The position numbers and the translations under genes were made by a program. From positions 1 through 56,092 of IMG/VR virus record IMGVR_UViG_3300021959_000049: a DNA stretch of 56,092 bases; one strand, 5' to 3'. Positions 1-56,092 of the stretch are shown here, piece by piece (position 1 is the first letter of the stretch; the number at the start of each line of letters is the position of its first letter). The notes under the pieces are model-generated. The model was given only the letters and a program-made list of their open reading frames with translations, did not search any database and was not told the DNA's origin. The DNA is from a virus. Lineage: Duplodnaviria > Caudoviricetes.

Positions 1-126
1 TCTCCTTGACGGGCTCAGCCTTCTCGCCAGCACGACGACCACCACGCAGGACATTGTCGATCTCGCCACCATTACCGAAGTAGATGGAGCGGGCCTTGAT
101 CTCACCAATAGCGCCACGACCAAGGC
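1..126 (+). repeat. Terminal direct repeat, copy 1 (assembly overlap)
   Basis: 1-126 is identical to 55958-56083. Confidence 0.95.
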
Positions 127-373
127 GAGCGCTGATCTGCCCCCACGACATGCTGTGCTTGTCGCGCATTCGAACGATTGCCTTCTGTAGCGTCGCCGCT
201 GATGCCTCTGGGTCGATGAGGTCAGACTCTTCGACAGTTGCGCACTCGTGCAGGAAGATCGCCTTGCCGACAGTCATGCTGTTGGCTTCTGCGATCTCGG
301 CCCACTTGAGGCCATCCTTGCGGGACTTGACGATTCCCTTGACAAGGGGATCTTTGATGTTTACTGCTGCCAT
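1..373 (-). CDS. N-terminal part of a junction-spanning HTH-like DNA-binding protein (continues at 55957 down to 55719; about 203 aa)
   Basis: Manual translation: MAAVNIKDPLVKGIVKSRKDGLKWAEIAEANSMTVGKA...RMRDKHSMSWGQISARLGRGAIGEIKARSIY. RBS AGGAAGG and a promoter lie upstream. Missed by the ORF track because it crosses the contig end. Confidence 0.8.
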   Translation of the reverse strand, partial: MAAVNIKDPLVKGIVKSRKDGLKWAEIAEANSMTVGKAIFLHECATVEESDLIDPEASAATLQKAIVRMRDKHSMSWGQISARLGRGAIGEIKARSIYFGNGGEIDNVLRGGRRAGEKAEPVKE

Positions 374-412
374 TTCGGGCTGCCTTCCTACTATTGGATA
401 TTACGTCTGGTC

Positions 413-441
413 AGTATATCCCAGACTTGTGACTTACACAA
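413..441 (-). promoter_or_regulatory. SigA-type promoter
   Basis: Minus strand TTGTGT-N17-TATACT, about 40 bp upstream of the ATG at 373. Confidence 0.65.
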
Positions 442-916
442 TGTTGAGGAACTCATGCAGATCGATGAGTTCGAACTTGTCTCTACGGTTGCAGAACCAC
501 AGTAGTGGCCTGTCGTCTTCTTCTCGGTTGACCCACTCTTGAGCGAACCCAACAATGGCACCTTCGATTGATGGCCACACACTTCCGTCTGGAGTTAGGT
601 GATACTCGTGCGGACCTTCGTGACTAATGACCCAATCTTCCGGGTCGGGTTCGTGGTCAAACTCGTATCTATTGCACAACGATTCCCAAACAGTCATGAA
701 CGCGCTCTCAGCATCCAACGGATACGAAACTCGGGTCATTGGACCCTCGCCCTTGCAGTATTCGATGATGTGAACGTGCTCACCTTCAATGTAGAGACCT
801 GCCCAGCCTAGGCCAGTCATGTTTCCACAATGATCGTCAGGTTCGCGGCTGTAGTAAAGAGTCTGGGTGATCAGACCGTTGAATTTCAATGGTGTCCTTG
901 CTGTACCTTCGCCCAT
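434..916 (-). CDS. Hypothetical protein
   Basis: 160-aa ORF in the leftward early operon. Confidence 0.7.
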   Translation of the reverse strand: MGEGTARTPLKFNGLITQTLYYSREPDDHCGNMTGLGWAGLYIEGEHVHIIEYCKGEGPMTRVSYPLDAESAFMTVWESLCNRYEFDHEPDPEDWVISHEGPHEYHLTPDGSVWPSIEGAIVGFAQEWVNREEDDRPLLWFCNRRDKFELIDLHEFLNIV

Positions 917-1224
917 CGGCGTAGCTCCCTCATGGTATCTGTATAGTTCTTAGATGTTGGACTGTCCCGCAGTGGCGGGAGTCCCAGTATACGCCGCACG
1001 GTCACGAGAAGCTCGTTGCGAATCCCGTGTACCGTGAGGCCGAACTGCTCTCGTTTCAGTTGCCGCAAGATCACGTCAACTGCTGCGAGATCAAGGGTCG
1101 AGAACCCAGGCGCATTGTCCTTCAACGTCCCAATGTCGGGGTCCAGGTGGCGGGAAGCTATTACTTCTTCCTCGTCGTTTGCACCCTGGCCATTCGCACT
1201 CGTCACTGAGATCTCTTCCGTCAT
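886..1224 (-). CDS. Hypothetical protein
   Basis: 112-aa ORF, co-oriented with and overlapping its neighbour. Confidence 0.6.
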   Translation of the reverse strand: MTEEISVTSANGQGANDEEEVIASRHLDPDIGTLKDNAPGFSTLDLAAVDVILRQLKREQFGLTVHGIRNELLVTVRRILGLPPLRDSPTSKNYTDTMRELRRWAKVQQGHH

Positions 1225-1373
1225 AGACGATTCGTCGCTTGACGACTCCTACGACTGAAGATGGTAGCTCTCGCTGCAAGAAGCAGCAATGTTCACAGTG
1301 CAACTGAAGGGGCGGGCCACTCTGCTTGACTGACTTGATCTGGTTGAGCTCTCCGCAGTTGTTGCAGTAGAAT

Positions 1374-1631
1374 CTAGGACCTGAAATGCTCCACCTCCTG
1401 AATCGTCTCTGAGATCTCTGCAGAGGTGGCATCTTCGCCTAGGTGGTCAATGATGTCTTCCATAGCTGCGTCTAGGAAGTCCTCGAGGGCTTCAGCAGCA
1501 CCGCAGTTGCTACAGATCTCAGTCTCGTTGTCCTTGCGGGAAAGGGCTCCGGGATACAGACCCCGGCACTCGTCGTTGGGAATGCCGCCACCGCATCGGG
1601 GGCACTTGTGGGGAAACCTACTCATCTTCAA
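1374..1631 (-). CDS. Small zinc-finger protein
   Basis: CPRC...YPGALSRKDNETEICSNC, a CxxC/CxxC type common in phages. Confidence 0.75.
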   Translation of the reverse strand: MKMSRFPHKCPRCGGGIPNDECRGLYPGALSRKDNETEICSNCGAAEALEDFLDAAMEDIIDHLGEDATSAEISETIQEVEHFRS

Positions 1632-1791
1632 TGTCTTCCTCGTCGATTACTTCTGCAAAGGGCTGGAAATGTTCCAGGGCCATGTCGAACAGTTCATGCT
1701 CGTCAGGCTCTTCGTAATCTACGACTTCTGTCGTGCCAAAGTCACCGACGAAGTCGCAGGTGAACTTGATGGTGTACCGCTTCTTACTCAT
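1618..1791 (-). CDS. Small acidic protein, 57 aa (paralog of 1784-1963)
   Basis: Manual translation MSKKRYTIKFTCDFVGDFGTTEVVDYEEPDEHELFDMALEHFQPFAEVIDEEDIEDE. Below the ORF-track cutoff; overlaps both neighbours. Confidence 0.75.
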   Translation of the reverse strand: MSKKRYTIKFTCDFVGDFGTTEVVDYEEPDEHELFDMALEHFQPFAEVIDEEDIEDE

Positions 1792-1963
1792 CTACGTCAC
1801 CGTCGACTTCCTCTACGACATGCGCCATAGGTGAGAAGTGAAACATTGCAAGCTCTTCGAGCAGCCAGTCATCTGGCGGGTTGCCGTCGGGGGTCTCGAC
1901 CACTTCTGTTCCGTAGTGACCAAGGAAGTTGCAGGTGTATTCGATTAGCCATTTCTTAGCCAT
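1784..1963 (-). CDS. Small acidic protein, 59 aa (paralog of 1618-1791)
   Basis: Manual translation MAKKWLIEYTCNFLGHYGTEVVETPDGNPPDDWLLEELAMFHFSPMAHVVEEVDGDVDE. RBS AGGAAAG. Confidence 0.75.
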   Translation of the reverse strand: MAKKWLIEYTCNFLGHYGTEVVETPDGNPPDDWLLEELAMFHFSPMAHVVEEVDGDVDE

Positions 1964-1979
1964 TTTACTTTCCTATTCT

Positions 1980-2105
1980 CTAGAGACTCAGATCGATCCA
2001 CAGGGCCAGGACTAGCAGACCTAGTTCCCAACCCAGGAGGCCGAACATCAGGACGATTGCTGCGTCAGGCGCGATATCTGCTACCTGACTAAGGAACTTG
2101 ATCAC
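1980..2105 (-). CDS. Small membrane protein, 41 aa
   Basis: GTG start overlaps the upstream stop (GTGA). Hydrophobic stretch AAIVLMFGLLGWELGLLVLALWI. Confidence 0.5.
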   Translation of the reverse strand: MIKFLSQVADIAPDAAIVLMFGLLGWELGLLVLALWIDLSL

Positions 2106-2293
2106 TTCAGCAGACCTTTCTCCTCAATCCAGTTCTCAATCAAGTCCTGAATGATCTTGTTACGGCTGATCTGGTTGCGATGCGCATAGTCATCTAGCGG
2201 GTCCATCATGAACCGTGGCATACGCACCTGAAACTTCAGGCGGTCTTCCCACTGCTCGCGGGTCTTCGGTGCTGGGTACGTCTTCTTGCTCAT
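2102..2293 (-). CDS. Ribbon-helix-helix (Arc/CopG-like) DNA-binding protein
   Basis: KFQVRMP beta-strand followed by LDDYAHRNQISRNKIIQDLI, the typical RHH pattern. Confidence 0.75.
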   Translation of the reverse strand: MSKKTYPAPKTREQWEDRLKFQVRMPRFMMDPLDDYAHRNQISRNKIIQDLIENWIEEKGLLK

Positions 2294-2529
2294 TGTGTGT
2301 CACCCTCCTCGGGAAACAGGTTGTTGTATTCATCGTCCACTTCGTGGAACTTGTGTTGGTAGAAGTTCGGGTCTTGCATGGGGTCAATGATGATGCCGGA
2401 CCGCTCAAGATCTTTGAGTCGCTTAGCTTGACTTCTGTCACTGCAAACCCAGATCAAAAGCAAGCCCAGCATCATCAGAACGACCACAAAGCCCGTTCCG
2501 ATGATTGCTGGGATCACTAGGTTGTTCAT
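2290..2529 (-). CDS. Membrane-anchored hypothetical protein
   Basis: N-terminal TM helix; ATGA overlaps with neighbours. Confidence 0.7.
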   Translation of the reverse strand: MNNLVIPAIIGTGFVVVLMMLGLLLIWVCSDRSQAKRLKDLERSGIIIDPMQDPNFYQHKFHEVDDEYNNLFPEEGDTQ

Positions 2530-3047
2530 CTGACTGCTGTTCTCACATAGTCAACTTCGGGGCGAGCTGCCACTCGCTCAAGGTGCTTCAGGCAAAGATG
2601 CACACGCTCGTCTTGGCGATCATCTCGGTATCGGATCTCCGTGATGCGACCAGGCTGAGAACAAGAGTTCTGAAAGCAGTCGCTGAAGATGTTCAGGGAA
2701 AGGTCGCGCTCTGGAGTCACGGGGAACTTGATCCTGCCAGTAATGATGCCGAAGTAGCAGTCATCACAGAACAACAGGTCGAAACCGTAATCCTTGTGAG
2801 CCCAGACCATCTCCCAATGCGAACGGTCGTAGCCGGTGTCTTCGTCTACCTTGAGAACGGGTCCGACTCCTGCGTTGCATTCGCTGCAATGGTAGTGATC
2901 CATGTAGGGCAACGGACCATCTTCGTAAGGTCCAGAAGCCTGTGGGACTTCATTCCAGCCGACCGCAGCAGGCAGGTACTCGATCCAGGGTTTGCTCTTG
3001 GCACGAATGGCCTGCAAGCGCTCCCGAAGAGTCGGGTTTCTGGTCAC
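2526..3047 (-). CDS. Cys-rich hypothetical protein (putative Zn-binding)
   Basis: CSEC, CDDC, CxxxC and CLKH motifs; 4-bp overlaps with neighbours. Confidence 0.7.
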   Translation of the reverse strand: MTRNPTLRERLQAIRAKSKPWIEYLPAAVGWNEVPQASGPYEDGPLPYMDHYHCSECNAGVGPVLKVDEDTGYDRSHWEMVWAHKDYGFDLLFCDDCYFGIITGRIKFPVTPERDLSLNIFSDCFQNSCSQPGRITEIRYRDDRQDERVHLCLKHLERVAARPEVDYVRTAVR

Positions 3048-3220
3048 ATTGACCTCCTCTCGGCAACGATCTTGCCGACCTCACGGATGAACACGAGCGG
3101 GTACTTGTCCCGATCGAACATGATGTTCATGGTGTGCTCGGCTTGTTCGATGTTGGGCAGGATCTGCCAGTCGGCGGCATCCATGCCGTCATGGGCGATC
3201 ACTATGTAACGCTGACTCAT
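3044..3220 (-). CDS. Hypothetical protein
   Basis: MSQRYIVIAHDG...; start coupled to the upstream stop. Confidence 0.6.
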   Translation of the reverse strand: MSQRYIVIAHDGMDAADWQILPNIEQAEHTMNIMFDRDKYPLVFIREVGKIVAERRSM

Positions 3221-3669
3221 CAGAACAACTCCGAGTTTTCCATGTGCCACTTCAGCGTGCGGATGTCACGCTCGTCCAGGCCAGCCTGAATGAAGTCCTC
3301 GCCGAAAGTGCTGCACACCAGCACCGTGCCGAACATCACGGCTGGCTCCTTGTTGGTCAGAAGGTAGACCAGCTCCATGAACCGTGTGTTGGGCAGGTCT
3401 TTCTGGTTGTAGAGCGCCTCGTCGTCGTAGATCATCGCAAAGTCTTTGTCGATGTACGCGAACTGGATCGTGCTGACGTTTCCGTACGACGGCATGATGA
3501 TCTCAGGCTCGTACGTGCTATCAGTGAACACAGGCTTGGAGCTGATCAAGTTGCGCCAGCCGTCAAGATCTGGCTCGGTGATCATCTCGATCAGGTGGAT
3601 CGGGCCAAGGTTGTCCGGTGGAACCTTGAGCATCTTGCAAGGGGTCGGGAACGTCTTGCGTTCATTCAT
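3220..3669 (-). CDS. Hypothetical protein (DUF3846-like)
   Basis: DDEALY...PN...FGTVLV...GL pattern; preceded by GAGAAAGGCAA. Confidence 0.7.
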   Translation of the reverse strand: MNERKTFPTPCKMLKVPPDNLGPIHLIEMITEPDLDGWRNLISSKPVFTDSTYEPEIIMPSYGNVSTIQFAYIDKDFAMIYDDEALYNQKDLPNTRFMELVYLLTNKEPAVMFGTVLVCSTFGEDFIQAGLDERDIRTLKWHMENSELF

Positions 3670-3756
3670 TGGTCATTGCCTTTCTCTCGGAAATTTTGAT
3701 GTAGCGATCAAGTGCTGCGTATGCGATCGCATAGGCAGCGAGCTTCATGAGTGAGG

Positions 3757-4053
3757 TCACTTGATCTTGGCGAAGACGTCGGATGCGTCTTGGGTGAAGT
3801 AGTTGTCATTGTTCGTCAGCAGGGTCTGCACGACGGGTTCGCCGACGGCGTCTTCGTGCATCACGCCCAAGCAGCGATCGGCGTCGTCGGAGTCGAAGAT
3901 GCCAAGGGCTGTTCGGCTGTCCATGACCTTGCCGGTCACGGAACACGTGATCAGCTTCTCGACACGCATCGCAATGTCGAGCGCACGGTCGGCTTCGTCG
4001 GTGGTGATTCGGTGCTGCATGGCAGCGTCGATGATCATCTGGGTGGTGTTCAT
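3757..4053 (-). CDS. Hypothetical protein
   Basis: 98 aa; RBS AGAAAG upstream. Confidence 0.75.
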   Translation of the reverse strand: MNTTQMIIDAAMQHRITTDEADRALDIAMRVEKLITCSVTGKVMDSRTALGIFDSDDADRCLGVMHEDAVGEPVVQTLLTNNDNYFTQDASDVFAKIK

Positions 4054-4065
4054 TGTTGTTGCTTT

Positions 4066-4977
4066 CTACTGGTTGATAGATGTCTGGCCGAGATTGGCTC
4101 GGCGTCCTTGAGCCTTACCGGCTCGGTACGCACCACCGTTGAGGTTCCGGTAGCGAGTCTTGGCGATCGACTTGGTCTTGGTCGATGTCACTTCAGTTGG
4201 CTTCGGCGTCGGGTAGCGCTCCTCGAAGAACTCGTCAAGCGCGTTCTTACGGTCGACGAGAACCAAGCCGACCTCCTCGCCCTCGTCGCGTGAGTTACGC
4301 AGGTCACGAAGTCGTGTGGAGATCTCGTTCACGTAGCCGCTGCCGAAGTCACGGCGATAGTAGCGCAGTGAACTGCTGACTTGGCGATCGATGCCGTTGG
4401 CGTCTGCCCACTTCTTGTAGACATTCGTCCAGCGCACGCCATGCTTGCGTTCCCACGGGTGATCCATGTATTCGAGCCCGAGTGCTTTCAGGCGCTTGAG
4501 CCAGATGTCTTTCCAGGTGTAGCCTGACGACTTGAAGGCGTGCAGGTTTTCACCCTCGTCGAGATCTTCGCGCCACACGGGACTCATGTTCGCAAGAATG
4601 TCGACGTACAGCGAAGTGAACAAGATCTCGAGAAAGTCTAGATCCTGAGGCCAGCCGACGCAGAGCCGCTGCAAGCGGTCCTTCTGGTGCGTGAACGGAG
4701 CTGGCCTGACGCCGATGTGCATCGCAAGCGTACTGAACAGCGAATACAGGTTGTCGTTGAAGTCGAAGTCGTACTCGACTAGCGGGAACGAGATGTTCCG
4801 TAGCTCAGGTTCGCGACCCTTGCCGTCCTCCAACGCTTCGAGCATAAACAGCTCGATCGTGTGCTTGCGCATGAGTTCCTCAGCCTTGTTGAAGAAGATG
4901 TCTTTCTCATGCGGGTTCTTGGTGTTGTTCGCTTTGTCAAGCAGACCCTTGACTTTGCGAAGTATCTTGTCTTCCAC
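4066..4977 (-). CDS. DUF2786-domain protein
   Basis: N-terminus KILRKVKGLLDKA...PHE...KAEELMRKH and C-terminus AYRAGKAQGRRANL are typical of the family. GTG start follows GAAAGGCAA. Confidence 0.85.
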   Translation of the reverse strand: MEDKILRKVKGLLDKANNTKNPHEKDIFFNKAEELMRKHTIELFMLEALEDGKGREPELRNISFPLVEYDFDFNDNLYSLFSTLAMHIGVRPAPFTHQKDRLQRLCVGWPQDLDFLEILFTSLYVDILANMSPVWREDLDEGENLHAFKSSGYTWKDIWLKRLKALGLEYMDHPWERKHGVRWTNVYKKWADANGIDRQVSSSLRYYRRDFGSGYVNEISTRLRDLRNSRDEGEEVGLVLVDRKNALDEFFEERYPTPKPTEVTSTKTKSIAKTRYRNLNGGAYRAGKAQGRRANLGQTSINQ

Positions 4978-5015
4978 CTCATTGCCTTTCGTAGATGGTA
5001 GCTGGTAGATATACG

Positions 5016-5044
5016 AGTATACCACAATGCGCCACGTTGCGCAA
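5016..5044 (-). promoter_or_regulatory. SigA-type promoter (extended -10)
   Basis: TTGCGC-N17-TATACT with TGTGG immediately before the -10. Confidence 0.7.
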
Positions 5045-5051
5045 ACGTGGT

Positions 5052-5429
5052 TCAGTCCTCTTCGTCGTGATGTGGATACGCTCTCGATGGCATGGTTCCT
5101 ACTGCCTTCTGGCATTCTGGCGGGAAGTCACAGTCGGACTGATCGCACGATGGGCACGAAGCCGGATCGTAGTCAATTCCTGCAACACCTTCTGCATAAG
5201 CCTGCTCGATTTGCAGATCCACTAGGTGAAGGTAGCTCAGCTCGATCCAATAGGTGTCGTCGCCATCTTCAATCTCAAACAGATTCACGTTGTTGTTTCG
5301 AAGGTAGTATCCGGTGATGCCATCCATTTCGAAACCGGCAAGATCTGCGATGCGCACAGCCAGCTCAATCTCGAAGCGGCTCATCTTTTCGACGGGCACC
5401 ATTCTTGAGTTGATCATCTTCTGCCTCAT
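5052..5429 (-). CDS. Hypothetical protein
   Basis: ATG overlaps the upstream stop; C-terminal Cys cluster. Confidence 0.65.
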   Translation of the reverse strand: MRQKMINSRMVPVEKMSRFEIELAVRIADLAGFEMDGITGYYLRNNNVNLFEIEDGDDTYWIELSYLHLVDLQIEQAYAEGVAGIDYDPASCPSCDQSDCDFPPECQKAVGTMPSRAYPHHDEED

Positions 5430-5935
5430 GCGAGTGACCAGTTCTTGTCTGGATCGTGCAATCGAAGGCACTCGTGATGCGCGTAGGCGGTTCGGTCGGC
5501 TGCTGGGTGAGCGATCTCGCACATGTCCGGATCGGCATCGGGCAGCCAGCGTTCGGAGTAGTTGCCCGTGTCTGGAACCCAGCCTTCACGCACCTCCAGC
5601 GTGCTGTGACAGAAGTGGCAGAGGATGATGCCACGTTCTTCCATCTCTCGCAGCTCGTCTTCGCTGAAGAACGCGCCATCGGGACCGACGTAGTATTCGA
5701 GCGACCAGTCGTGCGACTCGTTCTGATACCAGACCACACCGATTCGGGTGAAGCGCATGTAGGAGTCGAACTTGTCCATCCAGAGCTTGGTTCCACCGTC
5801 ACCGATGGTGATCCGGAACGACTTGCCATCGGCTCGCCCTGCGTTCTCTAGCATGACGTGCTCTGCCAGGTTCAGCATCTGGCGCTGTTGGATCATCGAG
5901 TGATCCGCTGAGTATTGAATCAATGGTTGTTTCAT
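5426..5935 (-). CDS. Hypothetical protein
   Basis: Start MKQPLIQ follows RBS GGATAGGA; C-terminal CHFC motif. Confidence 0.7.
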   Translation of the reverse strand: MKQPLIQYSADHSMIQQRQMLNLAEHVMLENAGRADGKSFRITIGDGGTKLWMDKFDSYMRFTRIGVVWYQNESHDWSLEYYVGPDGAFFSEDELREMEERGIILCHFCHSTLEVREGWVPDTGNYSERWLPDADPDMCEIAHPAADRTAYAHHECLRLHDPDKNWSLA

Positions 5936-5940
5936 ATTTC

Positions 5941-6429
5941 CTATCCTTGGTAGAAGGTCTGGTCGTCCATGTTCGGCCACCAGTAGCTTGGCTCCTGATC
6001 GGGCGCAGGACACGGCTCGTCGAAGAACGGATCGTAGTGGTCGGGCAGCTTCCACATCAGCTTGAGCCGATGCGACTCGTGGAACTTGGGTTCGCCGAGC
6101 CACCACGGATCTTCGGCGGCAAAGCTGAAGCGACCCTGGTGCTGCAAGATGGCGTCGAATCGGTGCAGCCACTCGCTGCACTTCGTGTTGTCGTAGCCGC
6201 GACGTTCCCACTCGTCGCACATCGCGGAAACGTACCAGAACAACGAGGGTTCGTAGCCACGCCACATTCGTGTGGCTGGGTGGTTGGACCAGCCGGAAGG
6301 CGACTGGGGATCGGGATCAAGAAGCGCGTTCATGATCTGGACACCTTCGACTCGTTGTTTGCCGAGCCGTTGGCGATCAAGCACTGCTGCACTTTCGAAG
6401 AAGTCAGCGTGCGGGAGGAAGGTTTGCAT
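5941..6429 (-). CDS. Pyrimidine-dimer DNA glycosylase/endonuclease V-like protein (MSMEG_6728 family)
   Basis: MQTFLP...LDRQRLGKQRVE...HPATRMWRGY...EWERRGY...PWWLG...HESHR...YWWP signature. Confidence 0.9.
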   Translation of the reverse strand: MQTFLPHADFFESAAVLDRQRLGKQRVEGVQIMNALLDPDPQSPSGWSNHPATRMWRGYEPSLFWYVSAMCDEWERRGYDNTKCSEWLHRFDAILQHQGRFSFAAEDPWWLGEPKFHESHRLKLMWKLPDHYDPFFDEPCPAPDQEPSYWWPNMDDQTFYQG

Positions 6430-6464
6430 TGATAGGTTCCTAACTATTAGCGGAGGGGAAACAG

Positions 6465-6494
6465 AGTATAGCACATTGACGCAATGTGCCGCAA
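6465..6494 (-). promoter_or_regulatory. SigA-type promoter with internal palindromic operator
   Basis: TTGCGG-N18-TATACT; the spacer holds GCACATTG-N3-CAATGTGC (6471-6489). Confidence 0.7.
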
Positions 6495-6598
6495 GTCGTG
6501 AACCGAGCCACTTCTGCTAGAGCGAACTCGGTCGAAATAAAATCTGCGACTAGAACTTTTGACGAAAGCAGTTCTGTCACAGCGAACGTAGGGCATAG

Positions 6599-6631
6599 AA
6601 CGACCCCGGCCCAGAACGAACCGGGGTCGTT
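6599..6631 (-). terminator. Intrinsic terminator hairpin
   Basis: AACGACCCCGG...CCGGGGTCGTT just downstream of the 6659 stop. Confidence 0.75.
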
Positions 6632-6658
6632 GAATAGACGAAGTTGGCGCTGCGTTCG

Positions 6659-7042
6659 CTAGCAGCCTGCTCGGCGTTCTGCGTCACGCTCCAGTTCATA
6701 CTGGAGCCGATCGTCGAGAGCCTGCTCGAGCAGTTCGATGCTGCGGGTTCGGACGTTGTGGTCCGGGTAGCGAACTACCTTGTTTCCACGGCATTCTGGG
6801 CAGGGCTTGTCGAACGCACCTTCCATGACTGAGTTGTGAAGATCGGGATCTTCGTCAAAGTCTTGAGGGTACAGAACGATGCCGTCCCAGGTGATTCCGC
6901 TGCCTTCGCAGTCGCGGCAGACATCCGTGAGAAGGTGGATCTCCTCGAGGTGGAAGTCAGACTCGGGATCTGTTCGCAGCAACTGGATGGAGTCGAAGAC
7001 CGGCCAGGCGATGGGAATCATCAGGTTGTTGAAGTGGGTCAT
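6659..7042 (-). CDS. Hypothetical protein with DnaJ-like CxxCxG motifs
   Basis: VCRDCEGSG...PCPECRGNKVV; ATG follows AGAAAGGCAA. Confidence 0.8.
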   Translation of the reverse strand: MTHFNNLMIPIAWPVFDSIQLLRTDPESDFHLEEIHLLTDVCRDCEGSGITWDGIVLYPQDFDEDPDLHNSVMEGAFDKPCPECRGNKVVRYPDHNVRTRSIELLEQALDDRLQYELERDAERRAGC

Positions 7043-7058
7043 GTTTGCCTTTCTTGGC

Positions 7059-7535
7059 TCAGTACGAGCCGTCGAGAACGTGGTCCGGGAGGTTGGCGAA
7101 CTGGTCTTCGCCGCTGAGTGCGTCGTGTTCGGCGACCCAGGCGTCGTACCGACGATAGATCCAGTCGGCATCGTCGGCGTCTTCGGCCCAGCGGGTCGCT
7201 TCGGCGAGGTACGACATGGCTGCACGAAGGTCGCGAGGAGCAACATTGTCACAGATCCGGGTCGTCTCGTTCAGGACCTTGTTGAAACCATCGCTGGTGT
7301 TTTCGGTCCATCGGGGCTGACCCTCGTCGGTGCGAATGTCATGAAGCTTCGTCAGAAGCATCATGTCCTTGACCTTGGCGTTCATGTCGCGAACCCAGGC
7401 ACGCTTGGCCCAGACGAACGCGTCGTTCGGGCTGACTTCTTGCGTGCCCATCTCGCAGTCGTGGCACATGTAGTCGATCCCGCATCCACCGACGTAGACG
7501 CCATGGATGCAGTTCGGGAACGGATGTTGATTCAT
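7059..7535 (-). CDS. Hypothetical protein
   Basis: CIHGVYVGGCGIDYMCHDCE N-terminus; GAAAGGCAAC upstream. Confidence 0.8.
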   Translation of the reverse strand: MNQHPFPNCIHGVYVGGCGIDYMCHDCEMGTQEVSPNDAFVWAKRAWVRDMNAKVKDMMLLTKLHDIRTDEGQPRWTENTSDGFNKVLNETTRICDNVAPRDLRAAMSYLAEATRWAEDADDADWIYRRYDAWVAEHDALSGEDQFANLPDHVLDGSY

Positions 7536-7663
7536 TGGAAGTTGCCTTTCCTAGTGGTAGACCCGGAGGTGGATCTACTCCAAAGGATCCAGGGCAAGGA
7601 GGAAACCCTGGATCCAATGGGCTAGATCCAACTAGCAGGATGGTTCAGTTGTGCATGTTCACC

Positions 7664-7969
7664 TCACTTGATCAACACGACGGGGAAGTACGTGGGGACG
7701 TCCCGGTCGATCGTGCGGAACCACGGCTCGGCGTAGTTCTCGCGAGGAACTCGGACAACGCCAGCAAGGGAGCTGATGGAGTTCGGTGGGTCGATCTCGC
7801 GGATTTCTTGGGCAGTCGGACGGTCGATCTCAACAACGAGATCGTCGTCGCTGTTTTCAAGCCACGCGAAATCATCGAGGCGATCGTTGTTCATAACGAC
7901 TGCTGCAATGTGAAGCAAGTGCAGCTTCTCGCTAGGGAAGCAGCCATGCGTATTGATGTTGATCTTCAT
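7664..7969 (-). CDS. Hypothetical protein
   Basis: ATG follows AGAAAGGCAA. Confidence 0.7.
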   Translation of the reverse strand: MKININTHGCFPSEKLHLLHIAAVVMNNDRLDDFAWLENSDDDLVVEIDRPTAQEIREIDPPNSISSLAGVVRVPRENYAEPWFRTIDRDVPTYFPVVLIK

Positions 7970-8044
7970 TATTGCCTTTCTAGTACCTGCGGTACTCGAA
8001 AGCGCACCGCCCCCTGAGGAACAGGCGATGCGCAATCGGCTACA

Positions 8045-8239
8045 TCAGGTAGCTGGGGGAACCGTCACCGCAGATTCGTAGCTTTCGTCTGCGTCTTGCT
8101 GGATCAGCCAGTCGCAGCCTGCCTGGTGATCCATCTCGTGGGTCCGCGATCCCGGCATGTATTTCCAGGTCGCACCACAAGCGAAGCACGGAGCGTAGAA
8201 GCTGAGGTGGTGGGGTGGTTCAAAGTGTTCGTCGAACAC
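8045..8239 (-). CDS. Small Cys/His protein
   Basis: GTG follows AGAAAGGCAAC; CFAC...HQAGC. Confidence 0.65.
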   Translation of the reverse strand: MFDEHFEPPHHLSFYAPCFACGATWKYMPGSRTHEMDHQAGCDWLIQQDADESYESAVTVPPAT

Positions 8240-8256
8240 GGTGGTTGCCTTTCTTG

Positions 8257-8472
8257 TTAGGCGCAACTGCCGTTCGGGCAGTCAGGCCAGATGGAGAATA
8301 CTACGAACAAGGCTGCAAATATCACGATCGTGTAGATCCAGCCTCGAAGTTTGGGGTTGTCGTAGAACAAGGTTCTCTCCTTAGTTGCCTTGGGTGCTGG
8401 AAGCACCCGGAACCAGACTGCCAGCACGGCAGCATGGAACCGGCTGTTGCCAGCAGGCAATGTCAGAACCAA
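8257..8472 (-). CDS. Small membrane protein (start uncertain)
   Basis: C-terminal TM segment WIYTIVIFAALFVVFSIW; lies downstream of the promoter at 8548. Confidence 0.45.
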   Translation of the reverse strand: MVLTLPAGNSRFHAAVLAVWFRVLPAPKATKERTLFYDNPKLRGWIYTIVIFAALFVVFSIWPDCPNGSCA

Positions 8473-8547
8473 CTTCGTCTATTCAGTTTTCAAGTATCAA
8501 AGCCGCTGCGTTCGGGTGGTTCCAGCGGGGCTATGTGCGCCACTGAG

Positions 8548-8576
8548 AGTATACCGCACTGGGGCACGTTGCGCCA
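8548..8576 (-). promoter_or_regulatory. SigA-type promoter
   Basis: TGGCGC-N17-TATACT; shares GCGCAACGTG with the 5016-5044 promoter. Confidence 0.6.
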
Positions 8577-8727
8577 GTCACTTGAAGGGCGGGATGCTTC
8601 TGTAAAATTTCACGGGTTCGGGAGTTCCCCTGGGGCACAATGGGGCTTCGGCCTATAGGGAGGGGTTCCATAATTCATGAGAGGAGGAGGTCCAGGGTTC
8701 CACCGAGATATCCGGGGGATCCCCCTC

Positions 8728-8823
8728 TGTTCTTGAGTTCTGGTGTTCGTTAGTTCTTGACTTCTGCCCTTCGGGAGTTCTGGTGTTCGTGAGTTCTGTC
8801 ATTCGTCGGTTCTGGCGTTCGTG
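8728..8823 (+). repeat. Degenerate tandem array of 12 x 8-bp units (nnTTCnnn)
   Basis: tgttcttg agttctgg tgttcgtt agttcttg acttctgc ccttcggg agttctgg tgttcgtg agttctgt cattcgtc ggttctgg cgttcgtg. Confidence 0.85.
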
Positions 8824-8927
8824 TTCTTGCCCAGGGAAGCGAACCAACGAACCCTTGAAGGGAATCCGGTGATTGTGTTCGTCCGTTCATCGGTTCCATT
8901 TCTGCCTGACCGAACCACGGGCAGACG

Positions 8928-8957
8928 AAAGCCCCACCAGCCGAAGCCAGTGGGGCT
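8928..8957 (-). terminator. Intrinsic terminator with UUCG tetraloop
   Basis: Minus-strand RNA AGCCCCACUGGC-UUCG-GCUGGUGGGGCU-UU after the 8986 stop. Confidence 0.85.
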
Positions 8958-8985
8958 GTTCGCCCGGATCAGTTGTGGGTTGGAA

Positions 8986-9564
8986 CTAGCTCTTCAGCTC
9001 GGTGTAGAGCTTGACGAGGTTCGCCTTGCCCTTCGGCATGGCGCCTTCGTGGCCCATGGAGCGGATCGCCGCACGGAGAAGCGGCATGGACATGTTGGAC
9101 GGATCGGCCACCTGCGCGACCGCCGAATCCAACTTCGTGCCGGGGACCACTTCCACTCCGGTGCCCTGCCGTTCGGCTGCGTACAGCTCGGCGCCCTGTT
9201 CGTCGCCCCAGAACCGGCCGCCCTTTCCGGTTCGCGTGCCGACCGACTGGACGTTCGTGTAGCGCTCGAACAGCTTCCGGCAGTACGACTCGTTCAGGCA
9301 CAGGGTCGTGGCGATCTCGCCCCAGGACTGCTTCAAGTCGCGGAGTTCGGTGACCGCGACCGACTGGGTCGCTTCGGGCATTCCGCGCATGTCGTTGCAC
9401 TCGCCGTTCAGGGCCTTGATGGCCCACGTGACGAACTGCCATGCCGGGCTGTAGCTGACGCCTTCGGCCTTGTGGGCTTCGGCGAGTGGGGTTCCGTCCA
9501 GGACGGCTTCGAGGATGCTGTTCAGCGTTCCCTCGTCATATTTGGTGTTCAGGTAGAATTCCAC
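8986..9564 (-). CDS. HTH-like DNA-binding protein, paralog 1 (C-terminal Rho-N/HeH-like domain)
   Basis: GTG follows GAAAGGCAAC; LRDLKQSWGEIATTLCLNESYCRK helix-turn-helix pattern; aligns end to end with 10151-10732. Confidence 0.85.
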   Translation of the reverse strand: MEFYLNTKYDEGTLNSILEAVLDGTPLAEAHKAEGVSYSPAWQFVTWAIKALNGECNDMRGMPEATQSVAVTELRDLKQSWGEIATTLCLNESYCRKLFERYTNVQSVGTRTGKGGRFWGDEQGAELYAAERQGTGVEVVPGTKLDSAVAQVADPSNMSMPLLRAAIRSMGHEGAMPKGKANLVKLYTELKS

Positions 9565-9614
9565 TTCGTTGCCTTTCGTGTAGTGGATCAGGGGCGCACT
9601 GCGCGCCCACTGAG

Positions 9615-9643
9615 AGCCTACCAGATAGGGCACTCCGCGGCAA
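9615..9643 (-). promoter_or_regulatory. SigA-type promoter
   Basis: TTGCCG-N17-TAGGCT; shares GTGCCCTA...GGTAG with the 10908 promoter. Confidence 0.65.
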
Positions 9644-9677
9644 CTCACCGCGTTCGCCTGTTCCGGTAGGACAGCTT

Positions 9678-9867
9678 GGTTCTGCCCTTCGGGCAGTTAT
9701 GGGTTCGGGGGTTCTGTCGTTCGGTTCTGACAAAGTCGGACCCCGAAGGGCCTCCTTTCATTGGTTCCATTTCAGGGCAAGTTCTGACGGGTTGGTTCTG
9801 TCAAAACGAGCCCCGAAGGGACGTCTCCCTTCTAGGGTTCTGCCTTTCGGGGGTTCTGCCCTTCGGG
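9678..9867 (+). repeat. Second cluster of 8-bp TTC-core units
   Basis: ggttctgc ccttcggg ... ggttcggg ggttctgt cgttcggt (from 9678) and ggttctgc ctttcggg ggttctgc ccttcggg (9836-9867). Confidence 0.7.
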
Positions 9868-9900
9868 GGTGTTGGTTCTGTCATGTTCGAACCGGGGCAA

Positions 9901-9935
9901 AGAAAGACCCCGGTCGCCACTCGGACGCCGGGGTC
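9901..9935 (-). terminator. Intrinsic terminator
   Basis: Minus strand GACCCCGG...CCGGGGTC followed by TTTCT. Confidence 0.8.
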
Positions 9936-9939
9936 AGTC

Positions 9940-10053
9940 TCACTCGATGATTCCCTTCTCCTTGAGCTTCTTGCGGAGGACGCTGCTCACAAGGCTCGCC
10001 GTCAGGTAGCCGGCGACTTGGGAGGCCATCAGTTTCAGGTGGAGCTTCTTCAT
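9940..10053 (-). CDS. 37-aa basic amphipathic peptide
   Basis: MKKLHLKLMASQVAGYLTASLVSSVLRKKLKEKGIIE; preceded by CTACCATCTACGAAAGGCAAC and followed by a terminator. Confidence 0.7.
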   Translation of the reverse strand: MKKLHLKLMASQVAGYLTASLVSSVLRKKLKEKGIIE

Positions 10054-10081
10054 GAAGTTGCCTTTCGTAGATGGTAGGGGT

Positions 10082-10116
10082 AGGGACCCCGGCGATGTTG
10101 AGTCGCCGGGGTCCCT
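10082..10116 (-). terminator. GC-rich hairpin (terminator or processing site)
   Basis: Perfect 14-bp inverted repeat AGGGACCCCGGCGA/TCGCCGGGGTCCCT. Confidence 0.7.
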
Positions 10117-10150
10117 GGGGGTGAGGCTCCGGTAGCGGTGCTTCCTGGGC

Positions 10151-10732
10151 TCAGTCGGTCAGGCTCGCGTAGAGCTTGATCAGCTCGTCCTTCTTACGGG
10201 GGAGCTTGACGTCGCCGTCGGAGAGGGCTCGGATGCTCGCCTTCAGGAGCGGGATGCTCATGTTGGCGGGATCCATGATGGCGCTCTTCGCGGAGGTGAG
10301 GTTGGTTCCGGGCGTCACGCTGACTCCCGTCCCCTGTCGCTCGTTCGCGTAGAGTTCCTGACCCTCGTCGTCTCCCCAGAAGCGACCACCCTTGCCAGTC
10401 CGGGTTCCGGTGGCTTGGATGTTCGTTGCCTGCTCGTAGGCCCGCCGGACGGCGGACTCGGAGATGCAGATCGTGGTCGCGATGTCGCCCCACGATTGCC
10501 CGTCCTTGCGGAGTCGGGCGACCGTGGAGTTGATCACGTCCTGCGGGAGGCCGCGGTGATCGTCGACGTTGCCGTCGGCGACCTTCGCGCTCCAGGTGAC
10601 GAACTGCCAGGCTGGGGAGTAGCTGATCCCGATCTCCTTGCGGGCCACCTCGAGGGTGACGCCGGAGAGGACCAGCTCGTTGACCGCCTCGAGCTCGCTG
10701 AGCTCGTAGCGGGTGGACAGGTAGAATTCCAT
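10151..10732 (-). CDS. HTH-like DNA-binding protein, paralog 2
   Basis: MEFYLSTRY...SYSPAWQFVTW...QSWGDIATTICISESAVRR...GTRTGKGGRFWGD; RBS GAGGA. Confidence 0.85.
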   Translation of the reverse strand: MEFYLSTRYELSELEAVNELVLSGVTLEVARKEIGISYSPAWQFVTWSAKVADGNVDDHRGLPQDVINSTVARLRKDGQSWGDIATTICISESAVRRAYEQATNIQATGTRTGKGGRFWGDDEGQELYANERQGTGVSVTPGTNLTSAKSAIMDPANMSIPLLKASIRALSDGDVKLPRKKDELIKLYASLTD

Positions 10733-10749
10733 GATTCTATCCTCAGGTT

Positions 10750-10857
10750 GCTCCGGTGACCAGGAAGTCTGGTCAGCGGCCGAATGCGATGCACTCGGTG
10801 CCAGTGACCCGCAACTTGTGCGGGTCGCTCGCAGCGGGCGCATCGCGCCACCGGAGC
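10750..10857 (-). ncRNA. Candidate structured 5' leader RNA
   Basis: Nested stems GCTCCGGTG/CACCGGAGC, GCGATGC/GCATCGC and GACCCGCA/TGCGGGTC, plus TGACCAG/CTGGTCA, between the promoter at 10908 and the ATG at 10732. Confidence 0.5.
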
Positions 10858-10907
10858 CTCGTGTCTCTGCTGTTGTCAAGTAACCGCGCCCCCTCGGGGG
10901 TACCCCG

Positions 10908-10936
10908 AGTCTACCCCCTAGGGCACCGAAGGGCAA
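10908..10936 (-). promoter_or_regulatory. SigA-type promoter
   Basis: TTGCCC-N17-TAGACT. Confidence 0.65.
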
Positions 10937-11098
10937 CCTCCGTAACGACATCGACACACAACCGCAACATTTGACATGGGCCGACGTGCCGTCTGCCTGA
11001 TCAAGCCGAGATCTCGCCCAACTTCGCCCCCTTCTCTGCCACCGACCGCACAGGATCTCCAAGTAGCAAACAGGAACTCAGTTTGACTGCATTAGGAA

Positions 11099-11575
11099 CT
11101 AGAGCTTCTTTTCACCGAGTACCATTACACGCAAAGCGTCACGCACATGGCGCTGATCGTTACCTGCAATCCACAGGCCACGATCCTTCAATCGCTGATC
11201 GGTAACGCTACTCTTGGCGGTTCCAGCAGTGAACCTGCACCAGTGTGCTCGGTCCTCATACTCGCGGGTGTAGTACGCAACCATCTGTGCGTGGATCCAC
11301 TGTGCACTCGTTGTGGCGGAAGTCGCGCTCACGCTGCCCGCATACTGCCGGAACAGTTCTACGCTGAACAACAAGTTCATGTTGATACTGATCCTGTCGT
11401 CAATCCATTCCTGGATGTAGTCCAAACTACGGACGCAAGTTCTAGCTTGGCCTGTGGTGGAGAAGTCCTTGGGGAACAACACCGTTGCGGTGTGTACGTT
11501 CTCATCACCCTGCACCCTGAGTGCCAGTCCGGTACTGACGCCTGCGTCAACACCAATCACAGCCCACTTACTCAT
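11099..11575 (-). CDS. RuvC-like Holliday junction resolvase
   Basis: VIGVDAGVSTG (first Asp), SVELF (Glu) and HVRDA: the catalytic pattern of phage RuvC-like enzymes. Confidence 0.8.
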   Translation of the reverse strand: MSKWAVIGVDAGVSTGLALRVQGDENVHTATVLFPKDFSTTGQARTCVRSLDYIQEWIDDRISINMNLLFSVELFRQYAGSVSATSATTSAQWIHAQMVAYYTREYEDRAHWCRFTAGTAKSSVTDQRLKDRGLWIAGNDQRHVRDALRVMVLGEKKL

Positions 11576-11593
11576 AAGATCTCCTCTTCTATC

Positions 11594-11810
11594 TTACACT
11601 CAGTGTATACACAGAATCACTCTTGGGGAGAATTGCACTCCCTAACTCCACTACATTCACACAGTCTGTCGTGTATACGCTGAGTGTAGTTTACCAACTC
11701 CCGCGCGCTTACGCGGAAAATAAGACATTCTGCCTGAGCATTGGGGCGGGGGTGTGAAGGGACCGGGGGTTGTGGTACACAGTCTCCCGGGTATACGCTG
11801 AGTGTAACTT
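11594..11810. promoter_or_regulatory. Three copies of GTATACRCTGAGTGTA at the early/late divergence
   Basis: 11594-11612 (minus), 11671-11689 (plus), 11788-11810 (plus). Confidence 0.8.
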
Positions 11811-11825
11811 AGTTAGGAGAAAGTT

Positions 11826-12044
11826 ATGACATTGATCACGTTTGTTCTTGGCCTGTTCTTGGGTGTCCTCATGAAGGAGATCATCAGGATCATGGAGACA
11901 GAGTTCAAGATGTGGCACATGTATCACGAGGAGCGCCAGGAGGCGACCCAGAACAAGAAGCTCATGGACATCTGGGGTAACGCTTACAACGTGCCCGTCG
12001 AGGAAGAGCCCAGCAACATCTTCTGGGATGACGAAGATGCCTAA
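11826..12044 (+). CDS. Small membrane-anchored protein
   Basis: RBS AGGAGA; N-terminal TM helix. Confidence 0.75.
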   Translation: MTLITFVLGLFLGVLMKEIIRIMETEFKMWHMYHEERQEATQNKKLMDIWGNAYNVPVEEEPSNIFWDDEDA

Positions 12045-13053
12045 TTGGAACTGCTCAGTAATTGAGATGTTGTTCCGTAGTGGCCGGGTTGACATACCGC
12101 ATTGGGACGACGGTTGGCCCGTCGCAACCATTAGCGGAACTCACACCACTAACAGTGGTTCTTCAACAAGCACCAGAACTGCGGCCAGCAGAATGTCCAG
12201 CCCTGTCATGTGGAAAGGAGAGCGACTGAAGGTTCACAGGGTGCTTTACTTCAACATCCTGGACGACCGCCACAAGTTCAACTACCAGCAATGGTGCCAA
12301 GAGCGTGACAACGCTAAACGCATCGTTGAGCGCTACCGAGGTGCAATCCACGATTACAACCTTCAGCAGAAATACTTCGGCAGCGTCAAGCGTTTACCCA
12401 GCAGCGCTTACGGGTGGCGTAGTCGCATAGGCCCGCTGACCGGTGAGCGTGCGCTCGGTTACGTAGACGACACCGCCCGTGGCCAAGAAGAACAGTGGGT
12501 TGGCAAGAAGATCTTTGTGGTGCCCAGGCCCATGCGGCTATGCGTCAGCCAACGGGAACTTGATCTGCTCACGCCAACATCTCAGGATATGATTGATCCT
12601 AAGTCGATGTCTGTGCGCATCGCCCCGGTGCAAGACCACTTCACAAGTATGTGGCAGCCCTTTGCCAATCCAGAGTGGTCAAACCAGAAATACAATCCAA
12701 GCAACAGCATGGCCGCTCGCTACCGAGTCAAGTCGATCCGGATGTTCAAGGGAGAGCCTGATGTGGACAACCTGACGCGCATCAACAGTAACTTCCGTGG
12801 CGGCAGGCTCAAGGTGCCCAAGGTGCGTTGGTCTAGTCAGGTGCCGATGGTTCACCCTGAGATTGTTGGGCCTGCCCGCCTGCCAATGATGCACATGTAT
12901 GCCCACGGCATGAGCGACCAAGAAGTCCTCAGCGAGATGCGATCTCAGCATGGTGAACGCACAGCCTCTGGAGATTGGGTATACATGAACTCACCAGTTA
13001 GCCCAGACTGGATTCAACATCGGTCTACGATCCGAAAGGAAATGTATGGGTAG
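12037..13053 (+). CDS. Hypothetical protein
   Basis: Long ORF coupled to both neighbours; DGWP...KVHRVLY weakly recalls the N-terminus of HNH nucleases. Confidence 0.7.
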   Translation: MPNWNCSVIEMLFRSGRVDIPHWDDGWPVATISGTHTTNSGSSTSTRTAASRMSSPVMWKGERLKVHRVLYFNILDDRHKFNYQQWCQERDNAKRIVERYRGAIHDYNLQQKYFGSVKRLPSSAYGWRSRIGPLTGERALGYVDDTARGQEEQWVGKKIFVVPRPMRLCVSQRELDLLTPTSQDMIDPKSMSVRIAPVQDHFTSMWQPFANPEWSNQKYNPSNSMAARYRVKSIRMFKGEPDVDNLTRINSNFRGGRLKVPKVRWSSQVPMVHPEIVGPARLPMMHMYAHGMSDQEVLSEMRSQHGERTASGDWVYMNSPVSPDWIQHRSTIRKEMYG

Positions 13054-13612
13054 TCCACTCAACTCTCCGCTTAGTTTCTTCTTGAACCATGTAGTAGATC
13101 CAGACCGTGCTTATGCGATCTTTGCAGAGGGCGTAGATACCTGCCTGCCCAAGAACCCAGATGTTCACACTCAGGGGTATCCTGCGTTCTACATGACAAT
13201 GCAGTGGACTGAACCCAACCCGGCCTGGCAGGGCTGGCAGATTCAGACGAGTTGCATCCGCAACGAGGATTGCCAGTTCTGTGTCAATCCTTACCACTCA
13301 CGCTTGAACAAGCTAGAGCGTGCGCCGAAGTCTAGGCAGGTCTACCGGGGTAGCTGGGAAGACTGGCTCGAATGGGAATACGAAGAAGAGTACCCCGACA
13401 GGCAGGCGCTGTTCGTTGCCTGTCTTGAGGGTGACATTCCAGCATTTGCAAACGTCTACACGCTAGCTCAGTACCGGAGGCAACATGCCGAAGCCGAGGG
13501 ACCGACGGGAATCCTCTACAAACCAAGAACAGCAAACCAAGCCTTTAGGCGTTGGGAAGGCAAGCAAGTCTCCCAAACCTACGGCACGGGAAGTGGTGAA
13601 ACTGAGCGATGA
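13046..13612 (+). CDS. Hypothetical protein, possibly a degenerate HNH-type nuclease
   Basis: C...QGYP...C...CQFCVNPYH resembles the HNH Zn-loop C-x-N-P-x-H; RBS AAGGA. Confidence 0.6.
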   Translation: MGSPLNSPLSFFLNHVVDPDRAYAIFAEGVDTCLPKNPDVHTQGYPAFYMTMQWTEPNPAWQGWQIQTSCIRNEDCQFCVNPYHSRLNKLERAPKSRQVYRGSWEDWLEWEYEEEYPDRQALFVACLEGDIPAFANVYTLAQYRRQHAEAEGPTGILYKPRTANQAFRRWEGKQVSQTYGTGSGETER

Positions 13613-14318
13613 AGAACGATTCGAATATCAACTGCCAGAGCATTTGCTTAACCGACCACTACTGCCACCTGAACAACGCTGCGAAGGTACTAGCAGATAT
13701 GGCACACAGTGCAGAAAACCGAAAGGCTATGGAACAGCTAATCCAGGCGTTGGATTCTGCAAGTATCACAGCGGAACCAGACAGGCCCACGTCGACAAAC
13801 TCTTCAGGGAATACATTGTGAGCACATACGGAGACCCAGTAGATATCGACCCGCAGGAAGCCTTGCTGCTGGAAGTGCAGCGCACGGCTGGACACGTAGA
13901 GTGGATGCGCCAACTCATCAACAGCTTTGGCGAAGCAGCCGAGAGTCGTGAAGAGCCTGGCGGTAGTGAGAACGCATTGGCGCAGTGGAGCCCTACCCTC
14001 GGACTTGCCCCGAGTGTCTGGTTGCAGATCTACCAAGAAGAGCGCAAGCATTTGGTTCGAGCTAGCCAGGCTGCCATCAGTGCAGGTGTGAGCGAGCGTC
14101 GTGTGCGCGTCATGGAAGAGCAGGCCCGCCAGATGGCCATGATCTTCAAGGCATTCCTGATGCACAATGAGATGAACTTCACTCCGGCTCAGCGCTTGGT
14201 AGCACCGAAGATCATTCGTGAACTTATCCAGACTGACGCACTTGAACTTGAGGCGCGCACTACCGCAGGCAACATGTTCGAAGGCATTGAGGTAACCGGT
14301 GAAGAGCTTGACGGATGA
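13596..14318 (+). CDS. Terminase small subunit (start uncertain)
   Basis: RCEGTSRYGTQC...CKYHSG Zn motif (HGGxSTG-like) followed by a helical domain; lies upstream of TerL. Confidence 0.7.
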   Translation: MKLSDEERFEYQLPEHLLNRPLLPPEQRCEGTSRYGTQCRKPKGYGTANPGVGFCKYHSGTRQAHVDKLFREYIVSTYGDPVDIDPQEALLLEVQRTAGHVEWMRQLINSFGEAAESREEPGGSENALAQWSPTLGLAPSVWLQIYQEERKHLVRASQAAISAGVSERRVRVMEEQARQMAMIFKAFLMHNEMNFTPAQRLVAPKIIRELIQTDALELEARTTAGNMFEGIEVTGEELDG

Positions 14319-14331
14319 GGTAGCCTGTGGC

Positions 14332-14526
14332 ATGGCAGACGCACAGAATCACACTTGGCAGCAGGAACTCTTTGAGCATGACGGGCACCCAGACGACTTT
14401 GACAGGGATCTAGAGAGTGATGAGCCGATTGCTCTCAGCGATGAAGAAGTTAGCTACGCTTTGGTTGACAAACTTAAGGCTCGTCGACACGCAGAGTTCG
14501 TACAGCTCGTACTCGGAGAAACTTGA
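14332..14526 (+). CDS. Small acidic hypothetical protein
   Basis: Fills the gap between TerS and the amidase; RBS-like GAGG upstream. Confidence 0.55.
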   Translation: MADAQNHTWQQELFEHDGHPDDFDRDLESDEPIALSDEEVSYALVDKLKARRHAEFVQLVLGET

Positions 14527-14527
14527 T

Positions 14528-15586
14528 ATGCCTGGTGAGCACAGCATCACTATTCAGCGGGGGCACTGCTTTCGTAAGCGCGGCAGCACCGGCACCGTTC
14601 GTGAGCAAGAGTTCACCAACGCTCTGGGCGTCTCGCTGACGAACAAGCTCCGCGATATTGGCTGGGAAGTTCACTTGGTAGATGCTGACCCGCCAGGACG
14701 CAAGTACCCAAACACAAAGTTCTTCCTGGCACTTCATGCTGATGGCAGCAGTAACAAGAGCGCCCGTGGTGCTAGCTTCTTCTACCCGCCCCGTGACACC
14801 GACGTCACTCCGCAGTGGGGTCAGGCTTGGCAAGCGGCACATCAGAAGATCGCCGGATACCCTGGCGGCTTCCGCAGGCCCAACTACGTAAGCTCTGTTA
14901 GCACAGGGTTCTACGCTTGGCGTGATAGCCGAGTCAAGGCAGGCATCGCTACACCCGCAGAGATATGTATGCTTTGCGAACACTACTTTGCAACCAACCC
15001 CGAAGATGCCGCCTGGGCCTGGAGCCTAGGAACCATTGACAAGATGGCCGATGCTCACGTGGCAGCTTTGCTAGCTGTTGCTGGGGCACCGGAACAACAA
15101 TCCAAACCAGCACCGAAACAGGCCGGAGACACCATGCTTTTCGAATGCACTTCTAACGGCAACAAGCACGCTTGGCTCAGCTACGCAGGTTGCTTCCGCT
15201 ACATCACGCAGGCTTCGGTCAAGCTGTGGTCTGACCACATCACCGTTGTTCCGTGCAACGTCGCTCAGATCCGAGCACTCCGGGCAACTGCCGATGCTGC
15301 CGGTGGGTTGCAAGACTCGGGGGTTGAGGTCAAAGACTTTGACGACAAGTTCTGGGAGGTGCCTTACCGTGAGCGGCCCGTTGGTCAGAACTGCAAGTGC
15401 GACCCGGTTGTTCAATGCCGAGGCACCACCGAGGTTGCCAAAGTAACCGAGGGCATTAACAACGTGATCCGCAAGCTCAACGAGCTGACAGCAAAGGTCG
15501 AAGACTCAGGCAAGGGTGGCATCAGCAGTCAGGAGCTGTCTGCAATCCTGCTCGGGTTGTCTGAGGAAGTAGCTGCCTGGGAGTAG
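14528..15586 (+). CDS. Endolysin, N-acetylmuramoyl-L-alanine amidase (Amidase_3 type) with C-terminal extension
   Basis: IQRGH, REQE, FLALHAD, ARGASFFY and MLCEHYF Zn-amidase motifs. Confidence 0.85.
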   Translation: MPGEHSITIQRGHCFRKRGSTGTVREQEFTNALGVSLTNKLRDIGWEVHLVDADPPGRKYPNTKFFLALHADGSSNKSARGASFFYPPRDTDVTPQWGQAWQAAHQKIAGYPGGFRRPNYVSSVSTGFYAWRDSRVKAGIATPAEICMLCEHYFATNPEDAAWAWSLGTIDKMADAHVAALLAVAGAPEQQSKPAPKQAGDTMLFECTSNGNKHAWLSYAGCFRYITQASVKLWSDHITVVPCNVAQIRALRATADAAGGLQDSGVEVKDFDDKFWEVPYRERPVGQNCKCDPVVQCRGTTEVAKVTEGINNVIRKLNELTAKVEDSGKGGISSQELSAILLGLSEEVAAWE

Positions 15587-15587
15587 C

Positions 15588-16949
15588 ATGGATCTAGACC
15601 TGAGTGTCTTTGACACGGTCGCAGATATTCTCGACCCGCCCGATGACAACTGGGAACCTCTGCCGCATCAGGTTCCACCTCCAGGGCGCTGGTTTGCTTG
15701 GGCACTGATGGGCGGTCGTGGTGCAGGCAAGACAGCTACTGCTGCCCGCTACCTGCATGAACTTGTTCATGGCCCGCCGATGGTCGAAGGCGTGCCCGGT
15801 GGACATTGGATCAGTATTGTTGGTCCTACCCTAGGCGATGCTGTTACAAGTTGCGTCAACGGCCCGAGTGGTTTGCGCAAGTGGGATCCTGGCATCAAGG
15901 TTCTACAGCAGGCTGGCGGTACGGTCTGCCGTTGGTCAAACGGTGTAGAGGCTAAGTTGTTCGGAGCGCACAGCCCTGAAGATGTTGAGCGCTTCCGTGC
16001 TGGTGGTAACAGAACTTTTGTATGGGCAGAAGAGATGGCTGCTTGGAGATATCTAGAAGAGTCTTGGCAGCAGATCCGCTACGGCTTGCGTACCGGACTC
16101 TGGCCACACGCACTCATCACCACGACGCCCAAGCCACGAACTGTCATCCGCGACATCTTTGACAAAGCCAATCAGGCTCGTGAGCTTGGCATCGAAGACC
16201 CAGAGTACGTGATGACCCACGCGCCCACCAGCGCCAACACTCACCTGGACAAGCGTGTTCGTGAGATGCTGTATGCAGACTACGAAGGTACGCGTCTTGG
16301 ACGGCAGGAGCTTGCCGGTGAACTACTGCTTGACATTGAGAACGCACTGTGGGCAACTGAGTTCATTGACGGCAACCGCCACACGTTCGCGCAAGGTCCG
16401 AACGAGTCTGACTGCGATGCCGTGGTCGTAGCGGTTGACCCCCAGGCACAGAGCACAGGCGCAGAGACTGGCATCGTTGTTGCTGGCAAGATCAACCATT
16501 GGAAGAACGACAGCCGCCCTCACGCCTTTGTGTTCGGCGACGAGTCAATCAGCGGTACGCCAGATGTCTGGGCTACCAAGGCCGTTCGTGCTTACTACGA
16601 CTACGGTGCTAACTACATCGTCGCTGAGAAGAACCAGGGCGGCGACATGGTCAAATACACTATTCACAGCATCGACAACTCAGTTCCTGTTAAGGTAGTG
16701 AGCGCAACCCGTGGCAAGGCGCAGCGAGCAGAACCGGTTGCCTTGCAATATGAGCGAGGCAGAGTGCATCATGTTGGAACCTTTAACGAGCTAGAAGATC
16801 AGATGCTACAGTTCGATCCATTCGAACCACCAGAGGTCAGTCCTGACAGAATGGATGCTTTGGTCTGGGCTATCACAGATTTGCTGGTAGGCTCCGTAGA
16901 GATGCGGCAGCAGAAACTGCACGATCAGCGCCTGGCCGGTCGCCGATGA
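15588..16949 (+). CDS. terL: Terminase large subunit
   Basis: GGRGAGKT Walker A, WAEE Walker B, TTTP, RQEL, and nuclease motifs VAVDP and DRMDALVWA. Confidence 0.97.
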   Translation: MDLDLSVFDTVADILDPPDDNWEPLPHQVPPPGRWFAWALMGGRGAGKTATAARYLHELVHGPPMVEGVPGGHWISIVGPTLGDAVTSCVNGPSGLRKWDPGIKVLQQAGGTVCRWSNGVEAKLFGAHSPEDVERFRAGGNRTFVWAEEMAAWRYLEESWQQIRYGLRTGLWPHALITTTPKPRTVIRDIFDKANQARELGIEDPEYVMTHAPTSANTHLDKRVREMLYADYEGTRLGRQELAGELLLDIENALWATEFIDGNRHTFAQGPNESDCDAVVVAVDPQAQSTGAETGIVVAGKINHWKNDSRPHAFVFGDESISGTPDVWATKAVRAYYDYGANYIVAEKNQGGDMVKYTIHSIDNSVPVKVVSATRGKAQRAEPVALQYERGRVHHVGTFNELEDQMLQFDPFEPPEVSPDRMDALVWAITDLLVGSVEMRQQKLHDQRLAGRR

Positions 16950-16967
16950 TCCCGAAAGGAAACTCCA

Positions 16968-17252
16968 TTGCCACCTAAGAAGGATCCGCGACTCGAGCGT
17001 GCTGGAGTTTCTGGCTATAACAAGCCCAAGCGCACGCCCAACCATCCAACAAAGTCTCACGTCGTAGTTGCCAAGGAAGGCGACCAGGTCAAGCTGATTA
17101 GGTTTGGGCAGCAGGGCGTCAAGGGAGCAGGTAAGAACCCAAGAACTGAAGCCGAGAAGGCCCGTCGTCGGTCCTTCAAGGCTCGTCACGCTAAGAGCAT
17201 CTCAAAGGGTAAGATGTCAGCGGCGTACTGGGCCAACAAGGTCAAGTGGTGA
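16968..17252 (+). CDS. Small highly basic conserved phage protein
   Basis: KPKRTPNHPTKSHVV...IRFGQQG...RRSFKARH...SAAYWANKVKW; a family I recall from aquatic phages. Confidence 0.8.
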   Translation: MPPKKDPRLERAGVSGYNKPKRTPNHPTKSHVVVAKEGDQVKLIRFGQQGVKGAGKNPRTEAEKARRRSFKARHAKSISKGKMSAAYWANKVKW

Positions 17253-17464
17253 TTGGGGTGGGTAGTGAAGAAGCAAGCGGAACAAGGTGCTCTTTGGTTT
17301 GGTAACGGGACAATCGCATGTGCGATTGCTCACAACTTAGGTGACCTGCAAGCTGCAATGGATCCTGCCGTGTTGCAGGAAGCAAGCAAGACAGGCGCGG
17401 TCTTGATGATGATGATCATGAGCGGACACAAGTTTCTAGAACAGCGCAAGGATACTGAGGCGTA

Positions 17465-19150
17465 ATGCATCGTGAAGTTGACAACCTGATCGTTGACCCC
17501 TGGAGTTACTACTCCTTCAAGGGGCGCTTCAGTGACATGACGAACGCCCGAGCTTGGGCGGCCCCGAACTGGGTTGACGACTATCAAGACCGTAGGCGGT
17601 TGCAGGCATACATCATGCTTGAGTCCTACGTCATGAACATGTCGCGTGCTTGGTTGAACACGAACGCAACCGACAACGACAAGAGCAATAGGCGTGAATA
17701 TGGCGACCCGAGTATCCTTATTGATCAAATCCGTGCCTCTGTGCTGGGGAGCGGCTTTGGTATTCACGTTCCTGGCGCACAGGAACCAGTTCAAGACCGA
17801 ACAGAAGATCAATCTGTAGAACCGGTAGCCTCACCTGAGTACGACGCACTGCTGCTACTTGAAGAGTGGGCAGAAGCAGAGCACTTCGACATGAAGGTTG
17901 TCGAGAACGAGAACCAGTCAATCAAGCTCGGTGACAGCGTCGTGACTCTGGGCTGGTCCAGCCGCAAGGATCGGCCAGTCATGAACGTCTGGGATCCGGG
18001 CTTCTACTTCCCGGTGTGGAGTGATGACGGATCTGACAGCGAGGGCTTCAGTCAGGAGTTCCCCGAGAAGGTTCACATTGCCTACGAGTGGGAGCGTGAA
18101 GTAACCACCAGCCGCACTGATGTGTTTGTGCGTCGCATTACTTACGAGCTGCGCAGGCGTGATCCCGAAGATCCAAACAGCCCCATGACTTGCTTCATGG
18201 ATGATGGCAACTGGATGATCAGCGGCGGCAAGCAGAGCACAGGCATCTACGACCTTGACGAAGCCTCTGGTGATTACCGGGTAGCAGACCTGGACCTGAA
18301 CATTGACTTCATCCCGGTTGTCTACTTCCCGAACTTTGACCCAGGACAATACAACTGGTCGCACAGTTGCTTGGGTCCGGTCATGCAGATCCTTGATGAC
18401 TTGCAGGCAACCGACACTGATCTACAGGCTGCCGGGGCTGTAGCCGGTACTCCCCCGATCGCCGTCTCTGGGGCGCAGTTCGGCGATGGTGATATCGGAA
18501 CCTATGGCCCCGGCAGTTTGTATCAGCTCGGCGACGGAACGATGGCTACCATCGACACCAGTAGTGGTCTTCGTGCTCTTGCTGATTATAAGAACGAACT
18601 GCTTGAGCGGCTGAGCATCAACAGCAAAGTTCCAGAGTCAATGCTTGGCCGGGTCAAGCCCAGCGATGTTCCAAGTGGCATTGCTCTCTGGCTGAGCTTT
18701 GCACCGCACAGCGGCATGATCACGGAGATGCGTCGCATCCGCAGTGTGAAGTATGCGCTACTGCTCAAGATGGTTCTGCGCATGTACGCCAACGAAGACT
18801 CCAGCGTCAACAGTGATGTCATGGCCACAGTCAACTTCGGTAGCTACTTGCCAGCAGACCGCATGGAAACCATCAAGATGGTCGTCGAGGCGATGAACGC
18901 TAAGCTCAACCCGATGTCGCTTGAGACAGCAGTGTCCATGCTGCATGAGGCTGGTGTTCCAGTTGACGATGTGCAAGCTGAGATCCGTAGGATTGAGAAG
19001 CGTCAGTATGACGACGCTCTCACGCTTATCCAAACCACCGGTGACATCAATGCTGGTAGGCGTCTACTTGGCTACGAAGATCAGGCAACCCAGGAGCTTG
19101 TGGGTACTCAGCCCGAAGCCCCAGAAGAGGACACTGATCTATTTATCTAG
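17465..19150 (+). CDS. Portal protein
   Basis: 561 aa after TerL; FIPVVYFPN and PSGIAL motifs of SPP1-like portals. Confidence 0.9.
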   Translation: MHREVDNLIVDPWSYYSFKGRFSDMTNARAWAAPNWVDDYQDRRRLQAYIMLESYVMNMSRAWLNTNATDNDKSNRREYGDPSILIDQIRASVLGSGFGIHVPGAQEPVQDRTEDQSVEPVASPEYDALLLLEEWAEAEHFDMKVVENENQSIKLGDSVVTLGWSSRKDRPVMNVWDPGFYFPVWSDDGSDSEGFSQEFPEKVHIAYEWEREVTTSRTDVFVRRITYELRRRDPEDPNSPMTCFMDDGNWMISGGKQSTGIYDLDEASGDYRVADLDLNIDFIPVVYFPNFDPGQYNWSHSCLGPVMQILDDLQATDTDLQAAGAVAGTPPIAVSGAQFGDGDIGTYGPGSLYQLGDGTMATIDTSSGLRALADYKNELLERLSINSKVPESMLGRVKPSDVPSGIALWLSFAPHSGMITEMRRIRSVKYALLLKMVLRMYANEDSSVNSDVMATVNFGSYLPADRMETIKMVVEAMNAKLNPMSLETAVSMLHEAGVPVDDVQAEIRRIEKRQYDDALTLIQTTGDINAGRRLLGYEDQATQELVGTQPEAPEEDTDLFI

Positions 19151-19251
19151 ATGATGCTTGCATCTTATAGTTGACTTCGTGTTATCCTGCTGCTACCGGG
19201 GACTTCCCGGATCACCCCGTAATGGGGACGAGATTAGAAAGCAGGAAACCA

Positions 19252-19881
19252 ATGGCAGAAGAGATTGAAAGTAACGACGACGCCGAGTCAACCCTAGAGG
19301 ACTCAACTGGCAAGTCGTTCACTCAGGACGATCTCAACCGAGTGGGTACTAAAGAACGCCGTCAAGGGAAAGCCGCCGGTCAGCGTGAGCTGCTGGAGTC
19401 CCTGGGCGTTGAGTCCGCTGAAGATCTTCATGCCATCGTCGAGGCTCGCCGAGAACAGGAAGAAGCTGACAAGAGCGAGCTGACCAGGGCGCAAGAGGGT
19501 GCTGCAAAGGCTGAGGCTAATGCCAGCGCAGCATTTCGAGAGGCAGAAGCGGCTCGCCACGAGGCGAACGTAATGATGGCCCTCCTCCAAGCCGGGTCCG
19601 GCACCGAACATGTGATGGATCTAATTCCGATGGTGAAGGCTAATGTGGGTGCCAACACCGAAGAGTTGGGTGAAGCCATTACAGCTATGAAAGAGAAGTT
19701 TCCTGCTCTGTTCGAACAGTCGGGTGGCACCGACCAAGCGGACGGCGATACCGGTGGTAATCCGGATAGCGAAACTGGCAAGGGACCGAAGAAGAAGACG
19801 ACCGGCCAGAGCCCTCAGGACCGGGCTCGCGAACGGCTGCGTCAACGTCATCCTCAGATGTTCCAAGACCAGGCATCCTGA
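19252..19881 (+). CDS. Capsid scaffolding protein
   Basis: SFTQDDLNR...KSEL coiled coil...KFPALF; lies before the capsid genes. Confidence 0.85.
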   Translation: MAEEIESNDDAESTLEDSTGKSFTQDDLNRVGTKERRQGKAAGQRELLESLGVESAEDLHAIVEARREQEEADKSELTRAQEGAAKAEANASAAFREAEAARHEANVMMALLQAGSGTEHVMDLIPMVKANVGANTEELGEAITAMKEKFPALFEQSGGTDQADGDTGGNPDSETGKGPKKKTTGQSPQDRARERLRQRHPQMFQDQAS

Positions 19882-19913
19882 TCCATTAGGCCCCTACTGT
19901 AAGGAGTAGAAAC

Positions 19914-20417
19914 ATGGGCTTCAACCCCTCCATCCGGACTGAGCTTACTGTCGTCGATGACGACCGCAAGTGGTGCCGGACCACCAAGGGATGGAACACC
20001 ACTCAGACCATCACGCTTGACATGTCGACCTTCACGGGCGATGTGTTTGCCGACGGCAGCGGCGCTGTCGAAGGCCGTGTTCTGCACAGCGGTGTTCCGC
20101 TCGGTCGCATCACTGCGTCCGGCAAGTACGGTCCGTACGACAACGACCAGACCGACGGCACCGAGGTGCTCGCCGGTTACCTGTTCAGCGCTGTCGAATC
20201 TGACAACGACACCTTTACCAGCGGTACTGACATGGCTGCCACCCTCCTTTGGGAAGGCGAAGTCATCCAGGACCGTACCCCGGTTCACGGTCTCGGCGTT
20301 GACAACGACCCTGGCTTCCTCGACGATACCACTCGGGACGCCCATACCAGTATCCGTTTCGTGCAGTCCTCTGATCTTGATGAGCAGGGCGACTCTGGCC
20401 TCGGCTACGCGGTCTGA
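19914..20417 (+). CDS. Head decoration (cement) protein
   Basis: SGVPLGRITASGKYGPYD...DGTEVLAGYL, a lambda gpD-like pattern. Confidence 0.85.
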   Translation: MGFNPSIRTELTVVDDDRKWCRTTKGWNTTQTITLDMSTFTGDVFADGSGAVEGRVLHSGVPLGRITASGKYGPYDNDQTDGTEVLAGYLFSAVESDNDTFTSGTDMAATLLWEGEVIQDRTPVHGLGVDNDPGFLDDTTRDAHTSIRFVQSSDLDEQGDSGLGYAV

Positions 20418-20434
20418 TAGGAAGGAAGTGAACA

Positions 20435-21481
20435 ATGGCTGGTGAACAGCTTGTCTGGGATCTTGTCGATCCCGTCGAACTCATCACCTACGTTCGTGAG
20501 TACGCGAACGAGCTGACGCGCACTGATGCGCAGCTCTCCCCGTACTTCACCTGGCTCCCGCCAGTGACCACGGACGAGATTGAGTTCCGAATCCGTAAGG
20601 GCGATCTTCTTGATGTGGATGCCGCTGTCTACCGTGCATGGGACACTCCTGCTCCCATGACCGGTCGTCAGGGTACGACCCGCATCGAGGGTGAGCTTGG
20701 GCCGATCAGCCGTCAGATCCCTCTGACGGAGGAAGAGCACATCCGCAAGCGGATTCTTGACACCGGTAACGACGACCCGTTGATCAACCAGATCTACGCG
20801 GACGCTGAGCGCATGGTTCGCTCGGTCTACGTCCGTCTTGCTCTGGGCATCGGCGAGTTGATGGACAGCGGCTCGCTGACCATCAACGAGAACGGTCTCG
20901 CCCTTACCGCTGACTTTGGTCGTAAGGCCGGTAGCTCGAAGACTCGTGCTACCGTCTGGACCGACGCAGCAGCCCCGGCCCTCAGCGAACTGCTTGAGTG
21001 GGTCGAGGACTACGACGATGAGAACGGTGAGGAGCCTGGCGCTATCATCATCAACCGTTCCATTCGTAACGCACTCATGACCAACACTGAGTTCCTCAAC
21101 TACGCAGCGGCCAACGGCACCACGCCGAGCCGACTGAACATTGCTGAGCTCAATGGCGTGATGGCAGACAACGATCTGCCCCCGCTGGTCATGCTTGACA
21201 GCAAGGTGCGTGTGAACGGCTCGCAGGTTCGCGTCCTGCCGAAGAACAAGCTGTTCTTCGCGCCGCCGTCGTACACCCAGCTCGGTGAGACCCGTATGGG
21301 TGTCACCGCCGAGGCGATGCTCGCCAGCGACCTCGGCATTGTGGACAGCGCTGATGCCGCAGGCGTCGTGGCTGCCACGCTCCAGAACACCCACCCGGTG
21401 CAGACTTCGGTCTTGGGCACGGCTGTCGGCCTGCCCATCATGCCGAACCCGGACATGGTGTTTGACTGCACGGTGCTGTAG
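20435..21481 (+). CDS. Major capsid protein (lambda gpE-like)
   Basis: 348 aa after the decoration protein; AVYRAWDTPAP, DFG and C-terminal LPIMPNP; strong codon bias. Confidence 0.92.
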   Translation: MAGEQLVWDLVDPVELITYVREYANELTRTDAQLSPYFTWLPPVTTDEIEFRIRKGDLLDVDAAVYRAWDTPAPMTGRQGTTRIEGELGPISRQIPLTEEEHIRKRILDTGNDDPLINQIYADAERMVRSVYVRLALGIGELMDSGSLTINENGLALTADFGRKAGSSKTRATVWTDAAAPALSELLEWVEDYDDENGEEPGAIIINRSIRNALMTNTEFLNYAAANGTTPSRLNIAELNGVMADNDLPPLVMLDSKVRVNGSQVRVLPKNKLFFAPPSYTQLGETRMGVTAEAMLASDLGIVDSADAAGVVAATLQNTHPVQTSVLGTAVGLPIMPNPDMVFDCTVL

Positions 21482-21492
21482 TCATAGGTGAT

Positions 21493-21530
21493 ATGGTGGG
21501 GAGCGTTCATTCGTGGGCGCTCCCCACCAT
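21493..21530 (+). terminator. Terminator after the major capsid gene
   Basis: 13-bp inverted repeat ATGGTGGGGAGCG/CGCTCCCCACCAT. Confidence 0.8.
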
Positions 21531-21556
21531 CAACTGATTCCCCAGGAGTAATTAGA

Positions 21557-21892
21557 ATGGCTTACATTGTAGAGCGAGAGTTCAATGTTCTTGACCCCTC
21601 GTCCGTGTGGAAAGTTCGTAAGGTCGTAGCTGGTACGGTCATCAGCGCTGAGGAGTTTGCCTCTCTCGAGCCGCTGCACCAGTCCTGCGTTAGGAACACC
21701 GAAGCTGGCATTGCCGCTCCATCTGGTGACAGCCTGGTGACCATCCAGGAAGAGAAGCCCGAGGACCGGTCTCTTGAAGACATGACCGTCTCGCAACTGC
21801 GTGCCCTGGTTGAGGCGCACGATGTTGAAGTTGAAGGCAAGAACAAGCAGTCAATCGTAGATGCACTGCGTGCCGCAGGTATCGAAGGCTGA
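21557..21892 (+). CDS. Head-associated protein with C-terminal Rho-N/HeH-like domain
   Basis: LEDMTVSQLRALVEAHDV...KQSIVDAL; RBS AGGAG. Confidence 0.75.
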   Translation: MAYIVEREFNVLDPSSVWKVRKVVAGTVISAEEFASLEPLHQSCVRNTEAGIAAPSGDSLVTIQEEKPEDRSLEDMTVSQLRALVEAHDVEVEGKNKQSIVDALRAAGIEG

Positions 21893-21913
21893 CCTCAACC
21901 CTGAGGGGGCGCA

Positions 21914-22240
21914 ATGGCAACCATTACAGCAGGTGAAGAAGCCGTCCTCCGATCCTTCGTTGGTGACGAGGTTCTGCTTTCAGATCTTCAGTCTCGGTAC
22001 GACCGCCTCGAGGACTTTGACGAAGTAGTCCTCGAGGTGCTGCGCCACCAACTGTCCGAGTTCGTTTCTGACGGCTCGGCAGTTATCGTCATTGATGGCA
22101 TCACCATCAACAACACGGAGAACATCCGTGCTCTGCGGCAGCAGATCAAGGACTTCGAGAGCAACGGTGGGACCGGTCTTGAAGAGCCAACTACCCTCGG
22201 CGCACAGGTCCGGAGGATCACACGACCGACGCTGAGGTAG
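21914..22240 (+). CDS. Head-to-tail adaptor (putative)
   Basis: Size and position after the capsid genes. Confidence 0.6.
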   Translation: MATITAGEEAVLRSFVGDEVLLSDLQSRYDRLEDFDEVVLEVLRHQLSEFVSDGSAVIVIDGITINNTENIRALRQQIKDFESNGGTGLEEPTTLGAQVRRITRPTLR

Positions 22241-22243
22241 CGC

Positions 22244-25200
22244 ATGGCATACCCCGAAGAGTCTGAGGGAGAGATCTTCACCCGAGGCATCCGTCGCCGG
22301 TTCTACCAGATCGATGCGTTCTCAGAGTTTGAGATGTCACGGATGGTATCTGTCCGTGGCAAGAACCGTAACTGGGCCACGACGCAGGGTCGGTTGATTA
22401 GATCTATCAACGGCACCCAGGCAGACATTGATCTGTTCATTGATAGAGACCTAGAAGATATCTTCAGGGCCGGTATGCTTTCCGGCGCTGACGACAACGC
22501 TTACGTTCTCACTGCTGCTGACAAAGCTGCACTCCGCAGAAGGCGAAACCGTGTCCGCACGACAATGGAGAGGGCGAAGACAGAAGCACGCCGTAACATT
22601 CGTGGCTCCTGGCGTAAGAACAAAGAGTACGCGACTCAGTTCCCAGAGAAGAGCAGGAACAAGCGTGCGCTTGCTGTCGTTTACAAAGATGGGCGCAGGC
22701 AGCCATACGGCAAATACATGGACTCAGTCGTGCGAACTGAAGCCCAGTCCAGCTACAACTTGGGAGTCATCCGTGGTGCCCAGACCAAAGGCGTTGGTGC
22801 ATTCGAAGTTGTAGACGGACCTGGATGTGGTCTGACCAGCCATGACGACGGTGACATTGCCAACGGCCAGATCCTCAACGCGGATGACTGCAAGCGCTAC
22901 CTTGTAGCACACCCGAACTGCACCCGCACGTTTGTTCCTCGCCCTGACCTTCCTGCTCCAGACAATCGGTCTAGCAGGCTGCAAGCAATTAGAGATCGTA
23001 TTCAGAGTGAGCTGTCGGCTGCTCAGGCTCGCGACATTGCGCAGATCAACACCAACCAGATCCTGCTTGACCTGGCTCTTGACGCTGACTTCCGTAGGTT
23101 TGTGTTCAACGGTGCCAGGCAAGGCGTCAAGACTTTGTCCGACATGCAGAACCGCATTGACGACTATCTACTGCGCCGGACACTTGCCGAGGTGCCCCTA
23201 ACTGAAGACGAGCTATTTGACATTGCCTCAGCGCAGATCGATGAGTTCCTTGAGAGTGGTGAAGTGTCATCAATGGATGATTGGCTGCGCTTTATCATCT
23301 CTGGCGGGGAGGATCTGAACGCACGCCAGTTGCAGAAAGTGGCTGGTGACTTTGACTACTTGCGAGAGATCAGTATTCGTGCTGACCTCACGCACAGAGA
23401 ACTGAATATCCTGAACTCAATCGAGCAGGAGTACGGCAGTCACATCCTGCAACAGTTGAACGCAATCCAACCGCCAGGTTCTCGGGATGATTTGCGCGAA
23501 GCATACGAAAGATTCCTTGAGCGCTACCTGCCGAATGCCAACCCTGGTGGCAACTCTCAGAGAATTGCCAACCGTGTTCGTGGACGCATAGCCACAAGGT
23601 TCTTGCGTGACGTTGTTCAGGAGAACACTACCAACAAGCTGGCTCGAGAGATCAACGAGAGACTGGCAGACCTAGCAGACGCAGCCGACAATGTTCAGGC
23701 TTTCATCAATGCTCGGGGCATCGTCTCTCGCGGTGAGGTCAGTTTCCCAAGGCTGGGTCGCTACCTCAACCGTGCCGACCTGTTCGGCGCTCGCTATACG
23801 TGGACCACTCGCGTCATCAGGGCAGAGTCAACCATTGTTAACAAGTGGCGTCACCTAGATCGTGGCAACCTGATTGCAGAAGTTCTTGCCCGTGGCGGCA
23901 GCCAGTACGACCTCCAGCAGTACCTGCAAGGCAAGAAGGATACGATCTTCACGGCGGTTGTTCGCAAGAAGACCAGGCAGGAGCTGATTCGCTGGTTGGG
24001 CTACCGACCAGGCATCCTGCATCACTTCACGATCAACCCGCAGGGTATGGTGCGCCTAGGGTTCCGCTGGGACCCTGCCTACGGTTGGAAACGACCACTG
24101 CCGGTGCTGCGAGTCATCCCTAAGGATATTCCTGGCGCTCGTGCCCTCAGGTACGAAGCTCGCCTGAACCGTGGCAAGCTGGCTCCTGGCCAGGCCAACG
24201 TGATGATGCAGCGCCGGTTTGATCCTGAAACGGGCTTGGAGATTCCAAGAGGTGAGCAGAACGCAGTTGACTTTGTGGATGGTATCCGCATCCGCAGCAT
24301 TAGTCAAGAGATCAGTATTGCCACCGGCGGCTGGGCCAACGTCAATGAACTCGGCGGGTTCAATCTACCCACGGGACTAAACCCAGGGATTGACCGCATT
24401 GGTATTAGGTTCAAGACTGTTCTCAATCAGATCAACGGCGAAAACGTAGTTCCTCTCAGGAACGCTGACGACTTAGCTCTGCTTTACCAGAACCTAAGCA
24501 TCAACGACCTGATTAGGCAAACACAGTTCATGTCTACGTTTGCAGAGTTCAAGGCTATGGGCTGGTCTTGGATGCGTATCGGCAAGACGTTGAGCCTGAA
24601 GCCAGATGAGATTGCTGCGTTGGCTAGGACGTTCCGAGTTTACTTCGGTCCTGACTACCGTAGGGTTGCTAGAATCACCACATACATGGCTCAGGCTCAG
24701 CGTGCCATGACCACCAATCCAAATCCTGAAGAGGCAATCAACTTGATTGCACAGGCTTACGCAGAGCAGCAGAAGTTCCGTGAGCTAAAGATTGTTAGGA
24801 ACGGGTTCAAGTTCGGGCTGGATGTTGACCCGGTGCGCAAGCAGGATCTACTTGCCAGGATCAGCAATCAAGCAGAGGTTATCTACAAGAGGATCTCCGA
24901 CTACTACGAGGGCCAAGGGCTCACGGTTGCCCCATTGCTAGAAGAAGCAACCAGTCCCATGCATACGCAGGGCTGGTTTGCTGTCTACAGAGAACTGATT
25001 GAGACTGCCTACGGTAGGGCTGGCACAAACGCAGAAGATATCAAGAAGGTCACTGAGTCCTGGAAAGAAGTGTTCCGCACAGCCTGGCGGGCTGGTATTA
25101 CCACTAGCCGCGACCCTCGGTCCTGGGTTGAGGCTGTTCTCAAGCCTTTGATCGGTGAGGGCAAAGTTGAGGAACTCGTAACACTGCTCAACAAGGTGAC

Positions 25201-26263
25201 TTACATAGCACAGAACCGTCGCATGACCTGGGAAGTCACCGATGGTACATTCAGGCTTCGCATGGGTTTGGATGCTCAGACCATTCGTTCAGTAGAGACT
25301 CTGGATGACGCTGGGCTACCCATTGGTGTAAGCCCTGAAGGCATCCGGACTGTTACGCCTTATGGTCAGGCTCGCCAGGTAGATCTAGCTAATGTCGACC
25401 CGCTGACAAGGAAGCGGCTAGCGGAAGCTTTCGCAAAGTTTGAGGAGCGCTTCCCTGGTATCGCATCAACCATTACCCAGATTCAGTTCGGTGGTAGGTC
25501 GACTGTGTTCATCAAGGGTAGCGAGTTTCATGCAGCTTTCGCACCGGCTGACTACGTGCCACCTGGATACGTAGACCCTAGTGGTATTGAACTTAGCCTT
25601 GGGGAGAAGTTCATTGATGGCATTCTGTATTTCAACAGTAGGACTCGTGACAACGTAAAGAGAATGTTCAAGGTTGGTTGGTACTCAACCAACGACAATG
25701 CACAGCACATTGAGTTCCACGAGTTTGGGCACACAGTTCATCACTGGATCAACGATGTTTACCGGGCGAAGAATGGGATCCGTATCCCATTCAGGGGTGA
25801 CGTCGTAGGCAGCCCGGGAGACGACTCGGCAGATTACTGGTTTCCCATGCGTGGTTGGGATCTTCGTGACCCTGAGCGCATGAGAACTGTGAACCCTGCC
25901 GCACAGATCTTGGTCGATGCAATCCTTCAGCACCCTAATTTCCCAAAGGGTGCAGCCCGTGAGGCATTGTTCCGAAAGTACGGCGATGACTTCACGTTCC
26001 TAGTGCGCAGTTTCCTGAGTAAGTATCAGAGCACCTACTCGTCAGCGAGCTGGAAGGAAGCTTTCGCAGAGGCCTTTGCAGAAGGTGCCATCAAAGGTGA
26101 AAAGGCAAGGCCGATTGCTCGCTACATTTACCAGACGGTCGTCGCGCTGTACGATGGCTATGAGGATGCTGTTGGTTCGGGAGAAATTCTGGAGTGGGAC
26201 CTAGAGATACTGCTCGCCGGGTTCAGAGACGGGATCCGACCAATCCCAAGAGAGGATCTGTAA
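22244..26263 (+). CDS. MuF-like minor head protein fused to a long insert and a C-terminal zincin metallopeptidase
   Basis: N-terminal VVRTEAQSSYNLG...C...HPNCTR MuF motif; C-terminal HEFGH...Y...EAFAEAF. Confidence 0.85.
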   Translation: MAYPEESEGEIFTRGIRRRFYQIDAFSEFEMSRMVSVRGKNRNWATTQGRLIRSINGTQADIDLFIDRDLEDIFRAGMLSGADDNAYVLTAADKAALRRRRNRVRTTMERAKTEARRNIRGSWRKNKEYATQFPEKSRNKRALAVVYKDGRRQPYGKYMDSVVRTEAQSSYNLGVIRGAQTKGVGAFEVVDGPGCGLTSHDDGDIANGQILNADDCKRYLVAHPNCTRTFVPRPDLPAPDNRSSRLQAIRDRIQSELSAAQARDIAQINTNQILLDLALDADFRRFVFNGARQGVKTLSDMQNRIDDYLLRRTLAEVPLTEDELFDIASAQIDEFLESGEVSSMDDWLRFIISGGEDLNARQLQKVAGDFDYLREISIRADLTHRELNILNSIEQEYGSHILQQLNAIQPPGSRDDLREAYERFLERYLPNANPGGNSQRIANRVRGRIATRFLRDVVQENTTNKLAREINERLADLADAADNVQAFINARGIVSRGEVSFPRLGRYLNRADLFGARYTWTTRVIRAESTIVNKWRHLDRGNLIAEVLARGGSQYDLQQYLQGKKDTIFTAVVRKKTRQELIRWLGYRPGILHHFTINPQGMVRLGFRWDPAYGWKRPLPVLRVIPKDIPGARALRYEARLNRGKLAPGQANVMMQRRFDPETGLEIPRGEQNAVDFVDGIRIRSISQEISIATGGWANVNELGGFNLPTGLNPGIDRIGIRFKTVLNQINGENVVPLRNADDLALLYQNLSINDLIRQTQFMSTFAEFKAMGWSWMRIGKTLSLKPDEIAALARTFRVYFGPDYRRVARITTYMAQAQRAMTTNPNPEEAINLIAQAYAEQQKFRELKIVRNGFKFGLDVDPVRKQDLLARISNQAEVIYKRISDYYEGQGLTVAPLLEEATSPMHTQGWFAVYRELIETAYGRAGTNAEDIKKVTESWKEVFRTAWRAGITTSRDPRSWVEAVLKPLIGEGKVEELVTLLNKVTYIAQNRRMTWEVTDGTFRLRMGLDAQTIRSVETLDDAGLPIGVSPEGIRTVTPYGQARQVDLANVDPLTRKRLAEAFAKFEERFPGIASTITQIQFGGRSTVFIKGSEFHAAFAPADYVPPGYVDPSGIELSLGEKFIDGILYFNSRTRDNVKRMFKVGWYSTNDNAQHIEFHEFGHTVHHWINDVYRAKNGIRIPFRGDVVGSPGDDSADYWFPMRGWDLRDPERMRTVNPAAQILVDAILQHPNFPKGAAREALFRKYGDDFTFLVRSFLSKYQSTYSSASWKEAFAEAFAEGAIKGEKARPIARYIYQTVVALYDGYEDAVGSGEILEWDLEILLAGFRDGIRPIPREDL

Positions 26264-26264
26264 A

Positions 26265-26495
26265 ATGCCAACAACCTACACAGTGTTTCAGTGCGCTAAT
26301 TGCTCACACCTCAGCACGATCAATACGCTCACCGGCTTTGCATTCTGCAAGGCATTCGGCGAACGACCCATTCCAGTTGACATCTTGATGAACGACTTCG
26401 TTCATGACAAGCCCTGGCCCAACGAAGAAGACCCACAGGACAACGGCATCATGTACGAAGAGATTCCAGACTTCGATAGCTTGCTCGATGACTGA
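26265..26495 (+). CDS. Small Cys-containing protein (candidate immunity or partner protein of the MuF fusion)
   Basis: QCANCSH...CKAF...IPVDI...HDKP...DNGIMYE; starts 1 nt after the MuF stop. Confidence 0.75.
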   Translation: MPTTYTVFQCANCSHLSTINTLTGFAFCKAFGERPIPVDILMNDFVHDKPWPNEEDPQDNGIMYEEIPDFDSLLDD

Positions 26496-26823
26496 GGTAA
26501 GAATTACTAGCGGGCACGGTATGCACGATGCCCAGGTTCTCGTCGACGGCGAGGATATCACCAGCAAGATCATGGGTATCCACATTGAGCTGACTAAGGG
26601 ACAGTTCAATCAGGTGGCGATCTTGTTGCAGCCGGATGTCGAGTTGAACTTGCAATCTGATGTAACAATGGTACAACAGGGCATCGGCTCTGAGTTCCTT
26701 GACGCTCTAGACACAAGCAGGCTTCACAGTGCAGCATGTAGCATGGAGTGGGGCGACACCGAGGATCTAGTAGCAAACGTAGTTGCACTCCTGAAAGAAG
26801 CACTCGATGGCGATCAACCTTGA
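26488..26823 (+). CDS. Hypothetical protein
   Basis: Overlaps both neighbours in the structural operon. Confidence 0.7.
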   Translation: MTEVRITSGHGMHDAQVLVDGEDITSKIMGIHIELTKGQFNQVAILLQPDVELNLQSDVTMVQQGIGSEFLDALDTSRLHSAACSMEWGDTEDLVANVVALLKEALDGDQP

Positions 26824-27226
26824 CCCAGTAGAGAATCAGATTGAAGATCTCATGGTTGACGCTGTTCGCATTGAGCGAGAGTCAGCAGGCAGCACTGCAA
26901 CTTTCAACTCTGCAACAGGAACCTACGATGCTGCCGCTAGCACGGTTGTCTACACCGGCAAGGCAATGATCAGCAACGGTAGGGTCGAGGAACGTGCCGT
27001 TGAAGTTGGCGGTCAGACCCGTGACGAAACCCCATACGTCGTACGCATTCCAAGCAATGATGCGATCGGTCGTATTGTCAAGAAGGACATCATCCACGTT
27101 ACGACCTGTACCCGCAGCCCTCAGCTTGAAGGCAAGGTCTTGGTCGTGCAGCAAGAGGTTCACGGAACTTACTCTGTTGGCCGCAAGATCCAAGCGGTGT
27201 TGCAGGACTATCAGGTGGATGCCTAA
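26807..27226 (+). CDS. Head-tail joining/stopper protein (DUF6093-like)
   Basis: LMVDAVRIER...TVVYTGKA pattern; position in the operon. Confidence 0.75.
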   Translation: MAINLDPVENQIEDLMVDAVRIERESAGSTATFNSATGTYDAAASTVVYTGKAMISNGRVEERAVEVGGQTRDETPYVVRIPSNDAIGRIVKKDIIHVTTCTRSPQLEGKVLVVQQEVHGTYSVGRKIQAVLQDYQVDA

Positions 27227-27666
27227 TGGCCGGGAAGAACTTTCTGGGCGTATCCATTGCATTTGGTGACCGAGAGATGGGGCTCTGGAAGAAGAAGCTA
27301 GACCACAAAGCCCGCAAAGACTTCATGAAGCAGACAGACCGGGTCACGCAGGAAAGTTCTCTAATGCTCTTGGAAGCAGTTAGAAAGAACGCAAGTGGTA
27401 GGCCCGGTCCGAGGGTCATCACCAACGCATACAGAAGTAGCTGGGGAGCCAAGATTGTTAGTGGTAAGCAGGGGCAGCAAGTAGCGGTCGTTGCATCGGA
27501 CCATCCAGCAGCCTGGAGACTTGAGTATGGTTTCAGTGGTCGGGACAGCCTCGGTCGTAACTACAACCAGCCACCCTTCCCGCACTTCAGGCCAGCGTTT
27601 GAGAAGACCCAGGAGTTCTTCTTCAAGAGCATGGATGCAGTCATGGCTGAATGGACGGACAAATGA
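27226..27666 (+). CDS. HK97 gp10-like tail completion protein
   Basis: RPGPRVITNAYRSSW...RLEYGF...QPPFPHFRPA. Confidence 0.8.
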   Translation: MAGKNFLGVSIAFGDREMGLWKKKLDHKARKDFMKQTDRVTQESSLMLLEAVRKNASGRPGPRVITNAYRSSWGAKIVSGKQGQQVAVVASDHPAAWRLEYGFSGRDSLGRNYNQPPFPHFRPAFEKTQEFFFKSMDAVMAEWTDK

Positions 27667-28064
27667 GCATCAACGCACTTCTCCTTGAGATCAAAGCTAG
27701 GCTCGAAAGCGTGGCGTCTGACTGGCCCGTTGGCCTGGGCGAAGTAACCGACGGTGACACGCATACACCTGGCACCAATGATCATTACTTCATTGTTCAC
27801 TACCTGGGATACAACGGGATCAGGCAGTCCTCGATGGGCTTGGACCAAGCCATCCGGCAAGACAATGTTCAAGTTACGGTCACAGCCACTACACTAGAAC
27901 AGTGCAGTTGGGGCGTTGACAAAGTTGAGGACTCGCTGTTGAACCATGACTTCACAAATTGCCTTTACCAGCAGTTGGAAGAGACCACTGATATAGTTGT
28001 CGAAGAGTCGGGTCTTTGGACCGGACACCTAACGCTCGTGTTTCACAGAGAGGGAACAGCCTAA
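27663..28064 (+). CDS. Tail terminator (putative)
   Basis: Size and position before the tail tube gene. Confidence 0.65.
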   Translation: MSINALLLEIKARLESVASDWPVGLGEVTDGDTHTPGTNDHYFIVHYLGYNGIRQSSMGLDQAIRQDNVQVTVTATTLEQCSWGVDKVEDSLLNHDFTNCLYQQLEETTDIVVEESGLWTGHLTLVFHREGTA

Positions 28065-28354
28065 TGTCGCATCACCGTAAAGTTCGCAATGGCGAGATCG
28101 CTATCCGCAACGCAGAGACGCAGGGGACGATGGTTGTTCCTGCACGCTCGTATGACAAATACTGGAAAGGTCGTGGCTGGGTGCCTGTCGGCAAGTCCAC
28201 TATTGACGAGGTCATCGAGACAGATGGCTACGGCTCTGCTGCCGAGGCAGTTGAAGATCTTGGAGAGGACGAGGTCGGTAGCGAGATTCTCGACAAAGCA
28301 GTCTCTGAAGGCTACGTCAAGAAGTCAACTAAGAAGAAGACTTCGGGTAGCTGA
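28064..28354 (+). CDS. Hypothetical protein
   Basis: TAATG coupling; WKGRGW motif. Confidence 0.65.
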   Translation: MSHHRKVRNGEIAIRNAETQGTMVVPARSYDKYWKGRGWVPVGKSTIDEVIETDGYGSAAEAVEDLGEDEVGSEILDKAVSEGYVKKSTKKKTSGS

Positions 28355-28409
28355 GTTCTACAAGATCTAATATTTACCACGGACCATTCCCAACTTGAAG
28401 GGATAGAGC

Positions 28410-28883
28410 ATGGCACGTTTCATGCGCAAGGGCGTCACCAAGGTCTACTTTGTGCCCACGATCTCCTCGGTTACCGCCGCAACGGTTGCTGAGGTCACTG
28501 CTGGTACGGAGCTTGGGTCTGAACTCGCTGATGTGAGCGGTTTCGCCTTCACCAACAACCCCATTTCCACTCCGGATATGGACAACCAGTTCGTCTCGCA
28601 GATCACGGGCGAGGACACGGCTGACCAGTCGTCCCTTACCTTCTACGAAGACGACACTTCCACCACCATCAAGGATGCGCTGGCTAAGGGTACTGCTGGG
28701 TACGTCCTCTTCTACTACGCCGGTCTTGCGGGCGCTTCGCCTGCTGCTGCCGACGAGTACGAGGCCTTCCCCGTTACGGTTTCCGCGGCTCCGCGCCTCT
28801 ACAGTGCTGGTAACGAAGCGGCGCAGTTCCGTGTGGACTTTGCGATCACCGCTGTTCCCCAGGAAGGCACGACCGCTGCCTAG
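28410..28883 (+). CDS. Major tail (tube) protein
   Basis: MARFMRKGVTKVYFVPTI...TPDMDNQFVSQITGED; actinophage tail-tube-like. Confidence 0.88.
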   Translation: MARFMRKGVTKVYFVPTISSVTAATVAEVTAGTELGSELADVSGFAFTNNPISTPDMDNQFVSQITGEDTADQSSLTFYEDDTSTTIKDALAKGTAGYVLFYYAGLAGASPAAADEYEAFPVTVSAAPRLYSAGNEAAQFRVDFAITAVPQEGTTAA

Positions 28884-28914
28884 TGGTCGTTAGAAAGAGA
28901 TAGGAATAGAACAG

Positions 28915-29475
28915 ATGCCACCTAAGAAGCCAGCAACTCTCGACCACTTGCGCAGCAAGAAGAAGCCAGTCGAAAGGTCCGTTAGACTGGTCACCGACCT
29001 AGGGCTCAAAGATGAGCACAACGGTCTTGTCACGAACATGGAGAAAGCCAAACTCCGGAGTGACGCCAAACCCACAGACGAGAGTCTTCGGACAGAACTT
29101 GAGGATTTGCGGACTCAAGTTGAGAAGTCCGAGAAGCAGCTTCTAAATGAGAGCATCAAGTTCAGGTTCCGCTCTCTTGGTTACAAGCGTTACGACCAGC
29201 TCATGACCGATCATCTAATGACTGATGAACGGATTCGTGAGCTGGTCGACGCTGGTAAGATCTCAGAAGAAGACTCACAGCAACTAACTTGGGACCCAGA
29301 GACCTTCCCAGTTGCACTCATCGTCGCTTGCATGATTGAGCCTGAGGCTCCTGAGGAAGAGCTTGCAGAGTGGCTGGCAGATGGCTCGTTCAACACGACC
29401 GAGATTCAAGAGCTGTTCGCTGCTGCGATGACCTGCAATGTTGCAGCCTCAAGGGTTGAACTGGGAAACTCCTAA
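28915..29475 (+). CDS. Tail assembly chaperone (G)
   Basis: Between tube and tape measure genes; ends at a slippery heptamer. Confidence 0.85.
   Translation: MPPKKPATLDHLRSKKKPVERSVRLVTDLGLKDEHNGLVTNMEKAKLRSDAKPTDESLRTELEDLRTQVEKSEKQLLNESIKFRFRSLGYKRYDQLMTDHLMTDERIRELVDAGKISEEDSQQLTWDPETFPVALIVACMIEPEAPEEELAEWLADGSFNTTEIQELFAAAMTCNVAASRVELGNS
29463..29469 (+). other. -1 programmed ribosomal frameshift site G GGA AAC
   Basis: X XXY YYZ heptamer two codons before the stop; the -1 frame is open (KLLKDHRVKRVLDYVVPLG...) into 29508-29804. Confidence 0.85.
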
Positions 29476-29804
29476 AGGATCACAGAGTCAAGAGAGTCCT
29501 TGACTATGTGGTCCCGCTCGGGATTCCCTACAGCGAATTTCTAACTTGGGACGAACAGGACCAAGACCTTGCGCTAGCCTGGCTTCAGGCCAAAGCAGTC
29601 AGGTGTCCCAGTTGCGGTACAATTCCTGACGAATGGCTAGATGAAGAAGGTAAGCACCTAGAACCTCAACCCTACATAGCTACGGCTCATCGCTGCCTAG
29701 GATGCGAGACTCTTCACGAGAAGCACGAAGAAGTCAAGGGTCCAGACGGTCACACTGATCGCCGGTACACCATTGGTCTCATCAAGAACAGGGACAAACT
29801 GTGA
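29466..29804 (+). CDS. Tail assembly chaperone, frameshifted extension (GT)
   Basis: Open -1 frame with W...DQDLALAW...CPSCG...CLGC. Confidence 0.8.
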   Translation, partial: KLLKDHRVKRVLDYVVPLGIPYSEFLTWDEQDQDLALAWLQAKAVRCPSCGTIPDEWLDEEGKHLEPQPYIATAHRCLGCETLHEKHEEVKGPDGHTDRRYTIGLIKNRDKL

Positions 29805-32800
29805 AGCGACAAATCGCAGCCAAGATTACCGGTGACGCCAAAGACTTTGTCAAGGCGATGCAGGAGGCAGAGACCTCCATTGAGAAGTTCACGGTAACTG
29901 CTTCTAGTTTGGCAGAAGCCTTCGGCACCGTTGGCATGGCCATTGACGAGGTTGAGCGCAAGACCAAGCGCCTCGGTCAGAAGATGGCAGCTACCGGCAC
30001 AGGCATGGCTATCAGCCTGGGCTTTGCCACCAAGCAAGCGTCTGACTTCCAGCGTGAGATGCTGAATGTGAACAGTATCGCTGGTGAGTCTGCGCACCAG
30101 TTCGAGAGAACACAGCAAGCAGTTATTGCTCTGTCCCGCCAAGTTCCGCAGAGCGCTGAAGTTCTCGCAGCAGGTCTTTACGACATTAGCAGTAGCGGTT
30201 TCCAGGGTGCCGAGGCGCTAGAGATCCTTGAGGCTGCTGCTATCTCTGCGTCGGCAGGTCTTACGCAAGCAGAGGTTTCCTCAGGTGCTATCGCTGCCAT
30301 CCTGAATGCATACGGTCTTCAAGCAAGCGAAGCTACTGACATCAGTGACATCTTGTTCCAGACTGTGAACGTCGGTGTTCTTACATTCGAAGAACTCGCA
30401 GTGACCGTCGGTGATTGGGTTGCTACAGCCGCCGCCGCTGGCATCGCTGCGGACGAAGCCGCCGCTGCAATCGCCACGATGACGCTGCAAGGCATCAACG
30501 CATCAGAGGCATCTACTGCCCTGGCTCGTGTGATGCAGTCCTTCATTGACCCTAGCGAAGCCTTCGCGGAAGTTATCGAAGATCTCGGTTACAGCTCGGG
30601 TCTCTCGATGGTACAAACCGAGGGCTTGGCTGGAGCTATGGCCATTCTGCAGAGGGAGACTGGCGGCTCAGTTGAGCAGGTCACAGACTTGTTCAACGAC
30701 ATCCGTGCTGGTCGTGGTGCGCTTGCGCTCATGGCACAGGAAGGTCAGTTGTTCGCAGAGGTGGCTGGTCAGGTCGCAGACGAATCGCAAAGGGCCGGAG
30801 CTGCCGCCGATGTGTTCGCTGTTCAGGCCGAAGGCTTGGGTTTCCAAATGGGAATCCTCAGCAACAACATGAACGCCTTTGCCATTGAGATCGGGCAAAC
30901 ACTGATCCCTGTCATCACCAAGATGGTAGAGCTAGCGACACTGCTGGCAGAAGGATTCAACGCACTACCCGGACCGGTCAAGCAAACCATCGCAGTGATG
31001 ACTGCCATTGCAGCGGTCGGCCTGATTGTCTCTGGCGTGTTCATCGCACTGTTTGCAAAGCAGATCATCTGGCAGACGGGCATGAACCTGCTGTCGCAAT
31101 CTTTCAGCAGAGCTGCGGCATCAGCTACGGGCCTGGGTGCTGCTGGCAATGTCGCCGCCGCAGGTCTGGCAAAGGCTGGAACTGCTGCCAGTGTTGCCGC
31201 CACAAAGATGGGTCCACTATCAACCATCACAAGCACTGCGAGACTCGGCATGATGGGTCTCGGCAAAGCCGCCGGAACTGGTGCTGCCCGCCTTGCAGGG
31301 TTCGCAACTACAGGCGTCCTGGCTGCGTTTGTCCTATGGGATATCCGTAAGAACAGCCTTGCCGCCAGAGACGCAATGAACGGGCTCGCGGATTCCATGC
31401 GTGAGAGCTTCAACGTAAGTCAGCTAGACCAAGCTGACGCTGCTCTCGAGAGGATGCGGCAGCAGGTAACAGATCTTAAGAACGAAACCTTTGGATTCCT
31501 CGACGCAGTTGGACTGATCGTCACGGGTCAGTCTTTGCCTGGCTTTGGTATCTTCGGTGGCGACGACGGCATCATTGGTCGCAACCCAGTTGCTGAGAAA
31601 GCCCAGGCTGAGGCCGAAGCCATGCAGGTGCTCATCGAATACGAGCAGCGGAGCAACCTGGCATACGCCACCATTCGCGCAGGTGTTGCAGAGGCTCGTG
31701 GCGAAGTCGACATGTTCGGTGAGTCTTACGGCGCCAGCCTCATCACGCTTTCAGACGGAACCACTAAGGTTCTTGAAGGGCAAGACGCTATCCTCAGGTC
31801 GACTGAAGACTTGAGCGATGCTCAGATTGCTGCAATCAGCTCAGCCGCTGGTGTTGATCTCAGTGCCATTTACGGTGGCACAGCAACCGCAGAGGATATC
31901 CGCAGGATCGCCGATGAAGTGGTTGCCTATGAGCAGGCACTCACCGCAGCCGACCCGGCTAGTGGCAGGCTGGCTCTGCAACTGATTGAACTAAGCGACG
32001 AGGCAACAACTGTTGCCCAGAAGTTTGACCTGCTCAATCAGATCTTCCGCGACATCATCGACGACAGCTTTGCTTTCGATGAAGCTACCGACAATGTCAA
32101 CAGCCTTATCAACGGGATCGCGCAGTCAATCATTGACCTGGAAGGGGGAACAAGCCTTGCCGAGGCAATGGACTTCGATAACTTCTCAGACGAGGCTATC
32201 GGACTGCGAGATGAGTTCCGTGGACTTATCGGCGGTGTCATTCAGCAGACTCAGGCTTGGGCTGAGTCGCAAGAGAACCTGACCGGCATTGAGCTGGCTG
32301 CCTACATCCAAGACCAGATCGGAGAACTCGAGGGCTTGTTCGATACGCTGGAGTTGACCGAGGAGCAGGCAGACGCTTTCCTTGAGCCGCTCAAGGCTAT
32401 TGCAGAGAACCCAGACATCTTTCTCGCTTTCGATAACAATCTTGACGAGGACGAGAACGACCTGGACTCTGTAGAAGAACAGCTTGAGCGCATCGACGAC
32501 CTTGAGGTTGAGCCCAGCATCGGACTTGACATCAGCGAGTTCGAGCGCAAGATGCGACTGTTCGAGTCAGCGTTCAGTCGCATCCCGCAGTTCACCGGTC
32601 CGACATTGCCACCCGACCCGACCCAGCTTCCAGGCTACGGATCTGTCTACAACGCTGACGGTGGTCACTACCCGACCATCGCCCGTGGCGGCCCGATGCG
32701 TATCTGGAACGAACCGGAGACCGGTGGCGAGGCTTACATTCCGCTCGGCAAGAACAAGCGTGCTACCGCCATGCCTGTGCTGATGCAGGTCCTGAAAGAG

Positions 32801-33946
32801 TTCGGGATCATGAGCTTTGCCAACGGCGGTATCAACATTGACCGACCTGACATCTTCGATCGGCAGCCAGGTGCTACCTCGGGAGTTGGCGGCGGTGGGG
32901 GTGGCATTCCCAGCCCCCAGGCGATCCTTGGTCTGAGCGCCAACCAGTTGACAGTTGGTGCCATCACTCAGGAAGAGTACGAAGATCGACTTCGGGCGCT
33001 GCTTGGTATCTTTGACGAGTTCAGTAACGACTACACCCGAGTGTGGTCTGAGCTTGATCAGTTTGACAAAGAGCGCGTGCGCGAAGCAGAAGACCGTGCC
33101 GAGGAGGAGAAGCGTGCTGCTGAGGAGGCTATCTTCGAGAAGGACCGCCTCATGTCCACTCGGTTCGTCACTGGTGACCTGGAGCGTGACCAGTACCTTG
33201 AGTTCTTGCAGAACCGTTTGGATGGCACAGAAGAGTTCACCGATGAGTGGTTTAGTTACTGGCGTGAGATCCAGAATCTGCAAGACCAGATCACCTCAGA
33301 TGAGGCAGCCTCGGTGCGTGAGACTCAGCGTATTGAGGATCTCAAGTATGAGATCGGCACGACTAGCACCTCTGACTACCTCGTTATCCTGCGCGACAGG
33401 CTGGCAGGTCTTGAAGAGTTCAGCGAAGAGTGGGCTGCTACCTGGCGATTGATTCAGCAGGCCGAGCAGGTCGCTCTTGAAGAGTCTTCCCCTGCTGAGG
33501 TTACAAGCAACCGCCTAAGTGACTTCTCTGGCGCTGGGTTCGTGAGCACAAACCAGCTCACCGCCTACTACGAACGCAAAGCTCGTGACGCTGTTGAGTG
33601 GTACGGCATTGTGCAGCGCCTCAGCTCAGCAGGAGTCAGTCCGGTACTGATTCAGGATCTGCTTGCAGGTGGACCCAGCAGCCTGCCGATGGCAAAGGCC
33701 ATTGAGCGGATGTATCAGCAAGGCGACCTTGCACAACTGACCAGCAACCTAGATGCCATCAGTGCGGTAGAGCGAGTGTCTGGCAGCTTTGTCGGCAACG
33801 TGAGCGGAACCCTGCCAACATTGGGGAATGCCATTGGTGGCGGCGAAGGTGCTATCATCATCGAAGGGGACATGTACTTCAGCGGGATTGACGACGTCAG
33901 AGAGTTCATTGAGAACATCGAGTTTGAGATTGCTTCACGGTCATGA
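29801..33946 (+). CDS. Tape measure protein
   Basis: 1381 aa, Ala-rich; TP901-type core, TM-like segment, and ADGG...EPETGGEAYIPL motif. Confidence 0.95.
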   Translation: MKRQIAAKITGDAKDFVKAMQEAETSIEKFTVTASSLAEAFGTVGMAIDEVERKTKRLGQKMAATGTGMAISLGFATKQASDFQREMLNVNSIAGESAHQFERTQQAVIALSRQVPQSAEVLAAGLYDISSSGFQGAEALEILEAAAISASAGLTQAEVSSGAIAAILNAYGLQASEATDISDILFQTVNVGVLTFEELAVTVGDWVATAAAAGIAADEAAAAIATMTLQGINASEASTALARVMQSFIDPSEAFAEVIEDLGYSSGLSMVQTEGLAGAMAILQRETGGSVEQVTDLFNDIRAGRGALALMAQEGQLFAEVAGQVADESQRAGAAADVFAVQAEGLGFQMGILSNNMNAFAIEIGQTLIPVITKMVELATLLAEGFNALPGPVKQTIAVMTAIAAVGLIVSGVFIALFAKQIIWQTGMNLLSQSFSRAAASATGLGAAGNVAAAGLAKAGTAASVAATKMGPLSTITSTARLGMMGLGKAAGTGAARLAGFATTGVLAAFVLWDIRKNSLAARDAMNGLADSMRESFNVSQLDQADAALERMRQQVTDLKNETFGFLDAVGLIVTGQSLPGFGIFGGDDGIIGRNPVAEKAQAEAEAMQVLIEYEQRSNLAYATIRAGVAEARGEVDMFGESYGASLITLSDGTTKVLEGQDAILRSTEDLSDAQIAAISSAAGVDLSAIYGGTATAEDIRRIADEVVAYEQALTAADPASGRLALQLIELSDEATTVAQKFDLLNQIFRDIIDDSFAFDEATDNVNSLINGIAQSIIDLEGGTSLAEAMDFDNFSDEAIGLRDEFRGLIGGVIQQTQAWAESQENLTGIELAAYIQDQIGELEGLFDTLELTEEQADAFLEPLKAIAENPDIFLAFDNNLDEDENDLDSVEEQLERIDDLEVEPSIGLDISEFERKMRLFESAFSRIPQFTGPTLPPDPTQLPGYGSVYNADGGHYPTIARGGPMRIWNEPETGGEAYIPLGKNKRATAMPVLMQVLKEFGIMSFANGGINIDRPDIFDRQPGATSGVGGGGGGIPSPQAILGLSANQLTVGAITQEEYEDRLRALLGIFDEFSNDYTRVWSELDQFDKERVREAEDRAEEEKRAAEEAIFEKDRLMSTRFVTGDLERDQYLEFLQNRLDGTEEFTDEWFSYWREIQNLQDQITSDEAASVRETQRIEDLKYEIGTTSTSDYLVILRDRLAGLEEFSEEWAATWRLIQQAEQVALEESSPAEVTSNRLSDFSGAGFVSTNQLTAYYERKARDAVEWYGIVQRLSSAGVSPVLIQDLLAGGPSSLPMAKAIERMYQQGDLAQLTSNLDAISAVERVSGSFVGNVSGTLPTLGNAIGGGEGAIIIEGDMYFSGIDDVREFIENIEFEIASRS

Positions 33947-34800
33947 TTTACCTTAGCGACGACGACAACGGCGTAATCCCACGGGTTGATCTCAACCGAG
34001 ACAACCAGATCATCATCAGTCAGCTTGACCCTGGCTTCCCAGCGATCCGTGAGGTCACCGACCCCTACGTTGATGCAAGCGGTGTGATCGACAGCACCGT
34101 CTATCACGATGCTCGCCGGGTGAGCCTGCGTGGCATGATCGTCGATGGGGCTCTGCCCAGGCACCAAGTTCTAAACCGGATCATGGCTCACATGATTCCT
34201 AGCGCACGCAGCTATCTCCACTGGCAGCTCAACGACGAGACCAGCGCTGACGCTCGTTGCGTCCGCTTCCGTGCGGGCAACGTCAGTCGCCCGGTTCAAG
34301 CTCACAACCGTATCTACTTCAATCTGAGCCTGATCGCAGCCAAGGGTGTGATCGAGTCCAGCGAGCTGATCACTAAGACCATCAATCCATCAACTGCGGG
34401 TGGCACCGAAAGTGGTCGCGCATACGACTTGACGTTTGACCGGACCTACCCCGCCAGTGATCCAATCGGTAGTGCGAACATTGAGAACTTGGGTAGCGTG
34501 ACAGCTTGGCCTATCATCAAGATCTTCGGAGAATGCACCAATCCGGTGATCGACAACGTGACGACAGGACAAAGCTTTGAGTTCCCGTCGCTCTCTGTGG
34601 CGGCTGGTGAGGTCATCACGATTGATACCGTCAACCGTACTATCCTGAATCAAAGCGACCAGAGCAGGATGCCAGATCTAGACCTCACCACGAGCGAGTG
34701 GTGGGGGCTACAGTCAGGCGTGAACATTCTTGCTTTCCAGCCCACCACCTCTACAGCCGCCTCCAAGTGTACGGTTCAGTACCGTCACGCTTACATCTAG
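33943..34800 (+). CDS. Distal tail protein (Dit-like)
   Basis: Follows the tape measure gene; NLGSVTAWPIIKIFG...NP...WWGLQSGVN. Confidence 0.85.
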   Translation: MIYLSDDDNGVIPRVDLNRDNQIIISQLDPGFPAIREVTDPYVDASGVIDSTVYHDARRVSLRGMIVDGALPRHQVLNRIMAHMIPSARSYLHWQLNDETSADARCVRFRAGNVSRPVQAHNRIYFNLSLIAAKGVIESSELITKTINPSTAGGTESGRAYDLTFDRTYPASDPIGSANIENLGSVTAWPIIKIFGECTNPVIDNVTTGQSFEFPSLSVAAGEVITIDTVNRTILNQSDQSRMPDLDLTTSEWWGLQSGVNILAFQPTTSTAASKCTVQYRHAYI

Positions 34801-34814
34801 GGAGACCCAGACTC

Positions 34815-36026
34815 ATGACCATTTACGGCAACTGGCTACAGAACGTGACCTATGCGGCACGCATTGATCGCCAGATCCTTGAGGGGCTTACCAACGGTGA
34901 AGGCGTCGTTGGCTTGGCTGCCTTCAAGGGCGAGCTCAGCACAGGAACTCTCAGCATTGACCTTGCCGCTGGGCAGGCCATTGTTCAGGGCGACGATCAA
35001 ACCAACCAGGGTCGGTATGCAGTCCTCAGTGACGCTAGCGCCAATGTGGCCCTGACTGCACCAGCTAGCGATAGCAAGTACGTCGCTGTTGGCCTTCAGG
35101 TTCAAGACCCGAACGCAACTGGTCCCGCAGGTGACAATGTCATCTTTGACACGGTTGACGGTTCTAGTGGGTCTTCTCCGACCAAGCCAACCATCCCCGA
35201 CAGCTTCTTGTTGCTCTACTGGGTCTTGGTTCCGAGCACGGCGACTGTTGGCAGCGACTGCACCGCTGAAGATATGCGGTCTGATGTTCAGTCCACGCCG
35301 ACTGGCAGCATCATGCCTTGGGCTGGCGGCAATAGCGCGAACCTGCCTGCTGGCTATCTGCGTGCGGATGGTAGCGCAGTCAGCCGCACGACCTACGCAA
35401 GCCTGTGGGAAGTTTGCGGAACCACTTACGGTTCTGGTGATGGTAGCACCACGTTCAACCTGCCTGACTTGCGCGGTCGTGTTCCTGTTGGCATTGACGA
35501 CATGGGCAACGGTGATGCCGGTCGCCTGACTATCGGTCAGACCCTGGGTGCAGGCGGCGGGCAGGAAGAAGTGGCCCTTACCGTTGTTGAGATGCCTGCG
35601 CACGATCACTCAGGTGACACCGGGAACACTACGGCCACCCACAATCACGGCGCAGGATCTTACTCTGCTGATTCGGGTGGTAGTCACACTCACAATCAGG
35701 GCACTCTAGCAACGACCTCAAATGGCACGCACTTTCACGAGATGGCCGATACCTTCGCCCGCCTGAGCGGAGAACCTGCTGGTCGTAGCCCAAGTGAAAT
35801 CTCTTCTGCTGATACCAGCAGCCCGCTGCTGACTGCTTCTGCTGGTGCGCACACTCACACCATCACCGGTAGTGTCTCGACCCACACCGGTCACACTCAC
35901 ACCGTTTCCGGAACAAGCGCCAACGGTGGGGCTAGTCACAAGCACAGCATTAGCTCTCAGGGAAGCGGCACGGCTCACACCAACATGCAGCCATACGTCG
36001 CACTCAGCTACCTGATCAAGACCTGA
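34815..36026 (+). CDS. Minor tail/fibre protein with tail-collar domain
   Basis: PTGSIMPWAG...GSAVSRTTYASL...TTFNLPDLRGR; HxH repeats; HTNMQPY. Confidence 0.9.
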   Translation: MTIYGNWLQNVTYAARIDRQILEGLTNGEGVVGLAAFKGELSTGTLSIDLAAGQAIVQGDDQTNQGRYAVLSDASANVALTAPASDSKYVAVGLQVQDPNATGPAGDNVIFDTVDGSSGSSPTKPTIPDSFLLLYWVLVPSTATVGSDCTAEDMRSDVQSTPTGSIMPWAGGNSANLPAGYLRADGSAVSRTTYASLWEVCGTTYGSGDGSTTFNLPDLRGRVPVGIDDMGNGDAGRLTIGQTLGAGGGQEEVALTVVEMPAHDHSGDTGNTTATHNHGAGSYSADSGGSHTHNQGTLATTSNGTHFHEMADTFARLSGEPAGRSPSEISSADTSSPLLTASAGAHTHTITGSVSTHTGHTHTVSGTSANGGASHKHSISSQGSGTAHTNMQPYVALSYLIKT

Positions 36027-36029
36027 GTC

Positions 36030-37028
36030 ATGGCGTGGATCTTTACTGGTGGTAATGGCGCTGCCAATACCTACCAGCTTCCTTTCATGAGGAGTCGCAA
36101 GATCACGTTCAGGCGTCGTGGGCCAGCAACCGTCACATGGAAGATGGACGGTCGTGACTCTCGCACAGAGTCAGTCACTGAGATGGTTCACGATCTCAAG
36201 GGTTACCGGGACAAGGAACTACTGTTCCGCGGTCGTATTGGGCCTAGCAATGACGACATCGGTGGCAGGCACAATGTCAACATGGCGGCCCTGGACTACC
36301 GGGGTCGGATGCAGCACCGACTGATCAAGTCTAGCTACACGCTGGGCTATCTCGGTGTAGAACCAGTCAGCCAGATCAACAGCCTGCTGGCAACGCTTCA
36401 AGCAGAGACCAACGGCAACGAAGGTATCAGCGCAGGCACTCAGGACACCGTTGCGGCCAGGGACTTCACTTGGCGCTTGGGCATGAGCTTCACTCAGGCA
36501 GTAGACGTCATCGCAGAAGCAGACGACGGCTTTGACTGGGAGATCGACGCCAACATGAACTTGAACACTTACGCTCCCAGTCGCGGCTCTACGAAGACAG
36601 AGCCGCTTGACTTCGGCGGTGCTATCGCAAGCGTGAAGCGTCAGCTCAAGGGCAATGCCTTCGGCAACTTTGTCTTGGGTATGGGTCAGGGGTTCTTGAG
36701 CCCTGAGGAGATCGCAGCCTCTGACATTGCAACTGACTCTCGGGGTCGCTGGGAGATCACGCGTAGCTGGCCTGACGTAGCCACTCAAGCAGTCAATGAC
36801 GGTAGAACTCAATACCTGCTTGACGAAGTCAACACCCGGCAGTACCACTACAAGATCAAGCTTCGCCAAGGATGGTGGACCGGCAAAGACAAGCTCTGGC
36901 TTGGAGATGTGTTCCCTGTTCGGGTCAAGAGCGGCAGGCTAGACATTGACACCACGCTCAAGGTTGAGAACATTGTCATCAGCCTTGACAGCAGCGGGGT
37001 AGAGACCGTGGAAGTTGAGATGCAGTAA
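36030..37028 (+). CDS. Minor tail protein (baseplate hub-like)
   Basis: LLFRGRI, GFDWEID and LGD motifs of actinophage minor tail proteins. Confidence 0.75.
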   Translation: MAWIFTGGNGAANTYQLPFMRSRKITFRRRGPATVTWKMDGRDSRTESVTEMVHDLKGYRDKELLFRGRIGPSNDDIGGRHNVNMAALDYRGRMQHRLIKSSYTLGYLGVEPVSQINSLLATLQAETNGNEGISAGTQDTVAARDFTWRLGMSFTQAVDVIAEADDGFDWEIDANMNLNTYAPSRGSTKTEPLDFGGAIASVKRQLKGNAFGNFVLGMGQGFLSPEEIAASDIATDSRGRWEITRSWPDVATQAVNDGRTQYLLDEVNTRQYHYKIKLRQGWWTGKDKLWLGDVFPVRVKSGRLDIDTTLKVENIVISLDSSGVETVEVEMQ

Positions 37029-37029
37029 C

Positions 37030-38700
37030 ATGTTCGCTGGCGACAAGATTCAAGACAGCATCATTGACATTGGCGACCGCGTTAGCATCCTTGAGCGCGA
37101 GGTCTCCCTTGATGCAGGAGGTGCCAGCGAGGAACTCAATGGTCCGGTGCATCTTCAGGTCAAGAACACTTCTGGCGTTGCGCTCACCAAAGGCAGTCCT
37201 GTTTACGCGACCGGTTCAGTTGGTGCTTCTGGAGCGGTTGAGGTGTCTCCTTCTGACGCAGACTCATCATCAACTATGCCTGCGCTGGGTTTGCTCAATC
37301 AGGATCTCAGTAACGGCCAGACCGGTGATGCCACGCTGCTAGGAGTCATCACTGAAGTTAATACGTCTGCCTATGCAGTCAACGACGAGCTTTACGTTTC
37401 TACCACTGCTGGTGCTCTGACGAATGTTCGCCCTACCGGTGCCTCCGACCTCGTGCAGAAGATTGGCAGGGTTGTGCGCTCTCACGCCACGACCGGAGAG
37501 ATCGTTGTTCTTGGTGCGGGTCGTACCAACGATGTTCCCAACGGAACACTCGCTAACGACATCAGCGGGAACGCTGCCACAGCGACTGCGCTTGAGACGG
37601 CTAGGACGATTGGTGGTGTGTCGTTTGATGGCACGGCAAACATCAACCTGCCTGGGGTAAACACGGCAGGCAATCAGGACACTTCGGGCAATGCTGCTAC
37701 GGCGACCAAGTGGTCGGCGGCCACCACGCTGTCTTTGGCTGGCGACGCTAGCGGTTCCGTTGTGTTTGACGGTTCGGATACGACCGAGACGTTGACCGTG
37801 ACTGTCGCCAACGATTCGCATACGCACGACACTCGGTATTACACCGAGTCGGAGTCTAACGCTCGGTACTTGCAACTAACTGGCGGAACCATGACGGGCG
37901 AATTGCAGTTGAACGCTCGCCTTGACGTTGGTAATGGTACTAACAGTAATCACGAGATTCGCATCTACAAGGCAGACAACAACGTTTCTGACCACATCCA
38001 GTTTTACAACGGCACGACTCGTATTGGTGAGATTGGTTGTCAGGACACGACTTGGTTGCGGATCAACCAGGTAACTGCCAAGAACATATATTCGCCTAGA
38101 TATTTCCGACTTGACGGTGGTATCAGCACGAACAATGTGCTTTCCGTTGGTCAAACCTCGCTGAACACGGCACGTCGTTTCTATGTGTACGGCGGCTCGC
38201 TTGCTTCGGAAATCCGTCGTGAAACTTTGTCAGGGTCATCTGGCATCATTGTGTTTTCAGGCACGGGCGGTTCGTCACGATTCATCTTCTATGCAGACGG
38301 CGACGCTGCCAAGATCACAGGTGCAGGCGACTGGCAGGGCATCTCTGACGACCGCCTGAAGACCAAGCTGACGAGCCTTGACAGCGACGACATCTTGGCC
38401 AAGCTGATGGCGCTCGACCCAACGATGTACGAGCACACTCACACTGTAAACCTTGTGAGTGACGGCAACGGCGAAGATGACCTTGAGATCGTAGAGCTTG
38501 ATGAACCTGATCCTGCTGTTGTTGGCTTCATGGCTAGCGACTTTGAGGTTCAGTTCCCAGAGCTAGTTATGACGAAGGGTACTGACAACATTCGGCATTT
38601 GCCGATTGGTCAATGGGACGCAATTCTGACTGCTGGTTTGCAAGCTGCGGTGCAACGCATTGAAGACCTTGAGGCTCGGGTAGCTGCGCTTGAAGCGTGA
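37030..38700 (+). CDS. Tail fibre/receptor-binding protein with C-terminal intramolecular chaperone (peptidase S74-like)
   Basis: GNAATAT repeats; SDDRLKT...GFMA...coiled-coil C-terminus. Confidence 0.88.
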   Translation: MFAGDKIQDSIIDIGDRVSILEREVSLDAGGASEELNGPVHLQVKNTSGVALTKGSPVYATGSVGASGAVEVSPSDADSSSTMPALGLLNQDLSNGQTGDATLLGVITEVNTSAYAVNDELYVSTTAGALTNVRPTGASDLVQKIGRVVRSHATTGEIVVLGAGRTNDVPNGTLANDISGNAATATALETARTIGGVSFDGTANINLPGVNTAGNQDTSGNAATATKWSAATTLSLAGDASGSVVFDGSDTTETLTVTVANDSHTHDTRYYTESESNARYLQLTGGTMTGELQLNARLDVGNGTNSNHEIRIYKADNNVSDHIQFYNGTTRIGEIGCQDTTWLRINQVTAKNIYSPRYFRLDGGISTNNVLSVGQTSLNTARRFYVYGGSLASEIRRETLSGSSGIIVFSGTGGSSRFIFYADGDAAKITGAGDWQGISDDRLKTKLTSLDSDDILAKLMALDPTMYEHTHTVNLVSDGNGEDDLEIVELDEPDPAVVGFMASDFEVQFPELVMTKGTDNIRHLPIGQWDAILTAGLQAAVQRIEDLEARVAALEA

Positions 38701-38709
38701 TTGTGGGCT

Positions 38710-38889
38710 ATGCTGCCCCACGTGAATGTCACACCGGAAGAAGTTATCGCAGTCATGCAGACCCGGTTCCCCAAGGAGCTGGAGATTTGCGTGCTCACAA
38801 TCCAGAATCAGAAGCTAGTTCAAGAGCGGGAAACGGGGGCTCAAGATGACGAAAGCAAACGAGTTCAAGTCGGGGATACAGCCGACTAG
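38710..38889 (+). CDS. Small hypothetical protein
   Basis: Short ORF after the fibre gene. Confidence 0.5.
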   Translation: MLPHVNVTPEEVIAVMQTRFPKELEICVLTIQNQKLVQERETGAQDDESKRVQVGDTAD

Positions 38890-39076
38890 GCGGGACAGCT
38901 ATACCAGCGTCATTTCTCAGCTTGAGCAGAACGACCCAGAACTACTAGCAGCAATCACTGAAGCGCTAAGCGAACCGCACTCCTCCCTGGCGGCGATTCA
39001 TCGTAGCATCAGAGAAGTCGGCATTGACATTGGCTACTCTGCGATAGTCAGGTGGCGAGATTATGTCCGCGGCTGA
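38846..39076 (+). CDS. Small protein, possibly DNA-binding
   Basis: SLAAIHRSIREVGIDIGYSAIVRWR HTH-like segment; overlaps the phosphoesterase start. Confidence 0.6.
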   Translation: MTKANEFKSGIQPTRRDSYTSVISQLEQNDPELLAAITEALSEPHSSLAAIHRSIREVGIDIGYSAIVRWRDYVRG

Positions 39077-40217
39077 AGAGTTCACTCGGCTTACTGCACA
39101 TCACAACGGGCCTGACAAGCCACCTCCCGGCTGGGAACCTGGTCACCTGATCAACCACGAGACGGGGCAGGCAGAATACACAGGGCTTGCGACGACCGAA
39201 GCTATCGACCCCGACGAGGCAGGCATCCTCGCCGAGATGAAGCTTGATCCTGGCGAGTGGGCTATCAAGCCTGGCAGCTTGCAGGTTCGTAAGTGGCAGC
39301 AGAAGGCCGGGACCGGAGAGTGGTGCTGGTATTACCGCATCACCGCTGTGCGCCGCTCTAAGGCGTTTGGCGACCTGGACGACCTAATCACAGCGCTTAG
39401 GCGTCGGAAGCGCTCTAAGGGGCTTACAGAGGCTCCTGGCGGGCAAGTGTGGGCTACGTCTGACTGGCAGGTTGGTAAGGCTGGCACGGTGGAACATGTT
39501 CTGCAGTCCCTGGGTGAACTGCCCGCACGGTTTGAGGATTCGTGGCGGCGCTCAGGCAAGCCTGGTCATATCATGATTGCTTTCGGTGGTGACCTCGTTG
39601 AGTCGTGCAGCCCGAACCATTACGGAAGCCAGCAGCTTTACACGGTAGAGATGACCGACCGTGAACAGCGTGCCGTGGTGCGTGAGGCTGCAATGGCCAT
39701 CATTGACAAAGCCAGCACCCTGGTGAACTCTGTCACGGTGGCGGCTGTTCCTGGCAACCACGGAGAGAACCGGCACGGCAAGCGCGATCACATTGTTGGC
39801 GACAACGTAGATGTGGCTGCCATCGATGATTGCAGATGGGCCTGCATGGATCTGGAGCAGTACCAGCATGTGCAGTGGGCTGTTCCTGGCAATGACCTCA
39901 CGGTCTGCGTTGAGGTAGACGGCTTGCGGGTGGGCTTGTTCCACGGCCACCAGATCGGTGGCCAGGGCAAAGTTCAGGGATGGCACGACAAGCAGGCAGG
40001 GAACCATCGCCCGATTGGCTCTGCAGAGTTGCTGATTTCAGGTCACTTCCACAGTTTCCGCTGTGAGTGGCTTGGCCCTCGCACTTGGATTCAGTGCCCG
40101 AGCGAAGACGCTGGCAGCCCGCAGTACGCGGAGATCGCTGGTGCTGGTGCCCGTCGTTCTGGTTCGGTGACGGTAGATGTAAATCAAGGAACTGTCAAAG
40201 ATATTCGTATTGTGTGA
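39063..40217 (+). CDS. Calcineurin-like metallophosphoesterase
   Basis: SDWQVG, GDLVE, GNHGE, HGH and GHFH motifs. Confidence 0.9.
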   Translation: MSAAEEFTRLTAHHNGPDKPPPGWEPGHLINHETGQAEYTGLATTEAIDPDEAGILAEMKLDPGEWAIKPGSLQVRKWQQKAGTGEWCWYYRITAVRRSKAFGDLDDLITALRRRKRSKGLTEAPGGQVWATSDWQVGKAGTVEHVLQSLGELPARFEDSWRRSGKPGHIMIAFGGDLVESCSPNHYGSQQLYTVEMTDREQRAVVREAAMAIIDKASTLVNSVTVAAVPGNHGENRHGKRDHIVGDNVDVAAIDDCRWACMDLEQYQHVQWAVPGNDLTVCVEVDGLRVGLFHGHQIGGQGKVQGWHDKQAGNHRPIGSAELLISGHFHSFRCEWLGPRTWIQCPSEDAGSPQYAEIAGAGARRSGSVTVDVNQGTVKDIRIV

Positions 40218-40303
40218 TTGTTCTCAGTTGCACAATGAGTTAGCGTTCAGGAAACAAGAACCCCTAGCAACGTTAACCTGATCCCTGTTACAGGAATAGA
40301 CCG

Positions 40304-40612
40304 ATGAACACTACCGGGCTAGGAGCAATCCTTATAGGCGCTTTCACAGCGATGACGACTTCGCTGGGCAGCCTGATTGCTGTTCTTGGCCAGGTGGATA
40401 TGTCTACCGGAGCCGAAACTGGTCTTCTGGTAACGGGCAGCAGCGCAGGTATGAGCGCAGCCGCTCTGGCTTACGTCGTAAGGATGGTGGTCAGTGGCAG
40501 GCTGGTTCATCGTGACGTTGAGGAAAGCGAAGAAGAGCTGCGCAAGCTAGTGGCTGAGTCTATGGAACGTGAGCGGGTGTACGCTCAGTTCATCGAGAAA
40601 CGCATTGGCTAG
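40304..40612 (+). CDS. Membrane protein (holin candidate)
   Basis: Two hydrophobic segments and a charged C-terminus. Confidence 0.6.
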   Translation: MNTTGLGAILIGAFTAMTTSLGSLIAVLGQVDMSTGAETGLLVTGSSAGMSAAALAYVVRMVVSGRLVHRDVEESEEELRKLVAESMERERVYAQFIEKRIG

Positions 40613-40767
40613 GGCAAATAGCTCTGAACCTACCAGCGGCGCTGTAAGGCCCGTAGGCGAGAGCTAGTGCTTGTCCGGTACTACACCCTCACCGGGGGTG
40701 CCAGCGACGCAGCAGGGGCCACCGTGGCGCTCCTGGCAGACAGCCCAATAGTCTCCCCGACAAGGCA

Positions 40768-40798
40768 AGAGACCCCGCCCATATAGGACGGGGCCTCT
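40768..40798 (-). terminator. Terminator between convergent operons
   Basis: Minus-strand AGAGGCCCCGUCC-UAUAU-GGGCGGGGUCUCU, fully paired when G-U is allowed. Confidence 0.7.
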
Positions 40799-40849
40799 GC
40801 CACACACATGGACGGGGATCCACGTAGATCAGTATACCAATCAGTATAT

Positions 40850-41113
40850 CTAAATGACGTCGTCTTCGCTAGGGGCCGGACCGTTTGCCGGATGCGCAGC
40901 CAAAGCATTGAGTTCGTCAACGAACTGCTTCTGGTTGACTTGCTGTGGACCGATCACGATGCCGAGCAGCAACGCATTGAACGCCGTGATGGCACCGACT
41001 TGGGCTTCAGTCCAGTTGACGATGTCAAACACCAACAGGATGAACACCAGGCTGTCAAACAGCGCTAGTAGTTGAACCTGCCGGATGCGAAGCTGCCGCA
41101 AGATCTGTTCCAT
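40850..41113 (-). CDS. Holin-like two-TM protein
   Basis: LLALFDSLVFILLVF...NWTEAQVGAI... resembles actinophage holins; RBS AGGAG. Confidence 0.7.
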   Translation of the reverse strand: MEQILRQLRIRQVQLLALFDSLVFILLVFDIVNWTEAQVGAITAFNALLLGIVIGPQQVNQKQFVDELNALAAHPANGPAPSEDDVI

Positions 41114-41312
41114 GATTATCTCCTGATTGACTAACGAGCGTAACCCTAGTTACTTCTACGCTCCCAGGCATGTTCTCTACGAATCTATTGCGAGCCTGCT
41201 GTTCTGCCCATGCTTGAGACTCTGGCGGCGCTGCCACCGAGATGTTCGCAAAGCGCTCGTAGCGGTAGTTGCCCTGCTTCTTGTTGAAGGTGATGCTGAA
41301 GTTGTAAATCAC
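41055..41312 (-). CDS. Hypothetical protein
   Basis: Coupled to the thyX stop (GTGA). Confidence 0.55.
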   Translation of the reverse strand: MIYNFSITFNKKQGNYRYERFANISVAAPPESQAWAEQQARNRFVENMPGSVEVTRVTLVSQSGDNHGTDLAAASHPAGSTTSAV

Positions 41313-42253
41313 AGCTCAACCCCCTGCTCGCTCATGATGGCAGCCGACGGATCGTACATCCAGGAGTCAGTGGAAATGTAGTCGTCCCACTCGGTTGTCG
41401 GGATGCCGTCACTCTCCAGCCCATCAACTTCCTCACGGATGTTGCAGTGACGATCAAACTCACCCTTGAAGGCGCACTTGCCAACCTGCCAGCACTTCGG
41501 TCGCCACATGAGGCTGTCGCTCAGGGCCTGATACTCACCGGCATACTCTGGGTCGTTCATCTCGCCGTACTCGGCGATCTGCTCAACGATCTGACTGAAC
41601 ACGCTGCGCCAATGGAACTGCGCCTGGGTGCAGAGCCGGTTACCAGCATGTTCAGCTAGGTTCCGGCAGTCGGTCGTATACATGATGCGAGTCGCCGTTG
41701 CGTGAGGCAGCAGCCCTCGGGCATCCTCAGCAGGCATACCGTTGGCGATCAGGTACTCGTACGTGTCCTGGACCTTGGCAACGCACTCATCCCACCGGGC
41801 ACGGTTCTGGCCGAGCTGGTCGCTGGTGTTCTCTGGGTTGGTGCCATGCAAGCTCGGCGGCAGACTCACGCCCTGGCTCAGGTTGTCCAGCACCGCAAAG
41901 CGCAACGACTCCTGAGCGAACACCGCCGTCCGCTGCCGAACATGCTGGTGCGTGAAGCTGCGGTCAACACCCTCAATCAGGAACTGAAACTTGATGTTCT
42001 CAAGCGGTGCCTTCAGGTGCGTCTTGGACATGTCGCTCAGGGCCTGGTCCATTGCTTCTTGGCTGACGTCGTCAAGGTGACGGATCACCCGACCTGCGTA
42101 CATCTCGTTGAAGCTGGCTAGCGCACTCAGCGGTCGGTGCGTCATCCAGACCAGGCTGACCTTCGGCAACACGCCTCGGTCTGTGGTCCACGTTTCATGC
42201 GGCTCTGCGTCGAACATTGCGACGTCCGCATACTTCATGATCTCTTGGGTCAT
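41309..42253 (-). CDS. thyX: FAD-dependent thymidylate synthase-like protein (variant motif)
   Basis: FLIEGVDRSFTHQHVRQRTAVFAQESLRF (RHR replaced by RQR), EDARGLLP and RLCTQAQ. Confidence 0.85.
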   Translation of the reverse strand: MTQEIMKYADVAMFDAEPHETWTTDRGVLPKVSLVWMTHRPLSALASFNEMYAGRVIRHLDDVSQEAMDQALSDMSKTHLKAPLENIKFQFLIEGVDRSFTHQHVRQRTAVFAQESLRFAVLDNLSQGVSLPPSLHGTNPENTSDQLGQNRARWDECVAKVQDTYEYLIANGMPAEDARGLLPHATATRIMYTTDCRNLAEHAGNRLCTQAQFHWRSVFSQIVEQIAEYGEMNDPEYAGEYQALSDSLMWRPKCWQVGKCAFKGEFDRHCNIREEVDGLESDGIPTTEWDDYISTDSWMYDPSAAIMSEQGVEL

Positions 42254-42265
42254 TTGCTTACCTTC

Positions 42266-45200
42266 CTAGATTACATCTGGGTTCACGACCCAGAATCTTT
42301 CTGCGTAGATTGCTCTACGCGCTTGGTTTCCAAGTTTGACACCTTGGACGACAACTACGTCTCGGTCCAAGTCTACACCCCAAATGCTGCGACGGTACTT
42401 TGGGTAGTTCCACCGACTGAATGCAACGGTCATAATGTCTGTGTCGTCGTCACCGTTCATGGTGACGTACTCACGCAAGTGTGGGTCCTTGACCGTTGCT
42501 GGGTCAAGTTCTTCACCTGTGCGACTGTAGTGCAGCTCGAAGATATCTCTCAGGTTCCTGCTGATGATGACGCCTGCCCACGTGACCTGATGGTTGATGC
42601 CATCGGCGCTGTAGGGAACGTCCTCGCTGCTGTGCGTGATCTCAGGCAAGCCGAGTTGCACGGAGGCATCCTTGACCTTGTCCACCCGGTTCCGCAGCCA
42701 TTGAATCTTGTACGGGTCGTCTTGCTCTACGAACTCGTAGACCTTGTCGATGGTCTTTGGCCCAATGCCACGAACAGCCGTGTAATCGGTCCAGTTGGTT
42801 ACCGGCGACTGCTCCCGATGTTCAATCATTTGGGCGGCGGTCTTCTCGCCAATACCGCTGACCTGACTCAGACCACCACGGATCCTACCCTTGCTAGCAA
42901 CCGACCAGCTCACCCCGCTCTTCTTCGGGTTGGGGCGCAGGGCCGTGATGCCGTGGCGCTGTGCATCCTTCAGCAAGTCTAGGTTCTTGTCCTTGGGTAG
43001 CTTGGCCAGGCTAGCGACGTAGAACACCTCAGGATGGTAGACCTTCAGCCACATGCACCACCAAGCCAGCATTCCGTAGCTGACGCTGTGCGCAGCGTTG
43101 AACGCATACGAGCCAGCCGTAATGCAACGGTTCCAAACGTCGCGGGCAATCTCTTCGGTCATGCCCTCGTGACTGAGCGCACCATCTAGGAACCTGCCGA
43201 ACTGACGCTCAAACTCCTGCTCACCCAGCTTCTTGCTGATGATCTTGCGGATGTAGGCGGCAGCCGTCCAGTCAAAGTTACCGATCTCACGCACAATGCG
43301 CAGGATCTGCTCCTGGTACACAATCTGGAAGTGCGTGTCCTTGGTGATGTCATCAAGGATTGGATGCACCGGCTCTGGAGCACGTACACCGTGCTTCAGG
43401 GCGATGTAGGCGCTCGTCGCACCATTGTGCAGCGGACCAGGGCGGCTCAGCGCACAAATATCTGCAACCTCCATGAACGTGTCTGGCTTCAGCTCACGAG
43501 TCACGTTGCGGGTAGCCCTGCCATCAAACTGGAAGATGCCAACCACATCGGCCTCGTGGAACCCAGCCACGACACGTTCGTCGTCAAGGGGAATGTCGTA
43601 CAAGTCCTCGAGCTTCATGTCCAACAGGCGCAGTGCTTCTGCCAGCATGGTCATGGTGCTCAAGCCCAGCGTGTCAATCTTGATCAGACCCTGGCGCTCT
43701 ACGTCTTCCTTGTCCCAGCCGACTACATCGTTGTTGACGTCCTTGACTTTCTTTCTATAGACAGCCGCCACATCGTCGATTGGTTGGCTTGCGATGATGA
43801 GGCCTCCAGCGTGCGCTCCCAAACCCTTGATGTTGCCTTCAAGATCCATGCTGTGCTTGAGGTCTGGGAACCGCTTGAGCACATCACCTGCGTCTTCAAA
43901 TTGAGCCACGGTGTCTTCAATAGTGTTACTGGGCCGTAGATCTCCACTAGACCTTTCGATGAGAACATCTTTGATCTTGTCGACCTCGAATTGCGGTATT
44001 CGGTAGACCCGCGCCACATCGTCAAGGGAGTTCTTGGACTTGAAGAAAGTAAACGTAGCGATGAGGCCCACGTTCTTGGCCCCGTACTTTCGTTCTGCGT
44101 ACTCTTTGATTTCATGTCGCCTCTCGCTGTCAAAGTCTAGATCAATGTCTGGCAGGTCAGCCCTGCTGTGGTCAATGAACCTCTCAAACACAAGGTTGTC
44201 GAAGAACACCGGGTCAACCTCGGTGATCCGCAGCAGCCAGCAGACCAGGCTGGCAGCCGCACTACCACGAGCAGGGCCGACCGGAATGCCGGTCTCCTTG
44301 CTGTAGATCACGAGGTCACTAACAATCATGAAGTAGTCCTGAAAGTCCTTCCCCTCAATGACCTCAAGCTCACGATCAAGTCTCGCTTTATACTTTGCTT
44401 TCTCAGCTTTGCTGAGTCGGTTGATGCCCCTGTAGTTCCAGCCCTTCTTGAGCAGGTAGCGCCAGTAGCTTTCACGGTCGTAGCCCTCGGGGATAGGGAA
44501 CCGCAACGGGTCAGCCTTTGGCAGAACAACACCCTTGCACCTGTCTGCAATGACCCCGGTGTTGAGGATGGCATCCCGTGCTGCATCAGCAGGTAGGCCG
44601 GTGGCCTTCAGGCGCTGGTAGATTTCCTTGTCTGTGATGGGCGGTGCCAGAGGAACGTCGTAGCCCCACGCCTGAGCCTGCTGCTCTAGCGTTTGGCGTG
44701 TGCCCGCACGAATGCTGTGCAGGATCTGCTGCACCTCGTTCTCGGTCGGGTCGGTGTAGTGACAGTCGCCCGTCGCAACCAGTGGGATGCCGGTCTGCTT
44801 GTGAATGTCGTAGATCATCTTGTTGATCTTCTTGACATTGTCAAGCTCTGGGAACGCCTGCACCTCGAGATAGTAGTTGTCACCAAACGACTTCTGGAAC
44901 CGCTGGGCAACCCGCAGACCACGCTCAAAGCTGGCTTCTGCCTCGGGGATGTTCTTGCCACCCACCAAGCTAGTAGCCAGTAGCGAACCGGTACAACCAG
45001 ACAGAATGATGAGGCCCTTCTTGTATTTGGTCAGGGTGGCACCGCTGGTAGTGGGTTCGTAGTAGGTGTCTTTCCACGACTGCGTGACTAGGCGCATCAT
45101 GTTGCTGTAGCCAGCCTGGTCTTCGGCCAGGACGGTCAAGTGATTCTTGCGTTGGCTCTTGCGGTCTTCGTCTACGTGACCGCAGTAAAGCTCAACACCG

Positions 45201-45535
45201 TAGATCGGGTTGACGCCATGCTCTTGGCTGGCCTTCTCCAGCTTGACATGGCTGCTGACGTTGCCATGTTCAGTCAAGGCAAGCGACTGCATCCCGATCT
45301 CGGCTGCACGACGCACGTGAGCATCCGGCATCTGGAAACCGTCTAGGAAGCTGAACGTGCTGTGATGGTGCAGGCTCACGTAGCGCATCGGCTTGCGCTG
45401 GGGTGACTGCTCACGACGACTGCGCTTGCGCCGCTTGCGCTGCACCTCAGCCAGGCCAGGCTCGCACGTTACGCAATCGCCACCAAGCTCGTGGTCGTGG
45501 TGGTCGTGGTGCGGATCTTTAGCTGGCTGGCTCAT
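42266..45535 (-). CDS. dnaE: DNA polymerase III alpha subunit (family C)
   Basis: PHP domain (SLHHHS, TEHGN, DCHY), GPARGSAAAS, PDIDLDF catalytic motif, YAFNAAH and HhH. Confidence 0.97.
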   Translation of the reverse strand: MSQPAKDPHHDHHDHELGGDCVTCEPGLAEVQRKRRKRSRREQSPQRKPMRYVSLHHHSTFSFLDGFQMPDAHVRRAAEIGMQSLALTEHGNVSSHVKLEKASQEHGVNPIYGVELYCGHVDEDRKSQRKNHLTVLAEDQAGYSNMMRLVTQSWKDTYYEPTTSGATLTKYKKGLIILSGCTGSLLATSLVGGKNIPEAEASFERGLRVAQRFQKSFGDNYYLEVQAFPELDNVKKINKMIYDIHKQTGIPLVATGDCHYTDPTENEVQQILHSIRAGTRQTLEQQAQAWGYDVPLAPPITDKEIYQRLKATGLPADAARDAILNTGVIADRCKGVVLPKADPLRFPIPEGYDRESYWRYLLKKGWNYRGINRLSKAEKAKYKARLDRELEVIEGKDFQDYFMIVSDLVIYSKETGIPVGPARGSAAASLVCWLLRITEVDPVFFDNLVFERFIDHSRADLPDIDLDFDSERRHEIKEYAERKYGAKNVGLIATFTFFKSKNSLDDVARVYRIPQFEVDKIKDVLIERSSGDLRPSNTIEDTVAQFEDAGDVLKRFPDLKHSMDLEGNIKGLGAHAGGLIIASQPIDDVAAVYRKKVKDVNNDVVGWDKEDVERQGLIKIDTLGLSTMTMLAEALRLLDMKLEDLYDIPLDDERVVAGFHEADVVGIFQFDGRATRNVTRELKPDTFMEVADICALSRPGPLHNGATSAYIALKHGVRAPEPVHPILDDITKDTHFQIVYQEQILRIVREIGNFDWTAAAYIRKIISKKLGEQEFERQFGRFLDGALSHEGMTEEIARDVWNRCITAGSYAFNAAHSVSYGMLAWWCMWLKVYHPEVFYVASLAKLPKDKNLDLLKDAQRHGITALRPNPKKSGVSWSVASKGRIRGGLSQVSGIGEKTAAQMIEHREQSPVTNWTDYTAVRGIGPKTIDKVYEFVEQDDPYKIQWLRNRVDKVKDASVQLGLPEITHSSEDVPYSADGINHQVTWAGVIISRNLRDIFELHYSRTGEELDPATVKDPHLREYVTMNGDDDTDIMTVAFSRWNYPKYRRSIWGVDLDRDVVVVQGVKLGNQARRAIYAERFWVVNPDVI

Positions 45536-45881
45536 TGTTGTCCTCGTCTGTGAGCCAGCGCCCCTCGCTCGCGCAGATGATCAAGAAGCAGCAGTAGTTG
45601 ATCAAGTCGTAGGCGTCGTCGAGGGTTGGCGGTTCTGCCTTGTCGCCGTAGCCCCGGACGTAAGCCTCTGGATTCTCGATGTAGCGTGCGAAGTCCTCTG
45701 CCTTCTGAGCCAACCGCAAAGCCTTGTGGCGAATGTGGCGAGCGCTACCCACCACGCCATCCTGCAAGAACAGGTTCTTGTAGCGGTTGTTGCGCTCTAC
45801 GAAGATCTTGGCGCACTCACGGAAGATAGACCGCACCTTGGTCTCGTAGGTCAGGAGTTCTTCTGGGCTTGGAATGCTCAC
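45519..45881 (-). CDS. Nucleotide-modification-associated alpha-helical protein (Nmad1/DUF1599-like)
   Basis: IFVERNNRY...HKALRL...DDAYDLINY pattern. Confidence 0.65.
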   Translation of the reverse strand: MSIPSPEELLTYETKVRSIFRECAKIFVERNNRYKNLFLQDGVVGSARHIRHKALRLAQKAEDFARYIENPEAYVRGYGDKAEPPTLDDAYDLINYCCFLIICASEGRWLTDEDNNEPAS

Positions 45882-46534
45882 GCTGCAAACTCCATCTTGA
45901 GAGAGGGCATCTGCGCAACGCCTTCAAGACTGTGAGCCATCCAGCCGTTCACCCGGTCAAGGAGCGGGTCTTTGGTATTGTGCGGCCTGTCCAGCAGGCA
46001 AAGGATCCGGCTAGGCCAATGTTCCTGAGCAGCCACGATGTTCTTAGGCAGGTCGTCAAGAATCAGCTTGACCCTTGAGGGATCAACCCGCTTGTGCAGG
46101 ACTTCGTACTTGTCCTCGCTGTAGAGGAGGTTGTCCCACGGAATGCTGTTCCGGCTGAGCCACTCACGGGTGTCTGGGTCTGTGCCGTCGTAGCGTTCGT
46201 ACGGGCGGGTGGTAGTGACCCAGATCTCAAATCCTTCGTCACGCAGATGATTGACCAGCCAATCTGCTCCCGGTCGCATTGGCATCCAGCGCTGAAAGCC
46301 ACCCTGGCGGTATGCCAGCTTTGCCCTGCGGTACTCAGTCAGCTCTAGACCAAGATACTCGTGCAGTTCCATGCTGCCGTCAAACCCGTAGGCCGGAGGG
46401 AACGACGTGTCGAAATACATGGTCGCAAACTTGACGAACTGGCCGTGGTACTCGCCAAGTGTTCCGTCAATGTCTAGTGCAACGATTGGCTTGACCTGGT
46501 CACTGCAAACGCTGCATCTTACTGATTGTTCCAC
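45878..46534 (-). CDS. HAD-family 5'(3')-deoxyribonucleotidase-like phosphatase
   Basis: ALDIDGTL, VTTTRP, K, ILDD and RPHN motifs. Confidence 0.88.
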   Translation of the reverse strand: MEQSVRCSVCSDQVKPIVALDIDGTLGEYHGQFVKFATMYFDTSFPPAYGFDGSMELHEYLGLELTEYRRAKLAYRQGGFQRWMPMRPGADWLVNHLRDEGFEIWVTTTRPYERYDGTDPDTREWLSRNSIPWDNLLYSEDKYEVLHKRVDPSRVKLILDDLPKNIVAAQEHWPSRILCLLDRPHNTKDPLLDRVNGWMAHSLEGVAQMPSLKMEFAA

Positions 46535-46683
46535 TTTGATTCCTTGATTGCTTCTAGTGCTTGTTCTTGAGTGTGATAGATACGGTCGCCAAACTCAGGG
46601 TGTAACACTTTAGTCCCTGCGTACACGACTCGCCAACTGGTCTGTTTCGAGCCGAGATAGCCCCACCAAGACCGAGTCTTCAT
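46519..46683 (-). CDS. Small hypothetical protein
   Basis: MKTRSWWGY...; fills a gap in the operon. Confidence 0.5.
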   Translation of the reverse strand: MKTRSWWGYLGSKQTSWRVVYAGTKVLHPEFGDRIYHTQEQALEAIKESKWNNQ

Positions 46684-46700
46684 GCTCACTTCAATAGCTT

Positions 46701-47495
46701 CTAGCTCAACCACTCTTCCATCTCCTTCTCTACGTCTTGTTCCGAGTGATGAACAAGTACGCCTTTCTGCCACTTGCCGTAGCGACCAACGAGCTTGACG
46801 TTGCCCGGTACGATCCTGGCTCTGGTCTCGTCGCCGCCCGTCACTGCCAGCGGCTTGCTGACCCGAACATATTCAAGGGTTTCGTCTACAGGGGGCAGCG
46901 AATACTCAATGCCGTAGTAACCGTTGATGTAGCTCATACGGTACGGAACGGATGTGTCATCACCCAGGTAGTGAATCCAATGCCCGCCTTCAAGAGGCAT
47001 TGACTCCGGCTGCACCTGTGAGATCCAAACATTCTGGTGGGTGAACAGGTGCTCTTCGCGAGACTGCGAGATGAATGGCAAGGGCAGACTGCTGAACACA
47101 AGCTCGAACTGGTCAGAGACATTCTCAACGCTACGGTGCGTGATCTCTGAGAAGATCATGTTCATGTAGAGCTGATCCCACAGGTGAGCGTAGACCTCTC
47201 TCAGAGACCAGCTAGCCATCACACCCTCGGGGTACAGGTCCCAGCTACACGGTGCCTCTCGGTCACCGTAGATCTTCTCTGCGTAACCTTCGCGAGTGCC
47301 GGTCTTGATGTATTGCACATCGAAGCTCTTCTGCTCAATGTCCAAGCCTGAGATCGGCTTGTGCAACACCTGAGCACCGCTGATGTAGCTCGGCTTGTCT
47401 TCCTTGGTGATGATGGTGACCTTGGCACCCATCCTCTGCGCTGTGTGCGCAGCCACTAGTCCGGCAGGACCAGCCCCTAGAACTGCTACCCTCAT
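46701..47495 (-). CDS. FAD/NAD-dependent oxidoreductase
   Basis: MRVAVLGAGPAGL Rossmann motif; C-terminal VGRYGKW as in UDP-galactopyranose-mutase-like flavoproteins. Confidence 0.85.
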   Translation of the reverse strand: MRVAVLGAGPAGLVAAHTAQRMGAKVTIITKEDKPSYISGAQVLHKPISGLDIEQKSFDVQYIKTGTREGYAEKIYGDREAPCSWDLYPEGVMASWSLREVYAHLWDQLYMNMIFSEITHRSVENVSDQFELVFSSLPLPFISQSREEHLFTHQNVWISQVQPESMPLEGGHWIHYLGDDTSVPYRMSYINGYYGIEYSLPPVDETLEYVRVSKPLAVTGGDETRARIVPGNVKLVGRYGKWQKGVLVHHSEQDVEKEMEEWLS

Positions 47496-50257
47496 GCTGG
47501 AATCTCCCTGATTAGCTCAATGATCTGTGGCGTCATAGCGTACTGTTCCCCGTGCTTGTCTAGGAATCCCATCTGGTACAGGTTGGATGCTTCCTGCACG
47601 GCCTGACTGAACTCAGCGTATGCCGCCATGTTCCTAAGCTCAAGTGCGCTGAAGAATCCGTCCACGCCCCGAAGGTACACCGTCAGCTCTCTGTTGTTGA
47701 TGAGCATGGTCTTTGCGTTGTCCCAGTTCTCATGGGCACGCTTGACCCTGCTGTTCTCCAGCTTGCTGACATGACCGTAGCCAAACTGCTGCCGGTCGTA
47801 GATCGAGCGCAGGAACTTAGCCGCTAGCGAAACGTGGTCCGGCCTGACAATCAAGCGCACGCCATCGTCAGTGCTGAACGTGCGAGCCGCGATGGCAGCC
47901 GCCACCCGAGCCAGCTTTACCCTGACGTTAGCCTGCTGAATCAGCGGCGGTCTACTGGCGTAGTCTTCGCCCAGGGTGATGGCCTTCTCGTAAATGGCTT
48001 CTAGCGTGTCACGACCGATGACCACATCTTCCGGTGTGCGGGACCACGCCCAGCCAACCACCTTCTGCAATAGTTCCGGAGCGTACTGACGTTCTGGCCT
48101 GCTGTCTGTGATCTGATTGGCACGCTCGGTGCCGGGGTCGTTGCTGTGAACGCTCATGGCCATGTCAAAGCGAGCCAAGTCCTCAGGCTTCTCTACTAGG
48201 TCCTGCAACATTCTGACGCCGCTGCTGTAGTGCAGGTCGCTGCTGCGAGGGTTACCGATCCAAAGCAGGCGTGTTCTGGCAAGGGTGCGGTCGCTGCGGA
48301 TCTTGGTCAGCTCGGCGATGCCACTAGAGCGCATGGCACTCAGGTGACCGATCTCCTCGCTGTTGAAACCACTGACCTCATCCAGCACTACCAGCCCACG
48401 GTCGTTCATGGGGATGACGCCCCACGTTGTGACCCACTCCTTGCCAGACATCTGCTGAACACCGCCCAGCACACCGGCCAGACTTGAACTTTCAAGACTG
48501 ACCATTTCGCCACGGCGGTACATCTGCCTGAGGCGACTAGCTGCCTCGGACTTACCGGTTCGGGTCTCGCCAACGACGACTGCGTCTAGCCAACCCTTTG
48601 TAACTTCTTCGTCGCCCAGGTTGAACCGCATCACGCTGTGCCATACCAGATCCATGAAGATGTGCATGTTGCTGCGACCGTAAATGTGAGTCACATGTTC
48701 TGCCAGGTCGTCCGCTATTGAGCGGAGCTTCTTGCCGACCTTGCCCACCGGGGCCGAAACCAAGTCGTGAAGGGTTGCCACCTCGTCATCGGTCATCGAC
48801 CAAGTGTCGAGGTCTGTTTCAATGGCTGAGCTTGCCCAGCCCACGACCTCGTTCTTGTTGTTCTGTGGGTTGACACGCTGCTCGCCAATGAGCTTGACGC
48901 CCTTGTTGGCAGTGATGTCGTGCAGCCCCACGATGTGAAACTGCCGCATCGTAGTGACGTCGTTGTTGGTCAGGTCTGATGCGTCCTCGTCGAAGAACTG
49001 CGTGGCAAACACTTTCGTGACGCTGTGCATGTCGTCGATCTGGTATCTGAAGCTAGGACAGTCCTCACCCTTGAGCGGGCTTGCATCTACGATTGACTTG
49101 CGCTCGCTACGGTTGCCGCCGTACAGAACATGCAGCAAGCCAGGGTCATTCTGACTGAGTGCGATGTTGGTCTTGCCACCCAGGCCGTTCATCGGGCAGG
49201 CGAGGCAGCGGTCGTCTTGGTCTTGACCGCACTTCAGAGCAACCCTGTGCGGGTACAGGAACTGGTCCTGAGCTACACCGCCCACCCTGATGCGCATCGG
49301 TGATGCCTTGCCGAAGTTGTCACCGTCCAAGGATTCAAGAACGCTGAGCACATCTGCTGGCTCTTGCTCGGGGCCAGAAAGTAGTTCTGCAAAGTCCTCT
49401 GCCGTATGGCCATCTCTAACGAAGTAGTCCGAGAGGTCATAGCCTTTCTCGTCACTGGGCAGGCTGACCGTAGTAACACGGTTCGCGATACCAGCCAGCT
49501 CAGTTTCGATAATCAGGTTTGCCTTCGCACCTTTCTCGTCCATGTCATGACACGCGATGACATCAAGACCTTCGAACTGCTCATTCCAAGTTGAGTGCCA
49601 GGTGTCGGCTCCACCCGTCCTCGTGATAGCCAAGACACCATTCTGGATTGCAACCAATGCATCCCACTCGCCTTCGCAAACCACGATCTGCCCGTGCTCA
49701 TGTGCTTCCTCCAAGATGCTGTGCGGATACAGAACCGGCTGACCGTGACCCTTGACGTTCCTGATCTTTGGGAACTCTGGGCCTGGGTCTGGGTCGTACC
49801 GGCGCACGTTCTGCAACTGACCCTCCCAATACACTGGGATCGTGTAGACCTCGCGCAGCGGGTCGTAGCCGATCTCAAACTCCTTGAGAGTCTCACGGCT
49901 CAGGCCACGGTCTTTGGTCAAGTATGAACGCTCAGTGCGGAACTCCTTGCTCAGCAAGAACTTGTGCCAACGCCGCACCTGCTTCTGGCTGAGAGTCTCG
50001 CCCTTGCTGCGACGCTCACGCTTACTGCGCACCTCGGCGCTACCCCACTCGCCGCCTGCCAGCGTCGCTACCAGAGCGTCCACAGGACCGCCCTGGCTGC
50101 ACCCGTGGCAGTACCAGACCTGATTGGGCACGTTGACGCTAGCGCTGCGCCTCGTGTCTTGATGATCCGGGTGTGGGCAGTGCATCGCCCACTCACCGGT
50201 TGATTCGTCGTAACTGCCAACTACGTAGGCCAGCAGTTCTACTGGGATCCCCGTCAT
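47492..50257 (-). CDS. DnaG-type primase fused to an MCM-like AAA+ helicase
   Basis: Zn finger CPHPDH...CHGC; TOPRIM VCEGEWD and HDMD; GETRTGKS; VVLDE; RLLWIGNP; LARFD Arg finger. Confidence 0.88.
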   Translation of the reverse strand: MTGIPVELLAYVVGSYDESTGEWAMHCPHPDHQDTRRSASVNVPNQVWYCHGCSQGGPVDALVATLAGGEWGSAEVRSKRERRSKGETLSQKQVRRWHKFLLSKEFRTERSYLTKDRGLSRETLKEFEIGYDPLREVYTIPVYWEGQLQNVRRYDPDPGPEFPKIRNVKGHGQPVLYPHSILEEAHEHGQIVVCEGEWDALVAIQNGVLAITRTGGADTWHSTWNEQFEGLDVIACHDMDEKGAKANLIIETELAGIANRVTTVSLPSDEKGYDLSDYFVRDGHTAEDFAELLSGPEQEPADVLSVLESLDGDNFGKASPMRIRVGGVAQDQFLYPHRVALKCGQDQDDRCLACPMNGLGGKTNIALSQNDPGLLHVLYGGNRSERKSIVDASPLKGEDCPSFRYQIDDMHSVTKVFATQFFDEDASDLTNNDVTTMRQFHIVGLHDITANKGVKLIGEQRVNPQNNKNEVVGWASSAIETDLDTWSMTDDEVATLHDLVSAPVGKVGKKLRSIADDLAEHVTHIYGRSNMHIFMDLVWHSVMRFNLGDEEVTKGWLDAVVVGETRTGKSEAASRLRQMYRRGEMVSLESSSLAGVLGGVQQMSGKEWVTTWGVIPMNDRGLVVLDEVSGFNSEEIGHLSAMRSSGIAELTKIRSDRTLARTRLLWIGNPRSSDLHYSSGVRMLQDLVEKPEDLARFDMAMSVHSNDPGTERANQITDSRPERQYAPELLQKVVGWAWSRTPEDVVIGRDTLEAIYEKAITLGEDYASRPPLIQQANVRVKLARVAAAIAARTFSTDDGVRLIVRPDHVSLAAKFLRSIYDRQQFGYGHVSKLENSRVKRAHENWDNAKTMLINNRELTVYLRGVDGFFSALELRNMAAYAEFSQAVQEASNLYQMGFLDKHGEQYAMTPQIIELIREIPA

Positions 50258-50269
50258 AGTGTGTGTGAG

Positions 50270-50521
50270 TTATGCTTTGGCTGAGAAGAACTGACGCTTG
50301 ACTTCTGCGTAGCGCTTGTTATATTCCCTGGGATCAACCAGCGCAGTACCCTCTTGGTAGGCTTCTAGGTCACGGAGAAGCGACCCCGTAGCCAGGAAGA
50401 TCCAGTAGCAGGTACTGCCCTCAAACTCTGTTCGCTGACTGGGGTGCCCCTGCACATTCAAGAATGTGACGCAACCCATGTCATTGCTTCTATATTCTGT
50501 TGGTGGTGTTTGTTCAGACAT
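50270..50521 (-). CDS. Hypothetical protein
   Basis: 83 aa in the replication operon. Confidence 0.7.
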   Translation of the reverse strand: MSEQTPPTEYRSNDMGCVTFLNVQGHPSQRTEFEGSTCYWIFLATGSLLRDLEAYQEGTALVDPREYNKRYAEVKRQFFSAKA

Positions 50522-50573
50522 CGCGATCTCTTAGTGGTTCGGTAACGGGTCGTCGCTACCATAGCTCTTACGA

Positions 50574-50611
50574 GGGGCGACTCGGCAACGCTCAGGCTGC
50601 CGAGCCGCCCC
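50574..50611 (-). terminator. Terminator after SSB
   Basis: GGGGCGGCUCGGCA...UGCCGAGUCGCCCC, 14-bp stem. Confidence 0.75.
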
Positions 50612-50624
50612 CGGTAGGACCTGC

Positions 50625-51389
<765 letters not shown>

Positions 51390-51394
51390 TACTT

Positions 51395-52165
51395 TCACTT
51401 CCTACTTGTAGCTTTGGTGGTCTTCTTGGCGGGACGCCGCTTTGGCGTACCCTGAATTGCGTCCATGATCTGTGGGACGGTCGGGTCTATCATCCGGGCG
51501 GGTAGCGCCTGGAATCGGTCCTTGGCCTCCATAGTCTTGGACTTCTGGGTATACAGCACCCGCTGCACACCACCCTTCTTGGCAACCGCACGGTAGTACG
51601 TCACCAAGTTCATGAGCCCGCAGAGCTTCTGGCTGTAGAGTCCCTTGCTGCCAGGCAATGCGGGGATACTAATGTCGTCACCTTCTGGCGACTCCATCTG
51701 CATGACGTGAGCCGTCATGATGAAGTTGACCGGTGCCCCGATGAGGGTGCGAACCTGCTTGCTGAACATGTTCTGGTTCCGCAGATACTCGGCACGGTCC
51801 GGAATGTAGAGATCACGGTGGGGCTTGGTCGCAACCAAATCAGCCATGATGTGATCCATGCCCTGCTCCATGAACAGGGTGCCGTTGTCAAACACAACGA
51901 AGTCATATTCGGCATGGCCCTCATTGATGACGTAAGCCGCAGCATCGGCCAGCTCGTTGTAGTCGTCCACGACCCACATGTCTGGCTGATGCGTCTGCTT
52001 GCGAAGACTGACGGTCTCGTCTGGGTTGTTGGCGAGCCACAAGGTCTTGCCCACTTCTGCCGCTGTGCCTGCCAGCATGGTCTTGCCCACGCCGGGTTCG
52101 CTGTAGAGCATCCAGTTGAGATGCGCCTCCTGCGAGATCGGTATGATGTTAGATGGTTTACCCAC
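51395..52165 (-). CDS. AAA_24/Sak4-like recombination ATPase
   Basis: YSEPGVGKT, VVFDNGT, IMTAH and AKDR motifs. Confidence 0.85.
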   Translation of the reverse strand: MGKPSNIIPISQEAHLNWMLYSEPGVGKTMLAGTAAEVGKTLWLANNPDETVSLRKQTHQPDMWVVDDYNELADAAAYVINEGHAEYDFVVFDNGTLFMEQGMDHIMADLVATKPHRDLYIPDRAEYLRNQNMFSKQVRTLIGAPVNFIMTAHVMQMESPEGDDISIPALPGSKGLYSQKLCGLMNLVTYYRAVAKKGGVQRVLYTQKSKTMEAKDRFQALPARMIDPTVPQIMDAIQGTPKRRPAKKTTKATSRK

Positions 52166-53162
52166 GTTCCTGAACCTCGGTATCTCGGTGGTCTACGTAT
52201 GGATCCCACTTGCGAGTGGTGGACTCCAGAACACTCTGGTAATCCTCCGCTGCTTCGTGGACCTCGCACGCATCTCTGAACTGACAGTAGGAACACTGCC
52301 GCCCTGGAGACTTGTAGATCGGGAGCTTGCGCTTTCGTGCAAGCTGCATTTCTTTAGCGACCTGTGCGAATCGTTTGTCTAGCGCCCGTCGCTGATCGAC
52401 TGTGCGGTAGACGTTGCTGCGCAGAAACTTCTGCTGGGGCTGTTGCTTGCTAATAGAACCGTCACGGTTGAGCGAAAGGCCGTCCTCGTTCACGGGTCGT
52501 TCATCGGTCGCGATGTTCTTGGCCATCCGGTTGTATTGCAAGAACGTAATCTGGCTCTGGTCATTGACGACGCCCAGGTGCTCAAGGTAGATCGGACCGT
52601 AGGTCCAATACATGCCGTTCTGCTCGTCCATGTGCTCAGGCGCTCCGAAGGGCTGCAACGTGGCACCCGTCTTGTGCTCCATGAAGCCAAAGCGCTTGAT
52701 GCTGTGATCAAACACCGTGAGGTCGATGGTGCCGACCGCCGTGCCACAGTCACGCTTCTTGCCGTCCAGCACGGTTACTGCGAAAGTCATTTCTGGGGCG
52801 ATGACCTCGATGTGGTCGTCCTTGCCCCACTCGTCCTGGTAGTTCTTGAGCATTTCAACTGCAAGCTCGTCAATGGCGATCTGGTCGCCATTACTGCCAG
52901 GAACCGGGTTGTGGTAGATAGTGTCGCTACCGTCGAACAGTTCTGCGTAGGCCGCTGCTACGTGATCGTGCAGATGCTTGCCTGCACGCTTCTTGCCTAC
53001 GACGTACCAGCGTTCTAGCGCTGCATGGACCAGCGACCCAAGAGCCAGCGGTCCACGCTCTTCAATGGACTCACGCTGCTTGACGTAGGACCACCACCAC
53101 TTCAGGCGGCATTCCTTGTAGGTCGAGATCTCACTATTACGAATTAGAAGTTCTTGGCTCAT
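52158..53162 (-). CDS. PD-(D/E)XK Cas4/RecB-like exonuclease
   Basis: C...GSLVHAALE...GTIDL...EHKT...Q...Y...CSYCQFRDAC. Confidence 0.9.
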   Translation of the reverse strand: MSQELLIRNSEISTYKECRLKWWWSYVKQRESIEERGPLALGSLVHAALERWYVVGKKRAGKHLHDHVAAAYAELFDGSDTIYHNPVPGSNGDQIAIDELAVEMLKNYQDEWGKDDHIEVIAPEMTFAVTVLDGKKRDCGTAVGTIDLTVFDHSIKRFGFMEHKTGATLQPFGAPEHMDEQNGMYWTYGPIYLEHLGVVNDQSQITFLQYNRMAKNIATDERPVNEDGLSLNRDGSISKQQPQQKFLRSNVYRTVDQRRALDKRFAQVAKEMQLARKRKLPIYKSPGRQCSYCQFRDACEVHEAAEDYQSVLESTTRKWDPYVDHRDTEVQERG

Positions 53163-53222
53163 AGCTAGCTCCTAGATAGGTGTGTCAGCTTACTCTGCAA
53201 ACTACAGCGTTGCAACTCTGCC

Positions 53223-53325
53223 AAGTTACACTCAGCGTATACCCGAGCCCTCGTGGCAGTAGAGGGGGTGATGAGGCCATGCAATCGCCCCACAATCAGT
53301 CGCGTATACACTGAGTGCAACTTAG
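53223..53325. promoter_or_regulatory. Two divergent copies of the GTATACRCTGAGTGYAACTT motif
   Basis: 53223-53245 is the exact 23-bp reverse complement of 11788-11810; 53304-53325 matches 11791-11812 with 2 mismatches. Confidence 0.85.
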
Positions 53326-55424
53326 GCTCGGAACTCAGCGGAAAACCCGCCTCTACGGGCATCCAGAACGTTCCAGTTCTGCTCTGCCTTGCCCTTTGTA
53401 GTGTTCCAGATGTGGTGTTCTACTGTGCCTACGCTCCGTAGATAGTGAATGGTTACCTGATCTGTCTTGGACGTCCGGTGCGCACGGTCTTCAGCCTGCT
53501 CCTGGTCGTCTGGATCCCACATCTCGTCCATGAACACAACGGTGTTGCACGTTTCCAAGTTGATGGCCACGCCACCAGCCTTCGTGTTCATGATCATGAC
53601 GTCTAGCTCTTTGTTCCTAAACTTCTCTTGCGCAAGGTCGCGATCCTCTAGCTTCACGTCGCCGGTGATCTTGGCGACCCGCATGTAACGCTTGCGCATC
53701 CACGTGACCAGCAGATCAGCCATGTCTGTGAACTGCGTAAAGACGATGAGCTGCTCTTGCCTGTCGTTGGCAGGGATGTCTTTCTCAAGACCAATTTCTG
53801 CCATGATCTCATCGAGCTGGTCCAGCTTGCCTGAGTTCTCTAGCGGGCGCAGCTTCAGCTTGTCCTTGGTGATGCCAGTCTCAGGATCAATGTCCTTGCC
53901 GACCACTTCAACAACGCACTCTGCGTTAGCGAACTGCTTGAGGCGTGTGTATTCAGCCAAGATGCCAACAGCGCCCAGATTCTGCTCCTGGATAGTGATC
54001 TCAGCGTCTGCCGCGAACTGCTTGTACTGCTTCAACTGGGCAGGCTTCATCTCGCAGTTGTGGTGAACGTACTGCTTAGGTGGAAGCCAGCTTGCGACCT
54101 CCTCTTTGCGATGCCGCACCATGTAGCGCTTCAGCATCTCCCAGAAGGCATCCTCGCGATCTTTGCGGACGCCACCGAACTGTGCGCTGGCGTAGTTGTT
54201 CCACTTGTTGCCCTCGCTGATGACCTCTAGGTACATTCTGCCAAAGGCATTCTTGCTGGTAAAGATCTCAGGCTCTAGCCACTGCAAGATGCCGAACAGC
54301 CTGATGGGTTTGCCGCCCATCGGCGTGCCGCTAAGCGCGATCTTCTTGTTGGCCTTGAGCTTGCGCATGGCTCTGCTGCTGAGCGTGCTGGGGTTACCCA
54401 TGCCCATTCTGTGAAACTCGTCTAGGATCACTGCGCCCCACTCGATCTCATGAAACTCAGGGTACACAGAGACTGTGTCAACGAGAACTTTCTCGCCTGT
54501 CCAGTTGTCGATCTTGTAGTTGCCCTTGAAGCGAATCATCTCAGGATTGCACACGACCCAGAAGTTACGGTCGCCATCTTTGTAGCGCTGATGGGCCTCG
54601 GCCAGGGTGCTGAGCCGCTCCTGCTTGCTCCCTGTGGCGAGGTATACGTCGTCCTGCTGCCAATGCGTTAGCTCGCTCGCCCACACTCGGTTGATGGCCG
54701 TAAGCGGGCACACGACGAGCCACGGGCCTGCCACTTGACCCTCAATAATGGCACCGATGGTTTCAATCGTCTTGCCGACACCAGGCTGATTGCCGTTCAG
54801 CGGGTTAGGGCAGTCAGCAAGGAACTTGACATCTGTCGTTTGGTAGCTGGGCTCCCAGTTCTTGAACGCATCGTTCTTGTCACGGACGCTCATGTCCTTG
54901 CCACGAGGACCGATGTGCAGCGCTCGGTAGAGCTTGCGATTGTTCTCAGCAATGATGGGCAGCTCGCTGTAAGGGCTGTCCAGGATCTTCGTGACGTGAG
55001 AGATCTTGGCCTTCTCTGCCTTGATGAACTCAGCGACTTTCGGGTGCCAGCTCACGTTGCCGTTGAACTTACGCTTCAGAACGCTGCTGAGGATCCGCAA
55101 GTTGTCCAGCCGCTTTGGAACGGTCTGAATGTATTCCCAGAAGCCCGTGTCGTCCTTGATGCTGTCACGCTTGTATCCAGGTGTCTCGGCGATCGCACCG
55201 TTGCACCACATCCACCGAGCCCAGTCGCTGTCTTTCATGTAGCGGCTGTAGGTATCGTTGACCTTGCTGATGTCTTCAGGAGTCGCTTCTGGCGTCAACC
55301 TCGGCAGGGTTTCCTGTGCCTCCTTGCGATCCATGGACTTGATCTCAACCAGGCCGTCTTCAGTGCGGTGCGGCAAGACCCAGATGAATGTGTGTCGCTT
55401 CTCTGGTACAAACAGGTCACTCAT
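53322..55424 (-). CDS. SNF2-family (SF2) helicase
   Basis: PGVGKT, ILDEFH, LSGTP, VFTQF, GGVAINL and QAEDRAHR motifs. Confidence 0.93.
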   Translation of the reverse strand: MSDLFVPEKRHTFIWVLPHRTEDGLVEIKSMDRKEAQETLPRLTPEATPEDISKVNDTYSRYMKDSDWARWMWCNGAIAETPGYKRDSIKDDTGFWEYIQTVPKRLDNLRILSSVLKRKFNGNVSWHPKVAEFIKAEKAKISHVTKILDSPYSELPIIAENNRKLYRALHIGPRGKDMSVRDKNDAFKNWEPSYQTTDVKFLADCPNPLNGNQPGVGKTIETIGAIIEGQVAGPWLVVCPLTAINRVWASELTHWQQDDVYLATGSKQERLSTLAEAHQRYKDGDRNFWVVCNPEMIRFKGNYKIDNWTGEKVLVDTVSVYPEFHEIEWGAVILDEFHRMGMGNPSTLSSRAMRKLKANKKIALSGTPMGGKPIRLFGILQWLEPEIFTSKNAFGRMYLEVISEGNKWNNYASAQFGGVRKDREDAFWEMLKRYMVRHRKEEVASWLPPKQYVHHNCEMKPAQLKQYKQFAADAEITIQEQNLGAVGILAEYTRLKQFANAECVVEVVGKDIDPETGITKDKLKLRPLENSGKLDQLDEIMAEIGLEKDIPANDRQEQLIVFTQFTDMADLLVTWMRKRYMRVAKITGDVKLEDRDLAQEKFRNKELDVMIMNTKAGGVAINLETCNTVVFMDEMWDPDDQEQAEDRAHRTSKTDQVTIHYLRSVGTVEHHIWNTTKGKAEQNWNVLDARRGGFSAEFRA

Positions 55425-55533
55425 CGCCCTGGTCCCACGGTCCGGTTCTGCGAGAAGCCGGGTCTGGATGGTACACGCAGCCCCGCAGGTGTTCCTCTTT
55501 GTCAGTTCGTTTTCTACAATATTCGCATTGCAT
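55417..55533 (-). CDS. 38-aa Zn-finger-like peptide
   Basis: MQCEYCRKRTDKEEHLRGCVYHPD...; RBS AGGAG; overlaps the helicase start. Confidence 0.55.
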   Translation of the reverse strand: MQCEYCRKRTDKEEHLRGCVYHPDPASRRTGPWDQGDE

Positions 55534-55608
55534 GATTAGCTCCTAGGGATGCCGAAATGCCGCAGATTTGCTCTGCGACTGTTTGAGAGATCTAGTTTGT
55601 TCTGTAGA

Positions 55609-55721
55609 GGTTGGGTGGCCCTCGGGAGAAAGGCAACAGAAACTCCCGAGAGCCGCCCAACCCCTCCGACTTACTTCTGTTCAGCCGGAAAGATTGAGCC
55701 TGAGGATAGGATGTTAGCTCA
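55609..55721 (-). ncRNA. Candidate antisense (anti-RBS) small RNA
   Basis: 20-bp stem (55609-55662) whose minus-strand loop is UUUCUGUUGCCUUU, plus CUAUCCUCAGG at 55709-55699; both are complementary to early-gene RBS regions. Confidence 0.5.
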
Positions 55722-55957
55722 TCGAGCCGTGATCTTTGCGATATCGCCCTGCTCGAGACCCCACTCGTCGCCATCGGCGTCGGTGATCTCGAACATGCCA
55801 TTGGATTCTGCCACCATGACCGCCTTGAGCTTGTCGCCATCGGTCGTGTGAACGAACTTGTTGACCATCGCCTTGACGAGTTCGTCAGCAGTCATTTCGC
55901 TGACATTGGCCGGTGCCTTCTTGGCAGGGGCCTTCTTGGCGGGTGCCTTGGCTGCCT
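55719..55957 (-). CDS. C-terminal part of the junction-spanning HTH-like protein (AKKAP-repeat linker plus small domain)
   Basis: Continues in frame as ...KAAKAPAKKAPAKKAPANVSEMTADELVKAMVNKF...IAKITAR*, with TGA at 55721-55719. Confidence 0.8.
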
Positions 55958-56083
55958 TCTCCTTGACGGGCTCAGCCTTCTCGCCAGCACGACGACCACC
56001 ACGCAGGACATTGTCGATCTCGCCACCATTACCGAAGTAGATGGAGCGGGCCTTGATCTCACCAATAGCGCCACGACCAAGGC
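55958..56083 (+). repeat. Terminal direct repeat, copy 2 (assembly overlap)
   Basis: Identical to 1-126. The last 9 nt (56084-56092) diverge and form a fold-back. Confidence 0.95.
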
Positions 56084-56092
56084 CCGCTCCAT

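What the first reader, a model, noticed from the sequence alone, without database searches (positions are those of the whole stretch)
55609..55721. Candidate phage small RNA presenting antisense loops against the ribosome-binding sites of nine early genes
Seen: downstream of the junction-spanning HTH gene is a 20-bp stem (GGTTGGGTGGCCCTCGGGAG / CTCCCGAGAGCCGCCCAACC) closing the loop AAAGGCAACAGAAA. On the minus strand, the direction of all flanking genes, the loop and the top of the stem read UUUCUGUUGCCUUUCUC. This is a perfect 9-11 nt complement of the (A)GAAAGGCAA(C) motif before the starts at 3669, 4977, 7042, 7535, 7969, 8239, 9564 and 10053. Separately, 55699-55709 reads CUAUCCUCAGG on the minus strand inside a short TGAGC/GCTCA stem. 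That is the perfect 11-nt complement of the RBS (CCUGAGGAUAG, 10747-10737) of HTH paralog 2, an early gene that lacks the GAAAGGCAA motif. Inference: one RNA of about 110-190 nt, possibly 3'-UTR-derived, carries two seed loops that shut off translation of the early regulon, by analogy with P1 c4 and P4 CI antisense RNAs but multi-target. Alternatively, a plus-strand transcript could act as an RBS decoy for a translational repressor.
Basis: partly seen in the sequence, partly recalled or inferred. Interest (0 to 1): 0.9.

Follow-up and report, generated by a model that had tools for sequence, protein, structure and literature searches.

The report
Phage hairpin loop mirrors start motif
The strongest RNA hairpin of this uncultured estuarine phage carries in its open loop the exact mirror image of a ribosome-binding tag found before eight early genes, and related phages show the same design with their own tags, so one phage RNA probably controls translation of a whole gene set.

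Summary
The main observation holds. GAAAGGCAA occurs 9 times (0.37 expected): 8 copies lie 2-6 nt before minus-strand start codons, and the ninth lies inverted in the 14-nt loop of the genome's strongest hairpin (55604-55667, -44.8 kcal/mol).

The second "seed" (11 nt, 55699-55709) exists but is at chance level. About 6.6% of random 192-nt windows match some start region equally well.

The decisive result is comparative. Distant relatives (SNF2 helicase 31-43% identical) have different start-associated motifs. Where an antisense copy of 9 nt or more exists (6 of 10 sequences, the window among them), it lies in the loop of a very stable hairpin on the gene-sense strand. In the syntenic hairpin before the helicase gene, the loop changes with the motif: window GUUGCCUUUCU, L141 UGUACCCUCC, L127 UGACCCUUC.

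Cluster K1 mycobacteriophages show the same layout for their published start-associated sequence (SAS).

A 3.5%-divergent strain differs between 55514 and 55868 only by one compensatory pair in the neighbouring small hairpin.

No transcript data exist. Several SAS-bearing phages lack the antisense loop.

Best reading: an anti-SAS hairpin RNA pairs with the tagged ribosome-binding sites. Repression and trans action are inferred, not shown.

Earlier notes of this scan report the same design in other genomes.

The parts
55604..55667 (-). Main hairpin: 22 pairs (10 + 12, one unpaired position on each arm) closing a 14-nt loop. It lies in the gap between the HTH/AKKAP-repeat gene and the 38-aa ORF plus SNF2 helicase gene.
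   Evidence: Sequence. Folds (-44.8 kcal/mol, the strongest hairpin in the window). Invariant in a strain about 3.5% divergent. Syntenic with the hairpins of L141, L138 and L127 before SNF2.
55627..55637 (-). Anti-motif: the minus-strand RNA reads GUUGCCUUUCU, the complement of the start-associated consensus AGAAAGGCAAC. Nine of the 11 nt are unpaired in the loop (loop = 55629-55642).
   Evidence: It is the only copy of the 9-mer outside the eight start sites.
55666..55688 (-). Small hairpin 5' of the main one (CCGGCU/AGUCGG stem, including a G.U pair that would be a C.A mismatch on the plus strand).
   Evidence: Fold. The only two differences from the variant strain between 55514 and 55868 are 55683 A>G and 55671 T>C. 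These are the two sides of one predicted pair (U-A to C-G), seen in runs of 3 studies.
55699..55709 (-).
   Evidence: Present but at chance level. Not counted as part of the mechanism.
55534..55603 (-). Invariant spacer with an 8-bp hairpin (55559-55579), followed by the AGGAG ribosome-binding site of the 38-aa ORF.
   Evidence: Fold. No differences in the variant strain.
3676..10066 (-). Eight start-associated copies of GAAAGGCAA at 10058-10066, 9569-9577, 8245-8253, 7972-7980, 7542-7550, 7045-7053, 4982-4990 and 3676-3684. Each lies 2-6 nt before a start codon of an early gene.
   Evidence: The six products I scanned have no Pfam family. Several sites are preceded by CTACCAnCTAC, hairpins or promoter-like TTGCSS-17-TAnnCT sequences, read by eye.
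55719..55957 (-). 3' part of the upstream gene (203 aa; it starts at 373 and crosses the junction). The product has an HTH-like part and AKKAP repeats. The hairpins lie in its 3' untranslated region.
   Evidence: A homologous gene lies before the hairpin in L141.
53322..55533 (-). Downstream genes: a 38-aa Cys-rich ORF (55417-55533) overlapping the start of the SNF2 helicase gene (53322-55424).
   Evidence: Pfam PF00176 and PF00271 are on record for the helicase.

Best explanation
The eight early genes carry a private 'start-associated sequence' (SAS). It consists of a Shine-Dalgarno core, AGAAAGG, followed by CAAC.

The hairpin at 55604-55667 is part of the minus-strand transcript, in the 3' UTR of the HTH/AKKAP gene and ahead of the replication genes. 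It holds the exact antisense of that tag single-stranded in a 14-nt loop on top of a 22-bp stem.

I propose that this very stable hairpin survives as an RNA fragment or stays on the long transcript. Its loop would pair with the tags (9-11 bp, about -16 to -18 kcal/mol) and compete with the 16S rRNA 3' end. Translation of the tagged genes would then be turned down together as the hairpin RNA builds up.

Shown: the motif set, the hairpin, its conservation, and co-variation of loop and tag across relatives.

Inferred: that the RNA exists as a stable species, that pairing happens, that it acts in trans, and that the effect is repression.
For: 1. Motif statistics: 9 copies against 0.37 expected. 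The only copy away from a start site is inverted in the loop of the strongest hairpin. The other top hairpins have loops of 4-7 nt; this one has 14.

2. Co-variation in the homologous, syntenic hairpin before SNF2:
- window: tag AGAAAGGCAAC, loop GUUGCCUUUCU
- L141, L138, L137 and L136: tag GGAGGGTACA (12 of 12 copies in L141), loop UGUACCCUCC
- L127: tag AAGGAGGGTCA, loop UGACCCUUC (9 bp including one G.U)
The 5' half of the loop (UUUCUG / UCUGU) is shared. Source.

3. Other relatives with other hairpins:
- L126: tag GGAGGGTACC, loop GGUACCCUCC. The A/C difference from L141 is matched by U/G in the loop.
- L128: tag AAAGGAGCCA, loop UGGCUCCUUU.
- L087: tag AGGAGGTAG, loop CUACCUCCU.
- L123: 8 nt only.
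Source.

4. Counts:
- Six antisense sites of 9 nt or more in 10 sequences, against 1.9 expected from shuffled motifs and 0 for the complement control.
- All 7 sites (including the 8-nt one) are at least 70% unpaired, enclosed by 8 or more pairs, and in a local fold of -40 kcal/mol or better. Only 4 of 1050 random positions meet all three conditions.

5. Strand: the covariance model scores 98 bits on the sense strand against 45 bits on the other. There is also a G.U pair in the small hairpin.

6. The variant strain shows one compensatory pair and nothing else across 355 nt.

7. Independent parallel in Cluster K1 mycobacteriophages:
- In Anaya and Adephagia the single reverse SAS copy noted by Pope et al. 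2011 (PMC3203893, passages) is the 10-nt loop CCUCCUAUCC of a hairpin in an intergenic gap, on the gene strand.
- The hairpin has compensatory changes across 10 phages.
- In Adephagia late transcription is reported to start in that gap (PMC11373665, passages).
Against: - No RNA evidence of any kind exists for this phage. No consensus promoter or U-tract terminator lies around the hairpin, so a discrete small RNA is not shown.
- The window's own lineage gives no loop or tag variation, because the hairpin is invariant. I could not lay reads on the tag sites.
- By energy alone, 7 of 300 shuffled loops pair as well with the start regions, because a pyrimidine-rich loop fits purine-rich RBSs.
- The design is not universal. 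TM4 and Pixie (0 reverse copies) and Microbacterium phage AnnaSerena (only a 9-of-10 copy inside the DnaE gene) have tags but no antisense copy. Neither do the fetched parts of L159, L115/L114 and L093/L118.
- In 3 of 10 sampled Cluster K phages (Amgine, Ekdilam, SirPhilip) the hairpin is kept but the loop has drifted while the SAS is unchanged.
- I read the tag consensus sequences by eye.
- The 'reversed' control gave 8 sites. I consider it unsuitable because GGAGG reads the same backwards, but it is a warning.
- The relatives were all found through one helicase, so the lineages are not fully independent.
Confidence: 0.55

Rival explanations
1. The hairpin is only a structural RNA signal: a U-tract-less terminator, an RNase III-type processing site or a 3' stabiliser between the early genes and the replication genes. 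The loop's match to the RBS tag would then have no function.
For: It lies exactly between two gene blocks, right after a stop codon. A 22-bp stem is the size class of double-strand-specific RNase substrates (established knowledge, recalled). A second strong hairpin lies in another intergenic gap at 50566-50619. Several relatives have small-loop hairpins before SNF2. In L087 the antisense hairpin is followed at once by a terminator-like hairpin. By energy, 7 of 300 shuffled loops do as well.
Against: It does not explain why the loop follows each phage's private tag. It does not explain why all long antisense copies fall in loops of very stable hairpins, or why this loop is 14 nt when the other strong hairpins have 4-7 nt. 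No U-tract follows the stem on either strand. A structural role and a pairing role can also coexist.
Confidence: 0.2
2. The loop acts in cis only. It pairs with a tag on the same transcript, for example the RBS of the next or the preceding gene, to set translation or decay of that one message. It would not act as a diffusible multi-target regulator.
For: In L141 and L138 a tag copy that serves the SNF2 gene lies about 45-90 nt downstream of the hairpin. In L126 an orphan tag copy with no start codon lies 73 nt upstream of the hairpin. In the window the best predicted partner of the loop is the RBS of the upstream gene itself (start 373, -18.7 kcal/mol with G.U pairs).
Against: In the window the RBS directly downstream (AGGAG of the 38-aa ORF) is not the tag. 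The loop matches the consensus of 8-12 dispersed sites rather than one particular site.
Confidence: 0.15
3. The motif is a DNA site for a phage protein, comparable to the asymmetric stoperators of Cluster A mycobacteriophages. The inverted copy would be one more binding site, perhaps exposed by cruciform extrusion.
For: Pope et al. 2011 left open whether an RNA or a protein binds the SAS, and thought the extended SAS repeats more likely to be protein sites (PMC3203893, passages). HTH-like genes lie beside the element. The compensatory pair A-T to G-C fits DNA as well as RNA.
Against: The fixed position 2-6 nt before start codons and the Shine-Dalgarno core point to the RNA level. G.U pairs and the strand asymmetry of the covariance model scores (98 against 45 bits) point to an RNA fold. 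A duplex DNA site has no need to lie in a hairpin loop in seven separate cases.
Confidence: 0.07
4. A plus-strand transcript shows the tag itself in a loop, as a decoy for a translational repressor or for ribosomes.
For: The plus-strand RNA would also fold (-38.9 kcal/mol for the hairpin; z -3.4 for 192 nt).
Against: All flanking genes are on the minus strand, and no promoter-like site was found on the plus strand. No start codon follows the plus-strand copy. In the relatives and in Cluster K the copy is antisense on the strand of the genes. The small hairpin has a C.A mismatch on the plus strand.
Confidence: 0.03

Closest known systems
[quoted passage not shown] 2011, PMC3203893; Adephagia study, PMC11373665; survey of 188 genomes, PMC12699233)
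   Same: An asymmetric motif longer than a Shine-Dalgarno site lies 3-9 nt before the starts of 11-19 non-structural genes, in one orientation, with promoters or inverted repeats just upstream. [quoted passage not shown] I found that this copy forms the loop of a conserved hairpin, as in the window.
   Different: The motif differs (GGGATAGGAGCCC against AGAAAGGCAAC) and the phages share no nucleotide similarity. In the passages I read, the papers give no function and do not mention a hairpin or antisense role for the reverse copy. In K1 the hairpin lies in the gap where late transcription starts; here it lies before the replication genes.
SAS/ESAS-like motifs of Microbacterium Cluster EF phages (AnnaSerena; Jacobs-Sera et al. 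2020, PMC7302621)
   Same: Ten copies of GGGAAAGGACCCC at RBS positions. The genome is about 56.7 kb, circularly permuted, with DnaE-like, ThyX and primase genes (passages). The motif shares the GAAAGG core with the window's tag.
   Different: I found no convincing antisense copy in AnnaSerena.
c4 antisense RNA of phages P1 and P7 and CI RNA of P4; sar RNA of P22 (recalled from general knowledge, not from any call)
   Same: Phage-encoded RNAs whose exposed loops pair with the ribosome-binding region of phage messages and block their expression. They are cut out of longer transcripts.
   Different: Those RNAs act on one target message and belong to defined families. Rfam found none of these families here. 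The element here matches a tag repeated on 8 genes and co-evolves with it.
3'-UTR-derived bacterial small RNAs (recalled; for example the MicL processing preprint listed, listing only)
   Same: The position directly after a stop codon, and a stable terminal hairpin that could survive processing.
   Different: No processing site, 3' end or chaperone is known here. The seed lies in the apical loop of the long hairpin rather than in a single-stranded 5' region.
Stoperators of Cluster A mycobacteriophages (mentioned in PMC3203893)
   Same: Many copies of a 13-bp asymmetric site, in an orientation tied to the direction of transcription.
   Different: Stoperators are DNA sites for the repressor and act on transcription. 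The motif here lies at the Shine-Dalgarno position, and its inverted copy is shown in an RNA loop.

Membership tests
SAS-type start-associated motif system | A conserved asymmetric motif, longer than needed for 16S pairing, a few nt upstream of many start codons | tested here: met
   Eight exact 9-mers lie 2-6 nt before starts, against 0.37 expected. Pairing of AGAAAGG with the 16S 3' end is recalled and also stated in scan note e1-6326978; it was not tested.
SAS-type start-associated motif system | Copies limited to non-structural genes and all in one orientation relative to the genes | tested here: met
   All 8 copies lie in the early region 3.6-10.1 kb on the minus strand. None lies in the structural block from 12 to 41 kb.
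SAS-type start-associated motif system | Sequence identity with the Cluster K consensus GGGATAGGAGCCC, or kinship with Cluster K phages | tested here: not met
   The motif is different. The closest cultured phages are only 29-35% identical in the helicase and in the capsid protein. It is the same kind of system, not the same family.
SAS-type start-associated motif system | An extended upstream element (promoter or inverted repeat) at a subset of sites | tested here: inconclusive
   CTACCAnCTAC, hairpins and TTGCSS-17-TAnnCT sequences precede several sites, but I read them by eye only. The consensus promoter scan did not flag them.
Phage antisense RNAs of the c4 / CI type | Match to the curated RNA family (Rfam C4) | tested here: not met
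   No Rfam match reaches a gathering score in the window. With permissive settings there are only miRNA-precursor-like matches of 16-29 bits, against cut-offs of 53-80.
Phage antisense RNAs of the c4 / CI type | Exposed loop complementary to the ribosome-binding region of a phage message | tested here: met
   Nine of 11 complementary nt are unpaired in the loop. Predicted duplexes with the 8 tagged start regions are -15.8 to -18.1 kcal/mol.
Phage antisense RNAs of the c4 / CI type | A discrete stable RNA with defined ends | not testable with these tools
   No RNA run holds the sequence. Only DNA contigs were laid.
Intrinsic (rho-independent) terminator | G+C-rich stem with a short loop, followed by a run of U | tested here: not met
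   No terminator-like site was found in 55000-56092. The stem is followed by CCUCUACAGAAC on the minus strand and CCCUCCGACUUAC on the plus strand. The loop is 14 nt.
RNase III-type processing hairpin (as between T7 early genes; recalled) | About two helical turns of double-stranded RNA between cistrons, and cleavage by the enzyme | not testable with these tools
   The stem length (22 pairs) and the intercistronic position fit. Cleavage cannot be tested here.

The most novel reading that the evidence does not exclude
Start-associated sequences are one half of a two-part translational code. A phage marks a set of genes with a private extension of the Shine-Dalgarno site. It also encodes one very stable hairpin whose loop imitates the 16S rRNA 3' end plus that private extension.

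This anti-SAS RNA would time or cap translation of the whole tagged set. It is found in several actinophage-like lineages, including Cluster K1 mycobacteriophages, and it would explain a motif whose function has been open since 2011.
Probability: 0.45. Interest if true: 0.85.

Novelty: new variant of a known kind. Interest (0 to 1): 0.78.

Why it matters
Start-associated sequences have been described in mycobacteriophages since 2011 and later in Microbacterium phages. In passages I read from papers of 2024 and 2025, their role is still called unclear.

A co-varying antisense loop supplies a concrete RNA partner. It also supplies a simple decisive experiment, compensatory loop and tag mutations, which can be done in culturable Cluster K1 phages.

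If the reading is true, it is a compact way for a phage to address many messages with one RNA, independent of the host's regulators. It would also give a portable pair of orthogonal RBS tag and repressor RNA.

Tried and rejected
1. Close relatives. IMG/VR, JGI metagenomes and species genomes gave only distant relatives or none.

2. Loop 16-mer in IMG/VR. It gave 84 stretches. None shows it in the loop of a comparable hairpin, so these are chance matches.

3. Expression. No RNA holder was listed. Only DNA contigs could be laid, and part of the stretch had no cover in run X21.

4. Rfam and tRNA scans found nothing usable.

5. Consensus promoter and terminator scans were uninformative. TATACT alone is not enriched: 8 copies against 5.7 expected.

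6. A first automatic screen with 8-mers and weak hairpins was too permissive and was dropped.

7. A screen with one top 9-mer per locus missed L141 and L138, because the loop covers a shifted part of the tag. I replaced it with consensus-based searches.

8. The 'reversed motif' control proved unsuitable.

9. MAFFT could not put the window hairpin in register with those of L141 and L138. Model R1, built from L141 and L138 only, did not find the window hairpin. Homology of the window hairpin therefore rests on synteny, the shared 14-nt loop size and the shared 5' half of the loop.

10. The second seed was rejected as a chance-level match.

11. Literature. Searches were run. Eight papers hold 'start-associated sequence'. 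I read passages of PMC3203893, PMC7302621, PMC12699233, PMC11373665, PMC13596312 and PMC9262239. None mentions a hairpin or antisense role for the reverse SAS copy.

Full report
**What the window is.** It is an IMG/VR virus record rated 100% complete. Its ends overlap: bases 1-126 equal 55958-56083, followed by a 9-nt foldback tail. The genome is therefore a 55,957-bp circle or a permuted linear molecule. Contigs of other runs run straight across this junction (loose ends at 56083).

Genes on the minus strand run from about 12.1 kb down to 1, across the junction, and on from 56 kb to 41 kb. The structural genes lie on the plus strand from 12 to 41 kb.

The capsid protein and the SNF2 helicase have their best cultured relatives, at only 29-35% identity, among phages of Gordonia, Mycobacterium, Streptomyces, Arthrobacter and Rhodococcus. 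Runs that hold the sequence are estuary, marine and sediment metagenomes. An actinobacterial host is likely but not shown.

**Checking the observation.**
- As minus-strand RNA the hairpin has 22 pairs and a 14-nt loop, UUUCUGUUGCCUUU (55642 down to 55629).
- At -44.8 kcal/mol it is the most stable hairpin found on either strand. The other strong hairpins have loops of 4-7 nt.
- GAAAGGCAA occurs 9 times against 0.37 expected. The ninth is the loop copy, inverted.
- With its flanks the loop copy equals the 11-nt consensus AGAAAGGCAAC.
- The variable spacing and the purine core fit a Shine-Dalgarno element with a conserved 3' extension. Other genes of the phage use related but less uniform sites.

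**The second seed.** The 11-mer at 55699-55709 is real, but it also occurs at 31788. A match of that length to one of 72 start regions is found for 6.6% of random windows. I drop it.

For the main loop, an energy-based test is less impressive than the exact-match count. The eight tagged start regions are within the best 11 of 72, and 7 of 300 shuffled loops do as well.

**Evidence from a variant strain.** Contigs from three studies carry a strain about 3.5% different over 55200-56083: 31 differences in 884 nt in one record.

Between 55514 and 55868 there are only two differences, 55683 A>G and 55671 T>C. These are the two partners of one predicted pair (U-A becomes C-G) in the small hairpin at 55666-55688, just 5' of the main hairpin. 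That hairpin also has a G.U pair, which would be a C.A mismatch on the plus strand.

This supports a selected fold and slightly favours the minus strand. The main hairpin, its loop and the 70 nt that follow are invariant, so this lineage gives no test of the loop.

**Relatives.** Close relatives exist (helicase 55-73% identical), but their contigs could not be fetched. The relatives I could reach have helicases 31-43% identical. Many of them carry their own start-associated motif:
- AAAGGAGGGTACA: L141 (12 copies) and L138
- AAAGGAGGGTACC(A): L126 and L123
- AAAGGAGCCA: L128
- AGGAGGTAG: L087
- AGGAGACGAACGATG: L159
- GACCCAAGGAGGTCA: L114 and L115
- CTAGGAGGT: L093

I searched the gene-sense strand for antisense copies of 9 nt or more. 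There were 6 in 10 sequences: the window, L141, L138, L126, L128 and L087. Shuffled motifs predict 1.9 in total, and the complement control gave 0. L123 has an 8-nt copy.

All seven sites are at least 70% unpaired, are enclosed by 8-32 pairs and lie in local folds of -40 to -61 kcal/mol. Only 4 of 1050 random positions of the same sequences meet all three conditions.

L159, L114/L115 and L093 have no such copy in the parts I hold.

**Homology and co-variation.** In L141 the gene order is: an HTH-like protein with AKKP repeats, a 108-aa gene, the hairpin, then SNF2. In the window it is: an HTH-like protein with AKKAP repeats, the hairpin, a 38-aa ORF, then SNF2.

A covariance model built from the L141 and L138 hairpins finds the same element in L137 and L136. 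It also finds a divergent one in L127, again just before SNF2 (36 bits, E about 1e-4). The sense strand scores 98 bits and the antisense strand 45.

The stems of L141 and L138 differ by several compensatory changes. The loops are all 14 nt:

| Phage | Loop | Its tag |
|---|---|---|
| window | UUUCUGUUGCCUUU | ...GGCAAC |
| L127 | UUUCUGACCCUUCG | ...GGGTCA |
| L141 | CUGUUGUACCCUCC | ...GGGTACA |

The 5' half of the loop is shared. The 3' half follows each phage's tag.

The window hairpin itself was not found by the narrow model and could not be aligned by MAFFT. Its homology therefore rests on synteny and loop features.

**Cluster K mycobacteriophages.** Pope et al. [quoted passage not shown] They left open whether an RNA or a protein binds the SAS (PMC3203893, passages).

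I found the reverse copy (12 of 13 positions) in Anaya at 59870-59882 and in Adephagia at 58682-58694. In each phage it lies in a non-coding gap between genes on the same strand.

In both phages the core CCUCCUAUCC is the 10-nt loop of a hairpin with a GCGCGG/CCGCGC inner stem and a longer outer stem.

The region is found in 133 phage records. In an alignment of 10 of them, chosen for spread, 7 of 35 predicted pairs show changes on both sides, and several changes on one side give G.U pairs on the sense strand.

In Adephagia, late transcription is reported to start between genes 92 and 93, which is this gap (PMC11373665, passages).

Evidence against a strict requirement:
- Three of the 10 phages (Amgine, Ekdilam, SirPhilip) keep the hairpin but have drifted loops, although their SAS is unchanged.
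- TM4 and Pixie have no reverse copy.
- Microbacterium phage AnnaSerena, with ten copies of GGGAAAGGACCCC, has none either.

**Mechanism.**

Shown:
- a private RBS tag on eight early genes
- a single antisense copy held open in the loop of an exceptionally stable, conserved hairpin on the transcribed strand
- co-variation of loop and tag across lineages

Inferred:
- The hairpin persists as RNA, either because its 22-bp stem protects it or because it is cut out.
- The loop pairs with the tags over 9-11 bp and competes with the 16S 3' end.
- Translation of the tagged genes falls as the hairpin RNA accumulates, giving a delayed negative loop on the early genes.

The direction of the effect, trans against cis action, and any helper protein or nuclease are open. 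I give the pairing model 0.55. The rivals are a purely structural hairpin with a meaningless loop match (0.2), a cis-only role (0.15), a DNA-site explanation (0.07) and the plus-strand decoy (0.03).

**Novelty.** Antisense RNAs that cover an RBS are a known kind (P1/P7 c4, P22 sar; recalled). SAS motifs are known too. The link between them is not in the papers I could search: a co-evolving antisense loop as the partner of a multi-gene start tag (passages of six papers). One cited paper and all supplements were not seen.

Earlier AI notes of this scan report the same design in other genomes. They are not independent evidence, but they agree with this reading.

Noticed in passing
window 1-126 and 55958-56092: The record's ends overlap by 126 nt, and the last 9 nt are a foldback of 56041-56049. 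This looks like an assembly artefact. The real genome is 55,957 bp, although the record is classed as 'linear, no end repeats'.
   Followed up: yes
window 50566-50619 (minus strand): The second-strongest hairpin (-38.8 kcal/mol, about 20 pairs, 6-nt loop) lies in the 367-nt gap before the primase-helicase gene that starts at 50257. Its role is unknown, and its loop is not antisense to the tag.
   Followed up: partly
window 55905-55950: The AKKAP-repeat part of the junction gene varies between strains by 15-nt insertions. It also attracts many unrelated contigs, being a low-complexity Ala/Lys/Pro repeat.
   Followed up: no
window 55417-55533 (minus strand): A 38-aa ORF with a CxxC...H..GC..H pattern and an AGGAG site overlaps the SNF2 start (ATGA). 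Six of its eight strain differences cluster in codons 26-29 of its tail.
   Followed up: partly
window 413-418, 5016-5021, 6465-6470, about 9600 and about 10910 (minus strand): Promoter-like sequences of the form TTGCSS / TTGTGT, 17-18 nt, then TATACT / TAGGCT / TAGACT precede the genes starting at 373, 4977, 6429, 9564 and 10732. They were read by eye. The consensus scan did not flag them.
   Followed up: partly
L126 708-716: An orphan copy of the tag GGAGGGTACC with no start codon after it lies 73 nt upstream of the antisense-loop hairpin at about 750-812. Tag and loop could pair within one RNA.
   Followed up: no
L162 (Anaya) 683-1067; alignment A3: The Cluster K gap holds a canonical terminator, a second conserved hairpin with compensatory changes, and then the anti-SAS hairpin. 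Some annotations place a 'hypothetical protein' over it (for example Validus gene 103).
   Followed up: partly
window loop 55637-55642; L127 4612-4617; L141 9535-9539: The 5' half of the 14-nt loop (UUUCUG / UCUGU) is shared by window, L127 and L141 although the tags differ. No explanation so far accounts for this shared part.
   Followed up: no
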